Source: a bacterium (GTDB taxonomy: Bacteria > Patescibacteriota > Minisyncoccia > Phycocordibacterales > GWA1-40-21). Taken from it: a stretch of DNA of 64,000 bases. Below, piece by piece: positions 1 to 64,000 of the stretch. The stretch spans positions 1,094-65,093 of the forward strand of contig JBAXQJ010000004.1 of assembly GCA_037131755.1 (NCBI GenBank). The letters run 5' to 3'. How positions within the stretch are numbered: position 1 is the stretch's first letter; each line of letters starts with the position of its first letter. The position numbers and the translations under genes are program-made. The notes under the pieces were generated by a model. That model worked only from the letters and a program-made list of their open reading frames with translations, did no database searches and had not been told where the DNA came from.

Positions 1-521
1 TATTCAAAAATAGTCTTAGAAACTAAATTCCAAAACTTTTGCGAATGATTAAATTCTTTCAGATGACAAAGCTCATGGACAATTATGTAATTAACTAGTT
101 TATCAGGCAACAGAACAATTTTATAATTAAAATTCAGGTTACCTTTTCTTGAACAGCTACCCCAGCGTGTTTTCTGATTCTTAATATTTATTTTGTTAAA
201 TCTAATCTTATAAATCTTATTGAACTTAGCCACTTTCTTCTCGGCTAACTCCTGAGCTTGCTGTTTATACTTTGTATAATCGGCATCAGAATTTTTAGTA
301 ATAAATGTTTTACTAAATGATCCAAAATAATCGAGCTTATCCAATATCCATTGAGATTTTTTTATTATAAACTGTTCAATTGTGTTCACGGCAATATTGG
401 TCGGAGCAGTAACTACAAAATTACCGTCACAATAAATTGCCAGTCTCATTCTTCGAGCTCGGTTGCTTACCTTTATAGTATATTCAACTTTTCTTTTATG
501 TAGCTCGATGTGTTTTTTCAT
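1..521 (-). CDS. DUF45/YgjP-like zinc metallohydrolase (partial; C-terminus runs off window start)
   Basis: Unlisted minus-strand ORF with ATG at 521-519, 3 nt after the hsdR stop. Own translation: MKKHIELHKRKVEYTIKVSNRARRMRLAIY...TRWGSCSRKGNLNFNYKIVLLPDKLVNYIIVHELCHLKEFNHSQKFW. The HELCH...H (HExxH) motif and TRWGSC segment are typical of DUF45 proteins that often sit beside Type I R-M loci. Confidence 0.6.
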   Translation of the reverse strand, partial: MKKHIELHKRKVEYTIKVSNRARRMRLAIYCDGNFVVTAPTNIAVNTIEQFIIKKSQWILDKLDYFGSFSKTFITKNSDADYTKYKQQAQELAEKKVAKFNKIYKIRFNKINIKNQKTRWGSCSRKGNLNFNYKIVLLPDKLVNYIIVHELCHLKEFNHSQKFWNLVSKTIFE

Positions 522-524
522 AAG

Positions 525-3440
525 CTAGAATTTCTTAATGACAATATCAATTAAACGATTAAGATACTTATTAAAATCTGAAACCTTTATTTGATCTTTA
601 TAATCCTTGAGAATTAGTTCTTGAAGTGTCCGCTTGGCTTCCTTTAAAAACTCTTCACGTTTCGATGAATCCTGCCAGCCGTCATCTAAGATGTCGGCTA
701 ATCGTGCCGCCATTTCTTTAATAAATTCTTTAACAATAGTTTCATCGGAGTCGCTAATAAATTCTTCGGACACGACAAATAACCCATACTCACCGAGCGA
801 ATAACCAAGTCCCTTGGCTTCTTCTGCCTTAGTCTTGATATCATTCATTAATTCATAGTAGCGCTTGATTCGTTCTGCTAAATCTATTTGATGTTTTTCA
901 AATTCTTGTCGAATGGCACTTAGTCTTTCACTGAACTTCTTAAAGGCTGGATGTGTATCGATATTAATCGATATCTCTCGCTTAAGCATCTTCTCAAGAT
1001 TAAGTGCCTTTTCGTCTTCGTTCATCTTGTCCAAGCGTTCAAGTGTATATAAATCATTAACCTTTAATTCTCTAAAATTTTTGGTTATGCCTTCATAGTC
1101 AATTTTTTCCTGAATAAGACTTTTAATTTTGCCGCCATATTCTGCCAAAGAAAAAGCATCGACACCGTCATCATCTTGGAACTCTTTTACAAAGGCTAAA
1201 TAAAAACTAGTAACCCACTCAAAAGTACGAATATACTCCATTAAGAATGGATCAGGCGATAGGATTTCGAATAGCATCTTAAGACGTGCGTATTTGTCCT
1301 TAAAAAATTGCTGCTTATTTTGATTATCAATAAAAATCTTGAGACAACGACGCAAATTATCAATTGATGGGTCTTCAATATTTACACCTGTAAATAATTC
1401 CATCACCTCTTCAATTACTTTAACAAATTCCTTTTTAAGACGTTCAATATCGATCATTGCGCTATCAACCACGCTCTCGTCAAAGTTGAGCGCATCATAA
1501 AGATTTTTGGTAACACCATAATAATCGATAATCTTGCCACACCCTTTATTTGGATAAACTCTATTTGTGCGAGCGATTGCCTGCAGTAGATTATGGTCTC
1601 TTAATGGTTTGTCCAAATACATAACCTGCTCAACTGGAGCATCAAATCCAGTCAATAGCATGTCACAAACTAATAAAAATTTAAGTGGGTGGCTTGCATC
1701 TTTAAACTGCTCTATAACCTTCTCTCGTTTTTGCTTATTAGTATTATATTTTTTTAGATCGTCGCTATCGCTATTAGGATCGCCGGGCGAGTAAACAACT
1801 TCTGACCATTCTGCTGGCACTAACTTATCAAGCATCTCCTTGTATTTTGCAGTTGCTTCACGATCGTAACATACAATCTGTGCTTTAAAACCATTCGGCA
1901 AAACATATAACTTGTAATGCTCAACGATATCCTGAATTACCGCTTCCATGCGTTTTTCAAGTTTAACTAAAGCTTCTTTTTTGCCATATTTTTTCATTAG
2001 CAACTCCCTCTGGCTATCATTGAGATCTGCGGTCATTTCCGCAAACTGCTTATCAAGCTTTTCTTCATCAACAAAAAACTTTGACAGCCTTGCTTCGTAG
2101 GTAACTGGTAATGTTGCGCCATCATCAATAGCTTGTTGAATTGAGTAGTAATCTAAATAACGCTCACCCTCTTCACCAAAGTTGCGGTGGGTATTTAATG
2201 TAAGTTTATCAATAGGGGTACCAGTAAAGCCAAAGAAAAAAGCGTTCTTAAACGCATTGCGCATCTTTATCGCAGAAATACCTTCATTATCACGATGAGC
2301 CTCGTCTGAAAGCACAATCACATTGCCTTCGATAGCTTCTACGTCCTGCAATTCATTAAACTTTTGAATAGTGGAAATAAATATACCCCTGTCAGCTCCC
2401 TTAATCTTTTTCTCTAAATCCTTTCGAGATTCAACTCGAATTAAGTTTTGTCCACCCCATGCTTCAAACTCATCAAAAACTTGTTGGTCTAGATCAATGC
2501 GATCAATTAATATAAATACCTTAGGATTTTTTAGCTGTTCATCAAATCGTAATTTCCAAGCAGCAAAAAACATAGTCAGGGTTTTTCCTGATCCTTGCGT
2601 ATGCCAAATTAAACCCTTCATTAATTCGCCATCCTTAACACGGCTAACAATCTTATTGGTAGCATAAAGTTGCTGATATCGAGCAATCTTCTTTGTATAA
2701 CTATCTTTCTTCTTCTCAAATACAATAAAGTTTTTAATAATATCTAAGACCTGAGTTTTGTCTAACAAATAATGTAGAGTTAAATCTAATTCTTCGTCAT
2801 ACTTCTTATTGCCACCGTGCAAATCTTCACGCCAAGTTAAAAAATATTGTTTTGGAGAATATGTTGCACCATAAACAGTTTTCAGTCCGTCCGTAGAGAT
2901 GTTAAAGCAATTAGGTAAAAATAATTTTGGCGCAACCTTTTCATACCGCTTAATCTGATCAATAGCATTTTCAAAATTAACGCTACTTGAGGCGGTGGGG
3001 CTTTTTGCTTCAATATCGCAAATCGGCAAACCATTGATAAAAATCATTACATCTGGTCGAATGTTTTCTGTCACACCCTCAAAGTAAAACTGATTGGTCA
3101 CAATAAATTGATTATTATCAATATTATCAAAATCAATAATCTTATAATCCTTAAACTGTCCAGAAGCAGGGTCTTTTATGTTTATGCCGTTTCTTAAGAC
3201 GAATAAAAATGACTCATTGGTGTCCAATTTCTTTACTTCACGAACTACGCTTTGAGCGATATCGTCGGTCGAATTATTAATTCTCTTAACTGCCTCTAAA
3301 AGATGTGGTGAAATAATATATTCATTTTCAAATATTCTCAGTTTAGAAAATTCATCAGCGCGAATATATTTATAACCGAGATTATCGGCAATAAATTTAA
3401 TTACATGGTTTTCGATCGTATGTTGTTCGTTAAATTTCAT
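525..3440 (-). CDS. hsdR: Type I restriction enzyme R subunit (HsdR)
   Basis: 971 aa; SF2 helicase motifs (HTQGSGKTLTMF Walker A, VLSDEAHRDNEG DEAH box); N-terminal nuclease-like region; adjacent to HsdM/S gene. Confidence 0.85.
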   Translation of the reverse strand: MKFNEQHTIENHVIKFIADNLGYKYIRADEFSKLRIFENEYIISPHLLEAVKRINNSTDDIAQSVVREVKKLDTNESFLFVLRNGINIKDPASGQFKDYKIIDFDNIDNNQFIVTNQFYFEGVTENIRPDVMIFINGLPICDIEAKSPTASSSVNFENAIDQIKRYEKVAPKLFLPNCFNISTDGLKTVYGATYSPKQYFLTWREDLHGGNKKYDEELDLTLHYLLDKTQVLDIIKNFIVFEKKKDSYTKKIARYQQLYATNKIVSRVKDGELMKGLIWHTQGSGKTLTMFFAAWKLRFDEQLKNPKVFILIDRIDLDQQVFDEFEAWGGQNLIRVESRKDLEKKIKGADRGIFISTIQKFNELQDVEAIEGNVIVLSDEAHRDNEGISAIKMRNAFKNAFFFGFTGTPIDKLTLNTHRNFGEEGERYLDYYSIQQAIDDGATLPVTYEARLSKFFVDEEKLDKQFAEMTADLNDSQRELLMKKYGKKEALVKLEKRMEAVIQDIVEHYKLYVLPNGFKAQIVCYDREATAKYKEMLDKLVPAEWSEVVYSPGDPNSDSDDLKKYNTNKQKREKVIEQFKDASHPLKFLLVCDMLLTGFDAPVEQVMYLDKPLRDHNLLQAIARTNRVYPNKGCGKIIDYYGVTKNLYDALNFDESVVDSAMIDIERLKKEFVKVIEEVMELFTGVNIEDPSIDNLRRCLKIFIDNQNKQQFFKDKYARLKMLFEILSPDPFLMEYIRTFEWVTSFYLAFVKEFQDDDGVDAFSLAEYGGKIKSLIQEKIDYEGITKNFRELKVNDLYTLERLDKMNEDEKALNLEKMLKREISINIDTHPAFKKFSERLSAIRQEFEKHQIDLAERIKRYYELMNDIKTKAEEAKGLGYSLGEYGLFVVSEEFISDSDETIVKEFIKEMAARLADILDDGWQDSSKREEFLKEAKRTLQELILKDYKDQIKVSDFNKYLNRLIDIVIKKF

Positions 3441-3460
3441 ATTTTTAGCAGCCTGAAAGA

Positions 3461-5725
3461 TTAGATCTTTTTGTTAAATAAACTATTTATCAATCCTCTT
3501 TTTCTCTGCATATACTTATCTAGCAATTGTTGTCTTAACTCCGCTTCACGCTTTACAGCTTCAAGTATGCTCGCTATTTCTTTTTGTTCATCTTCAGATG
3601 TGGGCAAATACAAGCTTTTTGACAAAAATTTTGTATTTGAAATATTGATAGTATTTTTTGCACCTTTTGATACTATGGTTTGTAGGTAATTATTTGTATT
3701 AATATTAGATTCAAAATACGCATCCAATATTACTCCTATAAAGTAATTTTTCGGCTCAAAAACTCCATACAAAGGAGAAACGATAGCATCCGTAGTAATT
3801 TTGCTTTGTTTAATTATACCGTAAGGGAAATCTCCTGTTGGACTCTTTGTATATATAATATCTCCAGGTCTAACAAGTTTATATTTTGAAGTGTCTTTTG
3901 CTGAATATGATCTGCCCAAATGCTCTATTTGGTTTACGACTCCCTTTTTTACAGATACAGAATGAACCTCTTCTTTTCCTGTGCTGAACAACTTATGTTC
4001 AGTTAAAACATCGCTAAGAAGAGTGTCCTTCCATTTATCCTTAGTAACTTGGCGCTTAGTTAAATCCAGGATACTAGCTTTGTATTTCTTTAGCTCCTCC
4101 TCAATAGAGTTTATTTCATTTTCTAAAGCTTCCAAGTCAACATCGATCTCTTTTTTAGAGGTGTCAACATAGCGCCTAATATCTAAATTAAAATCATTCT
4201 CAATAATTTTATTAAGAGATACTATTTCTGAATAATTTTTTATTGACTCAAATGACTCAAATGTATTAATAATTTTTTTTATATCTGATACACGCAATCT
4301 ATTTTGTTTTTTATCAATCTCAAAACCTTCCTCTGCACTTATTATCAAAATCTTATTCTTTTTTTCGGGAGATTTATTTTTGTTGAGAATAACAATTACA
4401 GCCGGAATTTTTGTTCCATAAAATAACTTTTGTGGCAATGATATAATTCCTTCTATGAGATCATTATTTAGAATAGCCTCCCTAATTTTTCCCTCAGAAC
4501 CGCCACGAAATAATACTCCATGTGGCAAAACAATTCCTGCACGACCATTTTCATTCATAGACTTAATTATATGCAAGATGAAAGCAAAGTCCGCATTTTT
4601 ATCTGGTGGCATTTCATATCCAGCTAGTCTGCCATATTTATTTGTTTTAAATACTTCCCACTCCCAATCTTTAATCGAATAGGGAGGATTTGCAACTACT
4701 ATATCAAAGCTCTGTAGCCCACCATGTTGGTTTAAAAATTGAGGATTAGCCAAGGTGTCGCCTCGACGAATATCAGCACTATCAAGACCATGAAGGAACA
4801 TATTTATACGAGCAATTGCAAAAGTACTTAAATTTACCTCCTGGCCATAGAGATATAAGGTTTTTGCTATTTTTTCACCAGATTTATTTTTTAGATAATC
4901 ATATGCCTCAAGCAAAAACCCACCCGAACCGACTGTTGGGTCGTATATGTGATCTTTCTGGTGTGGCTTTAATATGCCAATAATAACTTTTTCAACTTCT
5001 CTCGGAGTGTAAAATTCACCACCTTTTTTTCCTGCATCTGCTGCAAATTGTTTTATTAGGTATTCATAAGCATCACCAAGCAAATCTGAGCTGATATAGT
5101 TACTTCCAAAATTATATTGCGAAAAATGATTAATAAGTTTCTGCAGAGTTTCGTTTGGAAAGCGATCCTTGTTAGCAAAATCAAGATCGTCAAAAATTTT
5201 GTCGAGTTTAGGACTATTGGCATTGGTTAGCTTTTCAAAAATCTCATTTAGCTTTTGACCGATACCATCAGCTTGTTCTGTGATTACAGTCCAACGACAA
5301 TCTTTAGGAACTTGGAAACGATGATTGTAGTCAGCACGGGCTATATCTTCATTATTATATTCGTCCATTACTTTCTGATATTCTTCATCCCAAACATCGC
5401 TGATACGTTTATAAAACAACAATCCAAAGATATATTTTTTATAATCCGAGCTGTCAATTTTGCCACGCAAGATGTCAGCACTTTTCCAAAGCATTGCCTC
5501 GAGTTGGGGTAGTGTAAGTTGACTACCCATTTTATCAACGATGGCTTCAATGTCTTGTGGGCGATATTTGCGATCACCACGTTTTCCAGCTCTAAGTGGA
5601 ACCAAAATTCCATCCTTTTCCCAATTACGAAGAGTGTCTTGATGAATTGAGAAAATTTCAGCTACCTGACTAATAGAAAGAAGCTCTGGCATGCCTTTTA
5701 ATTTTTCTTGTATGTCTTTGCGCAT
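3461..5725 (-). CDS. hsdM: Type I R-M methyltransferase fused to a single HsdS target-recognition domain, with N-terminal MerR/Xis-like HTH
   Basis: 754 aa. N-terminal LSISQVAEIFSIHQDTLRNWEKDGILVPLR helix-turn-helix; HsdM N-domain (LWKSADILRG...LLFYKRISD); N6-adenine MTase motif VVANPPYS; C-terminal about 230 aa resemble an HsdS TRD plus conserved helix (LVRPGDIIYT...ISNTKFLSKSLYLPTSEDEQKEIASILEAV). Confidence 0.75.
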   Translation of the reverse strand: MRKDIQEKLKGMPELLSISQVAEIFSIHQDTLRNWEKDGILVPLRAGKRGDRKYRPQDIEAIVDKMGSQLTLPQLEAMLWKSADILRGKIDSSDYKKYIFGLLFYKRISDVWDEEYQKVMDEYNNEDIARADYNHRFQVPKDCRWTVITEQADGIGQKLNEIFEKLTNANSPKLDKIFDDLDFANKDRFPNETLQKLINHFSQYNFGSNYISSDLLGDAYEYLIKQFAADAGKKGGEFYTPREVEKVIIGILKPHQKDHIYDPTVGSGGFLLEAYDYLKNKSGEKIAKTLYLYGQEVNLSTFAIARINMFLHGLDSADIRRGDTLANPQFLNQHGGLQSFDIVVANPPYSIKDWEWEVFKTNKYGRLAGYEMPPDKNADFAFILHIIKSMNENGRAGIVLPHGVLFRGGSEGKIREAILNNDLIEGIISLPQKLFYGTKIPAVIVILNKNKSPEKKNKILIISAEEGFEIDKKQNRLRVSDIKKIINTFESFESIKNYSEIVSLNKIIENDFNLDIRRYVDTSKKEIDVDLEALENEINSIEEELKKYKASILDLTKRQVTKDKWKDTLLSDVLTEHKLFSTGKEEVHSVSVKKGVVNQIEHLGRSYSAKDTSKYKLVRPGDIIYTKSPTGDFPYGIIKQSKITTDAIVSPLYGVFEPKNYFIGVILDAYFESNINTNNYLQTIVSKGAKNTINISNTKFLSKSLYLPTSEDEQKEIASILEAVKREAELRQQLLDKYMQRKRGLINSLFNKKI

Positions 5726-5785
5726 ATTTTATGGATTAATAATCTTAATCCTAGTATACATCAAATATTTTGTAAAGTCAATCGT

Positions 5786-5805
5786 TCATAGGTTATCATA
5801 GGTTA
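5786..5805. promoter_or_regulatory. tandem direct repeat tcataggtta x2 in divergent hsdM / recombinase promoter region
   Basis: Perfect 10-bp tandem duplication in the 181-bp intergenic region between divergent genes. Confidence 0.3.
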
Positions 5806-5906
5806 AGATAATTTATCACTATATTTATTATAGTAATATTAGGCATTTTTAAGGGACTTGGGACGCTCTGGACTCTTCTGTAGATATGCGTCATCAATGT
5901 TAGTAT

Positions 5907-7226
5907 ATGAATACAATACAAATGCCCGTAGGGGTGACGAGCAAAATAATCACCCCAGTTAAGGCAAAATACTGCCTTTATGCCCGAAAATCGACCGAAA
6001 GCGAGGAAAGGCAGGTCTTATCAATAGATAGCCAAATTAAGGAGATGCTTGAGCTGGCTGAACGAGAGCAACTGGACATCGTAGAACTCAAAAGAGAGTC
6101 TCACAGCGCTAAAGAGGCTGGACAGCGACCAGTTTTTAATGAAATTATAGCCGAGATAAAGGAGGGTAAATTTAATGCCATTTTGACATGGGCTCCTGAC
6201 CGTATATCAAGAAATGCAGGCGACCTAGGCAAAATTGTGGATTTAATGGATTCTGGTGCCCTGCTTGAGATAAGGACATATGGTCAGAAATTTAGCAATA
6301 ACCCGAACGAGAAGTTTCTGCTCATGATTCTCGGATCACAAGCCAAACTTGAAAACGACAACAGAGGCATTAATGTCAGACGAGGACTAAGGACTAGGGC
6401 TGAGATGGGTTTGTGGGTAGGTCTAGCACCGCTAGGCTATCTGAACCAAAGACGGATGGACAAGAAGTGCCAAGTGGTAGTTGATCCGCTACGTGCGCCA
6501 GCCATCAAGCAGATGTTTGAGAAAATGGCTTACGAAAAGTTTAGTGGGCGAAAATTATTCAACTGGCTCAAACATGATCTAAACTTTTACACCCGAGGCA
6601 ACAAGCCGCTAACGTTGGCTGGTGTTTATAGAATAATAAATAATCCATTCTACTACGGCGTATTTGAGCGACCAGTCGGTAGTGGCAACTGGTATCAAGG
6701 AAAACATAAGCCTCTAATTAGTAAGGACTTATACGACAAAGCACAAGCTCAATTAAAACGAGATCAAATTGTTAGAGAAAATAAAGAGTTTGCATTCACT
6801 AAACTATTCACTTGCGGTTATTGTGGCTCGGGCATATCGGCAGAGGAAAAATACAAACCGCTCAAGGACGGAACACATGCAAGATACATCTACTACTCCT
6901 GTTCGAGGGCACGAGATCGCAATTGCAAGAATAAATACATAAGAGAAGAAGAATTGATTACTGAACTGCTAAAAATATTAGACAAGGTAAATATTAACGA
7001 GCTAGGAATGCGGCAAAAACTGGAAGATGAAATTGCCAGATTCAATATCTTCCAACGATCAGTGCTTGGCGCAACTGATAAAATCAAAACCAACAAAGAA
7101 ATGGATATTAGAAACTATGCTAAATATCTACTCAAAGAGGGAGCGACATCGGATAAGCGAGAGTTGCTCGGAAATTTAAGGTCGAAGATAATGTACAAGG
7201 ATAAAGTATTAACTTTGATTGAATAG
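5907..7226 (+). CDS. large serine recombinase (resolvase/integrase family)
   Basis: 439 aa; N-terminal resolvase catalytic domain (CLYARKSTESEERQVLSIDSQ, catalytic Ser); recombinase domain; Cys-rich zinc ribbon (CGYCGSG...YYSCSRARDRNC). Confidence 0.8.
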   Translation: MNTIQMPVGVTSKIITPVKAKYCLYARKSTESEERQVLSIDSQIKEMLELAEREQLDIVELKRESHSAKEAGQRPVFNEIIAEIKEGKFNAILTWAPDRISRNAGDLGKIVDLMDSGALLEIRTYGQKFSNNPNEKFLLMILGSQAKLENDNRGINVRRGLRTRAEMGLWVGLAPLGYLNQRRMDKKCQVVVDPLRAPAIKQMFEKMAYEKFSGRKLFNWLKHDLNFYTRGNKPLTLAGVYRIINNPFYYGVFERPVGSGNWYQGKHKPLISKDLYDKAQAQLKRDQIVRENKEFAFTKLFTCGYCGSGISAEEKYKPLKDGTHARYIYYSCSRARDRNCKNKYIREEELITELLKILDKVNINELGMRQKLEDEIARFNIFQRSVLGATDKIKTNKEMDIRNYAKYLLKEGATSDKRELLGNLRSKIMYKDKVLTLIE

Positions 7227-7238
7227 CATTTAGCACCA

Positions 7239-8591
7239 TCAATAAGCTTTGAATAGACGGCGAATTAATTTTTTAAAATACCGTTTTAAAGAATTATCTC
7301 TATTTAGATATTTTGAAATAAAATCATTGGCGCTTTTTATTTCCACGCTTTTTAGCCAACTAATTATTTCTTTATTAATTTTGAGTGTTTCTATAGCGTC
7401 TTGATTATTCAACTCCTTGCCTCTATGTATTACTTCATTTCGTATTTTATCGTAATTTGTGCACCATCCATTCCATAGAATCGCACTTTCTTTTGATAAT
7501 TTTTTTTCAGATACTTCGAATACAAGATCTTTTATTCTGTCTTTTGTATTCCATTTTCTATTCAATATTGCTTGAACATCTTCGGGGCTCAACCCCTTTT
7601 TTATATAGGCAGAAAAAAGAAAATTTTCTAAAAATATTTCGAATGCTTGAAAAATTTTAACGACTGCTAAAGTATACGCCTTTTTACTAATAGACGACGC
7701 CCCGTCTAGCAATAATAACTCATACAACAATGGCATCTCGTCATTTTTTAGCATCAACTCAATCGTCTTGAGCATGTTTAACGGTCTATTCATTATCGCA
7801 TCACCTATGCCATACCCCAATGAACTTATATATAGATGATTGTTGTGATCAACAAAATATACGTTATTTATGTTCAAAGAACCTAATCTCTCAACATAAT
7901 CTTCTTGCGTAACATATCTATACACATCCAAAAGCTTATTAATAACCTCGAGTGAAATTTCTGAGATTGTATTAATCACAGAACTAATATTCTTATTTAT
8001 TTCTTCAATCTTAAAGTCAGTATCTATTTGAATAATGACTTTTGTGTATCTGAACGTCCCATTAGCATCTCTTTCTTTTTCAATGTTTTTACCAGTCCAA
8101 TGTTGTTGCCAACCAAGACTTTCATTTATGGGAAATTGGGGACCAGTCAATACCGTATCTTTGAAATAAGTAGTTTTATTTTCAGCTAAATAATCAGCAT
8201 AATCTGAGTCAACTGTTGAAGTAGTCCAGATTTTTTGAAGTCGGACGTTAGCGACATGTTCTTTCCCCTTGTAGTTAATATCAAAATCGTAGTTATTTGG
8301 CACATGTAGACAATATGGCAGAGTCGCTTCAATAATGGTATTACAATCAAATTCTTCTTTCAAAAATGATGGATCAGTCAATTGATAAACTGGCGATGTA
8401 GTTGTGATTATAAACGCCTTTTCTAGGTTTACTTTATTTAAATCATTAGTTAGCAATTGTTTCTGCTGATCTGACGATAATTTTTCAAATTCTTTTTTGT
8501 TAACCAAAACATAAAAATTAACCACCTCCTGTTTATTTTTAAGGTGGGACTTGGCTTGTATTTCTAATAATTGCCAATCTTTTTCAGTCAT
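7239..8591 (-). CDS. hypothetical protein with C-terminal HEPN-like motif (candidate Abi/defence effector)
   Basis: 450-aa ORF with no recognisable enzymatic domain apart from RNEVIHRG (Rx4H) near the C-terminus in a helical region. Sits in the island between the recombinase and tRNA-Ser. Confidence 0.5.
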   Translation of the reverse strand: MTEKDWQLLEIQAKSHLKNKQEVVNFYVLVNKKEFEKLSSDQQKQLLTNDLNKVNLEKAFIITTTSPVYQLTDPSFLKEEFDCNTIIEATLPYCLHVPNNYDFDINYKGKEHVANVRLQKIWTTSTVDSDYADYLAENKTTYFKDTVLTGPQFPINESLGWQQHWTGKNIEKERDANGTFRYTKVIIQIDTDFKIEEINKNISSVINTISEISLEVINKLLDVYRYVTQEDYVERLGSLNINNVYFVDHNNHLYISSLGYGIGDAIMNRPLNMLKTIELMLKNDEMPLLYELLLLDGASSISKKAYTLAVVKIFQAFEIFLENFLFSAYIKKGLSPEDVQAILNRKWNTKDRIKDLVFEVSEKKLSKESAILWNGWCTNYDKIRNEVIHRGKELNNQDAIETLKINKEIISWLKSVEIKSANDFISKYLNRDNSLKRYFKKLIRRLFKAY

Positions 8592-8655
8592 ATGTATATT
8601 ATACCAAAAATGCCCCTAATAGGGGCATTCGGGTCTATCCGATACTAAATTGTAT

Positions 8656-8747
8656 TGGCGGAGACGGCGAGATTCGAACTCGCGGAGCCCTATAAGAGGC
8701 TCACCTCTTTAGCAAAGAGGCACATTAGACCACTCTGACACGTCTCC
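8656..8747 (-). tRNA. tRNA-Ser (anticodon GCU), CCA encoded
   Basis: Manual fold of GGAGACGTGTCAGAGTGGTCTAATGTGCCTCTTTGCTAAAGAGGTGAGCCTCTTATAGGGCTCCGCGAGTTCGAATCTCGCCGTCTCCGCCA: 7-bp acceptor, anticodon loop TTGCTAA, long variable arm, TTCGAAT T-loop. Confidence 0.8.
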
Positions 8748-8794
8748 AGAAACTGTTTATTCAATTGTTATATCTTCAAAAGAATCAACGTCTG

Positions 8795-8932
8795 GGTCCT
8801 CTTTAGCAAAGAGGCACATTAGGTCACAAGTTTTTGTCTGCTGACAAAACTCGCGACCCCGACTCGCGCCGTCGCGCTCCGTCTTTGATTTGCTCCACGT
8901 ATTCGCAAAGCAACACCCTGACACGTCTCCAA
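8795..8932 (-). pseudogene. duplicated 5' half of tRNA-Ser interrupted by about 96-bp insertion in the D-loop
   Basis: cctctttagcaaagaggcacattag (8795-8820) and ctgacacgtctcca (8919-8932) are identical to the intact tRNA segments 8705-8749; the 6 nt between them are replaced by about 96 nt. Confidence 0.5.
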
Positions 8933-9098
8933 AAATCATAACAAAATAAGACTATCATATTAAATCCGTTTTTTCTAGTCACGCTCTTAAACAAAGATCT
9001 GACTGATCTCAAGCTGATCTTCTCGGTCCGTCTCTCGCCTATCAGGAAAAACTTAACAAGAAAAACACCCGGTCAAAACCAGGTGCGAAAGCCATTAT

Positions 9099-9485
9099 TT
9101 AATTCTGTTGATTTCTCCGACGAAAGATCTCCTGGCGGACTTCGAGCAATTTAGGCAGAACTTTCTTCCAAACAACCTCTTCATACTCGTAAAAATGGAT
9201 AACCAGCACCGCGACGACCATTCTCGGATGATGATTCTTAAACCTGGTCGCGGCCACCCAACTTGATTTTACCTGCACGTACAGAGAACCGATGTCTCGC
9301 GTTTCCACCACGAGATCAATCCCGCGGGTATCCTCTTCCTTCGTGGCAAATCGCACAGTCTTGAACCAGTCAAGACCATAGGCAAATTTTAATATGGCTT
9401 CAAATGTCCGTTCTTCCGCCTTCTTACCCTTGGCCAATTCGACATGGCCGAGCCGGCGATCGGCAAAAACAGCTTGATTGTTCAT
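9099..9485 (-). CDS. hypothetical protein
   Basis: 128-aa ORF; no confident domain assignment. Confidence 0.45.
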   Translation of the reverse strand: MNNQAVFADRRLGHVELAKGKKAEERTFEAILKFAYGLDWFKTVRFATKEEDTRGIDLVVETRDIGSLYVQVKSSWVAATRFKNHHPRMVVAVLVIHFYEYEEVVWKKVLPKLLEVRQEIFRRRNQQN

Positions 9486-9567
9486 AATCCCCCTTCCTTT
9501 CCTAAGTTTAAATTACCTTAAATTTACCAAAATGTCTAGGGTGAGGAAACTGTGGACCGATTTTATC

Positions 9568-10023
9568 TTACTTCAAATCACCGACATAGTACTGGTCCAA
9601 CAGACTGTTCGCATATGAGGAATGCGGTCGGCCGCCGGGACGGCCTTTGGTGTCAAACGCCACGGTGGCATCCTTTCCGCAATACGAGTCGATGGTGTAA
9701 GTTCCTCCGGGATGATTGATGTCGTAATTGCTCAAATCATAGACTTTGGCGTTTATGATCATCCAGCAATCTGAAGCCGTACTGTGCTTTGCCACTTCAG
9801 CCGCATTCAGGACGACTGTCTTGCCGGAAGTCGGTTTAATTGAAGTTGCAGTTGAGGCACTTCTGGTATTACCGCCGGCTTTCAAATTATTATTTTGATA
9901 AAAAACCAAGCCCGCCGTCAGAATAGCGGTGACAACGCAGAAAAATATGAACAATGATACGCCAGTTAATTTCTTCATTTGATTACAACATGCTAAATTC
10001 TTCAGCGTGAATATTTTTATCAT
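9568..10023 (-). CDS. membrane-anchored cytochrome b5-like heme-binding domain protein
   Basis: N-terminal TM helix; C-terminal DCWMIINAKVYDLSNYDINHPGG...GKDATVAFD matches the cytochrome b5 HPGG heme-binding signature. Overlaps the downstream reductase gene by 41 nt. Confidence 0.6.
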   Translation of the reverse strand: MIKIFTLKNLACCNQMKKLTGVSLFIFFCVVTAILTAGLVFYQNNNLKAGGNTRSASTATSIKPTSGKTVVLNAAEVAKHSTASDCWMIINAKVYDLSNYDINHPGGTYTIDSYCGKDATVAFDTKGRPGGRPHSSYANSLLDQYYVGDLK

Positions 10024-11287
10024 TTACGCCTAGGCTGATAAACTGCTCGGTCAATGATTTCATAAAAGCCGACGGACCGCAAATATAGATTTCTTCCCTG
10101 ATCAGATTACCGCTTTGGGTGGCAATCTCTTTGGCACTTATCCTTCCCTGCTCCTTGGAAATCCACGGCAAAACCCGAAACTTCTTGTTGGCCGACATGA
10201 CCGTCTGAAGCTCCGCCAGCAATACCAACTCTTTCTTTTCCGCCACGCAATAATACAAATCGATATTATGATTTCCCTCTTTCAGACTTCGCGCCATGCT
10301 CAGAAACGGCGTGATGCCGACCCCGCCAGCAATCCAGATTTCTTTTTTATCGCTTTGGCTATCTTCAAAAAAACTGCCGAAAGGTCCCTCGATCATCACC
10401 TTCATGCCGGTACGCATTTTGTCAAAATCGCTGGTAAAATCGCCGAGAGACTTGATCACGAGCTTGATTTTTTCCTCACTGACCGATGAAGAAATGGAAA
10501 AAGGATGCGGTTCGGAACTGATACCGGTGGCGACAAATCGGATATAGATAAACTGGCCGGGACGGAAATCCATCGCTCGTTCATTTGGTTTCAATTCAAG
10601 TTCGACGATTTTGTCGTGCAAAACCCTGACGGCTTTTATCTCATACTCGTAGTCATTATTGAAAAACTTTCGGAAAAAAGAGCGATACGCTCCAGCAAGT
10701 AAGCCCCAGACTGAAAAGAACAAAATATAGTAACGGATAAACAAGTCGCGCGAGATATCGCTAGTGATAAGGAAGGTGTGGACTAGGGCAAAAACAAAAA
10801 CGACGACCATCACCTTGTGCGATATTCGCCAAACATGATACTTAATTTTTACGAAGATGGTCAGGATCAGGAGAATAATCATGAGAGTCAACGCCCAAAT
10901 GCCGGCGTCCATCGCCAAACCATTTCCCGGCAGCAAGAACAGGGCCGCGCTTCTCACCGAAACAGAAACATATTTCACCACCAGAAACAGAGGGTGGAAT
11001 AAGAGCAGAGAAAAAGACAAAGACCCGAGGAATCGATGGGCGCCATAAAAGCGATGCAGACCGCCGAAAATCCGATCAAAGAAAGTTGAACGACTGCTTA
11101 AAATAAGATTGATGGCAAAAATAGTCATACCCAAAAGACCGGCTATTTGCCCAAGACTGGTCATCGTCGTGTTCAGATTCAGAAATCTCAGAGACAACGG
11201 TTCAAGGAAAAACCAACGGGCAATCGGGACCAGACATAGGACTGCCAAGACGGCAGTCGGAAGACTTTTTGATTTAATCAATTTCAT
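9983..11287 (-). CDS. ferric reductase / NOX-like transmembrane flavocytochrome (FRD TM domain + FAD + NAD(P) binding)
   Basis: 434 aa; about 6 TM helices with paired His (GLHRFYGAHRF; YHVWRISHKV...LVHTF); FAD-binding HPFSISSS motif; NAD-binding GGVGITPF motif. Confidence 0.7.
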   Translation of the reverse strand: MKLIKSKSLPTAVLAVLCLVPIARWFFLEPLSLRFLNLNTTMTSLGQIAGLLGMTIFAINLILSSRSTFFDRIFGGLHRFYGAHRFLGSLSFSLLLFHPLFLVVKYVSVSVRSAALFLLPGNGLAMDAGIWALTLMIILLILTIFVKIKYHVWRISHKVMVVVFVFALVHTFLITSDISRDLFIRYYILFFSVWGLLAGAYRSFFRKFFNNDYEYEIKAVRVLHDKIVELELKPNERAMDFRPGQFIYIRFVATGISSEPHPFSISSSVSEEKIKLVIKSLGDFTSDFDKMRTGMKVMIEGPFGSFFEDSQSDKKEIWIAGGVGITPFLSMARSLKEGNHNIDLYYCVAEKKELVLLAELQTVMSANKKFRVLPWISKEQGRISAKEIATQSGNLIREEIYICGPSAFMKSLTEQFISLGVNDKNIHAEEFSML

Positions 11288-11311
11288 ACGGTAAATGGAA
11301 TGCGCCGCCGC

Positions 11312-11773
11312 TTAATCCCTTTCCTCGTTGTTGTAAGATAGCTTCTTTAGTCCTTTTTCAAGGAACCAAAAAATCGTAAAGATAATCAAGGTAAGGCCAG
11401 TGGCGATTGCCGCTGGAACATAATAGCCGAATCCGCACGCCATACCGACTCCAGCCGAAACCCACAGGCCGGCGGCGCTGGTCAGACCGGAAACTTTTGA
11501 CTCCTTATGAAAAACCAAGCCGGCACCGATAAAGCCGATACCGGAGATGATGGCTGGTCCGAGGAAAATCGGGTTGAAGGCAACCGTTCCGGTCAATTTT
11601 TCACCCATAAGAAGCGAAATGAGAGCAAACAAAGCTGAGCCCATACCCGCCAAAGCGTACGTGCGCATTCCGGCGCTTTTGCCAGCCAGCGTCCTTTCTA
11701 TTCCAACCAGACCGCCAAGGGCGACCGCAATACTGAGACGAATCAAGATATCAATAGTCGTTAGTTCTAACAT
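11312..11773 (-). CDS. mgtC: MgtC/SapB family membrane protein
   Basis: 153 aa; N-terminal LIRLSIAVALGGLVGIERTLAGKSAGMRTYALAG is characteristic of the MgtC family. Confidence 0.7.
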   Translation of the reverse strand: MLELTTIDILIRLSIAVALGGLVGIERTLAGKSAGMRTYALAGMGSALFALISLLMGEKLTGTVAFNPIFLGPAIISGIGFIGAGLVFHKESKVSGLTSAAGLWVSAGVGMACGFGYYVPAAIATGLTLIIFTIFWFLEKGLKKLSYNNEERD

Positions 11774-11981
11774 TGTAAAAATTAATTAAATCTTATATAA
11801 GCAATATTTTAACATATTTTTTACAAATCGAAAATCAAGACCGCTTTCGCTAGTTTTAGTAGACGGCGTCATGTGTCCCGTCGCCAAAGCGATGGCGACG
11901 TGTGATTAAAACCAAGCTTCAGCGAGTCAAGCCCGACTTCGCCTGTTCGTATTATGGAAAGACTTTTGCTATGATACAGCA

Positions 11982-14222
11982 ATGTTACTCCAAGATCCGA
12001 TAGATAAAAATTTCCGTTTGCAGGGCGATCAAAAGGCGGCCTTAAAGAAAATCGGCATCAAGACGATCGAGGATTTGCTCTACCATTTCCCGACTCGCTA
12101 CGGCGATACGGCGGAAATAAAAAATATCAGCACTTTAGTAGCTGGAGAAACGGCAGTGATTTATGGACGGATTACCAATCTCAAAACTGGCAAGGCTTTT
12201 ATCAAGAAGACGTCGATTTCCGACGCCTACATCGAGGACGAAAGCGGGAAAATAAAAGTGATCTGGTTCCATCAGCCCTACATTGCCAAGATAATTCACG
12301 AAGGCGCTTTTGTCCGAGTGGAAGGCAAGGTCTCCGAAAAGAAATCCTCTATACCAAGGCTAAACCTTGGTATAGACCAAGGTTTAGCCTTGGTCGGTGG
12401 GGAGAAAAAGATTTTGTCTTTTATCAACCCCAAAATCGAAACGGTGGCCAAAATACCGATCGGCGTCGGCGAGTCACTCTTTGGGGAAGATGGCGAAGAA
12501 CATTCGCTTTATCCGGTTTACCCCGAGAGCAAAGGCATCACTTCCAATTGGCTGTATCATGGCATACAGAAAATCCTCAAGGATGGAATTCTCGACCAAA
12601 TCACCGATCCGATACCCGATTTTATTCTCAAAACTTACAATCTCCCCTCGCTCGCCACGGCCCTGGTCTGGATCCATGCGCCCAAAAAACAAACCGACGC
12701 TCTGGCGGCCCGCAAGCGCTTTGCTTTTGAAGAAGTTTTTTACATCCAGCTCCAGAAAAAGAAAGATAAAAAAACTTGGGAAATCGATCCGGCGTTTAAA
12801 ATAGAGAAGGATCAAAAAGATATCGATTCCTTTACCAAACGCTTCCCATTTGAAGCCACTGGCGCACAAAAGAAAGCGATCGACCAAATTCTCTCGGATA
12901 TGAGGCGCGGTTTTGCGATGGGTCGGTTACTTGAAGGCGATGTCGGCTCTGGCAAGACGGCTGTCGCTGCGGCCGCTGTTTTTGCCACGACCACTTCCCG
13001 TCCATTTGGCCAAAATTTTGGCGCCCTGCAAACCGCCTATATGTGCCCGACCGAAATCCTGGCCAAACAGCAGTTCGAATCTTTCATAAAATATTTTACT
13101 TATCTCGGTATCAATATCGGACTCATTACTTCAAGCGGTTGCCGAAAATTCCCATCCAAAGTCAATCCAAATGGCTGGACCGATATCTCGCGCACCCAGC
13201 TTTTGAAATGGGTAGCCAATGGCGAGATCCCGATTCTGGTCGGAACGCACTCCTTGATCCAGAAAACGATTAAATTCAAGCACTTGGCTTTCGTGATCAT
13301 CGATGAACAGCATCGGTTCGGGACTAATCAAAGGCAAAAATTATTCAAGAAGAACGAGCCGGATGGCAAACCCAACCCTCACCTGCTTTCGATGACGGCG
13401 ACTCCGATTCCCCGCACTCTGGCGCTCACCGTCTATGGCGATTTGGATCTGTCCGTCCTCGACGAAATGCCGGCCGGCCGCAAACCGATCATCACGGAAA
13501 TTGTCTTACCCAAAGAGGAAACGCGCCAAGAGACTTATGAAAAAATCCGCGCCGAATTAAGATCCGGTCGACAAGTCTATATCATCTGTCCGCGCATCGA
13601 CGAACCGGATCCCAACAAAGAAATGGCCGTGCTGGCAAAATCAGTGACGGAAGAAGCCAAGCGTCTCAAAGAAAAGATCTTTCCGGAATACGAGATCGGC
13701 GTTCTCCACGGTAAGATGAAAGACGATGAAAAAGAAGAGGTGATGGCCGAATTTTCGGCTGGTAAAATTCACATCCTTTGTGCCACCTCGGTCGTGGAAG
13801 TCGGCGTGAATGTGCCGAACGCGACTGTCATCGTGATCGAGGGTGCCGAACGTTTCGGCCTGGCCCAGCTCCATCAGCTTCGCGGCCGGGTTATTCGTGG
13901 CAACCATCAGGCTTACTGCTACATTTTTGCCGATACCAAAACCGACAAGACGATACAGCGCTTGCGGGCATTTAAGAATTCCGCAAACGGTTTCGAGTTG
14001 GCGGAGTTCGATCTCAAACTCCGCGGTCCGGGCGAGCTCGGCGGCAACAAACAATGGGGCATTTCGGATATCGGCATGGAGGCGCTCAAAAATATCAAAA
14101 TGGTCGAAGCCGCCCGCGCGGAAGCTGGATATCTTTTGGAAAATGATTTTGAGTTGCAAAAATACCCCCTGCTAAAAGAAAAATTAAAATGCAGAAAGAC
14201 TGAAGAAATTCATTTTGAATAG
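11982..14222 (+). CDS. recG: ATP-dependent DNA helicase RecG
   Basis: 746 aa; wedge/OB N-domain; helicase motifs (GDVGSGKT, IIDEQHRFG DEQH box); C-terminal helicase lobe. Confidence 0.85.
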   Translation: MLLQDPIDKNFRLQGDQKAALKKIGIKTIEDLLYHFPTRYGDTAEIKNISTLVAGETAVIYGRITNLKTGKAFIKKTSISDAYIEDESGKIKVIWFHQPYIAKIIHEGAFVRVEGKVSEKKSSIPRLNLGIDQGLALVGGEKKILSFINPKIETVAKIPIGVGESLFGEDGEEHSLYPVYPESKGITSNWLYHGIQKILKDGILDQITDPIPDFILKTYNLPSLATALVWIHAPKKQTDALAARKRFAFEEVFYIQLQKKKDKKTWEIDPAFKIEKDQKDIDSFTKRFPFEATGAQKKAIDQILSDMRRGFAMGRLLEGDVGSGKTAVAAAAVFATTTSRPFGQNFGALQTAYMCPTEILAKQQFESFIKYFTYLGINIGLITSSGCRKFPSKVNPNGWTDISRTQLLKWVANGEIPILVGTHSLIQKTIKFKHLAFVIIDEQHRFGTNQRQKLFKKNEPDGKPNPHLLSMTATPIPRTLALTVYGDLDLSVLDEMPAGRKPIITEIVLPKEETRQETYEKIRAELRSGRQVYIICPRIDEPDPNKEMAVLAKSVTEEAKRLKEKIFPEYEIGVLHGKMKDDEKEEVMAEFSAGKIHILCATSVVEVGVNVPNATVIVIEGAERFGLAQLHQLRGRVIRGNHQAYCYIFADTKTDKTIQRLRAFKNSANGFELAEFDLKLRGPGELGGNKQWGISDIGMEALKNIKMVEAARAEAGYLLENDFELQKYPLLKEKLKCRKTEEIHFE
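12350..12395. repeat. palindromic repeat element (two inverted units) lying in-frame inside recG
   Basis: tataccaaggctaaaccttggtata + gaccaaggtttagccttggtc; the 27-mer ctataccaaggctaaaccttggtatag is identical to the copy at 53347-53373; translated as IPRLNLGIDQGLALVG within RecG. Confidence 0.7.
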
Positions 14223-14288
14223 AATAATATCGGAAAGATAAGCCTGATTGCGATAAGCCTTTTTTTACGCTAATATCCATAGGTAAAT

Positions 14289-14361
14289 GCGCGTGTAGCT
14301 CAGTTGGTAGAGCGGTCGTCTTATACACGACTGGTCCCAGGTTCGAATCCTGGCACGCGCA
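14289..14361 (+). tRNA. tRNA-Ile (anticodon UAU)
   Basis: Manual cloverleaf of GCGCGTGTAGCTCAGTTGGTAGAGCGGTCGTCTTATACACGACTGGTCCCAGGTTCGAATCCTGGCACGCGCA: perfect 7-bp acceptor, 5-bp anticodon stem GTCGT/ACGAC, loop CTTATAC (U33, anticodon TAT, A37), discriminator A, no encoded CCA. Confidence 0.75.
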
Positions 14362-14476
14362 CAAACTAAAGCCGGGTTTTCATCAGATGAAAACCCGGCT
14401 GAGTATTTTATATGATTGGTCGCCAAGGTCTCACCTTTCCCGTCGCCGACTCCTCCCCAAGGAGAGACCTTGTCGC

Positions 14477-16462
14477 CTAGTTTTGATGCTCAATATCCTG
14501 TTTCTTCTTCAAAGGGATGCCGTGCGCCACGATTATTTTTTCATATTCATCGCGTTCGATCGTCTCTACCTCGATCAACCTCTTAGCAATCACATCGAGA
14601 AGTGGACGATGGGTTGTCAAAATTTCCTCGGCCCGGCCCAAATTGTTTTCCATAATCGCCGAGACTTCGGCATCGATTTGCGCGCCGACTTTTTCCGAGT
14701 AGTCATGATCGCCCACGCCTTTGCCATACAAGGCCCGGCCACCCTCACCTTCCAAGGCTACGGCCCCCATTTTGTCGGACATGCCGTACTTCGTCACCAT
14801 ATCGCGAGCCAAGGCGGTCGACACCTGCAAATCATTTGACGGCCCGGTGGTGATATCTTTGAAAATCATTTTTTCGGCCACATACCCGCCCAAAGAAACG
14901 GCAATGTCATCCAAAAATTCTTTCTTGCTCTGCAACTTTCTGTCTTGTAATGGCAAATGCAAGGTGTAACCGGCGGCCCGACCGCGGGAGATAATCGAAA
15001 TCTTGTGCACCGGATCGGCATAAAGCAAAACCGATGAAACCAAGGCGTGACCGGCTTCGTGATAAGCGGTAATTTCTTTTTCTTTCTTGGACAACAAATG
15101 GCTTTTTCTCTCCGGACCCATCATCACTTTTTCGATCGAACGGATCAAATCGAACTGCGCCACTTTCTGTCTGTTTTCTCGAGCAGCCAGGATTGCCGCT
15201 TCATTCATCAGTGAGAACAAATCCGCACCGGAAAAACCAGGCGTTCTCTCCGCGATCACCACCAAATTTACATCTTCGGCAAACGGCTTTTCCTTGGCAT
15301 GCACTTTCAAAATCGCCTCGCGATCATTTCGATCCGGCAGATCGATCACCACTCGGCGATCAAACCGGCCCGGTCGGAGCAAAGCGGGATCCAAAACATC
15401 CGGACGATTAGTCGCCGCCATCACAATCACTTTTTCATTGGGTTCAAAGCCGTCCATCTCCACCAGGATCTGATTCAAGGTTTGCTCGCGTTCGTCATTG
15501 CCACCGCCCATTCCCGCTCCGCGCACTCGGCCGACGGCATCGATTTCATCCACAAAGATAATCGCTGGCGCCATCTGCTTGGCCATCTTGAACAAGTCGC
15601 GAACACGGCTGGCACCCACACCGACGAACATTTCCACGAATTCAGAACCGGAAATAGAAAAGAAAGCTACGCCCGCCTCCCCAGCGACGGCTCGAGCGAG
15701 CAAGGTTTTTCCCGTACCCGGCGCGCCCATCAAAAGTATACCTTTGGGAATTCGCGCTCCGATTTCCAAAAATTTCTTGGGATTTTTCAAAAAATCAACG
15801 ACTTCGGATAATTCTTCTTTCGCTTCTTTGGCTCCGGCCACATCGGCAAAAGTTATTTTTTGTTTCTTGTCCGACGGCAAGATCATTCGCGCCTTGGATT
15901 GACCGAAACTGAAAGCCTGCATACCAGCCCCTTTCACCTGTCGAGTGAGCAGCCAAAATATGAAAGCGATAACCAGAAGCGGCAGCACAAACGGCGCCAA
16001 GGCCAAAAACCAATAACTGAATCCGCCCTCGGCCACGACATCGATTTTCACGTTCGCCATCTTTTCCGGAGCGACTTTGTAGTTGGCCAAAGTTTGAGAT
16101 AAAGCTGTCGCATCTTCTTTTTGCGAACTTTTTATCACCGGCGTACCGCTCGCTACCGGATTGTAAGTTATCGACAAATCATTGCCACTCACTTCAATTT
16201 TTTGCACTAGGCCGGCGGAGATATCGGTCGCCAGTTGGGAAATCGGAATTTGCTCAACCTTTTTTGACCCGCTGCCAAGCATCGAATACAAGGTGATGAT
16301 GACTAATAAAATCAAGATGACATTTATGATATTGGAAACTAGTCCGCCGCCAAAATTTGGCATTTTGGGTATTCCCCGCCCGCCTTTCTTGGGTGAAGAC
16401 ATGTTTGGACCCTTTGCCGGGCCTTTGGTTTTAAGTATTTGCATATGAGGATAATAACACAA
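14477..16462 (-). CDS. ftsH: ATP-dependent zinc metalloprotease FtsH
   Basis: 661 aa; N-terminal TM helices; AAA+ module ([14 protein letters not shown]); zinc-binding HEAGHALV. Confidence 0.9.
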
Positions 16463-16525
16463 AATATGCCTTCCGTTAAACCCACTGGAATTCCCAATCT
16501 ACCAGACTTCTGTTAAGATAGCGTT

Positions 16526-16972
16526 ATGAGTGCGACACTTATCCAAAACAAAAAAGCTTTCTTCAACTACGAAATCACGGAAAAATTTACCGCCGGCGTG
16601 GAGCTTTTTGGTTATGAAGTAAAGACCTTGCGTTCCAAGCAAGGCTCGCTTGATGGCGCTTATATTATCGTCCGGGGTGGCGAAGCGTATCTCGTCGGTT
16701 CAAACATACCCGCCTACCAACCCAAAAACGCGCCCAAAGAATACGACTCCAAGAGAAACCGCCGACTCCTTTTGTCCAAGAAAGAGATTTCTTACCTCTC
16801 AAACGCCGGCGACGCCCAGGGATTGACAATAGTGCCTATAGAGTTATATAATAGTGGGAAGTTTATCAAGCTGTCTTTCGGCATCGGCAAAGGAAAAAAG
16901 AAGTTTGATAAGCGCGAAGATATCAAAAAGCGCGAATCAAATCGCGACATTGAAAGAACTTTGAAATATTAG
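16526..16972 (+). CDS. smpB: SsrA-binding protein SmpB
   Basis: 148 aa; KKAFFNYEITEKFTAGVELFGYEVKTLRSKQGSLDGAYI matches SmpB. Confidence 0.9.
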   Translation: MSATLIQNKKAFFNYEITEKFTAGVELFGYEVKTLRSKQGSLDGAYIIVRGGEAYLVGSNIPAYQPKNAPKEYDSKRNRRLLLSKKEISYLSNAGDAQGLTIVPIELYNSGKFIKLSFGIGKGKKKFDKREDIKKRESNRDIERTLKY

Positions 16973-16980
16973 CTGGTATT

Positions 16981-17050
16981 TTGTAGACAGTAGATTGTAG
17001 ACAGAAAGAAATTTCTTCACACAGTATACGCTCTACCACATACTATCTAC
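16981..17050 (+). promoter_or_regulatory. GTAGATTGTAG-family promoter-proximal motif upstream of tmRNA
   Basis: ttgtagacagtagattgtagacag ... ctatctacaa inverted arrangement, with TTCACA / TACTAT -35/-10-like hexamers immediately upstream of the tmRNA 5' end. Confidence 0.35.
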
Positions 17051-17055
17051 AAAAT

Positions 17056-17473
17056 GGGGATGCATGTTTTGACAAAAAACCAAACCCTTTCGTGCAAAGC
17101 AGAGCTCCAACAACTCTTTAAAAGGTTGGAAATTGTAATTGCAAACACATTAGTTGCAAAGGCAAAGTCTCTTGTTTCTCCATATTTTGGAGTACAGGAT
17201 CTTGCTTTCGCCTACGTTGCTTAATCTTTTTAGATTAGCCTAGGCGGCGTCTCTCTCGCCTATTTCGCGGAGACGGGACGAGGCGTAATATACGCGAATA
17301 TATTTTGCAGTAGTCTCGACTGCAAACCGAGAACAAGAGAATCGGCTTATGATCATTTTTCTGATTTTGAAATCATAAGCTAAAATCCGTCACAAGACGG
17401 GACTAAATCAGATACGCTTTGTAGACTCGTCTGTGTTAATTTTTTGGACGCGGTTTCAATACCGCCATCTCCA
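17056..17473 (+). ncRNA. ssrA: putative tmRNA (SsrA)
   Basis: Begins GGGGATGCATGTTTTGAC (tmRNA-like 5' end) downstream of smpB. The 3' end CATCTCC-A can pair with 5' GGGGATG (one G-U) to form a tRNA-like acceptor, preceded by a T-arm-like GCGGTTTCAATACCGC. An internal ORF ends ...DLAFAYVA-TAA at 17222-17224. Not covariance-model verified. Confidence 0.5.
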
Positions 17474-17712
17474 CACTTTCAAAAATCCGCTCATTCTGAT
17501 GGGCGATTTTTGTTGTGTGGATATGAGCAAGCAAACTGCTTTGCTTGCGGGCGGTATTGAAAAGATTGGCGCTGTTTTGTCGGCAAAACCGCCAATCACG
17601 CGCCGTGGGCGGCAATTACCGCCATGTTTCTCAAACCCATTGACGAAACAACTGGAATGTGATAATTTTTTGACTGGAGTTTAAACCAAAAAAGTTAGAG
17701 AGGAATTGATAA

Positions 17713-18072
17713 ATGAACATGTATTTTGAGACGAGGACGGTCGGTCGGTTGATCTGCAATTTCGCAGGGTATGTCTTGGCGCTGATGCTTATCATCGCCT
17801 TGACCCTCCCCGCCTGGCCCTGTTCAACCGCAAATGAATTCGCCAAAATGGCGACGGGGTTTGTCCACCTCGGTATTTCGGTCTTTTTAATCTCGATTGC
17901 GACCTACTTGCGATCGAACCGCAATACTTATCACTGGGCGGAAAACAAGCCGGGTGGAACACGCTGGGACAAAATATCGCCAGTTGAACAAAAAATGTTC
18001 CAGTTTTCCCTCATTTTCTTTATTGCCGCCATTGGCACCTTTGCCTGCTTCATGTTGAGCAAGTTTCTGTAA
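17713..18072 (+). CDS. hypothetical membrane protein
   Basis: 119 aa with 3 predicted hydrophobic helices; followed by an intrinsic terminator. Confidence 0.45.
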   Translation: MNMYFETRTVGRLICNFAGYVLALMLIIALTLPAWPCSTANEFAKMATGFVHLGISVFLISIATYLRSNRNTYHWAENKPGGTRWDKISPVEQKMFQFSLIFFIAAIGTFACFMLSKFL

Positions 18073-18091
18073 GTTTCAAGGATGTTCCTTG

Positions 18092-18121
18092 GCCCACCCT
18101 AAACCGGTGGGCTGTTTTTTG
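18092..18121 (+). terminator. rho-independent terminator
   Basis: gcccacc-ctaaacc-ggtgggc stem-loop followed by TTTTTT. Confidence 0.6.
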
Positions 18122-18140
18122 CCTAAAATTTTCCACGTAA

Positions 18141-18177
18141 AAAGCCAAAATTTTATCAATAAAATTTTGGCTTTTTA
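18141..18177. terminator. bidirectional AT-rich terminator hairpin
   Basis: aaagccaaaatttt ... aaaattttggcttttt near-perfect palindrome flanked by A-run and T-run, between convergent genes. Confidence 0.5.
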
Positions 18178-18222
18178 GCTCACCCGTTCGGGCAGAGGAT
18201 CGTCATTTTGGATAAACATGGC

Positions 18223-18528
18223 TTATTCAGTGACCAAAGAATGATTCTCTAGTTTGGATGAAGCCTGTTTTCTTTTTCTGCTTTTGCGGGCAGTTTCGAA
18301 GTTTGATAGATAGCTCGACAGCATTGTACCGACGGCGCAACCGAGAGCATATGATACAACCAAGTACCAATTGTCCAGGTCGTCGACAAAAATTCGCAGG
18401 ACGTAGAACCAAATCAGAACGTTTACGACAGTCACCAGACCACTCATATAAGTTCGGGATTCGGCCACGGTTTTTGTCCAATAAGCCACCACAAACATCT
18501 CCACTACGCCTAATATAAAAAGAAGCAT
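18223..18528 (-). CDS. hypothetical small membrane protein
   Basis: 101 aa, two hydrophobic helices, basic C-terminus. Confidence 0.45.
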   Translation of the reverse strand: MLLFILGVVEMFVVAYWTKTVAESRTYMSGLVTVVNVLIWFYVLRIFVDDLDNWYLVVSYALGCAVGTMLSSYLSNFETARKSRKRKQASSKLENHSLVTE

Positions 18529-18742
18529 AGCTTTTCCTTAATTACAAATTGTTAAAGTTCGACCAGATCTGGACGATTTTGCCGCCAGATCCCGGTTTTT
18601 AGGCCGAGTAAACAAAATATGCCCTTTCGTGGCATATTCAAATTTACCCATATATTATACCTGAATTATTGCAAAAATCAAGCCTTTATGATACCATAGC
18701 GTCTGGTTTTTAAACAATGTTTTTCAGAAAGAGGAGGCTGGT

Positions 18743-19081
18743 TTGAAAAAAATTGGTATAAATGTTCCTTGCAATAAGGCGTCGGGACTATGGTCCGCCA
18801 TAATCTTGATGGCCATGTCGGTAGTGACACCGCTGTTTTGGGTGGGCTTGTTCTGGGCGACAGCCTGGCTGTCCAAGCAATTGCTCTACTACGGCTGTGT
18901 CAGTGAGAGCGTTTGGATCGAATGGTCGATGAAGGGCTTGATTATAGGCCTTTTTGGTACCGAGATTTTCTTGCTAGGTGCCAACATTAAGGGCTCGGAA
19001 ATGTGGCGGCGATTCAAGCTTTTGTTTCAAAAACAAGCCCAGGCCGACAATGGATTCCGTCGGTGGAAAAGCAGTCTTTGA
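18743..19081 (+). CDS. hypothetical membrane protein
   Basis: 112 aa; GAGG RBS-like aagaggagg upstream; hydrophobic helices. Confidence 0.45.
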   Translation: MKKIGINVPCNKASGLWSAIILMAMSVVTPLFWVGLFWATAWLSKQLLYYGCVSESVWIEWSMKGLIIGLFGTEIFLLGANIKGSEMWRRFKLLFQKQAQADNGFRRWKSSL

Positions 19082-19100
19082 AAACGTCAGACAGAGGTTG

Positions 19101-19132
19101 GCTGCGGACTTAATTGTCCGCAGCTTTTTTGT
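19101..19132 (+). terminator. rho-independent terminator
   Basis: gctgcggac-ttaatt-gtccgcagc followed by TTTTTTGTT. Confidence 0.65.
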
Positions 19133-19250
19133 TATCAAAGCCCGGTTTTCTTGCTTTCAGCCTCTATCTATGCTATAAATATAGGCGTCTCATTCCACTC
19201 TTTAGTTATAAGGAATAGATGTTTTACTCTTAAAAGTAGGTCTCTACTTT

Positions 19251-19832
19251 TTGCGAATACAACATATTGGACGATGTTATCGTTCAAAAAGAGACGTTAA
19301 TCAATTTAATAAATTGAGTAATATAAAAGTCAGAATAAATCATCAGATCAGAGCGCTGGAATTGCGTGTGATTGGCCCTCAAGGTGAAAACTTTGGTGTC
19401 ATTTCTCACCGCGATGCCCTGGCCAAGGCTCAAGAATTGAATTTGGATTTGATAGAAATATCGCCAAATGCCAATCCTCCGATTGCCAAGATCACCGATT
19501 TCGGCAAGTGGCAATACGATGAAAAGAAGAAACAGAAAGTCGCCAAAACCAAACTTCATACCGTCGAGACCAAAAGTCTCCAGGTGAAAATTGGAACCGA
19601 CGAACACGATCTTCTGCTCAAAGCCTCCAAGGCTTCAGCTTGGCTCAAAGAAGGCCATCGCATCAAAATCGATCTCTTCCTCACCGGTCGCTCCAAGTAC
19701 ATGGATTTCAAATTCTTAAACGAAAGACTGGATCGAATCTTGAAACTGATTACTGAGAAATTCAAGGTTGCCGAACCGGCCAAAAAAGGCTTGAAAGGTT
19801 TGACAATGGTGATAGAAAAAAGCGCCAATTAA
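19251..19832 (+). CDS. infC: translation initiation factor IF-3 (start codon uncertain; ORF begins with TTG)
   Basis: RINHQIRALELRVIGPQGENFGVISHRDALAKAQELNLDLIEISPNANPPIAKITDFGKWQYD matches IF-3 N- and C-domains. The true start is probably internal/non-canonical, as IF-3 commonly is. Confidence 0.8.
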   Translation: MRIQHIGRCYRSKRDVNQFNKLSNIKVRINHQIRALELRVIGPQGENFGVISHRDALAKAQELNLDLIEISPNANPPIAKITDFGKWQYDEKKKQKVAKTKLHTVETKSLQVKIGTDEHDLLLKASKASAWLKEGHRIKIDLFLTGRSKYMDFKFLNERLDRILKLITEKFKVAEPAKKGLKGLTMVIEKSAN

Positions 19833-19886
19833 AAATTATTTATTAATCGATCGGGAAAAAATTAATAATTCCCTATCAAAAACAGG

Positions 19887-20072
19887 ATGAAAACAAACAA
19901 ATCATTTACCAAAAGATTGAAGGTGACACGAAGAGGCAAGGTTATCGGCCGAGTTGCCGGACAAGGACACTTTAATTCCAAAGAAAGCCGCCGTAGCCAG
20001 TTGGCCAAAAAACGAACAGTGGCGGTCAAATTTAAAAACAAAGATCTGGGACGCTTCCTATCAAACGCATAA
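19887..20072 (+). CDS. rpmI: 50S ribosomal protein L35
   Basis: 61 aa, basic; position between infC and rplT. Confidence 0.8.
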   Translation: MKTNKSFTKRLKVTRRGKVIGRVAGQGHFNSKESRRSQLAKKRTVAVKFKNKDLGRFLSNA

Positions 20073-20100
20073 TTTAAATATTAGTTAAACACACAAAACA

Positions 20101-20445
20101 ATGACAAGAGTAAAAAGAGGAGTATTAAAGACCAAGACCCGAAGAAACCTGTTGAAGCAAGTCAAAGGTTATCGTTTTGCCCGATCCAAAAAAGAGTCCG
20201 CAGCTTTTGAAGCTTTGGCTCATGCCGGGGCTTATGCGTTTGCCCACCGCCGAGACAAGAAAGGTTCTGCTCGCCGACTATGGAATGTGAAGATCAATGC
20301 TTCTCTCCGACCGCTTGGTTTTTCTTATAGCAAGTTCATCGGGGCAATGAAAAAGAAAGGCATGACCGTTGACCGAAAGATCCTCGCTGATTTGGCCATG
20401 AATAATCCTGAGACTTTCTCAAGATTTGTCGGCCAGGTAAAGTAA
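20101..20445 (+). CDS. rplT: 50S ribosomal protein L20
   Basis: MTRVKRGVLKTKTRRNLLKQVKGYRFARSK... matches L20. Confidence 0.9.
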   Translation: MTRVKRGVLKTKTRRNLLKQVKGYRFARSKKESAAFEALAHAGAYAFAHRRDKKGSARRLWNVKINASLRPLGFSYSKFIGAMKKKGMTVDRKILADLAMNNPETFSRFVGQVK

Positions 20446-20470
20446 TATCAATATTTTCAATAAGAAATCA

Positions 20471-20506
20471 AAAGAGCGGTTGGGCAAGGCCCAACCGCTC
20501 TTTTGA
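20471..20506. terminator. bidirectional terminator between rplT and RNase J
   Basis: aaagagcggttgggc-aag-gcccaaccgctcttt, 15-bp stem with A/T runs on both sides. Confidence 0.65.
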
Positions 20507-20528
20507 TTTCTGTTGATTGAGATTCTTA

Positions 20529-21905
20529 TTAATCCAATTCCACGGAATCACCGAGCTGGGGATGATAAGCATCAACGCCAACATAATCCCGGAGACGCTG
20601 GACCAAAAATAGCGCGGATTTAGGCTCGCCCATTACCGCAAAAACCTTTGTTAGTTTGTGATTATTTTCGGCAGTCTCAACAAATTCGATCAAGTGATCA
20701 GAGTCCTTATGTGATGAATAACCGGAAATAGAATCGATTTTCGCCCGGACGTCCTTTTTCTCACCAAAGATTTCTACCGTCTTGGCACCGTCTTGCAACT
20801 GTCGTCCCAGACTGCCGGCTGCTTGATAACCGACAAGTAGGATCTCGGCATTGGGATTGGTCATGTAATGATTCTCATGCATTACTACCCGCCCACCGAC
20901 CGACATTCCCGAACCGGCCATGATGATTTTAGGGTTCGGCACATGCTCAATCGCCATCGACTCCTCGGTCCGAACCGTAAATTTCAGGCGGGGAAAACTA
21001 AAAATATCGTCGCCAGAATGAATATCCGCCAAAGCCTTGTTATTGAAATCTTTCTCGTACCGCCTGTAAACATCGGTAATCTTGGCCGCCAAAGGCGAGT
21101 CGATAAAAACCGGCACTTGCTGCTTGATTTCTCCGCCCTCGAACAACTCATTCATTTCATAAATAATCATCTGTGTTCTCTCCAGGGAAAAAGCCGGAAT
21201 GATCAGGGTGCGCTTGTATTTTATCGCATCCATAATCGCTTGTTTCAATTTTTTGCGACGCTCTTCTTTTGGCTCATGATTTCTGTCACCGTAGACGCTT
21301 TCCATTACCAAGTAATCAGCATCCGTGATGTCTTCGGTATCTCGCAAAAGCAAAGATGGTGAGTTACCCAAATCGCCAGTAAAAACAATTCTCTTGGCTT
21401 CTCCGGCATCGTTTTTGTATGATAGTTCAATCATCGCTGAACCTAAGATATGGCCGGAGTCCTTCATATACATTGAAACACCGTCCTTTAATTCATGGTG
21501 GGTGTGATAAGGTACGGTTTCCCAAAGCTTTAAAGATTGAACAACGTCCTTTTCTTCATAAATCGGCAAGACTCCATGATGCTGGGCGTTGCTTTGCAAA
21601 ATCCGCACGGTGTCATCCAACAATAGCGCGGCCAGGTCTCTTGTCTCTGGAGTGCTCAAGATTTGGCCACGGAAACCATCTTTGACCAATTTAGGAATAC
21701 GACCGATGTGATCGATGTGGGCATGTGTTATCAATAAAAAATCAATCGTCGCCGGATTATAGGAAAAATCTGAACGGTTAAAATTCTCTGATTCCCCATT
21801 GCCCTGTTCCAGACCGCAATCAATTAAAATTTTCACTTCGGAGTTTTCCAGCAAAAAATTGGCGCCCGTTACCGTTCCTGTTCCTCCATAAAATGTTAAT
21901 TTCAT
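20529..21905 (-). CDS. rnj: beta-CASP metallo-beta-lactamase ribonuclease (RNase J-like)
   Basis: 458 aa; MBL motif HAHIDHIG; beta-CASP region; typical size for a compact RNase J. Confidence 0.7.
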   Translation of the reverse strand: MKLTFYGGTGTVTGANFLLENSEVKILIDCGLEQGNGESENFNRSDFSYNPATIDFLLITHAHIDHIGRIPKLVKDGFRGQILSTPETRDLAALLLDDTVRILQSNAQHHGVLPIYEEKDVVQSLKLWETVPYHTHHELKDGVSMYMKDSGHILGSAMIELSYKNDAGEAKRIVFTGDLGNSPSLLLRDTEDITDADYLVMESVYGDRNHEPKEERRKKLKQAIMDAIKYKRTLIIPAFSLERTQMIIYEMNELFEGGEIKQQVPVFIDSPLAAKITDVYRRYEKDFNNKALADIHSGDDIFSFPRLKFTVRTEESMAIEHVPNPKIIMAGSGMSVGGRVVMHENHYMTNPNAEILLVGYQAAGSLGRQLQDGAKTVEIFGEKKDVRAKIDSISGYSSHKDSDHLIEFVETAENNHKLTKVFAVMGEPKSALFLVQRLRDYVGVDAYHPQLGDSVELD

Positions 21906-21937
21906 TATTCGTAATAATTAAGCGGTGAATAAATACC

Positions 21938-22399
21938 CTAGGCCTTATAATCAACTATTCCTCCCTTGATATCTGGTGGACAAGACAAACCACTAACCGG
22001 CACGCACTTCTTTGTCTTGGTAAAATAAAGGTAAGCCAAGAACGAGCCAATGATACCACTCACAATGTCCCCGATCGTGTCCAAACCATAGCCTGGTTGA
22101 TAAACTGAGGTTATCCCCGCTTTGATCTCGTATACTTCCCACAAAAAACCAGCAGCAGCTGAAATCAAGATCGCAATAGCAAAACTTTTAAACTTGTAAT
22201 CTCTTAATGAATTGATTTGATTAAAGATAAACAGTACCCACAAGACCAATAACGATAACCACAAACCGCCTAAGACATGAACCACTATATCTAGCCAACG
22301 GAAAGACCAGTACCAATGATAATAAGTGGCCAGAAAATGCAGGGTCAGAAAAGTTATTAAGACAAGAATTGAGAATGGAAACGGCCTTTGCTTGAACAT
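21938..22399 (-). CDS. hypothetical integral membrane protein
   Basis: 153 aa, 4 hydrophobic helices. Confidence 0.5.
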   Translation of the reverse strand: MFKQRPFPFSILVLITFLTLHFLATYYHWYWSFRWLDIVVHVLGGLWLSLLVLWVLFIFNQINSLRDYKFKSFAIAILISAAAGFLWEVYEIKAGITSVYQPGYGLDTIGDIVSGIIGSFLAYLYFTKTKKCVPVSGLSCPPDIKGGIVDYKA

Positions 22400-22416
22400 A
22401 GGAATATTATACCCTA

Positions 22417-22458
22417 TCCTAATTAAAAAATCATTCCGAAGAATGATTTTTTAATTAG
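22417..22458. other. perfect 19-bp AT-rich inverted repeat (possible terminator/attenuator)
   Basis: cctaattaaaaaatcattc-cgaa-gaatgattttttaattagg. Confidence 0.35.
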
Positions 22459-22622
22459 GATTGTTATGAGATATTCTCCTAGAAATATATCTAGGTGGGT
22501 GTCCGCAGATAGACGACCAAGGCCGCTACCGATGTAGAACTCCCGTGCAAAATTATTTAAGCTAGAAAATATCCCTAACAACCCTACCTATATTATACAC
22601 CCAAATAAACAAAAGCAAATGG

Positions 22623-23390
22623 TCAATAAACCCTTAAAATAGATATGATTCCGCTGGCACCGGTAGATACTCCGATGGTATCCACATTAGAGATAACGAT
22701 AGGCGTATTGGCCGGCACGGTCAATAAATTAGTTCCGGCTGACGTAGCCGAACTGACAATCCTGTCGTTACCGCAGAAACCATATAAACTCGTCGGCACG
22801 ACGGTCACTCCATTAATCGTCAGGTAATCATCGGCGCTGATATCTGTCTTAGCTTTCAAAATGACATCAAAAGGATACTGCTCGGTAGTGGTAGACCTGG
22901 AGGACTGAACGCACACCCCAGTACCCCTTGACGGAAACATCGCGCTTAAATTCAAAGTAGCAATCTCCTCCGGTAGACGAACACAAGTCCCCACCACTCC
23001 GAACAGGCTGGTGCCGGTGGCAATGTTAGCGGCAATTAGGTTTGGTTCAGCCGTCGATAACGACGAAGTCGAATAAAAGCCAGCATCGATAACCCCTGAG
23101 TTGTTTAGGCTTCGCCAAGAGACGGTGTTCCAGATGTCAGTCAGAGTATTGAGAGAGGGAGTGGGAATAGTCGCTGGCGCAAAAGCATGATTAGCCAAAG
23201 TAGCTCCGGTATTTGAGGAGATTTTGTTGAGGATATCATCCAAAGTGTACATCGACGCGGCGGGAGAGGAGGCAGGAACAAGAGAGCCGGCAATAACGGG
23301 GATTGTCAAAACAAAAGTAACGATCAGGGGTATGAGGATTTTCTGTCTGATATTTCCTTTTATCATAAGGCTATTATAGCAATTTAACAA
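22623..23390 (-). CDS. secreted protein, paralog family member A (shared N-terminal module)
   Basis: Signal peptide; the motifs SLVPASSP...YTLDDILNKISS and NIATGTSLFGVVGT are shared with the next two genes. Confidence 0.6.
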   Translation of the reverse strand: MLNCYNSLMIKGNIRQKILIPLIVTFVLTIPVIAGSLVPASSPAASMYTLDDILNKISSNTGATLANHAFAPATIPTPSLNTLTDIWNTVSWRSLNNSGVIDAGFYSTSSLSTAEPNLIAANIATGTSLFGVVGTCVRLPEEIATLNLSAMFPSRGTGVCVQSSRSTTTEQYPFDVILKAKTDISADDYLTINGVTVVPTSLYGFCGNDRIVSSATSAGTNLLTVPANTPIVISNVDTIGVSTGASGIISILRVY

Positions 23391-23417
23391 ACAAAAATCA
23401 TCATCCGCCTGTTAGAC

Positions 23418-24527
23418 TTATTGCACCAGGCTTCGGCCAGAGCCAGCATTGTAAAGATTGGCAATCTCCGTCTCAGTCAAAGTGCGATTCCAAATGGCCC
23501 CTTCATCAACATCACCATAATAATATCTCAAAAACGGTGCGCCGCTTTCCCCCGACCGATAATAGCCGCCCGGGAAATGACCAAGATGGGTATAGGCGCT
23601 CATTGTTCCGTCAACAGTCAAACTATTGGGAACTTTTACGCCGTCGACATAGACATTCAAAGTGGTGCCGTTAGCGGTAGCGGCAAAATGATGCCAATTC
23701 AGATCGGTAAGATGATAACCGGTACCTTTCCAATAGCCATTTAATACCATCAACTGGTTTGAAGAGACATCGCCATAGCTGTCACCGCCACCGATCATTA
23801 GAGCAAAAGTATCGGCACTCCAATCATGACCCCAGCCGATCATCTGACCGTTCCTCATGTTCAGCTGACTGGCCTTGGCCCAGACAGAAACACTGAAAAT
23901 TTCCTGCGTTGGCATATTATTCATATTCAGACTCACTTCACGCGCCCCATTGAAAGCAAAAGCATTGGCAAATTTGCCGGCACTGTAAGCAGCACTGCCA
24001 ATCGTCCAGGACGCATTATTGGAATTACCGGAATTATCGTCGGTATTGTCATTGCCAGGCCAATAGCCGATCATTCCGGCTCTTAAACCGCTCACGATCT
24101 GACCTTCCGTTGGCTGACACGCTGGCGGCACATAAGTGCCCACCACTCCGAACAGACTGGTGCCGGTAGCAATGTTGGCTGGCTGGAGATCGGTATCGAT
24201 ATCGGATAAGGTGGCAGTCGGGTAAATCCCCTTTTCTAAGATTGAGCTATCTGGATTAATGGTTTTATGGGAAGGAATGTTGTTCCAAAGTTCAGCTAGA
24301 GTCAAAAAAGTTCCAGCCGGAATCAGCTCGGGATTGTAAGCATGCGAAGAAACGGAAAAAGTACTGGAGGAAATCCGATTATTGATATCCGAAAGCGTGT
24401 AGGCAAAAGTGCCAGGAGAAATTGTTGGCGTAAGGGAGCCCGCAAAAGCGGAAAGCGTAAACAAAATGGCGCCAGACAGCAGATTGATCAGAATTTTGTT
24501 CGGCATTGTATTTAAGATTACTGGCAT
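23418..24527 (-). CDS. secreted protein, paralog B, with C-terminal LamG/concanavalin-like domain
   Basis: Signal peptide; shared N-module (YTLSDINNRISS...NIATGTSLFGVVGT); C-terminal jelly-roll-like segment (LNVYVDGVKV...LTETEIANLYN). Confidence 0.6.
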   Translation of the reverse strand: MPVILNTMPNKILINLLSGAILFTLSAFAGSLTPTISPGTFAYTLSDINNRISSSTFSVSSHAYNPELIPAGTFLTLAELWNNIPSHKTINPDSSILEKGIYPTATLSDIDTDLQPANIATGTSLFGVVGTYVPPACQPTEGQIVSGLRAGMIGYWPGNDNTDDNSGNSNNASWTIGSAAYSAGKFANAFAFNGAREVSLNMNNMPTQEIFSVSVWAKASQLNMRNGQMIGWGHDWSADTFALMIGGGDSYGDVSSNQLMVLNGYWKGTGYHLTDLNWHHFAATANGTTLNVYVDGVKVPNSLTVDGTMSAYTHLGHFPGGYYRSGESGAPFLRYYYGDVDEGAIWNRTLTETEIANLYNAGSGRSLVQ

Positions 24528-24922
24528 AGCAGACTGCCAGTCACGCCCAAAATGGTGGTGCTGGCTTTGATATTGCTGGGCACCAAATCAGTGTCGACTT
24601 GTGCTAAATTTGTTTGATCATAGATACCAGCCTCGATCGAGACAGTCGAGCTTGAAACTGTTTTGTGGGGTGGAATGGCGTTGTAAATTTCTTCCAAAGA
24701 CGGCATGGAGACAGCATTGGTCGCCACGGTTGGCTTCAAATCGTGTCCGGCTGAAACATAACCAGGGGTGGTAAGTTTTTGATAGATATCATTTAGGGTA
24801 TAGTAATTGGAAATCAAAGGGACGCTCGCTGTTGGCACAAGCTTGTCAGCGATTACCACGCCGCCAACGACAAAAAAGATGGCGACTAGATTGATTAGGA
24901 TGTTTTTGAATAAAGTATTCAT
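24518..24922 (-). CDS. secreted protein, paralog C (N-module only)
   Basis: Signal peptide; YTLNDIYQKLTT ... TTILGVTGSLLCQ resembles the N-module of paralogs A and B. Confidence 0.55.
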   Translation of the reverse strand: MNTLFKNILINLVAIFFVVGGVVIADKLVPTASVPLISNYYTLNDIYQKLTTPGYVSAGHDLKPTVATNAVSMPSLEEIYNAIPPHKTVSSSTVSIEAGIYDQTNLAQVDTDLVPSNIKASTTILGVTGSLLCQ

Positions 24923-24955
24923 ACCTGTATTATAGCAAACATTATCGCTTATGGA

Positions 24956-25576
24956 CTATTCCAAAATTCCGTCCAAATTCACATCGTAAAGGATCTCGTC
25001 CTGAATCAGACGATAATTCAGAAGCTCTTCCTCGGTAAACCAGAGATTTATTTCGTTCTGAGCCTCTTCCACCGAACCGGAAGCGTGGACCAGGTTACGA
25101 ATGGCTCGGCCATCGGTATCGGCAATGACATAAGAATCAATGACAAAATCACCGCGGATCGTACCGACATCGGAGGTGAGCGGCTCGGTACCGCCAGTCA
25201 GCTTTCGAACGACAGCAACGGCATTTACCCCCTGCCAGCACATGACCACGACCGGACCGCTCGTCATATAGCTTGTCAGGTTTTTCAAGACGCGGTTACC
25301 GACTTCGATTGGGTCCATTGAGGGCGGGGTCAGGCCTTTCTTTTGATAACTGCCGATGGATTTCTCACCGACTTTTCGCACCCATTCCGGGTCCAAAGTA
25401 TAATGTTTTTCGGCCATTTCCGCCTTGGGTATCAGGAATTTCAGGCCGGTCAATTTCAGACCGACTCGTTCATAACGGCCGATGATTTCCCCGATCAACG
25501 TTCGCTGAACGCCATCTGGTTTGATGATTACGAAAGTCCTTTCGTTTTTCATATGAGTGCTTTGCGGTATAGCCAT
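24956..25576 (-). CDS. ndk: nucleoside diphosphate kinase with terminal extensions
   Basis: FVIIKPDGVQRTLIGEIIGRYE...GDFVID...NLVHASGS(V) NDK motifs. Confidence 0.8.
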   Translation of the reverse strand: MAIPQSTHMKNERTFVIIKPDGVQRTLIGEIIGRYERVGLKLTGLKFLIPKAEMAEKHYTLDPEWVRKVGEKSIGSYQKKGLTPPSMDPIEVGNRVLKNLTSYMTSGPVVVMCWQGVNAVAVVRKLTGGTEPLTSDVGTIRGDFVIDSYVIADTDGRAIRNLVHASGSVEEAQNEINLWFTEEELLNYRLIQDEILYDVNLDGILE

Positions 25577-25659
25577 AAATTTAAAATAGTTAATAGCGAG
25601 TAATGTAGAAATTATAGTACCGAACAGGCAAAGAGTCCAGGCGGTCTATTCTAAACTTT

Positions 25660-25752
25660 AACCGGTCGTCTGTTGATTTTTAAGTGTCTGGTTGAGGCTA
25701 TTTCCATAGCCGACCCGATGACCGAAAAAATCAACAGGCGACCGGTTTATTT
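25660..25752. other. long inverted repeat / structured element between ATPase and ndk
   Basis: accggtcgtctgttgattttt ... aaaaatcaacaggcgaccggt (21-bp arms, 1 mismatch), about 44-nt spacer containing a ggctat-ttcc-atagcc hairpin, followed by a T-run. Confidence 0.4.
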
Positions 25753-25761
25753 TTTTAATGG

Positions 25762-28596
25762 CTAAATCTTAAACGGCGACACGGCCGGAGCTGGCGGGGG
25801 CGGAACGTCTTTTTTTTCATATTTTTTCACAATCTCTTTTTCTACCTCTTCCCGCTCCCGGCCAAACTTGAGATAGGACAATTCTTTGAGTTTGGAAATG
25901 ATAGTTGGATCACCTTTTGGCGGCAGCATATTTTGGATATTGAACGGCTTGACCGGCACTCCTTTGGCCAGCATTTTTAGATAACAGTTGAAATTATCGA
26001 TATTCATAATGTCTCGGGCCGTAAAGACCGGCGCAAATTGTTTTTCCAAAAATTCGGCATCTTCGGAACCGACCCGGAAAGCCGCGATGGAACCAACGTT
26101 GCCAAAGACGGAGTCTTTGATCTTTTCATCGAGTTGTTTGATATATTGATGAGCGATATTGAGTGACAGTTTGTATTTTCGCGCTTCGGACAAAATTGTT
26201 GAGATCGAATCAGTGGTAATGTTTTGGAATTCATCGATGTACAAATAAAACGGCGGGGTATCGGTGCCCAGAGAATCGACTCGCGACAGGGCCGCCATCA
26301 AAATCTTGCCGACGACGATCAAACCGATCAGGTTGGCATTGATATCTCCCAGACGGCCTTTGGACAAATTGACCAGCAGGATTTTCTTGTTATCCATGAT
26401 TTCGCGAAAATTGAAAGATGATTTTTCCTGGGCTACCACCGGTCGCATAATCTCGTTTGCCAAGAAAACATCAAACTTGCTGGTGATATACGGCACGATA
26501 TTGGCGAGCGACGCTTCGCCGCCAGCCTTTTCCGCCACCTCCCGCCAGAACTGAACCACAACTGGGTTTTTACAATGAGACAGTTTTAGCTCGCGAAACT
26601 GCTTATTGGCCAGAACCCGCGAAACATCCAAAAGAGTGTTGCCGGTTTCTGGATCTTCCAAGACCAGCATTGTCGCGTTGCGGAAATACTGCTCGAACAT
26701 CGGTCCACCCGCCACTTTCATATCAAACAATTTATTAAAAATCGACAGCATTTCGTTTACCACAAAAGTCTTTTGTTCCGGGAAACGAACATCGTACTCG
26801 AGCATATTGAGGGCCATCGGTCGTGGCGTATAGGCCGGATCGAAATAAATCACATCTTCGTAACGCTCCTTGGGAATGATCGATAAGATATCCTGAATAT
26901 CCGAACCGTGCGGATCGATCATACAGACACCGTCACCGTTTTTAATATCCTGGGCGATCATATTCTTGAGCAGAGTCGTCTTACCAGTACCAGTCTGACC
27001 GATGGCATAGAAATGTCGGAGGCGATCCTCTTTGGCCATATAGATTTTGGTCTCAACGTTTCGGTTTGTGTTTGTTCCCAAGAGAATTCCCTCCGTTGGT
27101 AGGCCAAGCGGCGCCGGTGCCGTCCCGCTCTTGGAGATTTTCACGCCCGGTGAAGCACGCATCTCGCCCGATGGTAAATGCAACATCGTTGTGATTTCCC
27201 GGATATTCAAAGGCATTTTCTGACTATTTTCGAACACTCGAAAGGAAAACTCCCGGAGGACTTTTTTGAGCTCCCGGCCTTTCATTCGGGCAAAGGATAC
27301 TCGATTACTGCCGGTATTTTCAAACTGATTAAAAGCTGATTCAAGGTCAATCAGGATTCTTTCGGCTTCGGACTCGGTTGGGGCGGAAGCAACTAATCGG
27401 ATATTGGTTTCGACGGTTGGTGACTGGATCTTGGCATTCAAATTTTCCAAGATCGCCTTGTCCGGCAAATTCCTTGGGTCTTCGCCTTTTTTGTCTTTTT
27501 CCTTATCCTTGTCTTTCTTGTTTTTTTCCGCTGACTTAAAAAGGGCTTTGCCGAAATCCTTCACTACCGACTTGAGCATGCCGGCAAAAGTCAGACGGTC
27601 CATCTTGATCGCGTCCTTCAGTTTCATCCCCTTATCAATATCTTGCAAAGCTCGCTTGTAGAAACGGGTGTAATGCTCCCCGACCGGCTTGAACACCAGC
27701 TGAATGGCGGCACCGGCGCCGTCTTTGCTGATTTTTGAGAAAGCGTTCAAGATTATATTTAGCGGATCATAATCAAAATGCTCATAATATTTGATCGGAT
27801 AAAAATGATTGGCGAGCTGTTTACCACAAGATACGACCGACTTACCGGTTTCATTAAAAATATTATAATCGTCTTTCTTCTCGAAAATCTTGGCGTTGGG
27901 GAAAATGGCCAGGATCTGTTTTTCAAACAAACCGACCTTGCTGTTAGGTACGGCGACATAGAAAACCGTTTCCTCACTGCCATTACTGTTAGCCAGTTCC
28001 ACCGTAAAATACTGCGGACCGTCCGTCTCATCAGAAACAGCAATCATGCCGGCATAAAACTGCTCCATTTTGGAAATTAATTCTTTCAAGTTACGCTGCT
28101 TGTCTTTTTCTTCTGTCGGTTCCGGCAAAGAAACTTCAAACAAGGTCATCTTGAGCGACCTGAAGAAAGGCGATTTTTCCAATCGGCCGGCAATCGGCAA
28201 GCCCGCCTTGATATATTGAACCAAGAAGCGGTGGAAATCGTCATCCAAATGCGAATCGTTCATTTTTTCCACGATGGACAAGGCATTCATCAGGCCTTTG
28301 GATTGCAAAACGGTCACCAGCTCTTCCATTTTGGTATCATGCTCTTCCGGCATTAAATCCAGGACGATTGCGTCAATTTCTTTTGGTTGCAACTGATACT
28401 CCGGTTCCAAGACTTTCTCTGGTTTTTCGGCTTTGTAGTCGATGATCTTTTCGGTAATCACCGCTTCACGAACCGGCTCTAGACCTTTTTCCGCAATCGT
28501 CTTTTCGTGCTTGGCCACCTGGGCGCGCAAAAAATTCAATTCCTCCTGGGGAGAACTGAATTTCTGTTCCATTTTTTCAAAACTACCTTCGGTCAT
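25762..28596 (-). CDS. VirB4/TraC/VirD4-superfamily P-loop ATPase (FtsK/HerA-like) with large N-terminal domain of unknown function
   Basis: 944 aa; Walker A AIGQTGTGKTTL; Walker B LYIDEF; downstream R-finger/HQ...QL region; no N-terminal TM helices. Confidence 0.6.
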   Translation of the reverse strand: MTEGSFEKMEQKFSSPQEELNFLRAQVAKHEKTIAEKGLEPVREAVITEKIIDYKAEKPEKVLEPEYQLQPKEIDAIVLDLMPEEHDTKMEELVTVLQSKGLMNALSIVEKMNDSHLDDDFHRFLVQYIKAGLPIAGRLEKSPFFRSLKMTLFEVSLPEPTEEKDKQRNLKELISKMEQFYAGMIAVSDETDGPQYFTVELANSNGSEETVFYVAVPNSKVGLFEKQILAIFPNAKIFEKKDDYNIFNETGKSVVSCGKQLANHFYPIKYYEHFDYDPLNIILNAFSKISKDGAGAAIQLVFKPVGEHYTRFYKRALQDIDKGMKLKDAIKMDRLTFAGMLKSVVKDFGKALFKSAEKNKKDKDKEKDKKGEDPRNLPDKAILENLNAKIQSPTVETNIRLVASAPTESEAERILIDLESAFNQFENTGSNRVSFARMKGRELKKVLREFSFRVFENSQKMPLNIREITTMLHLPSGEMRASPGVKISKSGTAPAPLGLPTEGILLGTNTNRNVETKIYMAKEDRLRHFYAIGQTGTGKTTLLKNMIAQDIKNGDGVCMIDPHGSDIQDILSIIPKERYEDVIYFDPAYTPRPMALNMLEYDVRFPEQKTFVVNEMLSIFNKLFDMKVAGGPMFEQYFRNATMLVLEDPETGNTLLDVSRVLANKQFRELKLSHCKNPVVVQFWREVAEKAGGEASLANIVPYITSKFDVFLANEIMRPVVAQEKSSFNFREIMDNKKILLVNLSKGRLGDINANLIGLIVVGKILMAALSRVDSLGTDTPPFYLYIDEFQNITTDSISTILSEARKYKLSLNIAHQYIKQLDEKIKDSVFGNVGSIAAFRVGSEDAEFLEKQFAPVFTARDIMNIDNFNCYLKMLAKGVPVKPFNIQNMLPPKGDPTIISKLKELSYLKFGREREEVEKEIVKKYEKKDVPPPPAPAVSPFKI

Positions 28597-28639
28597 TTGA
28601 AGAAATTATATCATATAAATATGCCTAATGGAAAAATAA

Positions 28640-29611
28640 TCATCTGTTTATTATTTTACCCATAAGCTTATATCCATTTCCATGACTTAACATCCCTAAA
28701 TATGATGCCGCTGTTTCTTTTTTCTGACTTTCCTCTAATCTCTTAAACATTTTGTTTTTAGTACTTGTCCTTAATACCCTATGATTCGGAAAATGCACCC
28801 AGCCCAAAAAATCCATACCAGATGCCAGGGTTTTTATAAAAATCTTTTGGGGATGCATACGCAATTTTAATTTTTGCTCCAGAAATTTGCTGATTATAGG
28901 CACCAGTTTTTCCAATTCACTTTTATCCTGCGAGAAAAAAACAAAATCATCGGCATACCTTATGTAATATCCTGCTTTCAACTTATGCTTTACAAATTGG
29001 TCAAATTCGTTCAGATACACATTCACCAAGAGCTGAGAGGTTAAATTACCGAGCGGCAAGCCCTTATAAATCATACCGCTATGGAAACTTTTAATGATAG
29101 TTCGCAATAAAACAAGAACATTCCGGTCTTTTATATTTTTCTTCAGAATTTCAAACAGTATTTTCTGATCAATGGACGCAAAACACTTCCTGATATCCCC
29201 TTTCAAAATCCAAACGGTTTTAGTGTGATTAAAAGACGCCCTTTTGCCAAAATTCCTGAACCTATCTAGGGCTTTGTGTGTTCCTTTTCCTAACCGGCAA
29301 GAATACGAATCAAAAATAAATTTTCGGTCAAAAAACGGATACAAAATCCGGTAAACCGCCCGGTGCAACACCCTGTCCCGCACGCTTGCCTTGTGTATGT
29401 CTCTCGGCTTCGGATCATTTACCTTGAAATTCTCGTAATTGTCATGAACATAAGTTTTGTTTTTCAAATCATCATGCAGGTCAATCAGATTGTCCATCAA
29501 TCTCAGTTTGAATTCCGGCACATCTTTCTTATCCTTTTTACCCCTTGAAAATTCCTGCCAGGCAAGGAGTAAGTTTTCCAAAGATATGATATGGTCATAG
29601 GCATGAGTCAA
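28640..29611 (-). CDS. diversity-generating retroelement reverse transcriptase
   Basis: 323 aa, RT domains only; YADD box (YIRYADDFVFF); DGR-type motif 4 LPLGNLTSQ ([I/L]GxxxSQ) in place of the group II QGxxxSP; TTG start at 29611. Confidence 0.8.
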   Translation of the reverse strand: MTHAYDHIISLENLLLAWQEFSRGKKDKKDVPEFKLRLMDNLIDLHDDLKNKTYVHDNYENFKVNDPKPRDIHKASVRDRVLHRAVYRILYPFFDRKFIFDSYSCRLGKGTHKALDRFRNFGKRASFNHTKTVWILKGDIRKCFASIDQKILFEILKKNIKDRNVLVLLRTIIKSFHSGMIYKGLPLGNLTSQLLVNVYLNEFDQFVKHKLKAGYYIRYADDFVFFSQDKSELEKLVPIISKFLEQKLKLRMHPQKIFIKTLASGMDFLGWVHFPNHRVLRTSTKNKMFKRLEESQKKETAASYLGMLSHGNGYKLMGKIINR

Positions 29612-29633
29612 AAATTTTCTAACAATAATGTCA

Positions 29634-29647
29634 CCCCCCCCCCCCCC
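29634..29647. repeat. homopolymeric C14 (G14 on minus strand) tract
   Basis: 14 consecutive C, 22 nt upstream of the RT start codon and between an ATG (29628) and the Avd-like reading frame. Confidence 0.9.
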
Positions 29648-29781
29648 GCAACACCCTGCCCGTCATTAACAGCCTGAAAGACGCTTATTTTCTCTGGATT
29701 TCCTATTTTGTCCATCTGCCTAATATACACAAATATTCGCTTGGTGAAAATGTTAGCAAATTATTTATTGAGACTATTGAA

Positions 29782-30006
29782 ATGACGGCTTATGCCGAGT
29801 TTTTGACCAGAACGGAAAAATTACCTTATATAAAAGTAGCAGTACGAAAATTAGATACACTAAAAGTTATGATTCAAATAGTCTGGGAAATAAAGGCTTT
29901 GGACGAGAAAAAATATATTGCTTTGTCAGAAAAACTGAACGAGACCGGCAAGATGCTTGGTGGCTGGCATAATAAATTAGCCAAAGAAAACTCCCCGACT
30001 AAATAA
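29782..30006 (+). CDS. avd: Avd-like accessory protein (four-helix-bundle family), N-terminally truncated in this frame; frame extends upstream to 29629 without a start codon
   Basis: C-terminus EKKYIALSEKLNETGKMLGGW resembles the Avd/TIGR02436 family. In-frame upstream segment ENAYFLWISYFVHLPNIHKYSLGENVSKLFIETIE also resembles the family N-terminus but lacks an ATG. The ATG at 29628 is in the -1 frame, across the C14 tract. Confidence 0.5.
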   Translation: MTAYAEFLTRTEKLPYIKVAVRKLDTLKVMIQIVWEIKALDEKKYIALSEKLNETGKMLGGWHNKLAKENSPTK

Positions 30007-30028
30007 TCGGGGAGAAATAAAGAGAGTA

Positions 30029-30150
30029 GCGGGACCGAGAAGGCAAACCCATTGTCACTGTTCCACCTGTTGTCAGGGTTACCGTTGTAGGCATTGAGCC
30101 TGTAGTCGTTGTACCGGTTCGTACCGAGCACGTTCGGGTTGCCGTCAGAA
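30029..30150 (-). repeat. DGR template repeat (TR)
   Basis: 122 bp, 109/122 identical to 30648-30769; all 13 mismatches are A (minus strand) in this copy. Confidence 0.85.
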
Positions 30151-30631
30151 ATCGTAATGAAACCATCTGTAGCGTTACCCTGGAATACTCGTCGGGACGC
30201 ATAAGTCTGTGTGATCTAAAATCACCCAGTTTCATTACCAAGTATCTTTATTTTTTATAAAGTGTCTGCATAAATCCTCTGTCTCAAACCGTGGCCCAAA
30301 ACATTCTCAACTTATGGATACTGGATTCGGCGGCAACAAACCTTGGCCTGTTACTTATACTCGCCTACTACCGATTTTATTCTAGCACAAAACTGTATTT
30401 TATCTGAAAAACGAAACCACCCTTTTAAAGGTGGTATTCTCGGAGTCTTTCGGCCATTTGTATTACAAGTGTAGCAAGTATAGAGAGATAGTCAATAATA
30501 AAATTTGAGCATTTTAAAACCCCATACTTTCGTATGAGGTTCCGATTCTACGCTGTATTCGGAAAGCGTTGTGACTTTGTCACATTTTTTCGAAGCCAAG
30601 GACAAAGACTCCGAGTGCCAGCGCCTAAATC

Positions 30632-31300
30632 CTAGGCCTGAGCACCAACTTGCGGGACCGAGAAGGCAAACCCACCGCCACCGCTCCACCTGCGGTCAGG
30701 GTTACCGTGGCAGGCAAAGAGCCTGTAGTCGTTGTACCGGTTCGTACCGAGCACGACCGGGTTGCCGTCAGAATCAGGAATAGGTTCGTGCATGGTGATA
30801 ATCCAGTCCAAACCCATTTCCTTGATTTCCTCATCCGAGAACATGTCCCGGATCAAGCAGGCTACTTCGGCATGCGGATCAGTCATCTTCCGTTTCTTGG
30901 CGTTACCACGAATATTCTTCGTGATTCGGTCATTGTCGGAGAACAACTTTCCAGGGATAACACCAATCTGGTGAACCGTCCCTGCCTTGGTCGGCTTAAA
31001 GTTCTTGTGTCGGAGCACGCTTTGGGCGTAACTGCCAACAGGTAAACCTTTGCCATTCAAGTGAACGATCCACTCTTCGCCGGTTTTCCCGTTCGAGACG
31101 ACCGTGAAATAAATCACGCCGTCCGCGTCTCGGGTCCACTTCATACCATCATTGAACCGCCCCTCGATTGCCCGCTGGAGAAAAGCATCAAGTTTTTCCG
31201 GATCAAATCCGTATTCCTTCTGAAGGAAAACCTGACGACCGATTTCCGCCAACTTACCGCCCAGTCTCGCCTGCAGATCGCCATTAAGTTTTGTACTCAT
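30632..31300 (-). CDS. DGR target (variable) protein, probable C-type-lectin-like fold with C-terminal VR
   Basis: 222 aa; the VR encodes the C-terminal NPD.R...GFAFSV segment, which resembles CLec-type VRs; no signal peptide. Confidence 0.7.
   Translation of the reverse strand: MSTKLNGDLQARLGGKLAEIGRQVFLQKEYGFDPEKLDAFLQRAIEGRFNDGMKWTRDADGVIYFTVVSNGKTGEEWIVHLNGKGLPVGSYAQSVLRHKNFKPTKAGTVHQIGVIPGKLFSDNDRITKNIRGNAKKRKMTDPHAEVACLIRDMFSDEEIKEMGLDWIITMHEPIPDSDGNPVVLGTNRYNDYRLFACHGNPDRRWSGGGGFAFSVPQVGAQA
30648..30769 (-). repeat. DGR variable repeat (VR) at 3' end of target gene
   Basis: Counterpart of the TR. The 13 differences all fall at TR adenines, mostly within AAC codons: TR peptide LGTNRYNDYRLNAYNGNPDNRWNSDNGFAFSVP versus VR LGTNRYNDYRLFACHGNPDRRWSGGGGFAFSVP. 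Confidence 0.85.
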
Positions 31301-31550
31301 GACAATCTCCTTTCTGTTTTACCCGCCATTATGACAGGTTTGGTTATGTTTGCTGGACTCTTCGCCACAGCTTTTAAGTGATTTTCTAAAAACCAACTAA
31401 AAGCTGTGGCGAATTTGCCTATCTCCTCGTCTTTTTAAGGTTCGGTTTATCTGTAACAAGTATAGCACCTATTACAATATTTGTCAATACTTACCAAGTT
31501 CCGTCAAGACCCACAAAGGACCGACCTTTGTATGTCCTTATTTAAGGCCA

Positions 31551-31575
31551 CATACCAAGGTTTAGCCTTGGTATG
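31551..31575. repeat. palindromic repeat element copy (loop in opposite orientation)
   Basis: cataccaaggtttagccttggtatg, 36 nt downstream of map. Confidence 0.65.
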
Positions 31576-31586
31576 ACTTTAGTGGG

Positions 31587-32360
31587 TTATAACATAGTCA
31601 ATATTTCCGCTCCGTCTTTGGTTATCACAATCGTATGCTCAAAATGAGCGCTTCTCTTGCCATCGGCGGTCCGATAGGTGTAGTCGTCATCATCTTGGAT
31701 AATATGCTTACTCCCCTCGTTTAACATCGGTTCAATGGCCAGCACCATGCCGACTTTCAATTTCTCCCCTTTTTCTTCCAGGCAATAGTTTGGCACATAA
31801 GGATCTTCGTGGGGCTTGTAGCCGACACCGTGGCCGCACAATTCCTCCACAATCCCATAGCGGAGCGGTCGGACATATTTTTCAATCGCATAGCTGATAT
31901 CGCGGACATGGTTACCCGCGAGAGCAGCAGCGATTCCCTCGTCCAAAGCGCTTTTTGTGACACTGATTAATTTTTGTGCCGCCTCATCGATTTTTCCCAC
32001 TGGTACAGTAACAGCATGATCAGTAAAAAGGCCTTTGTGATTTAACCCCATGTCGAGTGACACAATATCACCCTCTTTCAAGATAATCGGCTTTTCGTTG
32101 GGAATACCGTGAACAATCACATCGTTGACCGACACGCAAATAGCGGCTGGGTAAGCACGCTTGACCCCCGGCGGTCGATAATTCAGAAAGGCTGCTTTAT
32201 CACCATTTTCTTCGGCTAGTTTGATGGCCAGATCGTTTAAATCATTAGTGGATACTCCGGGTTTTACCGCTTTGGCCACTTGGCTCACGATAAAAGCTAG
32301 GCGTTTCCCGCCCTCGCGCAGTATCTCTATTTCTTCTGGTGTTTTAATCGTAACCGCCAT
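31587..32360 (-). CDS. map: methionine aminopeptidase type I
   Basis: 257 aa; the metal-ligand pattern (D, D, H, E, E) typical of MAP is conserved. Confidence 0.9.
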   Translation of the reverse strand: MAVTIKTPEEIEILREGGKRLAFIVSQVAKAVKPGVSTNDLNDLAIKLAEENGDKAAFLNYRPPGVKRAYPAAICVSVNDVIVHGIPNEKPIILKEGDIVSLDMGLNHKGLFTDHAVTVPVGKIDEAAQKLISVTKSALDEGIAAALAGNHVRDISYAIEKYVRPLRYGIVEELCGHGVGYKPHEDPYVPNYCLEEKGEKLKVGMVLAIEPMLNEGSKHIIQDDDDYTYRTADGKRSAHFEHTIVITKDGAEILTML

Positions 32361-32410
32361 AATAATGCTAATTATTACAGCCGATAGCTAAAATAGCAAG
32401 TCTGGATAGC

Positions 32411-32603
32411 AAGAGCGAGCCTTTGCCGCTTGGAAAATTCTCTAAGGCAAAGCGAGTTATTGCTTTTTGCGGGTTAGCGGAGCCAGCTTAGAAAATTAAA
32501 GAATTTTTTAGAAAAATCAAACTGTTTGAGGAATATTCTGATATGACGAGTTTTTGATTTTTCGTTAAGAAAAATGACTTAATTTTCAAGCTGGCGCAGC
32601 GCT
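32411..32603. repeat. MITE/ERIC-like intergenic repeat, copy 1
   Basis: About 135-bp core (gcgggttagcggagccagcttagaaaattaaag ... gatatgacgagtttttgatttttcg ... ttaattttcaagctggcgcagcgc) is more than 85% identical to 44892-45025; internal terminal inverted repeats ccagcttagaaaattaa / ttaattttcaagctgg. Confidence 0.7.
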
Positions 32604-32604
32604 A

Positions 32605-32633
32605 GGCCCGCCCAAATCAGATTTGGGCGGGCC
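32605..32633. other. GC-rich 13-bp perfect stem-loop downstream of adk
   Basis: ggcccgcccaaat-cag-atttgggcgggcc; no adjacent U-run. Confidence 0.4.
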
Positions 32634-32661
32634 GTAAGCAAAAGGTAATGACGAGCGATCC

Positions 32662-33294
32662 TTATAGTCCCAATTTATTTATTATCTCCTGATGGACTTC
32701 TTCAATGGTTTTTTCACCATTGATATCCAAGAAAATATAATTGGTATTGTCTTTGTAATAATTGATCGTTGGCATCACTTCGGCATCAAACCATTTCAGC
32801 CTTTTTTCAATCGCCTCCTGTTTGTCATCCTTGCGGGCCCGGCCTTCCAATCTCTTTTTTGCCCACTCCCGGCTAACATTCATATAAATGACTACCGGTA
32901 AAGACACCTTGTAGAAAGTCAAAGCCGAATCAAGCAATTGCGCTTCGTGCAATTTTCGAGGACAGCCATCAAAAAGAAGATTCTCTTTGCCGGTATAATG
33001 GGTGAACAAATAATTTTCCCATAATGCGACCATCACTGCCTCCGGCATCAAACCGCCAGCTTCCATAATCTCTTTCGATAATTTCTGGGTGTAGGTCTTA
33101 CCCTTCACAAATTCGCGAAGGAAAGCGCCGGTTTCGATATGCAGGGTCTGGCAAGATTTATCTTTTTCACACAGGAATTTTGATAGTAAATCCGCCTGAG
33201 TCCCCTTGCCGCAACCAGATCGGCCAATAAAAATATAAGCGCGTGGAATAGACCACATCGGTTCCTTCTTTTCTCGTTTAAAAAAATTTAACAT
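32662..33294 (-). CDS. adk: adenylate kinase
   Basis: 210 aa; P-loop GRSGCGKGTQ; lid/NMP-binding regions. Confidence 0.85.
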   Translation of the reverse strand: MLNFFKREKKEPMWSIPRAYIFIGRSGCGKGTQADLLSKFLCEKDKSCQTLHIETGAFLREFVKGKTYTQKLSKEIMEAGGLMPEAVMVALWENYLFTHYTGKENLLFDGCPRKLHEAQLLDSALTFYKVSLPVVIYMNVSREWAKKRLEGRARKDDKQEAIEKRLKWFDAEVMPTINYYKDNTNYIFLDINGEKTIEEVHQEIINKLGL

Positions 33295-33402
33295 GGGAAA
33301 ATTATAACATATTTTAAAAAGTTAGTGTTATTGAAAGTAGTGAGATATTGCTTTTTAAAAGCATTACGGAGTGAAATTTATAGCAATAAATTTCATGAGT
33401 AT

Positions 33403-33432
33403 AGAAAAAGTGCCGCGTCGGCGGCACTTTTA
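33403..33432 (-). terminator. rho-independent terminator after rplE (operon ends here)
   Basis: gtgccgc-gtcg-gcggcac with flanking A5/T4 runs, about 30 nt downstream of the rplE stop. Confidence 0.55.
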
Positions 33433-33464
33433 TCGTGGTTTTAAAAAGTAATATCGAACGGTTT

Positions 33465-34022
33465 TTATTTCTTAGCATCGTCAGCTTTGAATGGGAAGCC
33501 GAGATATTCCAGGAAGGCAGCTGCTTCAGCCTTATTCTTTGCTGTTGTATTTACCGTAATAGTCATCCCGAAAACATCTTTCAGTTCTTCATCGGCTGTT
33601 TCTGGGAAAATAGTGTTTTCTTTGATACCAATGGAATAGTTACCCATTTCATCAATACCTTTTCTTAGGATACCACGAAAGTCTTTAGTTCGAGGGAAAG
33701 CCACCAAAACCATTTTATCGACAAAAGCCATCATTCTGTCGCCACGCAAAGTGACAACCAAGCCAACCGGGTCACCTTGTCGAACTTTGAACGAAGCGAT
33801 CGACTTCTTGGCCCCGCGAAGCGCCGGCTTCTGGCCGGTAATTTTGACCACTCGATCAGTAATAGTTTCGATTTTCTTCTTATCCTTGAGGGAACCGATA
33901 CCAACATTCACCACCACCTTCTGGAGCTTTGGCACCTGCATGATATTTTTGTAACCCATCTTACCCTTTAGGGCTTCAAAGGTTTTCTCCTGCTTTTCTT
34001 TGGTTGTAATAATTTTTGACAT
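33465..34022 (-). CDS. rplE: 50S ribosomal protein L5
   Basis: 185 aa; matches the L5 family. Confidence 0.9.
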   Translation of the reverse strand: MSKIITTKEKQEKTFEALKGKMGYKNIMQVPKLQKVVVNVGIGSLKDKKKIETITDRVVKITGQKPALRGAKKSIASFKVRQGDPVGLVVTLRGDRMMAFVDKMVLVAFPRTKDFRGILRKGIDEMGNYSIGIKENTIFPETADEELKDVFGMTITVNTTAKNKAEAAAFLEYLGFPFKADDAKK

Positions 34023-34087
34023 AATTTTTATTTAAAATTCTTGATTCCTGCTTTCGCAGGAATGACAGAAAACATTGCGCAATTTTC

Positions 34088-34387
34088 TTATATTTCCTTG
34101 CCGGTCTTCTTGCTGATGCGAACGTTTTTGCCACCAATTTCCTTCTTGCCAATACGTACGCCTTTCTTCCCTTCCAAAATCATAACATTGGAAACATGGA
34201 TCGGAAGAGCTTTTTCGACGATCTGGCCTTTGGAATTAGCTTTGGTTGCTCGCTGGTGTTTCTTTTTCATATTGACACCCTCGATAATCACTTTGTCTTC
34301 ACGAGGAAAAGCGACAATCACTTTGCCTGTTTTGCCCTTGTCTTTTCCGGCGATCACTATTACATTGTCATTTTTCTTTATTTTCAT
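34088..34387 (-). CDS. rplX: 50S ribosomal protein L24
   Basis: KOW motif IKKNDNVIVIAGKDKGKTGKVI. Confidence 0.9.
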   Translation of the reverse strand: MKIKKNDNVIVIAGKDKGKTGKVIVAFPREDKVIIEGVNMKKKHQRATKANSKGQIVEKALPIHVSNVMILEGKKGVRIGKKEIGGKNVRISKKTGKEI

Positions 34388-34567
34388 ATATTTTCTTGGC
34401 GAGCGAAGCGAGTCTTTGAAAATAATGACCCTCGCACCAATTTTACTGAATTTAAGCTGTTAATTTATCGTGTGTTTGTGTTGTTAAACCTTTATCTATC
34501 ATCCTCCATAACTCTGTGAAATTGGTGTTAGGGTTTGATAAATATATTCACTTTGCTCATTATTTAT

Positions 34568-34939
34568 CTAAACTATTTCCGGTGCCTTTGAAGCAATACC
34601 CTGAAAACCTTTTTCTGAGATTTCTCGGGGAATCGGACCGAAGACGCGTCCAGCCAGAGGCTCACCCTTGGCTTTATCAATAGTCACCACGGCATTCTCA
34701 TCAAATCGAATATATGAACCGTCTTTTCGTCGGAAAGGAAATCGCTGTCGAACGACAACGGCGTACAAGACGTCTTTCTTCTTTACGGATTTTCGTGGCT
34801 CCGCCTTCTGGACTGACAACATGACCACATCGCCGATCTGGGCAATCGCCTTCTTTGATGATCCAAGCACCTTGAAGATACGTCCAATCTTGGCGCCGGT
34901 GTTGTCTGCTATTTGAACTAGGGATCTATCTTGAATCAT
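34568..34939 (-). CDS. rplN: 50S ribosomal protein L14
   Basis: MIQDRSLVQIADNTGAK... matches L14. Confidence 0.9.
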   Translation of the reverse strand: MIQDRSLVQIADNTGAKIGRIFKVLGSSKKAIAQIGDVVMLSVQKAEPRKSVKKKDVLYAVVVRQRFPFRRKDGSYIRFDENAVVTIDKAKGEPLAGRVFGPIPREISEKGFQGIASKAPEIV

Positions 34940-34964
34940 CTTTTTTGAATTAAATTTTTAAATC

Positions 34965-35225
34965 TTATTTCTCTACCACTTTGAAACATTTATCCTTGGA
35001 AATCGGTCTGGTCTCGATAATCTCTACCACTTCGCCCTCCTTGTGCTTATTGCCAGCATCATGAGCCTTGAACTTTTTCTGTCGGCGGAGGAATTTGCCA
35101 TACATCGGGTGTTTGGTAAATCTTTCAACCAGGACGACGACGGTGTCTTTCATTTTAGCTGAAACAATCTTGCCGGAAAGTACCTTTCCACCCTTCTCTT
35201 CTTTTGTTTGTATTTTCTTTTCCAT
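34965..35225 (-). CDS. rpsQ: 30S ribosomal protein S17
   Basis: 86 aa; matches the S17 family. Confidence 0.85.
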
Positions 35226-35236
35226 TGTTTTATAAA

Positions 35237-35422
35237 TTATTCAGCTTTCTTAGTATTTAGGATGGTCATGATCTGGGCAATTTCTTTTTTCAAATTCTTG
35301 CCTTCTTTCAAATTTCGAGTCTTGCTTCCGGCCAAGCCAAATCGAAAAACTCGAACGGCCTCCTTCTTTTCCGCCAACAAAGCTTTCAACTCTTTTTCTG
35401 TTTTTTTAAGTAATTCTTTCAT
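35237..35422 (-). CDS. rpmC: 50S ribosomal protein L29
   Basis: 61 aa, helical; matches L29. Confidence 0.8.
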
Positions 35423-35431
35423 GGCTTTATA

Positions 35432-35857
35432 TTAGATCAAATCTCGGCTAATTATTTTCACTTTGACACGGATCTTGGTACCGCCCTTTCGCAGAGCTTC
35501 GCGAGCGGTCTTTTCATCAGCTCCATCCACTTCAAACAAGACTCGGCCAGGATTGATAACCGCCTCATAACCCTGAGGATCTCCTTTACCCTTACCCATT
35601 TTCACTTCGGCTGGCTTCTGGGTATATGGTCGGTCAGGAAAGATTCTGGTCCACAACTTACCGGTTTTACCAAGGGAGTGAGAAATAGTCTTTCGAGCCG
35701 CTTCGATTTCGGTGGAACGGATTCGGCCGGCAGAAGTCGCCTTCAAGCCAAAAGAGCCAAAAGAAACTTTTGTTCCTCTGGTAGCGTTGGGAATTTTTTT
35801 AGGATTCTCACGACCGGTATGCCACTTTCGATATTTTACTTTCTTTGGTAATAACAT
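35432..35857 (-). CDS. rplP: 50S ribosomal protein L16
   Basis: MLLPKKVKYRKWHTGR... matches L16. Confidence 0.9.
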   Translation of the reverse strand: MLLPKKVKYRKWHTGRENPKKIPNATRGTKVSFGSFGLKATSAGRIRSTEIEAARKTISHSLGKTGKLWTRIFPDRPYTQKPAEVKMGKGKGDPQGYEAVINPGRVLFEVDGADEKTAREALRKGGTKIRVKVKIISRDLI

Positions 35858-35871
35858 GTTTTTAAATAAGA

Positions 35872-36564
35872 TTATTTCTGAACTTCTTTCTTGGCGTTTT
35901 GGACATTACGAGCCGCAAAGATTTGACCCTTGTAAATCCAAACCTTGATACCAATATCACCATAAGTCATGTGAGCTTTCTCCTGGGCGTAATCGATATC
36001 CGCTCGCAAAGTCTGAAGCGGAATTCTCCCCTTCTTCAACTCTTCGGATCGAGCCATTTCCGCACCGCCAAGTCGTCCACCCATATAAATCTTGACTCCT
36101 TGGACTTCTCGGTTGGCCATAACTTTTTCGATCGTCTGTTTCAAAACACGGCGGAAAGGCATACGCTTTTCCAAACCTTCGGCGACCATATAAGCCACGA
36201 CGGCGGCGTTTGATTCTGGCGATTTGATTTCTTCAATGTCCAGCTTAAAATCCTGAGCCAAAGCCAACTTGTGTCGCTTCATGAATTTGACAATGTCGTT
36301 TCGCAACTTGTCTGAACCCTCGCCGTTTCGGCCAATAAGGACGCCCGGTCGTGAAGTCTTGACGATCACCTTGAATGACTTTTGGTTTCGCTCCATTTCA
36401 ATAGAACCGATATACATGCCGCGGAGTTTCTTCTCCAAATATTCTCGCAACAAAATATCCGCCTTCAAAGCGTCGCGAAAATCCTTGTTAGAAGAAAACC
36501 AGCGAGATTTCCAATCTCTCAAGATTCCGAGTCTATGTGAATATGGGTGAACTGTATGGGACAT
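35872..36564 (-). CDS. rpsC: 30S ribosomal protein S3
   Basis: 230 aa; KH domain; matches S3. Confidence 0.9.
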   Translation of the reverse strand: MSHTVHPYSHRLGILRDWKSRWFSSNKDFRDALKADILLREYLEKKLRGMYIGSIEMERNQKSFKVIVKTSRPGVLIGRNGEGSDKLRNDIVKFMKRHKLALAQDFKLDIEEIKSPESNAAVVAYMVAEGLEKRMPFRRVLKQTIEKVMANREVQGVKIYMGGRLGGAEMARSEELKKGRIPLQTLRADIDYAQEKAHMTYGDIGIKVWIYKGQIFAARNVQNAKKEVQK

Positions 36565-36597
36565 ATAAAATTAAATATTAAATATAAAAACCAAGGA

Positions 36598-36990
36598 TTA
36601 TTTCTTTTTAGCGGCCTTCTTGACCGGTTTGACGGATTTTGCCACGACTGGGGCCTCCTCTTTTGTGCTCAAAACCAAAGCAACATGGCTGGTTCGCTTG
36701 CGGATCGGATAAGCCACACCACGAGCGCGAGGCATTCTTCGGTACAAGATCTGACCACCATCAACAGTAAAAGACTTGACGATCAAGTCTTCTTTTTCAA
36801 TACCAAAATTATTCTTAGCATTGGCCACCGCTGACAAGAGTAATGATAGTAATGGATCAGCCGCTCGCTTGACAGCATAGGTCAAAGTGGTGATAGCATC
36901 CTCTACTTTTTTGCCCTTAACTAGATCAGATACCAATCTGACTTTTCGTGGGGACTGTCTATAATCATTTAATTTTGCGGTGATGTTCAT
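36598..36990 (-). CDS. rplV: 50S ribosomal protein L22
   Basis: 130 aa; matches L22. Confidence 0.85.
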   Translation of the reverse strand: MNITAKLNDYRQSPRKVRLVSDLVKGKKVEDAITTLTYAVKRAADPLLSLLLSAVANAKNNFGIEKEDLIVKSFTVDGGQILYRRMPRARGVAYPIRKRTSHVALVLSTKEEAPVVAKSVKPVKKAAKKK

Positions 36991-37013
36991 TGTTTTTTAT
37001 TCTCTTATATCTG

Positions 37014-37049
37014 CCAATCTACTTTCTACTAACTACAATCTACTTTTTA
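37014..37049 (-). promoter_or_regulatory. GTAGATTGTAG-family motif between rpsS and rplV
   Basis: Minus-strand reading gtagattgtagttagtagaaagtagattgg; homologous to 62751-62788, 16981-17005 and 45541-45600. Confidence 0.35.
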
Positions 37050-37381
37050 GTTTCGACAGTGGCTTTAGCAGACTGAGCGGCTGAGATTTCAGCTTCTTTC
37101 TTCTTGATATCCAATTCTTTCTGCATCTTACCACCATGGCGATGGAATTTCCTGGTTGGAGAAAATTCGCCCAATCGATGGCCAACCATATCTTCGGTCA
37201 CCAAAACTTCGATGTGCTCTCGGCCATTGTAAACGCCAAAATTGAATCCCACCATTTCTGGAGCGATTTGGCAGCGTCGGACCCAAGTCTTAATAACACC
37301 GGTTTCAATCGGCTTTTTCCCTTCTATCTTTTTTAGAAGTCTTTCGTCAACGTATGGTCCTTTTTTAATTGATCTTGCCAC
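37040..37381 (-). CDS. rpsS: 30S ribosomal protein S19
   Basis: [19 protein letters not shown]... matches S19 with a C-terminal extension. Confidence 0.9.
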
Positions 37382-37654
37382 GGTATTAAAATTAAAGATT
37401 AAAAATCAAAACGTAAAATATTGAGTCCGCCCAAGCGAACAAATATCCTGAATTCCTCTCATCTGTAGACAGACAAAACGATCCAGAATCCATCTTCGTA
37501 ACTCTTAGCGTTAAAAAAACAGAGCTCTTTCAAGCTCCGAGTATATTAGCAGAGGACGATTCAGAAGTCAAGCAAAATAAAAGCGGTATTTATCTCGGAG
37601 CGAGGTACCTGCCCATAAGGAGCTCGACCACATCTCGTCCTACGTTGCCGATAA

Positions 37655-37684
37655 CAAAAACAACCCCCGAAGGGGTTGTTTTTG
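37655..37684. terminator. strong bidirectional intrinsic terminator hairpin inside the rplB-rpsS spacer
   Basis: caaaaacaacccc-cgaa-ggggttgtttttg, 13-bp stem with U-runs readable on both strands. Confidence 0.55.
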
Positions 37685-37791
37685 CTTAAAAATAAAAGCG
37701 GTATGAACCCTTATATTGCCTTCCTCGGCTCGGAAATGGAAAAGATTACTTTTTCATTTCGCTCGCTCTACGTCGGCAATAAGTTTTGAAA

Positions 37792-38643
37792 TTACTTCTC
37801 GTCCTTATTCTTTCCAACCTTTCGGCGGGAAACTATCAGATAATTGGAGTATTTCTTAGGAGTTCGTGACTTCTGACCCTTACCGACATGTCGGCCGGTC
37901 GCCGTCTTGGCATAACGCAAACCTCTACCCTGTCGCTGTTCACCTCCACCGTATGGGTGATCGACTGGGTTCATCACTGAGGCTCTCACGGTTGGCCTGA
38001 TACCTAACCAGCGAGAACGACCAGCTTTACCAATGTTCACCAATTTATTTTCATTGTTTGAAACTTCACCAACGCAAGCATAACAGCTTTCTGGGACCTT
38101 TCGGACTTCAGTTGAAGGCAGTTTCAGGTGGGTATAACCGGCATCGTTTGCAATGACCTGGACGAAGTTTCCTCCGGCTCGGCCAAGCTTGCCACCGTTT
38201 CCCGGCTTGAGCTCGACATTGTAAACAAAGGTACCGACACCGATCTTTTTGAGCGGCAAACGGTTACCAGGCTTGATTTCAGCATTTTCTGAGACGATGA
38301 AAGTATCTCCGACTTTGACTGATTTTGGCAAGACGACATAGCGTTTCTCGCCATCAGCATAAACCGCTAGGCCGATAAAGGCTGTTCGGTTTGGATCGTA
38401 CTCGACAGAGACGATCTTGGCTGGCACGTCGAACTTATCGTAAGTGAAATCCACTTCGCGCATCAAGCGCTTGTGTCCGCCACCTCGGCATTTCATCGTG
38501 ACGCGACCGTAATTGTTACGGCCAACGCTTCGCTTTCGTCCGAAAGTGAGGGCTTTGAGCGGTTCGTTGGTGGTGATCACCTGTCGGTAATCAATACCGG
38601 TCATCTGTCGTCGACTTGGACTTGTAGGATTGTATCTTTTCAT
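37792..38643 (-). CDS. rplB: 50S ribosomal protein L2
   Basis: 283 aa; matches L2. Confidence 0.9.
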   Translation of the reverse strand: MKRYNPTSPSRRQMTGIDYRQVITTNEPLKALTFGRKRSVGRNNYGRVTMKCRGGGHKRLMREVDFTYDKFDVPAKIVSVEYDPNRTAFIGLAVYADGEKRYVVLPKSVKVGDTFIVSENAEIKPGNRLPLKKIGVGTFVYNVELKPGNGGKLGRAGGNFVQVIANDAGYTHLKLPSTEVRKVPESCYACVGEVSNNENKLVNIGKAGRSRWLGIRPTVRASVMNPVDHPYGGGEQRQGRGLRYAKTATGRHVGKGQKSRTPKKYSNYLIVSRRKVGKNKDEK

Positions 38644-38653
38644 GGTAGTTGTA

Positions 38654-39019
38654 TTAGATAAATGCTATCTTATCCCCTTTCTTCAAGAAGACAACGGCTT
38701 TTTTGACGCCCGACATAGAACCTTTTTTGCCTTTGGCAAAAACTTTCTTGGAAGGTAATTTGGTTATATTCACCTTCACTGCATCAACTTTGTATAATTC
38801 TTTTATCGCCTTGGCGACAGTTTTCTTCGTCGCAACGGCGGTAATTTCGAAAGTGTAAACACCTTCGCTCTCAGCCTTGATCCCTGACTTTTCAGTAATT
38901 CTTGGCTTTTTGATGATCGCACCGGCATCAAAAGATCCGGAATTGATCACGCTAGGGCTATTCGTAGAAGCTTTCGCTTCTTTTGCAGCTCCTTTGTTTT
39001 TTTTCATTTCTGTTTTCAT
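38654..39019 (-). CDS. rplW: 50S ribosomal protein L23 (N-terminally extended)
   Basis: C-terminal 90 aa match L23; about 30-aa Lys/Ala-rich N-terminal extension. Confidence 0.8.
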   Translation of the reverse strand: MKTEMKKNKGAAKEAKASTNSPSVINSGSFDAGAIIKKPRITEKSGIKAESEGVYTFEITAVATKKTVAKAIKELYKVDAVKVNITKLPSKKVFAKGKKGSMSGVKKAVVFLKKGDKIAFI

Positions 39020-39146
39020 TAATGTATTTCTGGTAATTAGGGCGAGTTATTGTCTTTTTAGAGACTAGCGAGCGCGACGGCGCAAGCTCGAGGAAAAATT
39101 TAGCAAAATTTTATCCGTGCTCTAAAAAGATAATAACGAGCGACTT

Positions 39147-39884
39147 TTATTTAATCTTGTTAGCCAAGAATTTGACTGAATCAGCGGCGTTTTCGATAAT
39201 CAGATATTTATGATTCAAAACATCCAAAGTGTTGATATTTCTTGATTCATCAACAAAGATGTTACCGAAATTTCGGAAACTCTTTTCGACGGCCTTATCC
39301 TTTTTGGCGATGGCGATGTAAGCCGAGTTATTCTTCTTTGACAAAATATTCTCACAACCTGGAATCTTGGCAAAGTTTGAAAGAGTAGCAAGGGCGTCTT
39401 TCGTCTTTGGAGCAGCAAAGCTGATCTTGTCGACAAATATAACCTCGCCATCCTTGTATTTTCGAGACAAGATCGTGAAGAGAGCTTTCGCATTCATCTT
39501 CTTGTTGACCTTTCTTGAATAATCTTTGTCATTTCGAGGACCGTGAGCGACACCTCCACCCACCCAAATCGGTGATCGGGTTGAGCCGTGTCGAGCGCGT
39601 CCAAGGCCTTTCTGCTGCCATGGCTTCTTGCCTCCTCCGGAGACATCGCCGCGATTCTTGGTGTGGGCAATGTTGGCTCGCTTGTTGGACATAAGAGACA
39701 CCACTACCTGATGAACCAAGTCGGCATTCCAAGGCAACGCGAAAATCGATTCTGGCAATTTGATGGTATCCACGGCCTTGCCTTTCTGGTCATAAATTTT
39801 TGAATCCAAAGAGATTTCCGTCTTTTTAGCGGCGGCTTTCTCTTTTCTTGGAGTCTTGATCTTTTTTAGTATTTTTTCTGTCAT
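39147..39884 (-). CDS. rplD: 50S ribosomal protein L4
   Basis: 245 aa; matches L4. Confidence 0.85.
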   Translation of the reverse strand: MTEKILKKIKTPRKEKAAAKKTEISLDSKIYDQKGKAVDTIKLPESIFALPWNADLVHQVVVSLMSNKRANIAHTKNRGDVSGGGKKPWQQKGLGRARHGSTRSPIWVGGGVAHGPRNDKDYSRKVNKKMNAKALFTILSRKYKDGEVIFVDKISFAAPKTKDALATLSNFAKIPGCENILSKKNNSAYIAIAKKDKAVEKSFRNFGNIFVDESRNINTLDVLNHKYLIIENAADSVKFLANKIK

Positions 39885-39888
39885 GGTT

Positions 39889-40506
39889 TTATCCGATTAT
39901 TTCCAACAAGGTTCCTCTTCGACCGGCGACGGCGCCAGAGATGAGAAGTTCGTTGGTGGCTGAATCAATTTGCACGACCTTTAGACCTTTCATGGTAATC
40001 ATATCCGAACCCATTCGGCCGGCCATGCGCATGCCCACTGGCACTTTGTTTCGCAAACCGCCACCGATGGAACCTGGGGCTCTTTCACAGTGCTTCTGAC
40101 CATGGCTTCGTGGCTGACCAGCAAAACCGTGGCGCTTGATAACACCCTGAAAACCCTTACCTTTGGAAATCGATGAAACGCAGATATTGTCCCCTTCTTT
40201 AAAAACAGACAAATCCACCTTGTCTCCAACTTTCAAATCCATTTTGTCTTTCGCATCAAAAAATCTGAATTCTTTGATGAAGCGGAAATTGCCATTGTTT
40301 TTGCAGTGGCCTTTGACCGCTTTGCTGATGTTCTTTTCCTTTTTTACGCCAAAGCCAACCTGAATGGCATCATAACCATCAGATTCTTTGGTCTTAACTT
40401 GAGTCACGACAACCGGTCCGGCATCCACCACAGTAACGGGGACGACGTTTCCTTTATCATCGAAAACCTGAGTCATATTCTTTTTTACTCCCAGTATGAA
40501 TTTCAT
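39889..40506 (-). CDS. rplC: 50S ribosomal protein L3
   Basis: 205 aa; matches L3. Confidence 0.9.
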   Translation of the reverse strand: MKFILGVKKNMTQVFDDKGNVVPVTVVDAGPVVVTQVKTKESDGYDAIQVGFGVKKEKNISKAVKGHCKNNGNFRFIKEFRFFDAKDKMDLKVGDKVDLSVFKEGDNICVSSISKGKGFQGVIKRHGFAGQPRSHGQKHCERAPGSIGGGLRNKVPVGMRMAGRMGSDMITMKGLKVVQIDSATNELLISGAVAGRRGTLLEIIG

Positions 40507-40514
40507 GGTATTCT

Positions 40515-40883
40515 TTAAATCATTTTCACATCTATGTTCACACCTGATGGCAAACTTAGATTGGTCAAGGCTTCGATAACCTTTGCCGATGGATTAATAA
40601 TATCGATCAATCGCTTGTGCACTCTCATCTCAAACTGTTCTCGCGCATTTTTATAGACGAAAGAAGCTCTGTTGACTGTATACTTTTTAATCTCTGTTGG
40701 CAGAGGTATTGGTCCCAGGACTTTAACGTCAAACCGCAAGGCAGTATCGATGATTTGTCGCACAGACGCATCAAGGATCTTGCTGTCATAAGCGCGAACG
40801 CGAATTCGGAGTTTTGATCCGGCATCTTTGGCGGCGGCGCTTTTAGCAGTCTTTTTAACGATCTTTTTAGTAGTTTTTTCCAT
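40515..40883 (-). CDS. rpsJ: 30S ribosomal protein S10 (N-terminally extended)
   Basis: C-terminal 100 aa match S10 (LRIRVRAYDSKILD...). Confidence 0.85.
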   Translation of the reverse strand: MEKTTKKIVKKTAKSAAAKDAGSKLRIRVRAYDSKILDASVRQIIDTALRFDVKVLGPIPLPTEIKKYTVNRASFVYKNAREQFEMRVHKRLIDIINPSAKVIEALTNLSLPSGVNIDVKMI

Positions 40884-40884
40884 A

Positions 40885-40916
40885 TTTAGCTTATTAGCTT
40901 TTTAGCTTATTAGCTT
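40885..40916. repeat. 16-bp tandem direct repeat tttagcttattagctt x2 immediately upstream of rpsJ
   Basis: Perfect tandem duplication in the promoter/leader region. Confidence 0.5.
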
Positions 40917-41043
40917 GTGGCCTCTTAGGCGGATTTTTATGTCCGGCCTAAAAAGCCAAGAAGCTACTTCCCTAAAAGCTGCAGAAACCCGATCCGACGA
41001 GGGACGTACCTCTTCTGGACCAGTTTCCGCTATTTAATATTTA

Positions 41044-42237
<1,194 letters not shown>

Positions 42238-42563
42238 ATTTTTATGGGCCGACTTTACTTGCTTAAGCGGAGCGCGCGAGAACGTTGGCTCTGCCTATTC
42301 AACTAAAGCGACTAAAAATTATTTTGCCTTCCATTTTACAATGGAGAGCGATTAATAAATCGACTTATAATGGTGTAAATTAATTTACACAGCGAAATCC
42401 GCCCGCTCGAACATATACCAGTTCATCAGCGAGAAAATTACGGTTTGGTAATATTAACAAATTAAGAAAAAATGTCAAATACAGCGCTTCGGCCCTGGTC
42501 AGGCAGTCTCCTCCCCCGCCCACGATTATCATAGAAAGGTTCGAACTGGGTAATTTAATAAAC

Positions 42564-42600
42564 AAAATAGCGGGTTTGGCTACGCCAAACCCGCTATTTT
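42564..42600 (-). terminator. rho-independent terminator downstream of fusA
   Basis: aaaatagcgggtttggc-tac-gccaaacccgctatttt, 17-bp stem with U-run on the minus strand. Confidence 0.55.
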
Positions 42601-42615
42601 AAAATTATAAAATCT

Positions 42616-44757
42616 CTATTTTCTCGCTTCCGCTATCTCCTTGGCGACGTTAGGCGGTACAATATCATAGTGATCAAACTCCATGTTTACGGAGGCACGG
42701 CCCTCAGTCATCGAACGCAAGGTCGTAATATAACCGAACATTTCTGACAACGGAACCTTGGCATCAATCACTTTATTCATACCGCGTTCACCCATTTCTT
42801 CAATCACCCCTCGCTTGGAGTTTAGATGGCCAGCGACATCACCCATGAATTTCTCTGGGACAACGACTTCAACCTTCATGATCGGTTCCAAAATAACCGG
42901 TCGAGCACGCTTGGCAGCGTCTTGGAAAGCCTGTGACGCAGCGATCTTGTAGGCGATTTCTGACGAATCCACGTCGTGGTACGAACCGAACAAAAGTTCG
43001 ACGGAAATATCCACCATTTTGTAACCAGCCGACACACCGCGCTCCATTCCTTCGACAACACCCTTTTCGACAGCTGGGATGAATTCCTGAGGAATAACAC
43101 CACCCTTGATCGAATCGATGAATTCAAAACCGTCAACCCGGTGAACGTTCTTGGGGATTTTCTCGCCTTCAACCAATTTCTCCAAAGGCTTGATTTTCAA
43201 TTTGACGTGACCGTACTGACCCTTACCTCCAGACTGCTTGATGTATTTGTATTCAGCTTCCGCTTCGCCGGTAATGGTTTCCTTGTAGGCCACTTGTGGC
43301 TTGCCAACGTTGGCTTCCACACCGAATTCTCGCTTCATACGATCAACGAGAATTTCCAAGTGCAATTCACCCATACCTTTGATCACCGTCTCGCCAGTAT
43401 CACCATCGGAGACAATTTTGAAAGTTGGATCTTCATCAGAAAGTTTCTTCAAAGCCATACCCATCTTTTCCTGATCAGCCTTAGTCTTTGGCTCGATTTT
43501 CAAGGAAATAACAGGTTCTGGGAAGACAATCTGATCAAGAATGATTGGATTTTCTTCATCGCAGAAAGTATGAGAGGTCTTGGCATCTTTCAAACCGACA
43601 GCCGCCGCGATTTCTCCGGCATAGACGATCTCCACTTCTTCTCGCTTGTCTGCCTGCATTCGCACGATACGGCCAAGCCTTTCTTTCTTGCCGGTCGTTG
43701 AGTTGTAAATATAGATTCCTGGGGTAACAGAACCTGAGTAGACTCGGAAATAGGTCAGCTGTCCGACGAATGGGTCAGTCTGCAACTTGAAAGCCAGGGC
43801 TGCAAACGGCTCTTCGTTTGAAGCATGTCGGAACACTTCCTCTCCCGTATTTGGATTGATACCTTTGACCGGAGGAATATCGGTTGGCGCTGGCAAATAA
43901 TCCACCACGGCATCCAAAACCAATTGAACACCCTTATTCTTCAAGGCGGAACCAGTCATAACCGGGACCAAAGTATTGGCAATGGTCGCCTTTCGCAAAA
44001 TCGTTTTCAAAGTCTCGATTGGGATTTCTTTACCATCCAGATAGTCAGCCATCGCTGCTTCATCTTGCTCCACGATCTTTTCAACGGTTTCCGCTCGGTA
44101 TTTCTTGGCCTTTTCCAAATATTCGGCTGGGATTTCCTTTTCAACCAAAACATTACCCATATCACCCTCAAAATAGACAGCCTTCATTTTCAGCAAGTCG
44201 ATGACCGCTTCAAAAGCGTCCTCCTCGCCGATCGGGATCTGCATTCGGATGGCATTCTTGGTCAAACGGCTCAAAATAGACTGGTATGATCGCTCAAAAG
44301 AACCGCCGGTTCGATCGAGTTTGTTGATGAAACAGATTCGAGGCACTTTTCCGTCATCCGCATAGCGCCAGTTGGTTTCTGACTGCGGTTCCACGCCGGC
44401 CACGCCGTCAAACACCACCACAGCACCATCGAGCACACGAAGAGAACGCTTCACCTCGGCGGTAAAGTCGATGTGTCCAGGAGTATCGATGATGTTGAAC
44501 ATCACCTTTCGGCTGATATCCTTGCCCATATAGGATGGGTTCCAAAAACACGTGATGGCCGCCGAGCAGATAGTGATTCCTCTCTCTCGTTCCTGTTCCA
44601 TCCAGTCGGTGGTCGTCTCACCATCGTGCACTTCACCGATTTTGTGCGACTGTCCGGTATAATACAAAATACGTTCAGACGTCGTTGTCTTACCAGCATC
44701 GATGTGGGCGATGATTCCGAAATTTCGAACTTTTTCTAGAGGATATAGGCGTGCCAT
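42616..44757 (-). CDS. fusA: elongation factor G
   Basis: 713 aa; [14 protein letters not shown], domains II-V. Confidence 0.95.
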
Positions 44758-44837
44758 ATAATAAAATTGTTAATATAAATAAAACCAGGTTTAATTGGTG
44801 ACTGTAGGATACATTAAAAATAAGTAAAAAGCAAACA

Positions 44838-44866
44838 AATAACCGTCCGAGGACGGTTATTTGTTA
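44838..44866. other. stem-loop between rpsG and fusA (possible attenuator/terminator)
   Basis: aaataaccgtc-cgag-gacggttattt. Confidence 0.4.
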
Positions 44867-44870
44867 AGAC

Positions 44871-45053
44871 GAGAGCGAGGTTTCTTGTTTTACGTGTTAG
44901 CGGAGCTGGTTTAGGAAATCAACGAGCTTTTTAGAAAAATCAAACTGTTTGAGGAATATTCTGATATGACGAGTTTTTGATTTTTCGTGAAGAAAAGCGA
45001 CTTGATTTTCAAACTGGCGCAGCGCGGAAAGCAAAACAAGAAACCGAGCGTCC
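44871..45053. repeat. MITE/ERIC-like intergenic repeat, copy 2 (flanked by 13-bp inverted repeats ggtttcttgtttt / aaaacaagaaacc)
   Basis: Core 44892-45025 aligns base-for-base with 32469-32602, including gatatgacgagtttttgatttttcg and ctggcgcagcgc. Confidence 0.7.
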
Positions 45054-45054
45054 T

Positions 45055-45525
45055 TTACCAGGCAAAGTGAGCAAAAGCCTTGTTGGCTTCGGCCATTTTG
45101 TGGGTATTTTCTCGCTTGCGGACAGCTTCACCTTCGTTTTTAGAAGCGGCAATGATTTCATCGGCCAATTTCTTGGCGATTGGCGCACCCTTCTTGCCTC
45201 GAGCAGCTTCGATAATCCATTTCATGGAGACGGCTTGTCGTCGTTCTGGTCGAACCTCGACTGGCACCTGATAGTTGGCACCACCGACTCGCTTGGATCG
45301 CACCTCCACGTTTGGAGCGGTATTAGACAAAGCTAATTCAAAGGTTTCCAAAGGGTTGGAAGTCTTGGTCTTTTCTTTGATCTCGTCAAAAGCACCGTAA
45401 ACAATCTTGGTGGCAATGCTTTTCTCGCCGGCCAACATCATATAATTGATGAACTTGGCGACTTTAGGTGAATTGTACTTAAGATCTGGCTGTATGTCTT
45501 TCTTTGTTTTTAGTTTTCTTCGCAT
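45055..45525 (-). CDS. rpsG: 30S ribosomal protein S7
   Basis: 156 aa; matches S7. Confidence 0.9.
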
Positions 45526-45540
45526 TGTTTTGTATATAGT

Positions 45541-45600
45541 AGTTCGTAGATTGTAGAGAGTATTTCTATATACTATCTACAATATACTGTCTACAAATTA
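45541..45600 (-). promoter_or_regulatory. GTAGATTGTAG-family motif between rpsL and rpsG
   Basis: Minus-strand reading ttgtagacagtatattgtagatagtata...ctctacaatctacgaact. Confidence 0.35.
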
Positions 45601-46014
45601 TTTTGCGGCCTTTGGTTTCTTGGCACCATACTGGCTGCGACCTTTCATTCTCTTCTCTACCCCGCCGGCATCAAGCACGCCACGGACGATTTGATAACGC
45701 AAACCGACATCTTTTACACGACCGCCTCGGAGCATAACCACGGAGTGTTCCTGCAAATTGTGTCCCATACCGGGGATATAAGCGGTGACTTCCAAACCAT
45801 TGGTAAGCTTGACACGAGCGATCTTTCGGATAGCGGAGTTAGGCTTCTTCGGGGTCTTGGTCGTCACTTTTGTACAAACGCCTCGTTTAAACGGAGCATT
45901 ATAAAAAGTCGGTCGGTTTTCCAAACGATTGAATCCTTTGGTCAAAGCCACAGACTTTGGCTTTCGCGCCACCTTTCGGCGATTCTTTTTGATTAACTGA
46001 TTGATTGTTGGCAT
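45598..46014 (-). CDS. rpsL: 30S ribosomal protein S12
   Basis: 138 aa; matches S12, which includes the PKKPNSA motif. Confidence 0.9.
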
Positions 46015-46300
46015 AAATGATTTTTAAAGAGTGAAACGATTATAAAAATCTTTACCCTGTCAAATACCGCTTCACGGTAATCCGCCCTGGGCGGATTATT
46101 TGACGGGGTTGAAAATATATTCGTCAAGCTCATTATTTTCTAATAAATCTCAAACAAAACCACAGAAGTCTTTAAACTTCTGCAACTCGTTTAAATTCAA
46201 CTCATAAAGCGACAAAATCGCTTAGAAACGCAGGCATACAGCCAAGTAGCTAACGTTGCCGAGCACTATAGCATAGGTTTTGGCCAAATGTAAAGCTCGG

Positions 46301-46906
46301 TTAAACCAGTAACTTAAACAGCCACCCCACGACCACACCGACAATCGAGCTAAAAAACAAAATGAAAGCGATCAGGACGATAAAACCATACTTTTCGATT
46401 GATTGCATAAAACGCTCATAACGATAAGGGATAAATGACATCAAGATTTTTGATCCGTCCAAGGGCGGGATCGGCACGAGATTGAAGACAGCCAAGACTA
46501 GGTTGATCATTATGATATAGCCAATCAGACTGACCGTCTCGACAGAAAGACCGAAAGCAAGGCCAAAACGCAAGATAATCGCAAATGCAACGGCGATCAA
46601 AAAGTTGGTAGCAATACCGGCAATTGACACCATAAACTCCCCAACCCGGCGATTTCTCAGATTATAAGGATTATACGGTACTGGCTTGGCCCAGCCAAAA
46701 ACAAAACCGGCATTGGTGGCAATCAGAATAAAAGGGACCAGGACAGAACCAAACCAATCGATATGCTTTAAGGGGTTCAAGGTCAGACGCCCTTGGTATT
46801 TGGCCGTCGAATCGCCAAAGGCATAGGCCATCGCTCCATGAGCGACTTCGTGAGCCATCACAGAGACAATTAAAATTGCGATTTGAAAGAAAATATTTAT
46901 ATCCAT
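46301..46906 (-). CDS. M50 family (site-2 protease-like) membrane metalloprotease
   Basis: 201 aa; HEVAHG HExxH in the first TM helix; multiple TM helices. Confidence 0.7.
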   Translation of the reverse strand: MDINIFFQIAILIVSVMAHEVAHGAMAYAFGDSTAKYQGRLTLNPLKHIDWFGSVLVPFILIATNAGFVFGWAKPVPYNPYNLRNRRVGEFMVSIAGIATNFLIAVAFAIILRFGLAFGLSVETVSLIGYIIMINLVLAVFNLVPIPPLDGSKILMSFIPYRYERFMQSIEKYGFIVLIAFILFFSSIVGVVVGWLFKLLV

Positions 46907-47029
46907 TTTTATGTTTTAGATTTAAGGTCTTGCTTTTTTGAAATTATATGATAGCATACGGGGACGTAAAACATAAGTCTTTGACGGTATTATTAATTTG
47001 ACTTAGTCGTTATTCGTTAAATAAATCCC

Positions 47030-47275
47030 ATGGCAAAAGTTTGTGCAATAACAAGAAAAAGTTCACTCGTCGGCGGCGGCTATTCAAACCGAACCCGTGC
47101 CACCAAATTCAACCCGACCGGTAAGGTTCGAAAATATGTCAATCTTCAGAAAAAGAAGGTTTTTGTACCAGAACTGAACAAGTCATTCAACCTCGTCATT
47201 TCCACTCGCGCGATCAAGACTATCCAGAAAAACGGCGCTTATGCGACTTTGAAAAAAGCAGGGGTGATCAAATAA
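47030..47275 (+). CDS. rpmB: 50S ribosomal protein L28
   Basis: MAKVCAITRKSSLVGGGYSNRTRATK... matches L28. Confidence 0.85.
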   Translation: MAKVCAITRKSSLVGGGYSNRTRATKFNPTGKVRKYVNLQKKKVFVPELNKSFNLVISTRAIKTIQKNGAYATLKKAGVIK

Positions 47276-47290
47276 GATAAGATTCAAACA

Positions 47291-47330
47291 AAACAGGCGG
47301 GTCGCTTCGCGACCCGCCTGTTTTGTTTTT
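47291..47330 (+). terminator. rho-independent terminator after rpmB
   Basis: aaacaggcgggtcgc-ttc-gcgacccgcctgttt followed by TGTTTTT. Confidence 0.7.
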
Positions 47331-47337
47331 ATATATA

Positions 47338-47367
47338 AAAACAAGGGCGACCCAGTGAGTCGCCCTT
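47338..47367 (-). terminator. rho-independent terminator for the convergent minus-strand gene
   Basis: aagggcgac-ccagtga-gtcgccctt with U-run on the minus strand. Confidence 0.55.
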
Positions 47368-47389
47368 TCAATATCAAACCGTCAAAAGA

Positions 47390-47932
47390 TCATCCAACCT
47401 TGGGAAGACGCGACATATCCGGTCGCGGTCCGTACTTCTTCGGAGGGGCTTCCTTGGGTTCAACCTTGGTTTGCCGGCCAAGCAGTTTGTCCGCTTCGAC
47501 CACGCTCCGCTTCAAAACCTTCAAGGTCTGGAGTTCGGTCACGAACGATTCCTTGGGCTTGCCGCCCTTGAGATCTTCCGGCTGGACCGAAGCATAAAGC
47601 AAGCCGCCGATCCGTTCCGAGATGGCAACCACCACTCCCTCCTGGCCAGACACGACATCCTTGGCGCGATCGCCGAGCTTGGCACCGTCGGGAACAGCCA
47701 AAGGTTTGGCCGGCGACGAAACTTTTCCGCGCGTACAGACCAGTAGCTGGGCTTCATCGAAAGTCTGCGTTGAATCTTCAACCTTGAGATCGCCGGCGAG
47801 CGGAGTCTGTACTCCGACGCGCACGCATCCCAACAGGTGTTCGGCCCGAAAGACGACAATACCCCGGAAACCCGTGATAATGTCTTTCACTTCATCGCCC
47901 GGACGCACCAAGACAGGTTCAAACTTACTCAT
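47390..47932 (-). CDS. hypothetical protein with two KOW-like motifs
   Basis: 180 aa; VRPGDEVKDIITGFRGIVV and AKLGDRAKDVVSGQEGVVVA resemble tandem KOW/SH3-like elements; Lys/Pro-rich C-terminus. Confidence 0.5.
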   Translation of the reverse strand: MSKFEPVLVRPGDEVKDIITGFRGIVVFRAEHLLGCVRVGVQTPLAGDLKVEDSTQTFDEAQLLVCTRGKVSSPAKPLAVPDGAKLGDRAKDVVSGQEGVVVAISERIGGLLYASVQPEDLKGGKPKESFVTELQTLKVLKRSVVEADKLLGRQTKVEPKEAPPKKYGPRPDMSRLPKVG

Positions 47933-48007
47933 CAGTCCTCCTTTTTGTATTTACCATACTTATCCAAGCGCTCGCCTAGATTTCGGAATTATTATACTCA
48001 GTAAAAT

Positions 48008-48913
48008 CTAAATGTCAAGACTGACCTTAATTCCGTCGGATTGAAATCTGACCATTCCCCCATTCATCGTCTCTAAGACGTTATCCTTGAATTTATTAAA
48101 CATGTCCAGAACTTCTTTGTTGGGGTGACCGTATTTATTATTCAAGCCGGCCGAGACGACAGCATACATCGGCGAGACATAGCCAACGAACAATTCCGAG
48201 TTGGAACTTTTCGACCCATGGTGGCCGGCTTTGTAAACGTCGCTATCAAGCAAGTTTCCGTATTTCGAAACCAGATATTTTTCAACGGCGATTGGCGAAT
48301 CACCAGTAAACAAAAAAGAGTTCTTGCCGTAGACCAGCTTGCCGACAATCGATGAGGTGTTTGTCTCCCAGTGAGCAGCGTCTTTGTCCGGAAACAAGAT
48401 TTCAAAGTCGGCGCCACCACCCAAAGAAATATCTTCTGGCCGATCGATTATTTCTTCTTTGATTTTCTTATCTTCAACAATCTTCATTAGTTCCCGATAA
48501 ACCGCCGAACTTGAAGTAGCGCCGGTATGGACGAATAAGCCCACCGAATACCGATTCAATACTGAAACGAGCCCGGCAATATGGTCTTGGTCAGGATGGG
48601 TTGCCACAACCACATCAATTGACCGATCGTAAAACGGCATCACTTTGCCCAATTCTGCGAGCACGCTGTTATCAGGGCCGCCGTCGATCAGCATTTGCCT
48701 TGCACTAGGAGAACTAATAAAAATCGCATCCCCCTGCCCGATGTCCAAAAATGATACCCGCAGCAAAGAATCGCTCTTTTGGTAAACGGCATAGAAAATA
48801 AGCGAATTGATGATCAGTATTCCCAGAAGGGAAAATAATTTCAGTTTGGATATTTTCACCAAATAATAATAACATAATCTCCCGACAGCCACGCCGATAT
48901 TTGACACATACAA
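48008..48913 (-). CDS. ComEC/Rec2-type metallo-beta-lactamase domain protein (stand-alone, membrane-anchored)
   Basis: 301 aa; N-terminal TM helix; GQGDAIFI...ATHPDQDHIAGL MBL motifs typical of the ComEC C-terminal domain. Confidence 0.65.
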   Translation of the reverse strand: MYVSNIGVAVGRLCYYYLVKISKLKLFSLLGILIINSLIFYAVYQKSDSLLRVSFLDIGQGDAIFISSPSARQMLIDGGPDNSVLAELGKVMPFYDRSIDVVVATHPDQDHIAGLVSVLNRYSVGLFVHTGATSSSAVYRELMKIVEDKKIKEEIIDRPEDISLGGGADFEILFPDKDAAHWETNTSSIVGKLVYGKNSFLFTGDSPIAVEKYLVSKYGNLLDSDVYKAGHHGSKSSNSELFVGYVSPMYAVVSAGLNNKYGHPNKEVLDMFNKFKDNVLETMNGGMVRFQSDGIKVSLDI

Positions 48914-48956
48914 TTATGTATGATAATGTGTTTCCAAACAAACCAAGGAGATCATT

Positions 48957-49178
48957 GTGAAGAAAAGGACAGCCAAAGATATTGTGAAGGAAAATGTCGA
49001 CGCTTGGGGCGAAGGGAAACCGCGCTACCAGATCGACATCGACGACCTGAGAATTCTGCTCGCCGATCCGAACAGTACCAAAGTCTGCATCGACCACGAC
49101 AACGGCGACGGCACTTACTTTTCGGAAGTGCAGAACAGCGGACGGTTCTTTGCTTGTTCCTCCAAGGAACAGGTTTGA
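48957..49178 (+). CDS. hypothetical small protein
   Basis: 73 aa; GTG start 6 nt after AAGGAG RBS; followed by an intrinsic terminator. Confidence 0.5.
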   Translation: MKKRTAKDIVKENVDAWGEGKPRYQIDIDDLRILLADPNSTKVCIDHDNGDGTYFSEVQNSGRFFACSSKEQV

Positions 49179-49195
49179 AACAAAAAAACAAAACA

Positions 49196-49230
49196 GGCGG
49201 GCCATCAGATGGCTCGCCGTATTTTTTTAT
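49196..49230 (+). terminator. rho-independent terminator
   Basis: ggcgggccatc-a-gatggctcgcc stem (one G-U) followed by TATTTTTTTAT. Confidence 0.55.
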
Positions 49231-49235
49231 AAAAA

Positions 49236-49661
49236 TTAATTCAAATCAATCGCCTGCGACAAAGGGAAACCTTTACTCACCCGGCAGGCAAAATCCGCAA
49301 TGTATTCGGCTTGGTCGCTCGCCATCGCAGTTCGCTGTTTCCCGACAACCATCAAAGCAATCTGATTGTGCAACTCCCTTCTCGCCGGATCAGACCCTGG
49401 TAGTCTAGATAATTCCGGATTGATGACAATATTTATGTATTTTTCACAAGTCTTGAACAACCGCTCTTCCACCGGTGAACCCTCTTTGGGCGGATTACCC
49501 TTGAAACCAAATTTTTTCCAGAGAATTTTCAACCTCTCGCTTCTTTCCGTTGACTCATTTTTTGTCAAAACCTTTTCCGCTTCAAAAGACGTCTCCGCTT
49601 TGGGCAATTCGCTCTTATCGACGTAAGCTTCCGGATCAAAAAAGTTACCTTCAAAATTCAT
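49236..49661 (-). CDS. hypothetical protein
   Basis: 141-aa ORF; no recognisable domain. Confidence 0.5.
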   Translation of the reverse strand: MNFEGNFFDPEAYVDKSELPKAETSFEAEKVLTKNESTERSERLKILWKKFGFKGNPPKEGSPVEERLFKTCEKYINIVINPELSRLPGSDPARRELHNQIALMVVGKQRTAMASDQAEYIADFACRVSKGFPLSQAIDLN

Positions 49662-49755
49662 AGACTCAGTATAACACCAAAAATGATAAAAAATAATTGA
49701 CTAATGCAAAATCATAAGTTACTTTGTTAAGAGATAAACAACAAAGGGGGAAATA

Positions 49756-50058
49756 ATGCCAGAAATTCATCCGAAAGATCTTTATGCCTTTGATTTGGAT
49801 TGTCGCCGAATCAATCCCGAATTACACAGGAAGTTCAAAGAAACCGTCCTGGCCGCCATTCAAACCGACGAAGCCAGACTGGTCTTTTTGCGAGAGTTGG
49901 TCAGTTCCAACCCGTCAACCGGGTCAAAAATAGTTTTTGATGGGCACAAGCAGGCTTTCAAGAAACAGAAAGCGATCCTAAAAATTGCCTGTGATTTCCA
50001 TAAGGTTAAGATGCCGGATTTCTCCTATTTGGAGATACTGGCCTGGAAAGCGATGTAA
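49756..50058 (+). CDS. hypothetical protein
   Basis: 100 aa; AAAGGGGGA RBS; followed by a terminator. Confidence 0.5.
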   Translation: MPEIHPKDLYAFDLDCRRINPELHRKFKETVLAAIQTDEARLVFLRELVSSNPSTGSKIVFDGHKQAFKKQKAILKIACDFHKVKMPDFSYLEILAWKAM

Positions 50059-50076
50059 CGGCAACGAACAAGTGAG

Positions 50077-50107
50077 TGCTCGAAAACCTCGAGCATTTAT
50101 TTTTTTG
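50077..50107 (+). terminator. rho-independent terminator
   Basis: tgctcga-aaacc-tcgagca followed by TTTATTTTTTT. Confidence 0.65.
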
Positions 50108-51623
50108 CCAAATTTTCCCGAAGAATGACCAGGCCATAGAAGACATAGATGAAGATCAACAAAGATAAGCTAAAATTAGTTACTTGTAAAATTGCAAAAG
50201 GTAAATGGGCGAAAAAACCGATGACTTTTAGCATATAAATGAGCAACCAGTAGCTGATAAAAGCGACTGGCAAAGCCAAGATCGGCGAGATAAAAGCTAA
50301 AGATCCGGTCAAAAAACCGGCAAGCATCACGGTTGGGATTAGAGGCAAAATTAATAAGTTGGCCGGCAAAGAAACCAGGGACAGGACGCCCATCTTGTAA
50401 AGCAAGAAAGGCAAAACAAAGATTTGCGTGGCAATCGTCGCCATAATCAGCTCACGAAGCTGAAACTTGGCCGTGATAAAGCCCAACCTCTTTTCAACGA
50501 TTGGCGAAACAAAAATCAAAGCCAGGGTGGCCATAAATGACAACTGAAACGAAGTGTCAAAAACCAGAATTTTCGGGTTTTGAATAAGCATAAAAACGCC
50601 AGCCACGAGAAGAGCGCGAGTGATGTCATAAGTCCGGGCCGTCGCCTTTGACAAAATGACGAGCAGAGCCATCACCGAAGCCCGGATTACCGTCGCCGAA
50701 CCGCCGGTCATCAAAGCAAAAAGCAGTATTCCGATGGCGCCAAAAGACATCGAAATTGCCCGCGGGAGAAAAGCAAAAAACGCCATAATTCCTTCGGCGA
50801 CGATTGTGATGTTGTAGCCGGACAAGGCGACAATATGGATCACGCCGGCGTTCCGAAAATCATTTTGCAAATCTTTGGGAAAGGAACTTTTTGCCCCCAA
50901 GAGCAGGCCGCCCAAAAAAGTCGACTCCGGCTCGCTAATCAAATTATTAATCTTCGTCATAAAGGCGTTTTTGATTTTAAACATCAATCCCTTGATATAA
51001 CTCCCCTGCCCGCCTTCAAGGTATTTTATTTGCGCAAAACTGACCTGGTAATAAATATCGTCTTTCGCCAAGTAGCTTTCGTAGTCAAAAACCTTGTCAC
51101 TGGTAGTAGAAAAATTTTCCACCATCTGTAATTCACCGCTTACCGCCAACCGGTCGCCGTATTGGTATTCCGGAATCAACCCCGTTCTGACCAAAATCTT
51201 CCCGGAAATTTCTTTACCATCTCCGTCCGCCAGTATTTTTTCAGCGGAAATGACTAGTTGAGTGCCATTTTCTTTGACATTCGGCTCGTCAGAAACCACT
51301 CCAACGATTTGTATCTTTTGATCGGCATATTCCGTAAAATTATTATCTGAACGGCCCAGATCTTTTATCTCATAACGCAAGATACCCAAAGCAAGAAACA
51401 TGATAAATAGGCCGATCAGAACCAAGGACGGTTTTCGGGAGCCGCTCCCGAAAACCGTCCTTGGTGATTCGCCGACTGATATGAATTTAACGTAGGCAAG
51501 AACAGCTGCGGACAAAAGGCATAATAAAAGAAAAAATGAAAAGCCAAATTTCGTAAACGAGCTAGCAAAAATACCGAGCGCAAACCCGGCAATGGCCGTG
51601 TAAAAAAATGATTGATTTCCCAT
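50097..51623 (-). CDS. comEC: ComEC/Rec2-like competence membrane channel (N-terminal plus competence domains, no MBL domain)
   Basis: 508 aa; about 10 TM helices; architecture and hydropathy typical of the ComEC core. The MBL domain is encoded separately at 48008-48913. Confidence 0.6.
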   Translation of the reverse strand: MGNQSFFYTAIAGFALGIFASSFTKFGFSFFLLLCLLSAAVLAYVKFISVGESPRTVFGSGSRKPSLVLIGLFIMFLALGILRYEIKDLGRSDNNFTEYADQKIQIVGVVSDEPNVKENGTQLVISAEKILADGDGKEISGKILVRTGLIPEYQYGDRLAVSGELQMVENFSTTSDKVFDYESYLAKDDIYYQVSFAQIKYLEGGQGSYIKGLMFKIKNAFMTKINNLISEPESTFLGGLLLGAKSSFPKDLQNDFRNAGVIHIVALSGYNITIVAEGIMAFFAFLPRAISMSFGAIGILLFALMTGGSATVIRASVMALLVILSKATARTYDITRALLVAGVFMLIQNPKILVFDTSFQLSFMATLALIFVSPIVEKRLGFITAKFQLRELIMATIATQIFVLPFLLYKMGVLSLVSLPANLLILPLIPTVMLAGFLTGSLAFISPILALPVAFISYWLLIYMLKVIGFFAHLPFAILQVTNFSLSLLIFIYVFYGLVILRENLAKK

Positions 51624-51722
51624 AATATCAAATATAGCTGTGTCATTCCCGCGCAGACAGGAATCCAGTTCTGATTTTTCTGGATCCCCGCATTCGCGAG
51701 GATGACAGATAAAAATACAAGA

Positions 51723-52433
51723 TTATGCCCTCCAGCTCTTGATTATTTCTTCCTCATTCTCCGGCGAAACAGATTTCTGAAATTTTACCCCCTTGACCCC
51801 CTTCACTCTCCTTTCACATTCCGCCCAGGTCGCATCCTTATAGACTACCCCGCCAACCAGACTCACGTAGGAATAGGCTTTGGCATTGGAATTGGTTTTT
51901 TTGATTTTTTTCACGGTATCATGACCGACGTTATGAATATCGATTTTGTAATCAGAGATTTTCCCAGCAAATAATTTTACTTTCTCACCGAGAGCCAAAC
52001 CCGAAGCAATCTCGTCACAGCGTTCATTGCCAGCCACGCCAATATGCCCGCCGACATAATTCCATTTTATCTTTTTCCCTTGAGCCGCTGTCGCCAATTT
52101 TTCCCACAAATCGCGATTGGAAACATCCTCTTTGTTTTTCGTTTGCCAGCCGTTTTTCTGCCAGCCAAAAACCCACCCCGTCATGCCGTTGATCACGTAT
52201 TTAGAATCCGTATTAACTACGATGTTTTCCTTTACCCCTTGTTTATCAACCAAACTCAAGGCTTCCAGCGCTCCGGTCAATTCCATCCGATTATTGGTCG
52301 TATGCTTGTCGAATCCCCCCAGTTCCACCACCCGATCACCCACGACCACGATCGCTCCCCACCCGCCAGGACCGGGATTACCTTTGGAGGCACCGTCAGA
52401 GAAAATAATTACTTTATCAGTCATAAACGACAT
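51723..52433 (-). CDS. rnhA: ribonuclease HI with C-terminal hybrid-binding (HBD/viroplasmin-like) domain
   Basis: RNase H catalytic residues (FSDGASKGNPGPGGWG, ...E..., ...D..., HIGVAGNERCD); C-terminal AYSYVSLVGGVVYKDATWAECERRVKGVKGVKFQKSV matches the HBD consensus. Confidence 0.8.
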   Translation of the reverse strand: MSFMTDKVIIFSDGASKGNPGPGGWGAIVVVGDRVVELGGFDKHTTNNRMELTGALEALSLVDKQGVKENIVVNTDSKYVINGMTGWVFGWQKNGWQTKNKEDVSNRDLWEKLATAAQGKKIKWNYVGGHIGVAGNERCDEIASGLALGEKVKLFAGKISDYKIDIHNVGHDTVKKIKKTNSNAKAYSYVSLVGGVVYKDATWAECERRVKGVKGVKFQKSVSPENEEEIIKSWRA

Positions 52434-52511
52434 TATAGCCTAATTTTAAAACAAAAAGAAAGGCGGCCTCGTAGTAGAGGTCGCCTTGTGAGACTTGCGT
52501 CTCGTTTCGGG

Positions 52512-53228
52512 TCAGAACTTGCGGGAAATATCTGCTCCCCAGACAAGCTGTTCGCCCCGTGATGCATCATCCTGAAGCGGTGCCGTGAACTGGAGGCTCA
52601 ACACCTTTACGGTCCACAGTCCTCGCTGCAAGCTGAGATCGGAAGATCCACCCAAGATCCAGTTCGGAGTTCCATTGTATGTGCCGTCGTCTTTGGTCAG
52701 ACCAACATCACAATTCAACGAAGCTCCACCACCCAGGTCCCAGGATTCACGGTGTCCGACGGTGACGTACGTTCCGCAATCATAACTGCTACCACCTGTC
52801 GGCAGTGCCAGTTCGACTCGGACATAACAGACGTTGCCGCCGATTTCCCAGTGAGGAGCAAAGATGCTGTCGGACCATTTCCGGAACGTATTGGAAAAGT
52901 CATAATAACTTATCCCCACGTCCGTAGAAAATCCGTTGATCTTGCCCGCCCAGCCGTAGCAGATGTCGGTCTCATTTCCCGCGTCCGTATTCAGGCCAGT
53001 GGAGTTCCACAGGCCGAAATAGACGGAACCGTCTTCGATAGGCGAAGGCAGTTTTTTCTCAGTCGTGAAATTGATCCCCGACTGAACCGCCGGACCGTCC
53101 GTAAAGACTGTCCCCGACTGCTTGCCAACGTACTTGCTGACAAAGCCGGAGTTCACCGACAAGTCAGAACCGTAGCTGGAAACCGACGCCAACACCGCAA
53201 ACACCAAACCCAACATCGTTTTTTTCAT
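52512..53228 (-). CDS. secreted beta-rich hypothetical protein (possible beta-barrel; C-terminal Phe)
   Basis: 238 aa; signal peptide MKKTMLGLVFAVLASVSS; alternating hydrophobic pattern; terminal ...ISRKF. Confidence 0.5.
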   Translation of the reverse strand: MKKTMLGLVFAVLASVSSYGSDLSVNSGFVSKYVGKQSGTVFTDGPAVQSGINFTTEKKLPSPIEDGSVYFGLWNSTGLNTDAGNETDICYGWAGKINGFSTDVGISYYDFSNTFRKWSDSIFAPHWEIGGNVCYVRVELALPTGGSSYDCGTYVTVGHRESWDLGGGASLNCDVGLTKDDGTYNGTPNWILGGSSDLSLQRGLWTVKVLSLQFTAPLQDDASRGEQLVWGADISRKF

Positions 53229-53346
53229 CTTTTATCCTTCTCTATTTTTCTGTCCGCCAGCACACTATGTGCCAGCAAGGAACTTTTATACCCTCAATTA
53301 TAGCATAATATATAGCCTTTTGTCAAGCAATAATTCCGCCAAGCTT

Positions 53347-53373
53347 CTATACCAAGGCTAAACCTTGGTATAG
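53347..53373. repeat. palindromic repeat element copy
   Basis: ctataccaaggctaaaccttggtatag, identical to 12348-12374. Confidence 0.7.
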
Positions 53374-53414
53374 TGGCTTAAAATATGAGTTTCTGGAAGA
53401 TTGTCCTTGGGATT

Positions 53415-55205
53415 TTAGGAAATATCGACAATCCGGAGACGGAGTTCGTCGAAACCACGGAAAGTCGACTTTTCAAAGTTGGCTAGGAGGCTTATTTTAT
53501 CACCCTTTTTAAGTTCCCCCTCTCCCACTTCGCCAGGCCTTCCGGGGACAGGCCAACCAGTAGCTTTCATAAAAAATCCAATGGCTTTTACCGGTCGTCC
53601 TTTTGAATTATTAAAAGTCAGTTCTAAATGATTATTCTCCTTGCCGAAGATCTTTACGTTTTCTATGATTGACCCTTCAAACAAAAACAAGGGTTTGGGA
53701 TTGCCGGTACCAAACGGCGCCAGTTTTTCGATCAATTTGTAATTATCTCGCGTCACGTCATCAAAAGTAATCTCAGCATCAGCTAATACTTCCTCTTTGA
53801 TAATAGTTCCTTTCAAAATCACTTTTTCGTAAGCGAGCTGCAATTTCTCTTCCAGCAAATGCACTTTTTCCTGCACAACGGCAAAACCGCCAGACATGCT
53901 GTGGCCGCCAAACTCGATAAATATTCCCGTCTCGACTTCGTTCATCAAATCCAAAGTACTGACACAGCCATCGCCCCGACAGGAACCTTTTAAAATATTT
54001 CCGCCGTCACGGCCCCACAAAAAAACCGGCCGGTTGTGATCATCCACCAGAGAATTCGCCACGAGTCCCAGAAGCGACGGCTTCCACTCGGGATTGCCGA
54101 TCACAACCACTTTGTGATCGAAACCGTCATCATAACGCTTCTTCATTATCTTTCGAACCTCTTTGACGATGCTCGCAACCGTCCCCTTTCTTTCATTATT
54201 TATATGATCCAGGTGTTTGGCACAAACGTCCGCTTCCGCATCGGTTTCGGCAACAAAAAGCCTGAAGGCATCTTCCGGACTGCCCATCCGGGAAGCGGCA
54301 TTGATCCGCGGTGAAATGGAAAAGCCGACATCGTCTTCGGTGATTTGCTTTTGATCGATTTTCAATAAGCGCAATAATTTCAGCAAGCCCAAACGCGGAC
54401 TTTTGCGCAACACTTTCAGACCATAATAAGCCAAGGCTCGATTTTCGCCGACCAAAGGAACCATATCCGACAAAGTCGCAATACCGACCATATCCAGCAA
54501 CCATTTTTCCATGCCTTCCTTCAGGCCAAAATCTTTTTTCTTTAGAATAGCCTGTACCAGCTTGAAAGCAACGCCGGCCCCGCACAATTCCCTAAAAGGG
54601 TACCTGGAATCTGATCTTTTGGTATCAATGACCGCGACGCAGTTGGGAATATTTTCTATTCGCTCGTCCGGACAACTTTTGTCAGAACAAATACTGACGG
54701 GCATATGATGATCGGTGATGATTACCTCGATACCCTGTTCCTTAGCTCGAATGACTTCCTCAATGTCGGCGATACCGCAATCGACAGTGATGACCAGCCT
54801 TACTCCGACTCCTTTCAGTTTTTCAACCGCTTCATGGTTCAGGCCGAAACCCTCCAAGTGCCGATGCGGGATGTAATTGATAAAATTTTCATAACCAATT
54901 TTTTTAAAAAAATCATGCAAAATGACTCCGCCGGGAATGCCGTCGGCATCATAGTCGCTGTAAATGGCAATTTTCTCGTCTCCGGCAATGGCGTTTAAGA
55001 TCCTTTCCACGGCCTTATCCATATCTGGCAAAAGAAAAGGGTCATTCAAATCCCTTTCATAATCGGGCTGCAAAAAAGCTTCGGCAGCCTCTCGGGTTTC
55101 AATCCCCCGATTCAAAAGCAATCGCTTAAGCAATTCCGGATAGCCGGCCAGTTTCTCCAAGTCTTTTTCGTCCCGTTTTTTGCTCAAAAAAGTCATTGGT
55201 TTCAT
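53415..55205 (-). CDS. recJ: single-stranded-DNA-specific exonuclease RecJ
   Basis: 596 aa; DHH motifs (DYDADG, ITDHH); DHHA1 and OB-fold C-terminus. Confidence 0.85.
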
Positions 55206-55609
55206 TATACCAAATCTGGCAAAAATGTTATTATTTAGCGATGAAAGACAATAATTGTATTTTTTGCAAAATAGTCAGCAAGGAAATTCCAGCCAATATC
55301 GTCTATGAAGACGACAAATTCCTGGCTTTCTTGGATATCAATCCCCGCTCGCCCGGCCACACTCAGGTAATTCCCAAGGACCATTATCGCTGGGTCTGGG
55401 ACATACCAAATGCCGGCGAATATTTCGAGGTAGCAAAAAAGATTGCCCTGGCTCAAAAGAAAGCTTTTAATACCGAATCCGTCTGGAGTCGGATCAATGG
55501 CGAAGAAATACCGCACGCCCATATTTGGATTTTCCCGGCCGATGGCACGCCCGGCGACAAAAAAGATTTTGCAGAAAATCTGGCCAAAATCAAAACCGCC
55601 CTGGACTAG
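55196..55609 (+). CDS. HIT family hydrolase
   Basis: 137 aa; CIFCKI...; histidine triad [10 protein letters not shown]. Confidence 0.75.
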
Positions 55610-55666
55610 GGGCGGTTTTTCGATACAGAGGGGAATCAAAAATTTCTTCTCTTGGAGATAAAAAGG

Positions 55667-56434
55667 CTACAAGCTATCCACCGACTTTAACAATTGTGAA
55701 AACTTATCGGTCTGACGGCTTTCGTGGCCAACCAGAAGACCTTGAATTTCTCCGCCTCTCACGATATCGACGGCATTATTTTTGCTGACTGAGCCACCGT
55801 AAAGAATTGGAATGTCGATGATGGCTTTGTGGGTGTAGATCTCGCTCAACACCTTTTTAATAAAGATGGTGGTCGTATGGACATCTTCCGGCTTCATCGC
55901 CTCATCATCGCTCTTGCCGATCGCCCAGACCGGTTCGTAAGCGACGACTAGCTTTGCCAGATATCTTTTTTGCAATTTGCCCAAGGAATTTACTATCTGG
56001 GCCCGCAAAAGGTGCAAATATTCACCGTGGTCATCGCGGGATTTTTCCCCGACACATAAGACAACCCGCAAACCGGCTTTCAAGGCCGTGCTGATTTTCT
56101 TGGCGACCATCTCGTCCGTTTCGCCAAGCTCACGCCTCTCCGAATGGCCGATGATTACATAGCCTTCGCCTTCTTTCTTAAGCATGGTCGGACTGATTTC
56201 ACCAGTAAAAGATCCGCTCTTCTCCCAGAAGACGTCCTGGGCGCCCAAGATTACTCCGCCGTTGCTGATTTTTTCCAAATCAGACAAGTAGACGAACGGC
56301 GGACAAATCACAACATTGGTATTTTTTAAGTCTTTGGCGGTTTTTTGCGTGTCACGAAAAATTTCTTTGGCTTTTTCAACCGTTTCGGGGTTCATCTTCC
56401 AGTTGGCGACAATTAACTTCTTGTTCTTTTTCAT
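55667..56434 (-). CDS. tpiA: triosephosphate isomerase
   Basis: VANWKMN, IGHSERR, AYEPVWAIG, ILYGGSV motifs. Confidence 0.9.
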   Translation of the reverse strand: MKKNKKLIVANWKMNPETVEKAKEIFRDTQKTAKDLKNTNVVICPPFVYLSDLEKISNGGVILGAQDVFWEKSGSFTGEISPTMLKKEGEGYVIIGHSERRELGETDEMVAKKISTALKAGLRVVLCVGEKSRDDHGEYLHLLRAQIVNSLGKLQKRYLAKLVVAYEPVWAIGKSDDEAMKPEDVHTTTIFIKKVLSEIYTHKAIIDIPILYGGSVSKNNAVDIVRGGEIQGLLVGHESRQTDKFSQLLKSVDSL

Positions 56435-56502
56435 CCGACAATTATATCACAGCTGCAGGAGTTTTTTCCATCACCGCAAAAAACCGGACGTGAAAATTTA
56501 GA

Positions 56503-57789
56503 TTACTCCGTTTCCTTGTATTTAGTCACCGTATAACCACCAGCGGGACCGGTGACGAAATTAGGATTAATCAAACCAGTATCATAATCTATTACCGTCG
56601 AGCCAGGCATGATTATTTTATTTGCCGTCGCCTCCTTGGCGTGAGCGCTGCCACTAAAATATAATGTGCCTTTTTGCGCATTCAGAACGACTGCTCCGAC
56701 TGAACCACTGATCTTGATCGCATACTCACCACCACAAGCTGTTCCATCACAAGTGCTGTTCGTCGCCATTAAGATGAAGCTGCCGGCACTGCCAGTTCCT
56801 TGGACGGAAGCGCTGCCACCAATCTCCACTCGACCGTCAGACACAATAATGCCGGCATTAGATCCGTAAGTGGAACTTAATTTTATTTTAGCTGAACCAT
56901 CAACAATAATTTTTCCTTTAACATACAAAGTACCAGTCATGGTCAGCTCTCCGCTGCCACCCACATTCAAGTCGCCGGTAATCACTTTTGGACCAAGCGA
57001 TACTTTGTCATTTCCGCCAACGCTGTAATTACCGGTGTAGGTACCGCCAAGCAAGGCATCGGCCTTCCAGTCAGCGATCTTATCATCAGGAACCGGCATA
57101 TCTACCAAAGCTGGATCAGCGCTAGAAATACAACTTTTATTATTATAAGTACCAGACTGACATTTTATCAGACCAGCCGCATTGGTATAATTTACGGTAT
57201 GGGCCCAAGCATCTCCCACCCCGCCAGTTCCGACCGTAAAACGATTCCATTGGCCCTCTCCAGTTATAAGACCGCTTGGTCCGGCCGAGATGGCCGTTCC
57301 GGTAATAACACAGCTACTGCATCCGTTGATTGATCCGCTAGAATAAACACTGCCATTGACTCGGGAACTGCCAGTCATCACAAAACCGCCATTTCCCACC
57401 TGGATGCCATAACTGAAAGACACTCCTTCACCAGCGGTCACTTTCGTCTCCAAATTCCTAAAATAATTGGAATTGTTCCCGATCGAAGTGATGATTTTTC
57501 CGCCCAAATCATCCAAAATAGTAGTAGTCGCAAACAAATTATCCAAAGACACCAAATTCGTGCCGCCAAAACGGAGATTATTTTTTACGCGGTAAACCGA
57601 ATCACCAAGAGCCGAGTCGGACAGATAAAAAGACCGCTTGGAATTAAACAAATCTGAAGAATTTTTTATATTCCTAACAGTCGGACCGATCAGGCCGGAA
57701 ATGATCAAGGCCGATACCGCAACAAACAGAACCAGAGTGATAATCATCACCTGGCCACGATTATTTGTTTTTTTTCTCAAGGAATTCAT
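56503..57789 (-). CDS. large pilin/pseudopilin-like protein (N-terminal TM anchor, Gly/Ser/Thr-rich beta region)
   Basis: 428 aa; N-terminal RGQVMIITLVLFVAVSALIISGL; located in the pilin cluster. Confidence 0.5.
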   Translation of the reverse strand: MNSLRKKTNNRGQVMIITLVLFVAVSALIISGLIGPTVRNIKNSSDLFNSKRSFYLSDSALGDSVYRVKNNLRFGGTNLVSLDNLFATTTILDDLGGKIITSIGNNSNYFRNLETKVTAGEGVSFSYGIQVGNGGFVMTGSSRVNGSVYSSGSINGCSSCVITGTAISAGPSGLITGEGQWNRFTVGTGGVGDAWAHTVNYTNAAGLIKCQSGTYNNKSCISSADPALVDMPVPDDKIADWKADALLGGTYTGNYSVGGNDKVSLGPKVITGDLNVGGSGELTMTGTLYVKGKIIVDGSAKIKLSSTYGSNAGIIVSDGRVEIGGSASVQGTGSAGSFILMATNSTCDGTACGGEYAIKISGSVGAVVLNAQKGTLYFSGSAHAKEATANKIIMPGSTVIDYDTGLINPNFVTGPAGGYTVTKYKETE

Positions 57790-57796
57790 TTTTTAC

Positions 57797-58318
57797 TTAA
57801 TTATTCAGACGCAAAGTTATCGAATCATAAAATTTTTCGGCTTTCTGGTAAGTGCTTGTCCCGGCCATCAAATCCAATTCCATTTTAATCAAAGTAGAGG
57901 TGGAAGTCGTCGCGATATTGAAAATCAAAGCGGTCGAGGTGGCACTATTGGTCATCAGCGGGCCAAAATACAGGCCATCAATATCCATTTTGACCTGGCC
58001 GGAATTCTGATAAAACTTGGTCACGTGAGGCACATCAGAAACATCGACGGTATTCAACTGCAAGACTCCACTCGAGGTGGCAAAGGTGCTGCTCGCAACA
58101 TTTACGCTAATCGCTTCTCGTGTCTCCTTGGTAATCCTTTCAAAAACGGAAACGGCATTTGTCGACAAGCCACTCAAGACGGCAACATTTCGATTCGTTT
58201 TTTGTATCGCAAACAGCAGGTCGATAATGCCGGCACTAATCAAGATGAAAATCGCCAAATAAATGAGAGTTTCGATCAGAGTAAATCCGGAGTTTGTTTT
58301 TTTGTTCAGCTTGATCAT
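57797..58318 (-). CDS. type IV pilin-like protein (prepilin N-terminal motif)
   Basis: GFTLIETLIYLAIFILIS class III signal/N-methylation motif. Confidence 0.65.
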   Translation of the reverse strand: MIKLNKKTNSGFTLIETLIYLAIFILISAGIIDLLFAIQKTNRNVAVLSGLSTNAVSVFERITKETREAISVNVASSTFATSSGVLQLNTVDVSDVPHVTKFYQNSGQVKMDIDGLYFGPLMTNSATSTALIFNIATTSTSTLIKMELDLMAGTSTYQKAEKFYDSITLRLNN

Positions 58319-58788
58319 GGTTTTGTTATATAAGCGGAGATCGACTTCGTGGTGGTGCTGCCAGCGTCTGACCAGGTTACCAAAACGGAAACCTTTTTGG
58401 TGTTTTGATCGAGCGAACCGCCAGTCGAAACGATGTTGTCGTTGCCATCCCGATTGACGCTGCTCACCACAAAAGCCCGCTGATAAGCATTGTCAATCAA
58501 AGCGCTTGTCGTCGTTGCCTGCCAGGTGGTACCCGTCCATCGGAAATAATACGAAGTGGCGCCGGCCGCGGGGAAATTAGTCCAATCAGAATTCTTTAAG
58601 AAAATTACTGCTTCCTGGCCTTCTTCCAAGAGATAGGTGGCTTTCACGCTCTTGAGGCTGGCAGCGGCTGTCTTGTAATAAATCGAATTGGCACTGATCA
58701 AAATGACAAAAACCAAAAGGACGACCGCCGAAGCAACAATGACTTCCGCCAGACTCATCCCTCTTTTGTCAGATTTTAAATATTTCAT
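58315..58788 (-). CDS. type IV pilin/pseudopilin-like protein
   Basis: RGMSLAEVIVASAVVLLVFVIL prepilin-like N-terminus. Confidence 0.6.
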   Translation of the reverse strand: MKYLKSDKRGMSLAEVIVASAVVLLVFVILISANSIYYKTAAASLKSVKATYLLEEGQEAVIFLKNSDWTNFPAAGATSYYFRWTGTTWQATTTSALIDNAYQRAFVVSSVNRDGNDNIVSTGGSLDQNTKKVSVLVTWSDAGSTTTKSISAYITKP

Positions 58789-58792
58789 ACGA

Positions 58793-59269
58793 TTAATATT
58801 GGATCACGCCCGTCTGAAAGACCGTCAGGGATTTTAGGCTTGAAGTGCTGGAAACCAAGACTAGTGAGACGGTCCCGGTCGCGCTGGCATAGCCAGTAAT
58901 TTTATTAAAGACGATATTGGACGTTCCCCCAGTCAGAGAAATGCCGGAAATTTTTGTTCGCGCGTTCAAATAATAAGTTTCCAGCGAGGAAGTGGCCGAG
59001 TAGCTTGGCCCGCTGAATAGGGTGGCGGAAGTCGAGGCAAAATGAACGCCAAAACTGCTGTCGTTCTTTGAATTCATCGACATGGACCGGGAACGTTCCG
59101 TGAGAGCGACGACCGATGAAAAGTCTTTGCTCAAGCTTTGGCTGGATAGGAGATTATAAAAAGCAAAGATCACCAGCGAAGCCATAACAATGCTAATGGC
59201 GATAATGACCAGCAATTCAATCAGAGTAAAACCAGAAAGTGATTTTTGACTAGTGAGACTTTTTTTCAT
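58793..59269 (-). CDS. type IV pilin-like protein
   Basis: SGFTLIELLVIIAISIVMASL prepilin motif. Confidence 0.65.
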   Translation of the reverse strand: MKKSLTSQKSLSGFTLIELLVIIAISIVMASLVIFAFYNLLSSQSLSKDFSSVVALTERSRSMSMNSKNDSSFGVHFASTSATLFSGPSYSATSSLETYYLNARTKISGISLTGGTSNIVFNKITGYASATGTVSLVLVSSTSSLKSLTVFQTGVIQY

Positions 59270-59453
59270 TTATCTTATTATACAAAAAAACCCAGAACTA
59301 AGCGAGGGCAAGAGTAGCTTCTTAGCTGGTAGCTTGTAGGAAGATAATTTTAATACATTATGAGTCTGTTCATTTTGCGTGTTAACGGAGCCGGCTTAGA
59401 AAATTAAAGAGGTTTTTAATAAAACAAAGCATTAGATACACCGTTCTCAATTA

Positions 59454-59623
59454 AGCGAGTATTTGGGTTTTTGCGAGTTAGCGTAGTGATAGTTAAAAAT
59501 CAAGATAATTTTTAGAAAAATTCATCTGTCTGACGAGTCTGCGAGGAGTTATGAATTTTTTGTAAAGAAAATTATCTATGATTTTTCTATCACGAAGCGC
59601 TTTAGCAAAAACCCAAATACGAG
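59454..59623. repeat. MITE/ERIC-like repeat, diverged copy 3, bounded by 17-bp terminal inverted repeats
   Basis: cgagtatttgggttttt ... aaaaacccaaatacgag flank a core related to copies 1 and 2 (ttgcgagttagcg..., tttttagaaaaat, ctgacgag). A further partial copy (gcgtgttaacggagccggcttagaaaattaaag) lies at 59377-59409. Confidence 0.55.
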
Positions 59624-60838
59624 CTATATCTTATCCATCACCGAATAAATCGGCGAGATCATTGAGATAGCAAAGAAACCAACAGCCGCACCGATTAGTA
59701 CCATGAGAACCGGTTCGATGATTGTCGACATATCTTTAGTCCGCTGATCGACATCGGCCTCATAGAAAATCGCTACCTCTGACAGCATGCTTGCCATTTT
59801 ACCGGTTTCCTCACCAACGCTCATCATTTCGCCGACAAACGGCGGATAGAGATCCGGACTCTTCATAAAAATCGTCGAGATATTCTCGCCTTTTTCCACA
59901 ACCGATTTCGCTTCAATCAAGACTTTCTTGTAATAATAATTACCCATCACTTCGGCCGTGATCTCAATTGCCTGGGCAAAAGGCACTCCAGCCTCGAGCA
60001 AGGAAGACAAGGTTCGGGCGACGCGCGCCGTATTGGTTTCGCGCACCAGTTCTCCAATCAAAGGAGCCTTGATTGCGATAAGATTCATCGTCCGACTGCC
60101 TTGAGGAGTCTTTGCCCAGACATAAATTACAGAAATGGTCGTCAACAAAATAATGATCGCATACAGCCAATGGGCCGACAAAAAGTCGCTCAGCATGATG
60201 ATAAATTGCGTACTGGCCGGCAAATCCGTACCGGCATCCCGGAAAGTACCAACGAGACCGGGTACAACGTAAATAAACATGAGGACTCCGACGACAAGCA
60301 TCACGGAAATTATGACGGCCGGATAGATCATCGCCCCTTTCACTTTCTTTTGGATTTTATAGGTCTTGTCCATTTGTTCGGCGATATTATTCAAAGACTT
60401 GGACAAGCTGCCCCCCTCCTCTCCCGCTCGGACCATCGAGACAAACAGTCCGGAAAATACTGAGGGTTGAGTCTTCATCGCTTCGCTGAAAGTTTTTCCC
60501 TTCTTTATTTCCAGGTTCAGGGCGGCCATCACCTTGGAAAATCTCGCGTTTTTTATCTGGCGCTCCAACACCGACAAAGCCCGAGTGAGGGACAGTCCGG
60601 CATCGAGCATCAAGCCGAGGTTTTTGGCAAAGGCGATTTTCTGGGCGACAGAAACCCTGCCAATGATGGAATTGACAATAGACATGAGATCAAAACTGTT
60701 CTTCTTGACCTCCTCGGCCGAAATAAGCATCGCTTCTTCGGACTTGATGTCGTTGTACAAGTCCAAACGGTTTTGGGCTTCTTTGATTCCCTCAACCCTT
60801 TCCCCGTTATTTTTTATCGCCTTATACTTGAATTTCAT
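59624..60838 (-). CDS. pilC: type IV pilus assembly platform protein PilC (GspF family)
   Basis: 404 aa; two GspF repeats; 3 TM segments. Confidence 0.8.
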   Translation of the reverse strand: MKFKYKAIKNNGERVEGIKEAQNRLDLYNDIKSEEAMLISAEEVKKNSFDLMSIVNSIIGRVSVAQKIAFAKNLGLMLDAGLSLTRALSVLERQIKNARFSKVMAALNLEIKKGKTFSEAMKTQPSVFSGLFVSMVRAGEEGGSLSKSLNNIAEQMDKTYKIQKKVKGAMIYPAVIISVMLVVGVLMFIYVVPGLVGTFRDAGTDLPASTQFIIMLSDFLSAHWLYAIIILLTTISVIYVWAKTPQGSRTMNLIAIKAPLIGELVRETNTARVARTLSSLLEAGVPFAQAIEITAEVMGNYYYKKVLIEAKSVVEKGENISTIFMKSPDLYPPFVGEMMSVGEETGKMASMLSEVAIFYEADVDQRTKDMSTIIEPVLMVLIGAAVGFFAISMISPIYSVMDKI

Positions 60839-60845
60839 ATGACTT

Positions 60846-62600
60846 TTATTCGGTTATGACGCGCATCACTTCTTCGATCGTTGTGAGGCCTTGGGCCGCT
60901 TTGAAAATTCCATCTTCAAACATCGTCATCATCCCTTCTTTCTTGGCCTGTTCAGCAATGACGCCGTCTGGCTCGCCCTTCAAGACCAGCTCTTTGATCG
61001 TCGAGCTCATTTTCAAGACTTCATTGATACAAATTCGGCCGCTAAAACCGTCCTTGGATTCAGGATTTTCTTTTGGTTTATAGAAAGGAATTTTGTCCCA
61101 CGTCGCATCCTTGAAAATATTTTCCTGCTTCAGCGCCAGCAGAATTTTATCCAGGTCGACAGTCTTGCCCAGAGCCTCTATTTCCGTTTTGGACAGGTAA
61201 TACTTTTCCTTGATATTGCATAACTTGCGGATAAGTCGCTGACCGATCACCACGTTCACCGTTGAGACGATCAGGAAAGGTTCGATCTTCATATCAATGA
61301 GTCGAGGCATCGCGCCGGCGGCCGAGTTGGTGTGCAAAGTAGAAAGCACCAAGTGACCAGTGAGCGAAGCGTTGACAGCGAGGGAAGCCGTCTCCGTGTC
61401 GCGGATTTCTCCCACCATCACAATGTCGGGGTCTTGTCGCACTAGCGAGCGGAGGCCATTGGCAAAAGTAAAACCGATTTCCGGCTTGACTTGGGTTTGG
61501 TTGACCCGGTTCATCTGGTATTCGATCGGGTCCTCAATCGTGGAAATATTCACGTTGGGCGTATTTAAAATATCGAGCAAGGTATAAAGAGTGGTGGTTT
61601 TACCGGAACCGGTCGGACCGGTAGTCAGGATCATGCCGGTCGTCTGTTTGATCGCTTCGTGCAGTTTCTCCAAGCCTTCCCCGTGGAAACCCATCGCTTC
61701 CAAAGTAAAACCGGAGACGCTTTCGCGCAAGAGACGCATGACGGCCTTCTCACCAAAATAAGTCGGCAGCAAAGACACGCGGAAAGAAACTTTTTCGTCA
61801 TTGACTTCCATTTTGAAGCGGCCGTCTTGCGGCAAACGCTTTTCATCCAACTTTAAATTCGCCAAGACTTTGATGCGGGCAATGACGCTGGTCGCAATAT
61901 CCTTGGGCAGCACCATCGCGTCATGTAAGATGCCGTCGATTCGATAACGGACCAACAATTGATTCTCCAGCACTTCCACGTGAATATCGGAAGCATTTTG
62001 CGTGATGGCGTGCTTGAGCAAGGTCTCCAAAATACGCACCACCGGCAAATCTTCAGCCATTTTTTTCAAATCCGCTTCGCTGTTGTCGCTGTTTTTGCCA
62101 CTCATCATTACCTTGAGGGCATTGGCGTCTTTTTGAATAATATCGCCAAATTCCGCCCGAAGGCTTTTTTGATACTGCAAAAGAACGGCCTTGATCGAGT
62201 CGCTGTCGGTAAGGCGCGAGACAATGCGCAGACCGACTTTCTTCTTAATAAAATCAATCGCCGTCAGATCTTTTGGATCAAGCAGCGCCACCTCGAGCGC
62301 ATCATCGGTCTTTTTAAAGGCGACAATGTTATTTTTTCGGGCAATCGGCTCGGGAATCAGAGACAGGACATTCGGATCGACTTTCTGGGTTTTCAAGCTG
62401 ACAAAAGGAATTCCGAAGACGTACGCCTCGGCACGACGGAAATCGTTTTCACTTATTTTACCTAGATTGATCAAGATGTGACCTGGACTTTGTTTGTCTT
62501 TGCTTTTCGCCGACTCGGCTTCGGCTTCATCATAATCGACTTCGGTGACCAGACCGGAATCGATCAAAAATTCTTTTAGTTGTTTGTCTTGGGTGGACAT
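60846..62600 (-). CDS. pilB: type IV pilus assembly ATPase PilB (GspE family)
   Basis: 584 aa; Walker A GPTGSGKTTTLY; Asp box; His box; N-terminal GSPII-like domain. Confidence 0.85.
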   Translation of the reverse strand: MSTQDKQLKEFLIDSGLVTEVDYDEAEAESAKSKDKQSPGHILINLGKISENDFRRAEAYVFGIPFVSLKTQKVDPNVLSLIPEPIARKNNIVAFKKTDDALEVALLDPKDLTAIDFIKKKVGLRIVSRLTDSDSIKAVLLQYQKSLRAEFGDIIQKDANALKVMMSGKNSDNSEADLKKMAEDLPVVRILETLLKHAITQNASDIHVEVLENQLLVRYRIDGILHDAMVLPKDIATSVIARIKVLANLKLDEKRLPQDGRFKMEVNDEKVSFRVSLLPTYFGEKAVMRLLRESVSGFTLEAMGFHGEGLEKLHEAIKQTTGMILTTGPTGSGKTTTLYTLLDILNTPNVNISTIEDPIEYQMNRVNQTQVKPEIGFTFANGLRSLVRQDPDIVMVGEIRDTETASLAVNASLTGHLVLSTLHTNSAAGAMPRLIDMKIEPFLIVSTVNVVIGQRLIRKLCNIKEKYYLSKTEIEALGKTVDLDKILLALKQENIFKDATWDKIPFYKPKENPESKDGFSGRICINEVLKMSSTIKELVLKGEPDGVIAEQAKKEGMMTMFEDGIFKAAQGLTTIEEVMRVITE

Positions 62601-62700
62601 ATGGAAATATCAAAAAAAATTAAATATCAAAATGTAAAGATGAAAAACAAAATTACTAACAATATTATATCGCAGAAAGACACTAGCGCCAAGTACAGAA

Positions 62701-62737
62701 AGCCGGCGGTTTGTTCTGAACAAACCGCCGGCTTTAT
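62701..62737. other. 17-bp perfect stem hairpin downstream of the FN3 gene (possible terminator)
   Basis: aaagccggcggtttgtt-ctg-aacaaaccgccggcttt. Confidence 0.4.
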
Positions 62738-62750
62738 TAATTCTTTTCTT

Positions 62751-62788
62751 CTGTCTACTTTATCTACTAACTACTGCCACAATCTACG
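62751..62788 (-). promoter_or_regulatory. GTAGATTGTAG-family motif upstream of pilB
   Basis: Minus-strand reading cgtagattgtggcagtagttagtagataaagtagacag; the TAACTAC...AATCTAC architecture is shared with 37014-37049. Confidence 0.35.
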
Positions 62789-62790
62789 TA

Positions 62791-63999
62791 TTACTGCTCC
62801 TGGATTCCCCCCGAATAAATGACGGTGGATGAAGTAGCGGTACAGTTGGCGGTGTATTGCGAATTGTATACCGACAGACCGAGAGTCTTCAAACCCAAGG
62901 TTGTAAATATCTTATTCAATGGATTCGTATTGATTCCGTAAATATAGCTAATGTTACCAGTCAGCGAGTCAGTCACCGTCCATTTTTTCGCATAAGTGCT
63001 CAAGTTGGTTGCTGGTGAAGTAGTAGCGGTCCATTGCGTACTGCTATTTACGTAGCTTCTGACTGGAGGAATGATTTTACAAGTAAACGGAGTTGAACAG
63101 GTGGTACTGTTGGACAGTTTGATTGAGGCTGACTCTCTTGATGAAACTATGCCGTCCGAACTTGTAGCTGTTAGCCTGTATTTATACCATTTATTGAGAG
63201 GTAAACCGGTATCGATCCAAGCACCATCATTGTCTGGGTTCACCTGAACCCAACTATTCCAACTTGGACAATTTGCATCTCCATCGGAAACGTTCTGTAT
63301 GCACTGCGCTCTATCTAATCGATACGTCTGGCTATCATATGTCCACGACAGGTCTATACGACCCCCACAGAGAGCCGTAGCGGATATGCTGGTGACGGGT
63401 GCGGGGCAGGATCCTGAGGAAGTTATATTCATTGGCGTTGTTGTCGAAAAGACTGACGACAAGGCTCCATCGACATTCTGGGATTTCATCTTGTAGCCAT
63501 GGCTGGATGCGACTGCTGACACGATAGTTACATAAGTAGAACTGGTTGAAGCGACTTCCGTCGTACCATTGCTTTCATAAATCCTGTACTTAACTGCTCC
63601 AGGAACCGCATCCCAATACAATGATGTCTTTCCTCCACAATATCCAGGTTGACCACTCATATAGACACCCCCAGAACTGCCCCCACCAGTATATATTATA
63701 ACCGGGGTCGGTGGAGCAACTATTGGGGCACAATCAGCAGAAGATGTAACGGCTACAGGACTCGAGGTGGCGGAGCTACCATAGTCACTAACTCCTTTGA
63801 TTGAATATTGATAATTAGTACTGGTGGCTAAACCTATGTCAGTAAAAGATAAGCTAGTCGTTGATGTTAACAAGACATTATTTCGATAAAGATTATAACT
63901 TGTAGCGTCTGTGGCATTATTCCAGGATAAATTAACTTTTCCGCCACAAGCACCAGTTATAGCGGTAAGAACAGGGACAGCCGGAATAGGGCGAGCCAC
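62791..63999 (-). CDS. fibronectin type III repeat-containing surface protein (partial; N-terminus beyond window end)
   Basis: Repeated CGGK(V/T)(N/S)L(S/Y)W...Y(N/R)(L/I)YR FN3-like units; Ser/Thr-rich. Confidence 0.55.
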   Translation of the reverse strand: MARPIPAVPVLTAITGACGGKVNLSWNNATDATSYNLYRNNVLLTSTTSLSFTDIGLATSTNYQYSIKGVSDYGSSATSSPVAVTSSADCAPIVAPPTPVIIYTGGGSSGGVYMSGQPGYCGGKTSLYWDAVPGAVKYRIYESNGTTEVASTSSTYVTIVSAVASSHGYKMKSQNVDGALSSVFSTTTPMNITSSGSCPAPVTSISATALCGGRIDLSWTYDSQTYRLDRAQCIQNVSDGDANCPSWNSWVQVNPDNDGAWIDTGLPLNKWYKYRLTATSSDGIVSSRESASIKLSNSTTCSTPFTCKIIPPVRSYVNSSTQWTATTSPATNLSTYAKKWTVTDSLTGNISYIYGINTNPLNKIFTTLGLKTLGLSVYNSQYTANCTATSSTVIYSGGIQEQ

Positions 64000-64000
64000 C

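What the first reader, a model, noticed from the sequence alone, without database searches (positions are those of the whole stretch)
1..8747. Defence/mobility island at tRNA-Ser: DUF45, HsdR, fused HsdM-S, serine recombinase, HEPN-like gene
A Type I R-M system with a non-canonical subunit architecture sits next to a large serine recombinase and an uncharacterised 450-aa protein, abutting tRNA-Ser(GCU). A fragment duplicating the tRNA 5' half lies beyond the tRNA. The layout is consistent with an integrated mobile defence island.
Basis: partly seen in the sequence, partly recalled or inferred. Interest (0 to 1): 0.6.

Follow-up and report, generated by a model that had tools for sequence, protein, structure and literature searches.

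The report
Serine-recombinase defence island at tRNA-Ser
A 16.5-kb phage-derived island carrying several anti-phage systems sits at the last bases of a tRNA-Ser gene in an ultra-small (Patescibacteria) bacterium, probably inserted by a serine recombinase; it is a well-resolved but fairly ordinary defence island with a few unusual parts.

Summary
Window 1-8657 is the tRNA-proximal half of a 16,450-bp island (GC 0.35 against 0.45). The island runs 7.8 kb past the window's left edge. Two metagenome contigs from a close relative are empty sites and fix both junctions. The island sits at the last bases of tRNA-Ser(GCU), and the junctions share only CCGC. That fits a serine-recombinase crossover, not a tyrosine integrase.

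Homologs of the 439-aa large serine recombinase lie beside the 3' end of a tRNA-Ser gene in about ten other loci. A conserved element-side arm (GACAATTTWKTATCGG) is present in the closest ones. The backbone (ParB-methyltransferase, small-terminase-like gene, recombinase) matches predicted viral contigs, but defence genes occupy the large-terminase position.

The cargo comprises:
- a Type I R-M system whose M subunit carries a MerR HTH and one half-S domain (rare in nature, engineered before);
- YgjP/DUF45;
- a HamB helicase with a probable HamA;
- a 450-aa protein with a confirmed C-terminal HEPN domain and an unmatched N-terminal domain.

The "tRNA 5' fragment" is real, predates the island, and contains a copy of an undescribed ~110-nt structured element. 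That element normally trails tRNA/tmRNA genes in this clade.

The parts
1..521 (-). YgjP/DUF45-like metallopeptidase gene (first 173 of 189 codons; the rest lies beyond the window edge). It contains the HELCH motif and immediately follows hsdR.
   Evidence: translation; PF01863, 2e-43 on the full protein from L001; the same HsdR-YgjP pairing occurs in L077, L079, L032 and L154.
525..3440 (-). HsdR, Type I restriction subunit (971 aa)
   Evidence: HSDR_N, SWI2_SNF2, T1R_D3-like, T1RH-like_C; PADLOC REase_I 1.9e-129.
3461..5725 (-). Fusion protein of 754 aa: MerR-type HTH (about aa 15-65), HsdM (about aa 75-530) and a half-HsdS (one TRD plus one conserved helix, about aa 540-754 = window 3464-4108)
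   Evidence: Fused 750-775-aa homologs are rare among thousands of 560-580-aa MerR-HsdM proteins. No separate hsdS ORF.
5907..7226 (+). Large serine recombinase (439 aa), the inferred integrase; convergent with the tRNA
   Evidence: Resolvase, Recombinase, Zn_ribbon_recom; PHROG integrase 1e-60; SPbeta YokA/SprA, TP901-1 integrase. Homologs lie beside tRNA-Ser in L079, L061, L042, L069, L009, L149, L150 and L153.
7239..8591 (-). p450: a 450-aa protein with an N-terminal domain of unknown fold and a C-terminal HEPN domain (about aa 290-415 = window 7347-7724; RNEVIH at aa 384-389). It sits in the variable cargo slot between the recombinase and the att site.
8609..8629 (-). Island-borne terminator-like hairpin (AATGCCCCTATTAGGGGCATT) that now follows the tRNA
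   Evidence: self-complementary match; absent from the empty site.
8630..8657 (-). Element-side arm of attL (P' arm: CAATACAATTTAGTATCGGATAGACCCG on the tRNA strand). Its first two bases complete an encoded CCA end.
   Evidence: the motif GACAATTTWKTATCGG abuts tRNA-Ser only in loci carrying close LSR homologs; junction comparison.
8658..8661 (-). CCGC, the only sequence shared by both island junctions; the crossover lies within it
   Evidence: attL, attR and the empty attB compared.
8656..8747 (-). tRNA-Ser(GCU), a core gene; its 3' end forms the host arm of the attachment site
   Evidence: conserved upstream of RecG across the clade.
8798..8935 (-). Pseudo-tRNA-Ser 5' fragment (nt 1-17 and 18-44) interrupted by a copy of a conserved structured element (model hit at 8811-8898). 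Host DNA, older than the island.
   Evidence: 67.7 bits; 82.6% conserved in the island-free relative L147/L148.

Best explanation
Window 1-8657 is the tRNA-proximal half of a 16,450-bp integrative element. The element derives from a Patescibacteria phage-like element. Its own large serine recombinase inserted it at an attB that spans the last bases of tRNA-Ser(GCU) and the terminator behind it.

Shown: both junctions are defined against an empty site. They share only CCGC. The tRNA stays intact, and the element supplies the final CA of an encoded CCA.

Shown: the element family has a backbone of ParB-methyltransferase, small-terminase-like protein, large terminase and recombinase, followed by the att site.

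Inferred: in this copy the large terminase has been replaced by a 10-kb low-GC block in opposite orientation. The block is p141, HamB, probable HamA, YgjP, HsdR and HsdM-half-S. A further cargo gene (p450) occupies the slot between the recombinase and the att site. The element is therefore now a fixed or only excisable defence island, not a functional prophage.

Inferred mechanism of the cargo:
- The HTH-HsdM-half-S protein dimerises. Two single TRDs then read a symmetric bipartite site. The dimer methylates that site and, together with HsdR, restricts unmodified DNA.
- HamB and HamA act as a Hachiman helicase-nuclease.
- p450 is a stand-alone HEPN RNase. Its N-terminal domain would sense infection and release abortive RNA cleavage.
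For: Island and boundaries:
- GC is 0.35 against 0.45.
- The window is 100% identical to L001, which extends the island.
- Empty-site contigs L147 and L148 from a close relative show the tRNA followed directly by the sequence found at L001 16506 onward. The junctions were read to the base.
- No island protein is detected in L147/L148 or beside the tRNA in 70 RecG-anchored loci.

Recombinase:
- It has all three LSR domains.
- Homologs of 35-82% identity are convergent with and adjacent to a tRNA-Ser 3' end in L079, L061, L042, L069 and L009. Homologs of 74-80% identity do the same in viral contigs L149, L150 and L153.
- A conserved P' arm is present in six junctions even though the tRNA sequences differ.
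- The 4-nt shared core fits a serine rather than a tyrosine recombinase.
- No Phage_integrase match was returned for any island protein scanned against Pfam.

Phage origin:
- TerL was identified by PHROGs next to the LSR in L149, L151, L152 and L155, and in L077 and L032.
- ParB-MTase homologs reach 62-65% identity.
- Backbone genes are 0.39-0.42 GC and cargo genes 0.29-0.35.

R-M system:
- The unfused version of the same system sits next to the same LSR in L154.
- An engineered M-half-S fusion is active with HsdR (PMC6158711).

Other cargo:
- HamB: PADLOC 1e-69 and PDB HamB chains.
- p450. Its homologs are stand-alone genes in defence or mobile contexts.
Against: - No excised circle or population-level empty site from the same strain was found. 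The reconstructed attP is absent from viral contigs, so current mobility is unproven.
- No recombination directionality factor was identified.
- The flank beyond the far junction (an SSF symporter, GC 0.33) is not syntenic with the relatives' flank. A further rearrangement or a second insertion may lie there.
- HamA rests on a precomputed Pfam entry. hmmscan did not reproduce it even at E <= 10, nor did PADLOC or PDB sequence search.
- No activity of the R-M system or of p450 was tested.
- The empty sites come from a related species (RecG 73% identical), not from the same species.
Confidence: 0.82

Rival explanations
1. The region is an intact, inducible prophage, and the defence genes are ordinary prophage morons.
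For: Close LSR homologs occur on IMG/VR viral contigs with TerS-like, TerL and ParB-MTase genes. The island keeps the TerS-like gene and ParB-MTase.
Against: The 16.45 kb contains no large terminase, portal, capsid, tail or lysis gene. The TerL position is occupied by R-M and Hachiman genes. The size is too small for a tailed phage.
Confidence: 0.07
2. The recombinase is not the integrase. It is an invertase controlling phase variation of the adjacent Type I R-M specificity gene, and the island arrived by another route.
For: The LSR is divergently adjacent to the hsdM-S gene here and in L079. Recombinase-driven hsdS shufflons are well known (PMC7672463, listed).
Against: There are no extra hsdS copies and no inverted repeats within or around the TRD. 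The protein has the Recombinase and zinc-ribbon domains of integrases. The same LSR clade sits next to tRNA-Ser with entirely different cargo. The junction is exactly where the LSR-proximal arm is conserved.
Confidence: 0.03
3. The block is ancestral, and relatives lost it by deletion (differential loss rather than insertion).
For: Only species-level relatives are available. The closest share 73% RecG identity.
Against: GC is lower by 10 points. The break falls precisely at the tRNA end, with a recombinase and a conserved element arm. The same LSR-R-M module is found at tRNA-Ser in another genome (L079) and elsewhere (L077, L154). The tRNA-terminator-trailing-element layout is contiguous in at least 10 species.
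Confidence: 0.03
4. A tyrosine integrase or other mechanism created the island at the tRNA. The duplicated tRNA pieces are its att scars.
For: tRNA 3' ends are the classic tyrosine-integrase target. Partial tRNA copies lie near both ends.
Against: The island has no tyrosine integrase. The junctions share 4 nt, not a 15-50-nt repeat. The 13-nt tRNA-like repeats at the far end are the arms of a conserved host element also present at empty sites. The 5' fragment is conserved in the island-free relative.
Confidence: 0.03

Closest known systems
Large-serine-recombinase integrative elements (SPbeta SprA/YokA, TP901-1, phiC31, Bxb1 prophages; SCCmec CcrAB at the 3' end of rlmH)
   Same: Three-domain recombinase (NCBIfam CcrB-like 9e-39, below cut-off). 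The int gene lies next to one att site. The crossover core is very short, so there is no long direct repeat. Insertion at the extreme 3' end of a conserved gene leaves that gene functional.
   Different: The target is a tRNA gene end. Mageeney et al. 2020 (PMC7192596) state that S-Ints were not known to target tRNA genes (4.9% of their S-Int elements, unproven). The host is a Patescibacterium, and no RDF was identified.
tRNA-linked genomic/defence islands made by tyrosine integrases (P4-like, Islander-type)
   Same: Low-GC accessory block abutting a tRNA 3' end; integrase at the tRNA-proximal end; defence cargo; the tRNA is preserved.
   Different: There is no tyrosine integrase and no displaced tRNA fragment as a direct repeat. 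Only CCGC is shared.
Engineered HsdM-half-HsdS fusion of the S. aureus CC398-1 Type I system (Bower et al. 2018, PMC6158711) and half-S Type I variants
   Same: The domain order M then one TRD with one helix is the same. The engineered protein dimerised, methylated a symmetric site, and restricted with HsdR.
   Different: This one is natural, carries an extra N-terminal MerR HTH, and is untested. Its closest relatives are mostly unfused (L154 has M plus a two-TRD S).
Stand-alone HEPN abortive-infection proteins (AbiV, AbiU2, Apea-type HEPN, HepS) and HEPN toxins
   Same: C-terminal HEPN fold with an RNxxxH motif; single gene in defence or mobile contexts. Two family members carry precomputed HEPN Pfam hits, PF18739 and PF18734.
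   Different: The ~280-aa N-terminal domain has no detectable sequence or structural relative. There is no adjacent MNT or antitoxin gene. p450 itself has no Pfam or PADLOC hit.
Genomic island with a full Type I R-M system in Paceibacteria MAG nzgw456 (PMC12455944)
   Same: Same host class and the same kind of cargo, acquired horizontally.
   Different: That report gives no integrase, att site or junctions and describes separate R, M and S subunits. Here the mechanism and boundaries are resolved and S is fused.

Membership tests
Integrated genomic (defence) island | Present in one genome and absent at the same site in relatives (empty site) | tested here: met
   In L147/L148 the tRNA is followed directly by the far-flank sequence, and no island proteins are found. 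70 RecG-anchored loci were also checked.
Integrated genomic (defence) island | Deviant base composition | tested here: met
   GC 0.35 against 0.45; cargo genes 0.29-0.35.
Integrated genomic (defence) island | Own integrase next to one boundary | tested here: met
   The LSR lies 1.4 kb from attL. In L079 and L061 it lies 100-160 nt from the tRNA.
Integrated genomic (defence) island | Current excision or mobility | not testable with these tools
   No read data. The reconstructed attP is not found in viral contigs.
Large serine recombinase (serine integrase) | Resolvase catalytic domain with the YxRxS serine, plus a Recombinase domain and a zinc ribbon | tested here: met
   The sequence YARKST occurs at aa 25-30. 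The 439-aa start is supported by the 441-aa L079 orthologue.
Large serine recombinase (serine integrase) | att sites with a minimal (about 2-bp) crossover and no long repeat | tested here: met
   attL and attR share only CCGC.
Large serine recombinase (serine integrase) | Catalyses attP x attB recombination | not testable with these tools
   Needs an in vitro or in vivo assay.
Type I restriction-modification system | HsdR with a nuclease and an SF2 motor | tested here: met
Type I restriction-modification system | HsdM gamma-class N6-adenine methyltransferase | tested here: met
   PF02384 1e-107, HsdM_N, TIGR00497 above cut-off.
Type I restriction-modification system | Separate HsdS with two TRDs | tested here: not met
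   A single TRD plus one helix is fused to HsdM, and there is no other hsdS ORF. The architecture is non-canonical, but an engineered equivalent is active.
HEPN superfamily | Rx4-6H motif conserved across the family | tested here: met
   R384, N385 and H389 are at least 90% conserved in 33 sequences.
HEPN superfamily | Four-helix HEPN fold | tested here: met
HEPN superfamily | RNase activity | not testable with these tools
   Biochemistry needed.
HEPN-MNT toxin-antitoxin | Adjacent MNT nucleotidyltransferase partner | tested here: not met
   There is no such gene next to p450 or next to its homologs.
Hachiman (HamAB) | HamB Ski2/Hel308-like helicase | tested here: met
   PADLOC HamB 1e-69; PDB HamB chains 8zue_B and 8vx9_B. 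The gene lies outside the window, at L001 9571-12039.
Hachiman (HamAB) | HamA (DUF1837) nuclease encoded immediately upstream | tested here: inconclusive
   A 267-aa gene abuts hamB, and a precomputed table lists PF08878. However, hmmscan, PADLOC and PDB searches give nothing.
Functional prophage | Large terminase and structural or lysis genes | tested here: not met
   Only the TerS-like and ParB-MTase genes remain. TerL is present in relatives.

The most novel reading that the evidence does not exclude
Two linked readings remain open.

(1) This recombinase clade would be the first clearly resolved family of serine integrases dedicated to tRNA gene ends. It uses tRNA-Ser GCU and UGA, and it mobilises phage-derived defence islands through genome-reduced Patescibacteria.

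(2) The ~110-nt element found at the far junction and inside the pseudo-tRNA would be a new class of structured RNA. It is a three-way junction closed by arms that copy the neighbouring tRNA's 3' end. It would be co-transcribed with tRNA-Ser, tRNA-Ile and tmRNA genes in this clade.
Probability: 0.4. Interest if true: 0.7.

Novelty: new variant of a known kind. Interest (0 to 1): 0.48.

Why it matters
Patescibacteria have tiny genomes and mostly lack CRISPR. How they acquire and exchange defence is therefore an open practical question.

This locus gives a base-resolved example of the vehicle. It is a phage-derived element whose serine integrase targets the end of a tRNA-Ser gene. That target class was reported as essentially unknown for serine integrases (PMC7192596). 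The element has two cargo slots that hold different defence genes in different genomes.

The locus also yields three testable items:
- a compact site-specific integrase with a defined ~50-bp attB/attP pair;
- a natural minimal Type I enzyme (R plus an M-half-S fusion) predicted to read a symmetric site;
- a new HEPN family with an unknown sensor domain.

None of these overturns current understanding. They are useful additions rather than surprises.

Tried and rejected
1. I first read the stretch at L001 16546-16700 as a degenerate inverted tRNA-Ser pseudogene, and the 13-nt TCTCGCCGTCTCC as a classic attR direct repeat. This was rejected. It is a diverged copy of a host element whose arms mimic the tRNA 3' end, and the element is also present at empty sites.

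2. I then took the conserved sequence after the tRNA plus the small element to be a permuted attP 'mini-island' (L012). The L148 empty site shows that the crossover is at CCGC and that the small element is host DNA.

3. The small element as a phage attP was rejected. The 15-mer hits in viral contigs are at chance level, and only 1 weak model hit was found in 65 loci.

4. A group I intron or a known RNA family was rejected. Rfam returned nothing at E <= 10, and the Patescibacteria tRNA intron paper concerns anticodon-loop introns.

5. An hsdS shufflon was rejected because there are no repeats.

6. The first metagenome scan with a host-side 30-mer found nothing; the second, with the tRNA variable arm, succeeded.

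7. Searches for the N-terminal domain of p450 gave nothing significant: Foldseek against the PDB and BFVD. The afdb50 library was unavailable.

8. HamA confirmation failed.

9. The conserved flank of relatives (a pilus/secretion-like array) was sought in the window. Only 30-40% paralogs at 59.6-62.5 kb were found.


Full report
OBSERVATION.
- On the minus strand lie a YgjP/DUF45 gene (1-521, truncated by the window edge), hsdR (525-3440) and a 754-aa hsdM with a C-terminal specificity domain (3461-5725).
- A large serine recombinase (LSR) lies on the plus strand (5907-7226).
- A 450-aa ORF (7239-8591) and tRNA-Ser(GCU) (8656-8747) lie on the minus strand.
- GC falls from about 0.45 to 0.31-0.38 left of position 8650.
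- Partial copies of the tRNA 5' region lie upstream of the tRNA (8798-8827 and 8914-8935, 91-93% identical).

THE ISLAND IS LARGER THAN THE WINDOW. A look-up of the HsdR protein returned an NCBI MAG contig (L001). It is 100% identical to the window over 8712 nt and continues past the window's left edge. The continuation holds:
- the rest of YgjP;
- a 267-aa gene listed as HamA in a precomputed table;
- an 822-aa HamB helicase (PADLOC 1e-69; PDB HamB chains);
- a 141-aa ORF;
- a small-terminase-like HTH protein;
- a ParB-N6/N4 methyltransferase;
- a 363-aa ORF;
- an intergenic region, and then a sodium:solute symporter gene.

I could not reproduce the HamA assignment by hmmscan, PADLOC or PDB sequence search. 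Hachiman is therefore 'HamB certain, HamA probable'.

HOST AND SYNTENY. RecG, 3 kb from the tRNA, retrieved 72 loci from species-representative genomes. Nearly all are Patescibacteria of the Paceibacteria/Parcubacteria group, and the best share 73% identity. The order tRNA-Ser(GCU) ... RecG - tRNA-Ile(UAU) - tmRNA is conserved across them, so the tRNA is core. tblastn of all island proteins against these loci found no p450, HsdM-S, HamA or HamB. LSR homologs did appear next to the 3' side of tRNA-Ser(GCU) in L042, L069, L061, L009 and L018.

EMPTY SITE AND JUNCTIONS. A metagenome scan with the tRNA's variable arm returned two JGI contigs from a close relative (L147, L148). They are 82.6% identical over the 316 nt that include the tRNA and its upstream region. 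In these contigs the tRNA is followed directly by sequence homologous to L001 16502-16693. No island protein is detectable. Comparing the three sequences gives:
- attB: ...CGCCGTCTCCGC|ATTTTAAAAAAGCAC...
- attL: ...CGCCGTCTCCGC|CAATACAATTTAGTATCGG...
- attR: ...CTCAGCTAGCCCGC|ATTTTAAAAAACACC...

The island is L001 56-16505, which is 16,450 bp at GC 0.35. In window coordinates it ends at 8657. The two junctions share only CCGC. The element contributes the CA that completes an encoded CCA end.

A 4-nt shared core with no displaced tRNA fragment is expected for a serine recombinase. It is not expected for the tyrosine integrases that usually exploit tRNA genes.

THE RECOMBINASE IS THE LIKELY INTEGRASE. 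It has the Resolvase, Recombinase and zinc-ribbon domains. It matches a PHROG integrase family at 1e-60 and solved serine integrases (SPbeta YokA/SprA, TP901-1).
- An 82%-identical orthologue in L079 lies 104 nt from tRNA-Ser(GCU). It is followed by the same HsdM-S ... HsdR - YgjP module.
- Seven IMG/VR contigs encode 59-80% identical LSRs. In three of them (74-80% identical) the LSR is followed by one variable gene and then tRNA-Ser(UGA).
- Six junctions share an element-side arm, GACAATTTWKTATCGG, placed 4-5 nt after CCGC/CCGG, although the tRNA sequences differ.
- Mageeney et al. 2020 reported that serine integrases were not known to target tRNA genes. They found such use in only 4.9% of S-Int elements and called for experimental proof (PMC7192596).

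This clade is therefore a rare and now well-documented case. Activity itself is inferred, not shown.

ORIGIN AND ARCHITECTURE OF THE ELEMENT. In L149, L151, L152 and L155 the order is ParB-MTase, TerS-like protein, TerL (PHROG large terminase), LSR. L077 and L032 also combine TerL, the TerS-like gene and ParB-MTase with the HsdR-YgjP module.

In the window's island, ParB-MTase and the TerS-like gene remain. The TerL position, however, is filled by the block p141-HamB-HamA-YgjP-HsdR-HsdM-S in the opposite orientation. Backbone genes have GC 0.39-0.42 and cargo genes 0.29-0.35. I infer a phage-derived element that lost packaging and structural functions and accumulated defence cargo.

The slot between the LSR and the att site holds a different gene in each element:
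- p450 here;
- a Type II R-M pair in L069;
- a 907-aa SF1 helicase in L150;
- a DUF218 protein in L151;
- a WG-repeat protein in L042.

THE TYPE I SYSTEM. The M protein belongs to a very large family of MerR-HTH-HsdM proteins of 560-580 aa that are about 80% identical across phyla. The 750-775-aa fused form is a recurrent minority. Its last 215 aa align to either half of M. jannaschii HsdS, that is, one TRD plus one conserved helix (PADLOC Specificity_I 3e-31). There is no other hsdS gene.
- L154 shows the same system (HsdR 83%, HsdM 80% identical) with a separate two-TRD HsdS next to a 72%-identical LSR.
- L150 has a free half-S.
- Bower et al. 2018 engineered an HsdM-half-HsdS fusion that dimerised, methylated and restricted with HsdR (PMC6158711).

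By analogy the natural protein should recognise a symmetric bipartite site. This is an inference.

THE 450-aa PROTEIN. It has no Pfam, NCBIfam or PADLOC hit. A database search found 33 homologs at 33-49% identity. An exhaustive profile search found 81 cluster representatives below 1e-30.
- R384, N385 and H389 (RNEVIH), and the FQALEIFLE helix, are nearly invariant.
- The N-terminal ~280 aa have conserved residues but no structural match.
- Homologs are stand-alone genes. They lie among TIR/PIN/OLD genes (L075), among GmrSD/Eco57I/T5orf172/PDDEXK genes (L146), and in elements with an LSR (L076, the P0008 contig).

The best reading is a single-protein HEPN RNase defence or abortive-infection factor (my estimate about 0.55). 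No antitoxin-like partner is present.

THE tRNA FRAGMENT AND AN UNEXPECTED ELEMENT. The 86 nt that interrupt the pseudo-tRNA are a copy of a conserved element. Its layout is AAAGRCGGAG, hairpin, CGAGYCGGGGTCGCG, hairpin, YGUGACC.
- A covariance model built from nine copies found 45 copies in 1.2 Mb of related loci.
- About 28 of the 39 best-scoring copies lie 29-100 nt downstream, on the same strand, of tRNA-Ser(GCU), tRNA-Ser(ACU), tRNA-Ile(UAU) or tmRNA genes.
- The outer arms are an inverted copy and a direct copy of the neighbouring tRNA's own 3' end.
- The fold is well supported. 94% of cells are paired, against 71% in shuffles and 31-39% when partners are slid, and 18 of 20 pairs show compensatory changes. 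A conserved G-U pair favours an RNA on the tRNA strand. One caveat is that the alignment was fitted to the model.
- Rfam has no match, and the element is not on viral contigs.
- In this genome the trailing copy lies at L001 16576-16686 (24.9 bits, diverged core), now separated from its tRNA by the island.
- The pseudo-tRNA with its embedded copy is conserved in the island-free relative. It therefore predates the island and is not an integration scar.

What this element does is unknown.

VERDICT. The result is a base-resolved, LSR-associated, phage-derived defence island in a Patescibacterium.

A genomic island with Type I R-M in Paceibacteria has already been reported (PMC12455944). The kind is therefore known. 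The variant features are the serine integrase targeting tRNA-Ser ends, the natural M-half-S fusion and the new HEPN family. Interest is moderate.

Noticed in passing
window 8811-8898 (-); L001 16576-16686 (+); 43 further copies in L005-L072: An undescribed ~110-nt structured element: a three-way junction with invariant GAGYCGGGGUCGCG and YGUGACC. Its arms copy the adjacent tRNA's 3' end. It usually lies 29-100 nt downstream of tRNA-Ser, tRNA-Ile(UAU) or tmRNA genes on the same strand. Covariation is strong, there is no Rfam match, and it is absent from viral contigs.
   Followed up: partly
L009 8801-8888, L011 6577-6664, L013 7770-7855 and nine other related loci: Many relatives carry a second class II tRNA next to tRNA-Ser(GCU), with a conserved UUACUAA anticodon loop (anticodon ACU). 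An A34 tRNA-Ser is unusual in bacteria. None is present in this window.
   Followed up: no
window 14289-14362 (+): tRNA-Ile with a UAU anticodon lies immediately downstream of recG. It is conserved at this position across the clade. This suggests AUA decoding without the usual lysidine-modified CAU tRNA.
   Followed up: no
window 9099-11287 (-): The ferric-reductase-like gene, the cytochrome b5 gene and a 128-aa ORF (weak DUF4365 hit) lie between the pseudo-tRNA and mgtC. In the nearest relatives (L003, L004, L147, L148) mgtC sits next to the tRNA region. This is a second variable segment, with host-like GC.
   Followed up: partly
L001 position 1 = window 8712: The NCBI MAG contig ends inside the tRNA anticodon region, exactly where the 25-30-nt repeat shared with the pseudo-tRNA (8704-8733 and 8798-8827) begins. 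The repeat probably broke that assembly.
   Followed up: no
L001 16807-18156 (beyond the window's left edge): The gene after the island's far junction is a sodium:solute symporter with GC 0.33. It has no counterpart in the relatives' flank, where a conserved pilus/secretion-like array follows. This may be another insertion or a rearrangement.
   Followed up: partly
L003 versus L004, and other loci: The orientation of tRNA-Ser(GCU) relative to mgtC/recG flips between closely related genomes. The relative orientation of the GCU and ACU tRNA-Ser genes also varies (divergent or tandem). This indicates recurrent local inversions at this locus.
   Followed up: no
window 3461-5725 homologs: MerR-HTH-HsdM proteins about 80% identical to this one occur in Patescibacteria, Bacteroidales and Methanoregula MAGs. 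This points to very wide recent horizontal spread of this Type I family, or to some mis-binning.
   Followed up: no
L154 9358-10617 (-) and 7947-9323 (+): One viral contig carries two convergent LSR genes (72% and 55% identical to the window's LSR) side by side. This suggests tandem or nested elements at one site.
   Followed up: no
window 17056-17474 (+): A tmRNA gene with the tag AKAKSLVSPYFGVQDLAFAYVA. In this genome it lacks the trailing structured element that follows tmRNA in several relatives.
   Followed up: no

What the first reader, a model, noticed from the sequence alone, without database searches (positions are those of the whole stretch)
9568..11287. NOX/ferric-reductase-like flavocytochrome translationally coupled to a cytochrome b5 domain protein
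A 6-TM bis-heme FRD domain with FAD (HPFS) and NAD(P)H (GGVGITP) modules is followed, with a 41-nt overlap, by a membrane-anchored cytochrome b5 (HPGG). Bacterial cytochrome b5 is uncommon, and such a pair in a fermentative minimal genome suggests an electron-export, ROS-generating or metal-reduction system directed at a host or the environment.
Basis: partly seen in the sequence, partly recalled or inferred. Interest (0 to 1): 0.5.

Follow-up and report, generated by a model that had tools for sequence, protein, structure and literature searches.

The report
NOX-like electron exporter with outward-facing cytochrome b5
A membrane enzyme resembling a bacterial NADPH oxidase sits next to a small haem protein predicted to be tethered on the outside of the cell; the two probably carry electrons out of this tiny respiration-less bacterium, and the gene pairing has already been noted in these bacteria without a known function.

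Summary
Both genes are real, on the minus strand. The first (9983..11287, 434 aa) is a six-helix, two-haem ferric-reductase-domain protein with FAD and NAD(P)H domains. Its closest solved relative is Streptococcus pneumoniae NOX (SpNOX). The second is a cytochrome b5 with an N-terminal membrane anchor. Its true start is most likely ATG 9978 (136 aa), 4 nt after the first gene's stop, so the 41-nt overlap is a longest-ORF artefact.

Positive-inside counts, the flexible linker and an invariant cysteine pair (the disulfide of periplasmic Ectothiorhodospira b558) place the b5 domain outside the cell, facing the outer haem.

The pair is a conserved two-gene unit:
- 16 of the 17 closest FRD loci carry the b5 gene directly downstream.
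- 50 of 56 b5 loci have the FRD gene adjacent.
- No third gene is conserved.
- It also occurs in DPANN archaea and in Cellvibrionales gammaproteobacteria, including a named Haliea strain.

Most likely mechanism: NAD(P)H → FAD → two membrane haems → external b5 → unknown acceptor.

A 2021 preprint already reported ferric-reductase/cytochrome-b5 co-localisation in CPR genomes, with function unknown, so this is a new member of a known but uncharacterised kind. It offers a testable candidate for the missing protein acceptor of bacterial NOX homologues.

The parts
9983..11287 (-). Gene for the 434-aa NOX-like flavocytochrome (ferric-reductase transmembrane domain + FAD domain + NAD(P)H domain); the stop codon is 9983-9985
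   Evidence: ORF; Pfam; SpNOX is the best PDB match by sequence (E 1e-34) and by fold (TM 0.79-0.88); identical protein P0001 in public data
10673..11287 (-). Transmembrane ferric-reductase domain, residues 1-205, six helices. Codons of the haem ligands: H84 11036-11038 and H157 10817-10819 (inner haem); H98 10994-10996 and H170 10778-10780 (outer haem)
   Evidence: Helices in the AF2 model; the four His are invariant in 34/34 homologues and are the only conserved His of the domain; they align with SpNOX H69/H129 and H83/H142 (PMC11564096); K+R count is 9 inside versus 3 outside
10376..10651 (-). FAD-binding beta-barrel, residues 213-304, with HPFS at 261-264
   Evidence: Pfam FAD_binding_8; H261, P262 and F263 are invariant
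9986..10342 (-). NAD(P)H-binding domain, residues 316-434, with GGVGITP at 321-327, CGP at 403-405 and invariant F431 near the C-terminus
   Evidence: Pfam NAD_binding_1; invariant columns; matches the SpNOX dehydrogenase domain at rmsd 2.0-2.5 A
9568..9978 (-). Gene for the 136-aa membrane-anchored cytochrome b5. The preferred start is ATG 9978, 4 nt after the FRD stop; the longest ORF would start at 10023
   Evidence: Pfam Cyt-b5 E 2.5e-20; homologues and public gene calls start at MKK
9904..9960 (-). N-terminal signal-anchor helix of the b5 protein, residues 7-25, preceded by MKK
   Evidence: Hydropathy; AF2 helix 2-32; N-flank net charge +2.9 versus +0.9 after the helix, higher in 117 of 119 homologues
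9814..9903 (-). Low-complexity flexible linker, residues 26-55 (N/S/T/G/K-rich)
   Evidence: pLDDT below 50 for residues 35-46; variable length and S/T/N/P-rich composition in homologues
9571..9813 (-). Cytochrome b5 haem domain, residues 56-136. Haem-ligand codons: H89 9712-9714 and H119 9622-9624. Cysteine-pair codons: C71 9766-9768 and C100 9679-9681
   Evidence: H89, H119, C71 and C100 are invariant in 38 sequences, including the Ectothiorhodospira type; best PDB match 1cxy by sequence (E 3e-17) and by fold (TMt 0.96, rmsd 1.0 A)
11312..11773 (-). MgtC-family gene 24 nt upstream on the same strand. It is possibly co-transcribed in this genome but is not part of the conserved module
   Evidence: Pfam MgtC; not recovered among the neighbour families shared by 5 or more of the 100 related loci compared
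9065..9086 (-). Terminator-like hairpin after the 128-aa ORF (9099..9485) that follows b5; a possible end of the transcription unit
   Evidence: Consensus scan, 9-bp stem plus T run; the scan as a whole is only weakly above shuffles

Best explanation
The two genes encode a two-component system that moves electrons out across the membrane.

Proposed path:
1. The 434-aa protein oxidises cytoplasmic NAD(P)H on its C-terminal dehydrogenase domain.
2. Electrons pass through FAD to the inner haem (H84/H157), then to the outer haem (H98/H170) near the external face of the membrane.
3. The 136-aa protein is anchored by one N-terminal helix, with its disulfide-stabilised His/His haem domain held outside the cell on a linker of about 30 residues.
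4. This b5 domain docks on the exposed outer haem, takes one electron, and delivers it to an acceptor that is not encoded in the module.

Candidate acceptors are O2, Fe(III) or other soluble oxidants, or a redox partner on a neighbouring (host) cell. In an organism without a respiratory chain, the net effect would be to regenerate NAD(P)+ by disposing of electrons outside.

Shown here: domain content, ligands, folds, predicted topology of both proteins, and conserved adjacency in both directions and across phyla.

Inferred: haem and FAD loading, direct electron transfer from FRD to b5, the direction of flow (NAD(P)H near -320 mV to a b5-type haem near 0 mV, from general knowledge), and the terminal acceptor.
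For: 1. The enzyme has the SpNOX architecture: Pfam domains, full-length match to SpNOX at E 1e-34, and an AF2 model (pLDDT 84.6) that superposes on 8qt6/8qta at TM 0.79-0.88.
2. All four haem ligands and the FAD and NAD motifs are invariant.
3. The FRD topology is N-in with the dehydrogenase domain inside: K+R 9 versus 3, holding in 34/34 homologues.
4. The b5 protein is a canonical His/His b5.
5. The b5 domain is predicted to lie outside. The positive-inside rule holds in 117/119 homologues. The helix is long and uncleaved, followed by a disordered linker. C71/C100 are invariant and align with the disulfide cysteines of periplasmic b558 (PMC8877833). The gammaproteobacterial orthologues look, by eye only, as if they carry cleavable signal peptides.
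6. Linkage is strong. The b5 gene lies directly downstream on the same strand in 16 of the 17 closest FRD loci. The FRD gene lies directly upstream in 47, and adjacent in 50, of 56 b5 loci with enough flank. Stop-to-start distance is -4 to +15 nt. FRD and b5 distances co-vary (Mantel r 0.75, 0 of 5000 permutations).
7. The pair recurs in DPANN archaea. L009 carries aIF-2 and ribosomal protein S6e within 5 kb. It also recurs in Cellvibrionales, including Haliea sp. E1-2-M8.
8. No third gene is conserved.
9. Sister clades of the same enzyme carry other exported redox partners downstream: a multi-domain cytochrome c, PepSY_2, DUF2271 and cytochrome b561.
10. SpNOX has a solvent-exposed outer haem and reduces cytochrome c directly without O2. 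Its authors proposed that a protein acceptor may exist (PMC11564096).
Against: - No experiment exists on any member of the pair.
- The topology is predicted, not measured.
- Adjacency and co-divergence fit functional coupling but do not prove direct electron transfer. Co-divergence is partly expected from shared ancestry.
- The closest characterised b5, the Ectothiorhodospira b558 type, is not encoded next to an FRD gene, so this kind of b5 can work with other partners.
- Six of 56 b5 loci have no FRD gene within 3.5 kb.
- One close FRD locus (L005) has an unrelated anchored protein downstream instead.
- SpNOX itself reduces O2 in vitro (PMC11564096, PMC5676040), so the enzyme might not need b5 to turn over.
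- CPR bacteria are generally thought to lack haem synthesis (my own knowledge, not checked for this genome), so loading three haems would need an outside supply.
Confidence: 0.65

Rival explanations
1. Stand-alone oxidase. The FRD protein alone reduces O2 at its outer haem to superoxide or peroxide, for O2 scavenging or as a weapon. The b5 protein is an accessory, for example re-capturing superoxide electrons or modulating activity, rather than the obligate acceptor.
For: SpNOX, the closest solved relative, oxidises NADPH with O2 as acceptor in vitro (PMC5676040, PMC11564096). In one archaeal locus a rubrerythrin gene follows the pair, hinting at an oxygen-stress context.
Against: The transmembrane domain conserves only the four ligand histidines and has invariant P99 and L102 after the outer ligand. 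So the two-His plus Arg oxygen site of eukaryotic NOX is missing, as are N84 and S86 proposed for SpNOX (PMC11564096). The SpNOX authors themselves doubt that O2 is the physiological acceptor. A mere accessory would not be expected to stay adjacent in about 90% of loci across two domains of life. The rubrerythrin link is a single case.
Confidence: 0.15
2. Assimilatory ferric (or cupric) reductase. The pair reduces extracellular Fe(III) or Fe(III) chelates to Fe(II) for uptake, with b5 as the outward-reaching reductase head. This is a special case of the best explanation with iron as the terminal acceptor.
For: The family name and the eukaryotic FRE precedent (PMC3591440). MsrQ-like/NAD-binding proteins cluster with VIT1 iron transporters or PepSY proteins in other bacteria (PMC8238504). 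PepSY_2 and DUF2271 partners occur in sister clades.
Against: No iron transporter, Fur-type regulator or siderophore gene is conserved near the pair in 100 loci, and none lies within 10 kb here. SpNOX reduces iron directly only very slowly (0.05 per second; PMC11564096).
Confidence: 0.15
3. Cytoplasm-facing b5 system. The b5 domain faces the cytoplasm and is reduced by the dehydrogenase domain, like eukaryotic cytochrome b5 reductase and b5, to feed a membrane desaturase, hydroxylase or P450.
For: The best-known job of b5 is donating electrons to such enzymes. JGI names these proteins 'cytochrome b involved in lipid metabolism'. FNR-type domains do reduce b5 in eukaryotes (Cyb5R hits).
Against: The N-terminal anchor has the positive charge in front of it in 117/119 homologues. 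The cysteine pair shared with a periplasmic, disulfide-bonded b5 is invariant (PMC8877833). Linkers are S/T/P/N-rich, and some homologues have tandem domains and acidic tails typical of surface proteins. The gammaproteobacterial orthologues look, by eye, as if they have cleavable signal peptides. No desaturase or P450 is conserved nearby. A two-haem membrane domain would be pointless for same-side transfer.
Confidence: 0.05
4. Haem acquisition. The surface b5-like domain captures external haem for a haem-auxotrophic cell, and the FRD protein supplies electrons to release or reduce it.
For: CPR bacteria are thought to lack haem synthesis (my own knowledge). Tandem haem-binding domains on long stalks recall Gram-positive NEAT-domain haem receptors.
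Against: Strict His/His hexacoordination and the HPGG core are hallmarks of electron carriers, not haem-transfer proteins. No haem transporter is conserved nearby. The pair also occurs in Cellvibrionales, which I would expect (my own knowledge) to make their own haem.
Confidence: 0.04

Closest known systems
Streptococcus pneumoniae NOX (SpNOX; PDB 8qt6, 8qq7)
   Same: Same three-domain architecture and size class, the same four haem ligands and FAD/NAD motifs, and a full-length fold match. External loops are short, and the eukaryotic O2-binding site is absent (PMC11564096).
   Different: Only 23% identical. SpNOX has no reported partner gene, whereas here a b5 gene is fixed downstream. SpNOX residues N84 and S86, proposed to bind O2, are P and F here.
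CPR 'pFre / cytochrome b5' gene clusters described in bioRxiv 10.1101/2021.11.17.468889
   Same: A PF01794 gene next to a PF00173 gene in a CPR genome. The preprint counts 185 such genomes among 1427 with pFre and proposes a membrane complex of unknown function.
   Different: This locus is the minimal two-gene form with a classical His/His b5. It lacks the tyrosine-ligating cytb5MY, the CBLA/CBLB proteins and the two-component regulator that the preprint treats as ancestral. The preprint does not discuss which side b5 faces. It states that the pairing was not seen outside CPR, whereas it is found here in DPANN archaea and Cellvibrionales.
Ectothiorhodospira vacuolata cytochrome b558 (PDB 1cxy), the characterised bacterial b5
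   Same: Best sequence and fold match of the b5 domain (43% identity, rmsd 1.0 A). It shares the cysteine pair and is exported (PMC8877833).
   Different: b558 is soluble with a cleaved signal peptide and has HPGP rather than HPGG. Its gene is not next to an FRD gene. Its function is also unknown.
MsrQ-MsrP, and the 'MsrQ-like' flavinylation-associated systems (PMC8238504)
   Same: A two-haem FRD membrane protein hands electrons to a dedicated exported redox protein. Many MsrQ-like proteins also carry the NAD-binding domain.
   Different: The partner here is a haem b5 domain, not a molybdoenzyme or an ApbE-flavinylated FMN-binding protein. No MsrP, ApbE or FMN_bind gene lies within 10 kb. MsrQ itself lacks the dehydrogenase domain.
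Eukaryotic NADH-cytochrome b5 reductase / cytochrome b5
   Same: An FNR-type flavoprotein plus a His/His b5 haem carrier.
   Different: In eukaryotes both sit on the same, cytosolic face and b5 has a C-terminal tail anchor. Here a two-haem membrane domain lies between them, the anchor is N-terminal, and the b5 domain is predicted to be outside.

Membership tests
NOX/FRE long-form ferric-reductase-domain superfamily (SpNOX-like bacterial NOX) | Six transmembrane helices with bis-histidine motifs on helices 3 and 5 (13 and 12 residues between the His) | tested here: met
   H84/H98 and H157/H170 invariant in 34/34; six helices
NOX/FRE long-form ferric-reductase-domain superfamily (SpNOX-like bacterial NOX) | C-terminal FNR-type dehydrogenase domain with the FAD motif HPF[ST] and the NAD(P)H motifs GxGxxP and CGP | tested here: met
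   Pfam FAD_binding_8 and NAD_binding_1 above cut-off; motifs invariant
NOX/FRE long-form ferric-reductase-domain superfamily (SpNOX-like bacterial NOX) | Overall fold superposable on a solved NOX | tested here: met
   Foldseek against 8qt6/8qta: TM 0.79-0.88, rmsd 3.2-3.6 A over about 435 columns
NADPH oxidase in the functional sense (O2 to superoxide) | Oxygen-reducing centre at the outer haem (two His, one Arg, haem propionate, as summarised in PMC11564096) | tested here: not met
   Only the four ligand His are conserved in the membrane domain; the positions after the outer ligand are P99, L, F, L102. No residue-level alignment to a eukaryotic NOX membrane domain could be obtained, so this rests on the absence of any spare conserved His
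NADPH oxidase in the functional sense (O2 to superoxide) | Measured NAD(P)H-dependent superoxide or peroxide production | not testable with these tools
   Needs purified protein
Cytochrome b5 (Pfam PF00173, classical His/His type) | Profile match above the curated threshold and a b5 fold | tested here: met
   72.7 bits against a cut-off of 23.7; AF2 domain pLDDT about 90 or higher, TMt 0.96 to 1cxy and 0.85-0.9 to rat and bovine b5
Cytochrome b5 (Pfam PF00173, classical His/His type) | Two axial histidines, the first in HPGG | tested here: met
   H89 (HPGG) and H119 invariant in 38 sequences and aligned to the ligands of 1cxy and rat b5
Cytochrome b5 (Pfam PF00173, classical His/His type) | Haem actually bound and redox-active | not testable with these tools
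   Needs spectroscopy
Exported bacterial b5 (Ectothiorhodospira b558 type) | Export signal and an intradomain disulfide (PMC8877833) | tested here: met
   N-terminal hydrophobic segment with a positive N-flank; C71 and C100 invariant and aligned with the b558 cysteines. Disulfide formation itself is not testable here
Exported bacterial b5 (Ectothiorhodospira b558 type) | Soluble periplasmic protein after signal cleavage | tested here: inconclusive
   The 19-residue hydrophobic core sits in a 31-residue predicted helix and I saw no Ala-x-Ala site, which suggests an uncleaved anchor; no signal-peptide predictor was available
CPR pFre / cytochrome-b5 cluster (bioRxiv 10.1101/2021.11.17.468889) | PF01794 gene within 10 kb of a PF00173 gene in a CPR genome | tested here: met
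   The genes are adjacent; the closest named relatives are Minisyncoccia, Falkowbacteria and Parcubacteria
CPR pFre / cytochrome-b5 cluster (bioRxiv 10.1101/2021.11.17.468889) | Full 'ancestral' set: cytb5MY, CBLA, CBLB and a two-component regulator | tested here: not met
   None among the called genes within 10 kb either side
MsrPQ | FRD-only MsrQ plus the periplasmic molybdoenzyme MsrP | tested here: not met
   A dehydrogenase domain is present; no MsrP-like gene nearby
MsrQ-like flavinylation-associated system (PMC8238504) | [quoted passage not shown] | tested here: not met
   Absent within 10 kb and not among conserved neighbours

The most novel reading that the evidence does not exclude
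The pair is an electron outlet that lets respiration-less episymbionts (CPR bacteria and DPANN archaea, which appear to have exchanged it) unload NAD(P)H electrons through a surface-tethered b5 'arm'. In some lineages the arm is lengthened by tandem b5 domains. The electrons would go onto the host cell surface or into the host's respiratory chain, or onto external oxidants, so the symbiont's fermentative redox balance would depend on its partner. This would also identify the long-sought physiological protein acceptor of prokaryotic NOX homologues.
Probability: 0.15. Interest if true: 0.8.

Novelty: new member of a known kind. Interest (0 to 1): 0.45.

Why it matters
Patescibacteria and DPANN archaea almost entirely lack electron-transport chains and oxygen reductases (PMC7507113). 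A conserved system that moves NAD(P)H electrons across the membrane is therefore one of the few membrane redox devices they have, and how they balance redox is unresolved.

What bacterial NOX homologues do is also open. The SpNOX structure paper concluded that O2 may not be the real acceptor and that a protein acceptor might exist (PMC11564096). A b5 gene fixed directly downstream of one large clade of these enzymes, predicted to face the outer haem, is a concrete candidate for that acceptor.

The same pair occurs in a named Haliea strain, so the idea may be testable in a culturable organism rather than only in uncultured CPR. Its presence in both bacteria and archaea with similar lifestyles points to exchange of the module as a unit.

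Tried and rejected
1. The 41-nt overlap and the 151-aa b5 ORF were rejected in favour of ATG 9978.

2. I asked whether the only characterised bacterial b5, Ectothiorhodospira b558, is an FRD partner. I searched with the 1cxy sequence and looked at the genomic context of a 97%-identical protein and of the E. variabilis orthologue. Neither is near an FRD gene; the neighbours are PNPase and a glutathione peroxidase. The link was dropped. The more distant Haliea hit of the same search is paired.

3. I looked for a conserved third component (terminal reductase, transporter or regulator) by clustering all ORFs from 100 loci. Nothing beyond the pair occurs in more than 11 loci.

4. MgtC upstream was considered as part of the system. 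It is not conserved elsewhere, so it is treated as a local neighbour.

5. The metagenome scan with the broad b5 alignment A2 failed because no stretch was conserved enough. It was repeated with the closer set A3.

6. A PDB search with the membrane domain alone returned only SpNOX. Residue-by-residue comparison with eukaryotic NOX oxygen sites was therefore not possible, and the argument rests on which histidines are conserved.

7. I checked whether the pair belongs to the adjacent low-GC island. It does not: its GC of 0.43-0.47 equals the core genome.

8. Promoter and terminator scans were barely above shuffles. Only the hairpin at 9086-9065 is positioned sensibly.

9. The NJ tree is crude and is used only for grouping.

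10. A model of the complex was not attempted.
Full report
**What is in the sequence**

On the minus strand, ORF 9983..11287 encodes a 434-aa protein. The next ORF downstream encodes a cytochrome b5 domain protein.

Pfam places three domains on the first protein, all above their curated cut-offs:
- Ferric_reduct at residues 49-167;
- FAD_binding_8 at residues 216-304;
- NAD_binding_1 at residues 319-411.

The second protein matches Cyt-b5 at E 2.5e-20.

The reported 41-nt overlap comes from taking the longest ORF (ATG 10023). Three things point to ATG 9978 instead:
- All aligned homologues begin at the equivalent of 9978 with MKK followed by the hydrophobic helix.
- Public gene calls for the identical protein give 136 aa.
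- The 15 extra residues have no counterpart elsewhere.

With that start, the b5 gene begins 4 nt after the TAA of the first gene. In related loci the junction is an ATGA overlap in 10 cases and a 1-15 nt spacer in most others. Tight coupling is therefore a family property even though the stated overlap is not real.

**The flavocytochrome**

Among solved structures, the best match by sequence is Streptococcus pneumoniae NOX. It aligns over residues 38-416 at E 1e-34, far ahead of eukaryotic NOX2, NOX5 and DUOX.

An AlphaFold model built on 34 homologues (pLDDT 84.6, pTM 0.80) has six long membrane helices followed by a beta-barrel and a Rossmann-type domain. It superposes on SpNOX at TM 0.79-0.88.

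Conserved residues in the 34-sequence alignment:
- H84 and H98 are invariant, 14 apart, on helix 3.
- H157 and H170 are invariant, 13 apart, on helix 5.
- The FAD and NAD motifs and a near-C-terminal phenylalanine (F431) are also invariant.

In the SpNOX alignment these histidines correspond to H69/H129 (inner haem) and H83/H142 (outer haem) (residue roles from PMC11564096).

Lysine plus arginine counts are 9 in the predicted cytoplasmic segments against 3 in the outer loops. The inside count exceeds the outside count in all 34 homologues. This fits the NOX topology, with the dehydrogenase domain in the cytoplasm.

The four ligands are the only histidines conserved in the membrane domain. The residues after the outer ligand are invariant P99, then L, F, and invariant L102. 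The protein therefore lacks a spare histidine for the two-His plus Arg oxygen site described for eukaryotic NOX. It also lacks N84 and S86, which were proposed, and not confirmed by mutation, for SpNOX (PMC11564096). I could not align the membrane domain to a eukaryotic NOX residue by residue, so this point rests on conservation alone.

**The cytochrome b5**

The closest solved relative is cytochrome b558 of Ectothiorhodospira vacuolata, PDB 1cxy (E 3e-17). The AlphaFold model of the domain (pLDDT about 90 or higher for residues 56-136) matches it at rmsd 1.0 A, TM 0.96 and 43% identity, slightly better than mammalian b5.

H89 (in HPGG) and H119 are invariant in 38 sequences that include the Ectothiorhodospira type. 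So are C71 and C100. [quoted passage not shown] The two invariant cysteines align with the only cysteines in the aligned part of b558.

The N-terminus is MKK followed by a 19-residue hydrophobic core (residues 7-25), modelled as one long helix (residues 2-32). A linker of about 25-30 residues with very low confidence follows.

Across 119 homologues with such a segment, the net charge before the helix averages +2.9, against +0.9 after it. The N-flank is the more positive in 117. In relatives the linker is S/T/N/P-rich and variable in length. Some proteins carry two b5 domains in tandem or acidic tails.

Taken together, the b5 domain is predicted to lie outside the cytoplasmic membrane, on the same side as the outer haem of the flavocytochrome. 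This is a prediction and has not been measured.

**Is the pairing meaningful?**

Starting from the flavocytochrome, a scan of one genome per species returned 80 loci. Searching their ORFs with a profile built from 120 b5 homologues gave these results:
- The b5 gene lies directly downstream on the same strand in 16 of the 17 closest loci.
- Twenty-seven of the 80 loci had a b5-profile hit somewhere in the locus, in most cases directly downstream of the FRD gene.

Starting from b5 instead, a metagenome scan returned 80 loci. Of the 56 with at least 1.4 kb upstream:
- 47 have the flavocytochrome gene ending within -60 to +120 nt of the b5 start;
- 3 more have it adjacent in another arrangement;
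- 6 have none within 3.5 kb. Two of these sit beside what looks, by eye, like a transposase gene, and four come from loci whose inferred proteins look high-GC.

Pairwise distances of the two proteins across 20 loci correlate (Mantel r 0.75, none of 5000 permutations as high). They have evidently travelled together, though shared ancestry contributes to this.

Clustering all flanking ORFs from 100 loci finds no third conserved gene. The next most frequent family occurs in 11 loci and is a housekeeping GTPase. In the window the neighbours are MgtC, RecG, FtsH and SmpB on one side, and an unrelated 128-aa ORF and a tRNA-Ser on the other. The unit is just the two genes.

**Distribution**

The closest relatives carry CPR/Patescibacteria names: Minisyncoccia, Falkowbacteria, Parcubacteria, Staskawiczbacteria, Buchananbacteria, Saccharibacteria.

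The same pair also occurs in DPANN archaeal genomes. The Pacearchaeota locus L009, on a 486-kb contig, carries archaeal initiation factor aIF-2 and ribosomal protein S6e within 5 kb of the pair.

It further occurs in Cellvibrionales gammaproteobacteria: Porticoccaceae, Cellvibrionaceae, Marinimicrobium, and Haliea sp. E1-2-M8.

In a rough neighbour-joining tree:
- The archaeal enzymes nest among CPR ones.
- The Cellvibrionales enzymes form a separate clade.
- The Cellvibrionales b5 has HPTP in place of HPGG and what looks, by eye, like a cleavable signal peptide.

Other clades of the same enzyme family have other exported partners directly downstream:
- a 1163-aa multi-domain cytochrome c;
- a PepSY_2 protein;
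- a DUF2271 protein;
- a cytochrome b561.

This pattern suggests a general design: an NAD(P)H-driven electron conduit across the membrane, with exchangeable external partners.

**Mechanism proposed**

1. NAD(P)H is oxidised in the cytoplasm.
2. Electrons pass through FAD to the inner haem and then the outer haem.
3. The tethered external b5 domain picks up one electron at the exposed outer haem.
4. It delivers the electron to an acceptor that the module does not encode.

The direction follows from general redox potentials, with NAD(P)H far more reducing than b5-type haems. That is my own knowledge and was not computed here.

SpNOX supports this mode of action. Its outer haem is unusually exposed and it reduces cytochrome c directly under anoxic conditions. 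Its authors suggested that O2 may not be the physiological acceptor and that a protein acceptor might exist, by analogy with MsrQ and MsrP (PMC11564096).

The 'MsrQ-like' systems of PMC8238504 are a close functional parallel. There a PF01794 protein, often with the same NAD-binding domain, is clustered with an exported flavinylated protein. In those systems the external carrier is a flavin rather than a haem.

The terminal acceptor is unknown. O2, Fe(III) or other oxidants, or a partner cell surface are all open. I put 0.65 on the two-component electron-export reading as a whole.

**Rivals**

- A stand-alone oxidase with b5 as an accessory (0.15) is weakened by the missing oxygen site and by how strictly the pair stays adjacent.
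- Iron assimilation (0.15) is really a choice of terminal acceptor. No conserved iron genes lie nearby, and SpNOX reduces iron directly only slowly.
- A cytoplasm-facing reductase/b5 system (0.05) conflicts with every topological indicator.
- A haem-capture role (0.04) conflicts with the strict His/His electron-carrier signature.

**What is known already**

A 2021 preprint (bioRxiv 10.1101/2021.11.17.468889) reports several things:
- Putative ferric reductase genes co-localise with cytochrome b5 domain genes in CPR genomes: 185 of the 1427 genomes that have PF01794.
- Together they may form a membrane complex of unknown, CPR-specific function.
- The co-localisation was not seen outside CPR.

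The window's locus is the minimal form of that cluster. It has a classical His/His b5, and it lacks the tyrosine-ligating b5 variant, the two atypical b5-like proteins and the two-component regulator on which the preprint focuses.

Three things here go beyond that preprint:
- a prediction of which side b5 faces, which the preprint does not discuss;
- the link to SpNOX and its missing acceptor;
- the occurrence of the pair in DPANN archaea and Cellvibrionales.

None of this is experimental. I therefore class the finding as a new member of a known but uncharacterised kind, of moderate interest.

**Limits**

- No experiment exists for any member of the pair.
- Topology, cofactor loading and electron transfer between the two proteins are all inferred.
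- The complex was not modelled.
- MAG taxonomy is taken from record titles, except for L009.
- The tree is crude.
- 'Fermentative minimal genome' could not be verified from 64 kb. The general absence of electron-transport chains in Patescibacteria and DPANN is taken from PMC7507113.

Noticed in passing
window 1-8600 (boundary at tRNA-Ser 8656-8747): A low-GC block (0.31-0.36, against 0.43-0.50 in the rest of the window). It carries type I restriction-modification genes (525..3440, 3461..5725), a serine recombinase (5907..7226) and an unknown 450-aa ORF (7239..8591), and it ends at a tRNA-Ser(GCU) gene. It is probably an integrated island. The FRD and b5 genes lie just outside it and have core-genome GC.
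   Followed up: partly
window 14289-14362 (+): A tRNA-Ile with anticodon UAU (ARAGORN; Rfam tRNA, 75 bits). To my knowledge most bacteria read AUA with a lysidine-modified CAU tRNA, so a UAU isoleucine tRNA is unusual and may say something about how this lineage decodes.
   Followed up: no
window 17056-17474 (+): A tmRNA gene with a 22-residue tag peptide, AKAKSLVSPYFGVQDLAFAYVA, about 80 nt downstream of the ORF at 16526..16972, whose size and position match the SmpB gene called on L081.
   Followed up: no
window 9099-9485 (-): A 128-aa ORF 82 nt downstream of b5 on the same strand, with only a weak sub-threshold DUF4365 match, followed by the best terminator-like hairpin of the region at 9086-9065. 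It may be co-transcribed with the pair, and it is not conserved in related loci.
   Followed up: partly
L052 7088-10576; L045 7295-7687; L080 6674-7168; L030 7113-7670: Other clades of the same FRD-FAD-NAD enzyme have different exported or membrane redox partners directly downstream: a 1163-aa multi-domain cytochrome c (Rhizobium and related), PepSY_2 (Rhodobacterales), DUF2271 (Vulcaniibacterium) and cytochrome b561 (Saprospiraceae).
   Followed up: partly
L022 1616-2191: In a Woesearchaeota genome a rubrerythrin gene follows the FRD-b5 pair on the same strand. This is a single hint of a link to oxygen or peroxide stress.
   Followed up: no
L001 4943-5800; L004 7275-8321; L017 7263-8345: Some partners carry two b5 domains in tandem on one membrane anchor, separated by long S/T/P-rich linkers. 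L004 and L017 have a further C-terminal region of unknown nature.
   Followed up: no
L006 6682-7431; L011 1750-2517; L012 about 7520-8291: Saccharibacteria loci have, in the b5 position, an anchored protein with a divergent b5-like C-terminal domain (no HPGG; Cys-rich). Pfam does not recognise it. It may be one of the atypical 'CBL' proteins of the 2021 preprint.
   Followed up: no
L085 1126-1485; L086 5001-5399: The Ectothiorhodospira b558-type genes sit next to the PNPase gene, and on L085 next to a glutathione peroxidase gene, rather than an FRD gene. The partner of the only characterised bacterial b5 therefore remains unknown.
   Followed up: yes

What the first reader, a model, noticed from the sequence alone, without database searches (positions are those of the whole stretch)
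12350..12395. Palindromic repeat element inserted in-frame within recG (RPE-like), with dispersed intergenic copies
A 27-nt hairpin-forming element (ctataccaaggctaaaccttggtatag) plus a second inverted unit lies inside the RecG wedge-domain coding region and is translated as …IPRLNLGIDQGLALVG… without breaking the frame. An identical 27-mer occurs in an intergenic spacer at 53347-53373. A flipped-loop variant (ataccaaggtttagccttggtat) lies just downstream of map at 31551-31575. In-frame colonisation of protein-coding genes by palindromic repeats is known for Rickettsia RPEs but is rare elsewhere.
Basis: seen in the sequence. Interest (0 to 1): 0.7.

Follow-up and report, generated by a model that had tools for sequence, protein, structure and literature searches.

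The report
Palindromic repeat translated inside recG
A small hairpin-forming repeat, normally found just after genes in this tiny-genome (CPR) bacterium, has landed in-frame inside the DNA-repair gene recG and adds a floppy 21-residue loop to the protein. This is a known kind of "selfish DNA in a gene", seen here in a new bacterial group and at a site that related species have filled repeatedly with other hairpins.

Summary
The 27-mer CTATACCAAGGCTAAACCTTGGTATAG is exact at 12349-12375 (inside recG) and at 53347-53373. An inverted 19-nt unit follows at 12376-12394, so the pair forms a perfect 19-bp hairpin. A flipped copy lies 12 nt after the map stop codon. Chance expectation is 0.

An alignment of 120 RecG orthologues shows the segment is a lineage-specific 21-residue insertion (residues 122-142) in a turn between two beta-strands of the wedge domain. 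AlphaFold2 models exactly those residues as low-confidence coil.

The same 46-nt dimer, and a second dimer, sit after stop codons on a compositionally similar contig. A related palindrome (ACCAAGGTTWAACCTTGGT) is enriched in CPR genomes, mostly 3' of genes.

This is a REP/RPE-like palindromic repeat dimer, inserted in-frame and tolerated in a surface loop. It lacks the GTAG or CGTC tag, and no RAYT was found among the window ORFs I checked.

Two results go beyond the finding. ComEC in the same window carries another in-frame 45-nt perfect palindrome. And 16 of 120 RecG orthologues carry inserts at the same wedge turn, scattered across the tree; those checked at DNA level are mostly unrelated palindromes.

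Verdict: a new member of a known kind, of moderate interest.

The parts
11982..14222 (+). recG gene (746 aa), intact, with wedge, DEAD/ResIII, Helicase_C and RecG_dom3_C domains
   Evidence: ORF. Pfam domains on the identical product. 1GM5 RecG matches at E = 3e-119.
12345..12407 (+). Lineage-specific 63-nt, 21-codon insertion (residues 122-142, SSIPRLNLGIDQGLALVGGEKK) in the turn between two wedge-domain beta-strands
   Evidence: Alignment of 120 orthologues. Empty-site orthologue L077. AF2 gives pLDDT below 50 and coil for exactly residues 122-142, between strands 110-120 and 144-148.
12349..12375 (+). Repeat unit 1: CTAT-ACCAAGG-CTAAA-CCTTGGT-ATAG (11-bp stem, 5-nt loop)
   Evidence: Exact duplicate of 53347-53373. 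Palindrome scan.
12376..12394 (-). Repeat unit 2, inverted (loop TTTAG on the + strand). With unit 1 it forms a perfect 19-bp-stem, 4-nt-loop hairpin at 12353-12394 (REP-dimer/REPIN-like).
   Evidence: The same dimer is 97.8% identical at L063:6105-6150.
53347..53373 (+). Intergenic single copy, 42 nt after the recJ stop (53415, minus-strand gene), followed by the tail TGGCTTAAA
   Evidence: (I2).
31551..31575 (-). Intergenic single copy in the opposite orientation, 12 nt after the map stop (31587). The tail TGGCCTTAAA lies on the minus strand.
   Evidence: (I2, I13).
51421..51465 (-). Second in-frame coding palindrome (22+1+22, perfect) with the same outer 7-mers ACCAAGG...CCTTGGT. It is translated as PRTVFGSGSRKPSLV inside ComEC.
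   Evidence: The ComEC orthologue alignment shows about 12 extra residues here.
50097..51623 (-). comEC gene (508 aa) carrying the second palindrome in a loop between N-terminal hydrophobic helices
   Evidence: (PF13567, PF03772).

Best explanation
The segment is a head-to-head dimer of a roughly 27-nt REP-like palindromic repeat. The unit is (CT)AT-ACCAAGG-CTAAA-CCTTGGT-AT(AG). It belongs to a low-copy dispersed family in this Paceibacterota (CPR) genome. Ordinary members sit 6-46 nt after stop codons, where the transcript would carry a 3' hairpin.

One dimer entered recG at the DNA level, at the turn between two beta-strands of the wedge OB fold. Together with a few flanking codons it adds 63 nt, keeps the frame and has no stop. 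It is therefore translated as a 21-residue, probably disordered surface loop and persists because it is harmless (selfish DNA in a gene, as with Rickettsia RPEs and intragenic REP dimers).

Shown: repetition beyond chance, the dimer architecture, the lineage-specific insertion, frame preservation, hairpin potential, the 3'-of-gene habit of the other copies, and the predicted disordered loop. Inferred: that the insert is translated and neutral, and that the family spreads by transposition or copy-paste of a single-stranded hairpin. The enzyme is unknown.
For: - Exact 27-mer at two loci, plus two further units; 0 expected by chance.
- The same 46-nt dimer (97.8% identical) and a second 58-nt dimer with 28-bp perfect arms lie in intergenic positions on L063. 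That contig comes from a sibling sample with matching composition: GC 42.5% against 43.6%, tetranucleotide r = 0.94.
- All three dimers have the same unit order.
- 104 of 120 orthologues lack the segment. The empty site in L077 reads AGA AAA GGC ATT TTG.
- The AF2 model gives residues 122-142 pLDDT below 50 and coil, between two strands.
- The related palindrome ACCAAGGTTWAACCTTGGT is strongly enriched in CPR genomes: about 38 of 58 hit loci, with up to about 13 copies in one Parcubacteria MAG.
- Positions of the copies are 26 between tandem genes, 8 between convergent genes, 2 between divergent genes and 6 in ORFs. This is the REP pattern (PMC3733652).
- Intragenic REP dimers encoding 20-30 residues in repair genes are documented (PMC3733652).
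- The other length-variable sites in RecG fall near loops that AF2 models with low confidence, as expected if only tolerated insertions survive.
Against: - No GTAG or CGTC tag flanks the units.
- No RAYT or IS200-type gene was found among the 30 window ORFs scanned against Pfam or in the precomputed Pfam table for window about 1982-24222. The remaining ORFs, mostly in about 34.5-46 kb, were not scanned.
- There is no clear target-site duplication. The flanking EKK...EKK codons match at only 6 of 9 nt.
- Only 5 loci were seen in about 77 kb, and the whole genome could not be counted.
- No near-identical empty-site allele exists in the databases; the next orthologue is 76% identical. The insertion event is therefore inferred from the alignment, not observed.
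- Kinship between the window's CTAAA-loop variant and the CPR-wide TTWAA variant is plausible but unproven.
Confidence: 0.75

Rival explanations
1. The coding palindromes arise or are perfected in place. Replication template switching (quasi-palindrome correction or fold-back copying) would make them at a mutation-prone site, rather than a mobile repeat inserting there.
For: - The arms are 100% complementary over 19-23 bp in recG, ComEC and the L071 RecG.
- The inserts in other RecG orthologues have no second copy in their 3-22 kb loci.
- L071 has a second perfect 20-bp-arm palindrome (10572-10614). It overlays and remodels native RecG sequence with only 3 extra residues, so it looks made in situ.
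- The empty wedge site is itself a small A4-N4-T4 quasi-palindrome.
Against: - The recG unit is identical to a copy 41 kb away, and the whole dimer recurs on another contig. Its sequence therefore came from elsewhere.
- The inserted arms do not resemble the neighbouring recG sequence.
Confidence: 0.1
2. The insertion is kept for a function. It might extend the wedge-domain hairpin that engages branched DNA, or act as an mRNA hairpin that tunes recG translation or decay.
For: - The same turn carries inserts in 16 of 120 orthologues, scattered across the tree.
- Related inserts in P0003 and P0112 differ by paired changes that keep the stem, GAGCC/GGCTC against GAAGC/GCTTC.
- The stems are very stable.
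Against: - The inserts are unrelated in peptide sequence and vary from 6 to 28 residues.
- The insert is predicted to be disordered.
- 87% of orthologues do without it.
- The palindromy is a DNA-level signature, and the same unit also occurs in non-coding DNA in both orientations relative to transcription.
Confidence: 0.08
3. The hairpin is not translated. It would be removed from the RNA or bypassed by the ribosome, as with the byp elements of yeast mitochondria or phage T4 gene 60.
For: A 19-bp perfect stem inside an ORF is a strong obstacle to the ribosome.
Against: - Every insert examined (8 RecG loci and ComEC) is a multiple of 3 and free of stops. Bypass or splicing would not require that, although finding them by protein search biases this.
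- No intron or ribozyme family was detected.
Confidence: 0.04
4. The match is due to chance similarity or an assembly artefact.
For: Palindromes can cause misassemblies.
Against: - 0 of 100 shuffles gave a match.
- Identical DNA is found in ENA, JGI, Logan and NCBI assemblies.
- Both flanks encode collinear, conserved RecG sequence.
Confidence: 0.02

Closest known systems
Intragenic REP dimers (REP/REPIN family; Di Nocera et al. 2013, PMC3733652)
   Same: Both are 20-40-nt stem-loop units that often occur as inverted dimers able to fold into a larger hairpin. Both lie mostly downstream of ORFs between tandem or convergent genes. Occasional in-frame intragenic copies, frequently dimers encoding 20-30 residues and frequently in replication or repair genes, are seen in both.
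   Different: There is no GTAG (or CGTC) tetranucleotide tag and no RAYT was found. The host is a CPR bacterium, the copy number is low, and the stem sequence is unrelated.
Rickettsia palindromic elements (RPE; Ogata et al. 2000 and 2002, as cited in PMC10969869)
   Same: Both are palindromic selfish repeats inserted in-frame into functional genes of a reduced-genome, host-dependent bacterium, at positions compatible with the protein fold.
   Different: RPEs are about 100-150 bp and encode a conserved 30-50-residue peptide, whereas this unit is 27 nt (46 nt as a dimer). The sequences are unrelated. Here many different palindromes use the same protein site in different lineages.
Bacterial MITEs (Correia/NEMIS, ERIC, RUP)
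   Same: Both are small non-autonomous repeats with inverted-repeat symmetry, sometimes intragenic with open frames.
   Different: MITEs are 70-300 bp with 15-30-bp terminal inverted repeats and target-site duplications. This element is much shorter and shows no clear duplication.
Coding palindromes of Nematomorpha mitochondria (PMC6649704)
   Same: Both are perfect inverted repeats inside translated genes, gained and lost between lineages. Template switching was proposed to maintain them.
   Different: Those are not dispersed repeat families, and both of their arms encode conserved native residues. The recG element is an added, dispersed repeat. (The L071 10572-10614 palindrome resembles the nematomorph case more closely.)

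Membership tests
REP (repetitive extragenic palindrome), GTAG class | Short (20-40 nt) imperfect palindrome repeated in dispersed copies | tested here: met
   A 27-nt unit with an 11-bp stem and 5-nt loop. There are 4 units in the window and 4 on L063.
REP (repetitive extragenic palindrome), GTAG class | GTAG (GT[AG]G) tetranucleotide at one end of the unit | tested here: not met
   Read from the flank sequences printed: the units are flanked by CTAT/ATAG or CAT/ATG, and no unit has GTAG directly 5' of the stem. A GTGGC tail follows three copies on the 3' side.
REP (repetitive extragenic palindrome), GTAG class | Frequent inverted dimers that fold into a larger hairpin (REPIN/BIME-like) | tested here: met
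   Three dimers with the same unit order: recG 12353-12394, L063 6103-6150 and L063 12410-12467. There is also a dimer in Saccharibacteria locus L048.
REP (repetitive extragenic palindrome), GTAG class | Located mainly downstream of ORFs, between tandem or convergent genes | tested here: met
   26 tandem, 8 convergent, 2 divergent and 6 in ORFs. Window and L063 copies lie 0-46 nt after stop codons.
REP (repetitive extragenic palindrome), GTAG class | Associated RAYT (IS200/IS605-like Y1 transposase) in the genome | tested here: inconclusive
   No Y1_Tnp hit among 30 window ORFs scanned or in the precomputed L001 gene table. Not every window ORF was scanned, and only 64 kb of the genome is available.
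CGTC-tagged REPs / short Rickettsia RPE-4 and RPE-6 | CGTC tetranucleotide at one end; 8-9-bp stem; 4-5-nt loop | tested here: not met
   Stem and loop sizes fit (7-11 bp, 5 nt), but no CGTC or GACG flanks any unit in the sequences printed.
Rickettsia palindromic elements (RPE-1 type) | Element of about 100-150 bp encoding a conserved peptide, inserted in-frame in genes | tested here: not met
   The in-frame insertion is met, but size (27 or 46 nt) and sequence are not.
MITE | 70-300 bp, terminal inverted repeats and a target-site duplication | tested here: not met
   The element is too short. The flanks show no consistent direct repeat, and the recG EKK/EKK codons match at 6 of 9 nt only.
RecG helicase (host gene) | Wedge OB domain, two RecA-like helicase domains and a C-terminal domain, full length | tested here: met
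   Pfam RecG_wedge, DEAD/ResIII, Helicase_C and RecG_dom3_C. 1GM5 matches at E = 3e-119. Helicase motifs are invariant in alignment A1.
DNA uptake sequence (DUS/USS-like) | Short motif over-represented hundreds-fold across the genome, including in coding DNA | tested here: not met
   CCAAGG occurs 65 times against 58.5 expected, and ACCAAGG 19 times against 16.2.

The most novel reading that the evidence does not exclude
Protein-coding palindromes may be a systematic feature of Paceibacteria/CPR genomes rather than a one-off. A few surface turns would then be colonised again and again, in independent lineages, by unrelated near-perfect hairpins of roughly 36-46 nt. The candidate turns are the RecG wedge turn, at least two other RecG loops and a ComEC loop.

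The nesting pattern hints at a hairpin-apex-directed insertion or copy-paste process with site preference that has not been described:
- The conserved core sits at the tip of copy-specific stems in other CPR genomes.
- A foreign palindrome sits inside an ACCAAGG/CCTTGGT stem in ComEC.
- The empty RecG site is itself an A4-N4-T4 mini-palindrome.
Probability: 0.4. Interest if true: 0.7.

Novelty: new member of a known kind. Interest (0 to 1): 0.5.

Why it matters
In-frame "selfish DNA in genes" has long been treated as nearly a Rickettsia speciality. Finding it in a CPR bacterium suggests it is a general outcome in reduced, host-dependent genomes that carry hairpin repeats. The supporting signs are a second case 39 kb away and repeated, independent hairpin insertions at the same RecG turn in about 13% of close orthologues.

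There are three practical consequences:
- It explains much of the odd length variation of CPR proteins.
- It offers natural markers of permissive loops in RecG and ComEC.
- It warns annotators that such segments are repeats, not domain features.

If a site-directed mechanism lies behind the hot spot, that would be a new mode of repeat spread.

Tried and rejected
- **Rfam scan of the window:** only a tmRNA and two tRNAs, so no known RNA family covers the element.
- **DNA-uptake-sequence idea:** rejected, because CCAAGG and ACCAAGG are not over-represented.
- **Viral contigs:** one hit for the core and none for the ComEC palindrome, so there is no evidence for a phage vector.
- **phmmer of the 36-residue insert region against 1.84 billion representatives:** no hit at E <= 0.001. 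The query was too short to be informative.
- **Target-site duplication:** nothing consistent at any copy.
- **RAYT or transposase search:** none among the 30 window ORFs scanned or in the precomputed L001 table. Only a large serine recombinase and a DGR reverse transcriptase turned up.
- **DNA of the closest insert-free orthologue (P0002):** could not be fetched, so L077 served as the empty site.
- **Second copies of the other orthologues' inserts:** none in their 3-22 kb loci. This is too little sequence to decide.
- **Complementary flanks around the RecG inserts (apex-insertion idea):** not seen for L071, L072 or L075 on reading the printed sequences.
- **Literature search:** no paper in the library describes palindromic in-frame insertions in CPR/Patescibacteria.
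Full report
**Observation**

The window reads tcCTATACCAAGGCTAAACCTTGGTATAGACCAAGGTTTAGCCTTGGTCggtgg at 12347-12399.
- The 27-mer CTATACCAAGGCTAAACCTTGGTATAG is exact at 12349-12375 and 53347-53373.
- The core ACCAAGG-N5-CCTTGGT occurs four times: 12353, 12376, 31554 and 53351. Two of these have the loop flipped.
- None of 100 dinucleotide-preserving shuffles produced a match.
- In recG the two units are adjacent and inverted, so 12353-12394 is a perfect 19-bp stem with a 4-nt loop. Folded as DNA it gives -22.7 kcal/mol, z = -9.7.
- The segment lies in a 746-aa ORF (11982-14222) that reads through it as ...EKKSSIPRLNLGIDQGLALVGGEKKILSF....
- Identical DNA is present in ENA, JGI and Logan contigs and in an NCBI MAG, so no single assembler created it.

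**Host and gene**

The protein is a full-length RecG. It has wedge, DEAD/ResIII, Helicase_C and RecG_dom3_C domains and matches T. maritima RecG 1GM5 at E = 3e-119. Its close relatives are annotated as Paceibacterota, Parcubacteria or Minisyncoccia MAGs, that is, Candidate Phyla Radiation.

**It is an insertion**

- In an alignment of the 120 best orthologues (69-76% identity), 104 have exactly 9 residues between GK[VI]S and NPKIE (modal ERKGVLGMM). The window protein has 30.
- The extra 21 residues are 122-142, corresponding to nt 12345-12407.
- An insert-free orthologue (L077) reads AGA AAA GGC ATT TTG at the empty site.
- An AlphaFold2 model built on 60 orthologues (mean pLDDT 72.6) gives pLDDT below 50 and no secondary structure for exactly residues 122-142. 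These lie between strand 110-120 and strand 144-148 of the wedge OB fold.
- The fork-contacting WF..Y motif (Phe204 and Tyr208 in 1GM5, from my own knowledge of the 2001 structure paper) aligns about 20 residues upstream. Whether the turn faces DNA was not determined.

**It belongs to a dispersed family**

- The two intergenic copies in the window lie 12 nt after the stop of map (Peptidase_M24) and 42 nt after the stop of recJ. They are in opposite orientations and share a tail, GTGGC(C)TTAAA.
- A metagenome scan for the exact 19-mer found contig L063 (Ga0194054_10000069), from a sibling sample. Its composition is close to the window: GC 42.5% against 43.6%, tetranucleotide r = 0.94.
- L063 holds the same 46-nt dimer (97.8% identical) a few nt after the stop of a 1348-aa gene. 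It also holds a second dimer with perfect 28-bp arms abutting another stop codon.
- That makes five loci and eight units in about 77 kb. All three dimers have the same unit order.
- A scan of 185,579 species genomes for ACCAAGGYTWARCCTTGGT gave 58 loci. I expected about 17 by chance (my own estimate).
- About 38 of these loci are from CPR MAGs, including about 13 copies in Parcubacteria GW2011_GWA2_40_143 and several in Saccharibacteria, Yonathbacteria and Minisyncoccia. There the motif is usually the near-perfect palindrome ACCAAGGTTWAACCTTGGT, and its stem is extended by copy-specific complementary flanks.
- Their positions are 26 between tandem genes, 8 between convergent genes, 2 between divergent genes and 6 inside ORFs, mostly close to a 3' gene end.

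**Classification**

Small stem-loop units, inverted dimers, a 3'-of-gene habit and rare in-frame intragenic copies are the features of REP-type repeats. Di Nocera et al. 2013 report that intragenic REPs occur in several species. More than half are dimers encoding 20-30 residues, and many lie in replication and repair genes (PMC3733652). The Rickettsia RPEs are the classic in-frame case (PMC10969869).

The present family is not a formal member of either class:
- Neither a GTAG nor a CGTC tag is present.
- The unit is far shorter than an RPE.
- No RAYT gene turned up among the 30 window ORFs scanned or in the precomputed table for the recG neighbourhood.
- No consistent target-site duplication was seen, which also argues against a classical MITE.

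**Mechanism**

The best-supported reading is that a REP-like dimer was copied into recG at the DNA level. It survives because the added 63 nt keep the frame, contain no stop (two of the three forward frames of the dimer are open) and fall in a solvent-exposed turn.

The insert is therefore most likely translated as a disordered loop and close to neutral. Translation, neutrality and the mode of spread are inferred, not shown. The perfect complementarity of the arms suggests the event is recent or that the arms are homogenised.

**Beyond the finding**

1. A second in-frame palindrome lies in the window at 51421-51465.
   - It is a perfect 22+1+22 palindrome inside ComEC, translated as PRTVFGSGSRKPSLV.
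   - It shares the outer 7-mers ACCAAGG...CCTTGGT.
   - ComEC orthologues lack about 12 residues at this point, in a loop between hydrophobic helices.
2. The RecG wedge turn is a hot spot.
   - 16 of 120 orthologues carry inserts of 6-28 residues within one or two codons of the same position.
   - These fall into about 11 different sequence types. On a neighbour-joining tree they are scattered among insert-free sisters, which implies roughly ten or more independent gains.
   - In the seven other insert-bearing orthologues with DNA, most inserts are unrelated palindromes: L071 46 nt with perfect 23-bp arms, L072 45 nt, L075 46 nt and L073 36 nt.
   - L076 has 12-bp arms around an inner hairpin, by my reading of the sequence. 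L070 has only short palindromes. In L074 the scan found none, but by eye its insert resembles the L073 hairpin.
   - The related inserts of P0003 and P0112, which sit in different clades, differ by paired changes that preserve the stem.
3. Two further RecG sites, after consensus positions of about 320 and 436, show the same behaviour. Their small inserts have hairpin potential at the nucleotide level. The site near 436 coincides with a loop the model marks as low confidence (residues 458-461).
4. L071 carries another perfect 20-bp-arm palindrome that remodels native RecG sequence with only three added residues. This looks more like in-situ palindrome formation.

**Rivals**

- **Template switching in place.** It is the main alternative for the hot spot in general. 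For this element it is contradicted by the identical copies elsewhere.
- **Selected protein or mRNA function.** It cannot be excluded, but it is disfavoured by the sequence diversity of the inserts, their predicted disorder, and their absence from 87% of orthologues.
- **Removal or ribosomal bypass.** This is unlikely given frame and stop preservation in all cases, although the protein-based search biases that observation.
- **Chance or artefact.** Both are excluded.

**Verdict**

The element is a new, untagged REP-like family in a CPR bacterium, caught as an in-frame dimer in the RecG wedge domain. That makes it a new member of a known kind.

The recurrent colonisation of the same protein turns by unrelated hairpins across Paceibacteria is the most interesting lead. 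I found no description of it in the searchable literature.

Noticed in passing
window 28640-31300: A complete diversity-generating retroelement. The reverse transcriptase ORF is 28640-29611(-), the template repeat is 30029-30150, and the variable repeat is 30652-30773 at the C-terminal end of target ORF 30632-31300(-). All 13 TR/VR mismatches fall at TR adenines. A C14 run lies at 29634-29647, just upstream of the RT start.
   Followed up: partly
window 51421-51465: A 45-nt perfect palindrome translated in-frame inside ComEC. It shares the ACCAAGG/CCTTGGT ends with the recG element, and its interior is a different palindrome, as if nested in the loop of a unit.
   Followed up: yes
RecG orthologues P0003-P0112; loci L070-L076: The RecG wedge turn carries inserts in 16 of 120 orthologues, scattered across the tree. 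At DNA level most are unrelated palindromes. Further hot spots lie after consensus positions of about 320 and 436, with hairpin-like small inserts.
   Followed up: partly
L071 10572-10614: A perfect 20-bp-arm palindrome inside RecG that overlays native conserved sequence (ILQNLQGSTLKVLED against ILKS-GILEKLID) with only 3 extra residues. It looks like in-situ palindrome formation or patch replacement.
   Followed up: partly
window 31513-31531: A hairpin, ACAAAGG-ACCGA-CCTTTGT, with the same 7-bp-stem, 5-nt-loop design as the repeat unit. It lies 20 nt from the 31551 copy. A similar neighbour (CCAAAGGTTAAACCTTTGG) sits next to a copy in Saccharibacteria locus L056.
   Followed up: no
CPR loci L010, L019, L023, L024, L026, L034, L040, L051, L053, L054 (LBYH01): In Parcubacteria GW2011_GWA2_40_143 the core GCACCAAGGTTWAACCTTGGTGC sits at the tip of longer perfect palindromes. 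The outer arms differ from copy to copy but stay complementary (for example AAAACGC...GCGTTTT), and are often flanked by A and T runs like bidirectional terminators.
   Followed up: partly
window 32454-32516, 44877-44939, 59362-59424, 59458-59520: A four-copy family of 63-nt direct repeats (67-81% identical to the reference copy, extending to 152 nt at 86% for one pair) in intergenic regions. It was not characterised.
   Followed up: no
window 525-7226 and 25762-28596: Mobile-element-like gene content. Type I restriction-modification genes hsdR and hsdM lie next to a large serine recombinase (5907-7226). There is also a 944-aa TraG/VirD4-like coupling-protein ORF.
   Followed up: no
P0090, P0112 (L074 6001-8649): Some RecG orthologues carry a whole PD-(D/E)XK (PF13366) domain inserted in the helicase region, after consensus position of about 435.
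   Followed up: no
window 14289-14400: tRNA-Ile with anticodon TAT (14289-14362), followed 8 nt later by a perfect 15-bp-stem palindrome (14370-14400).
   Followed up: no
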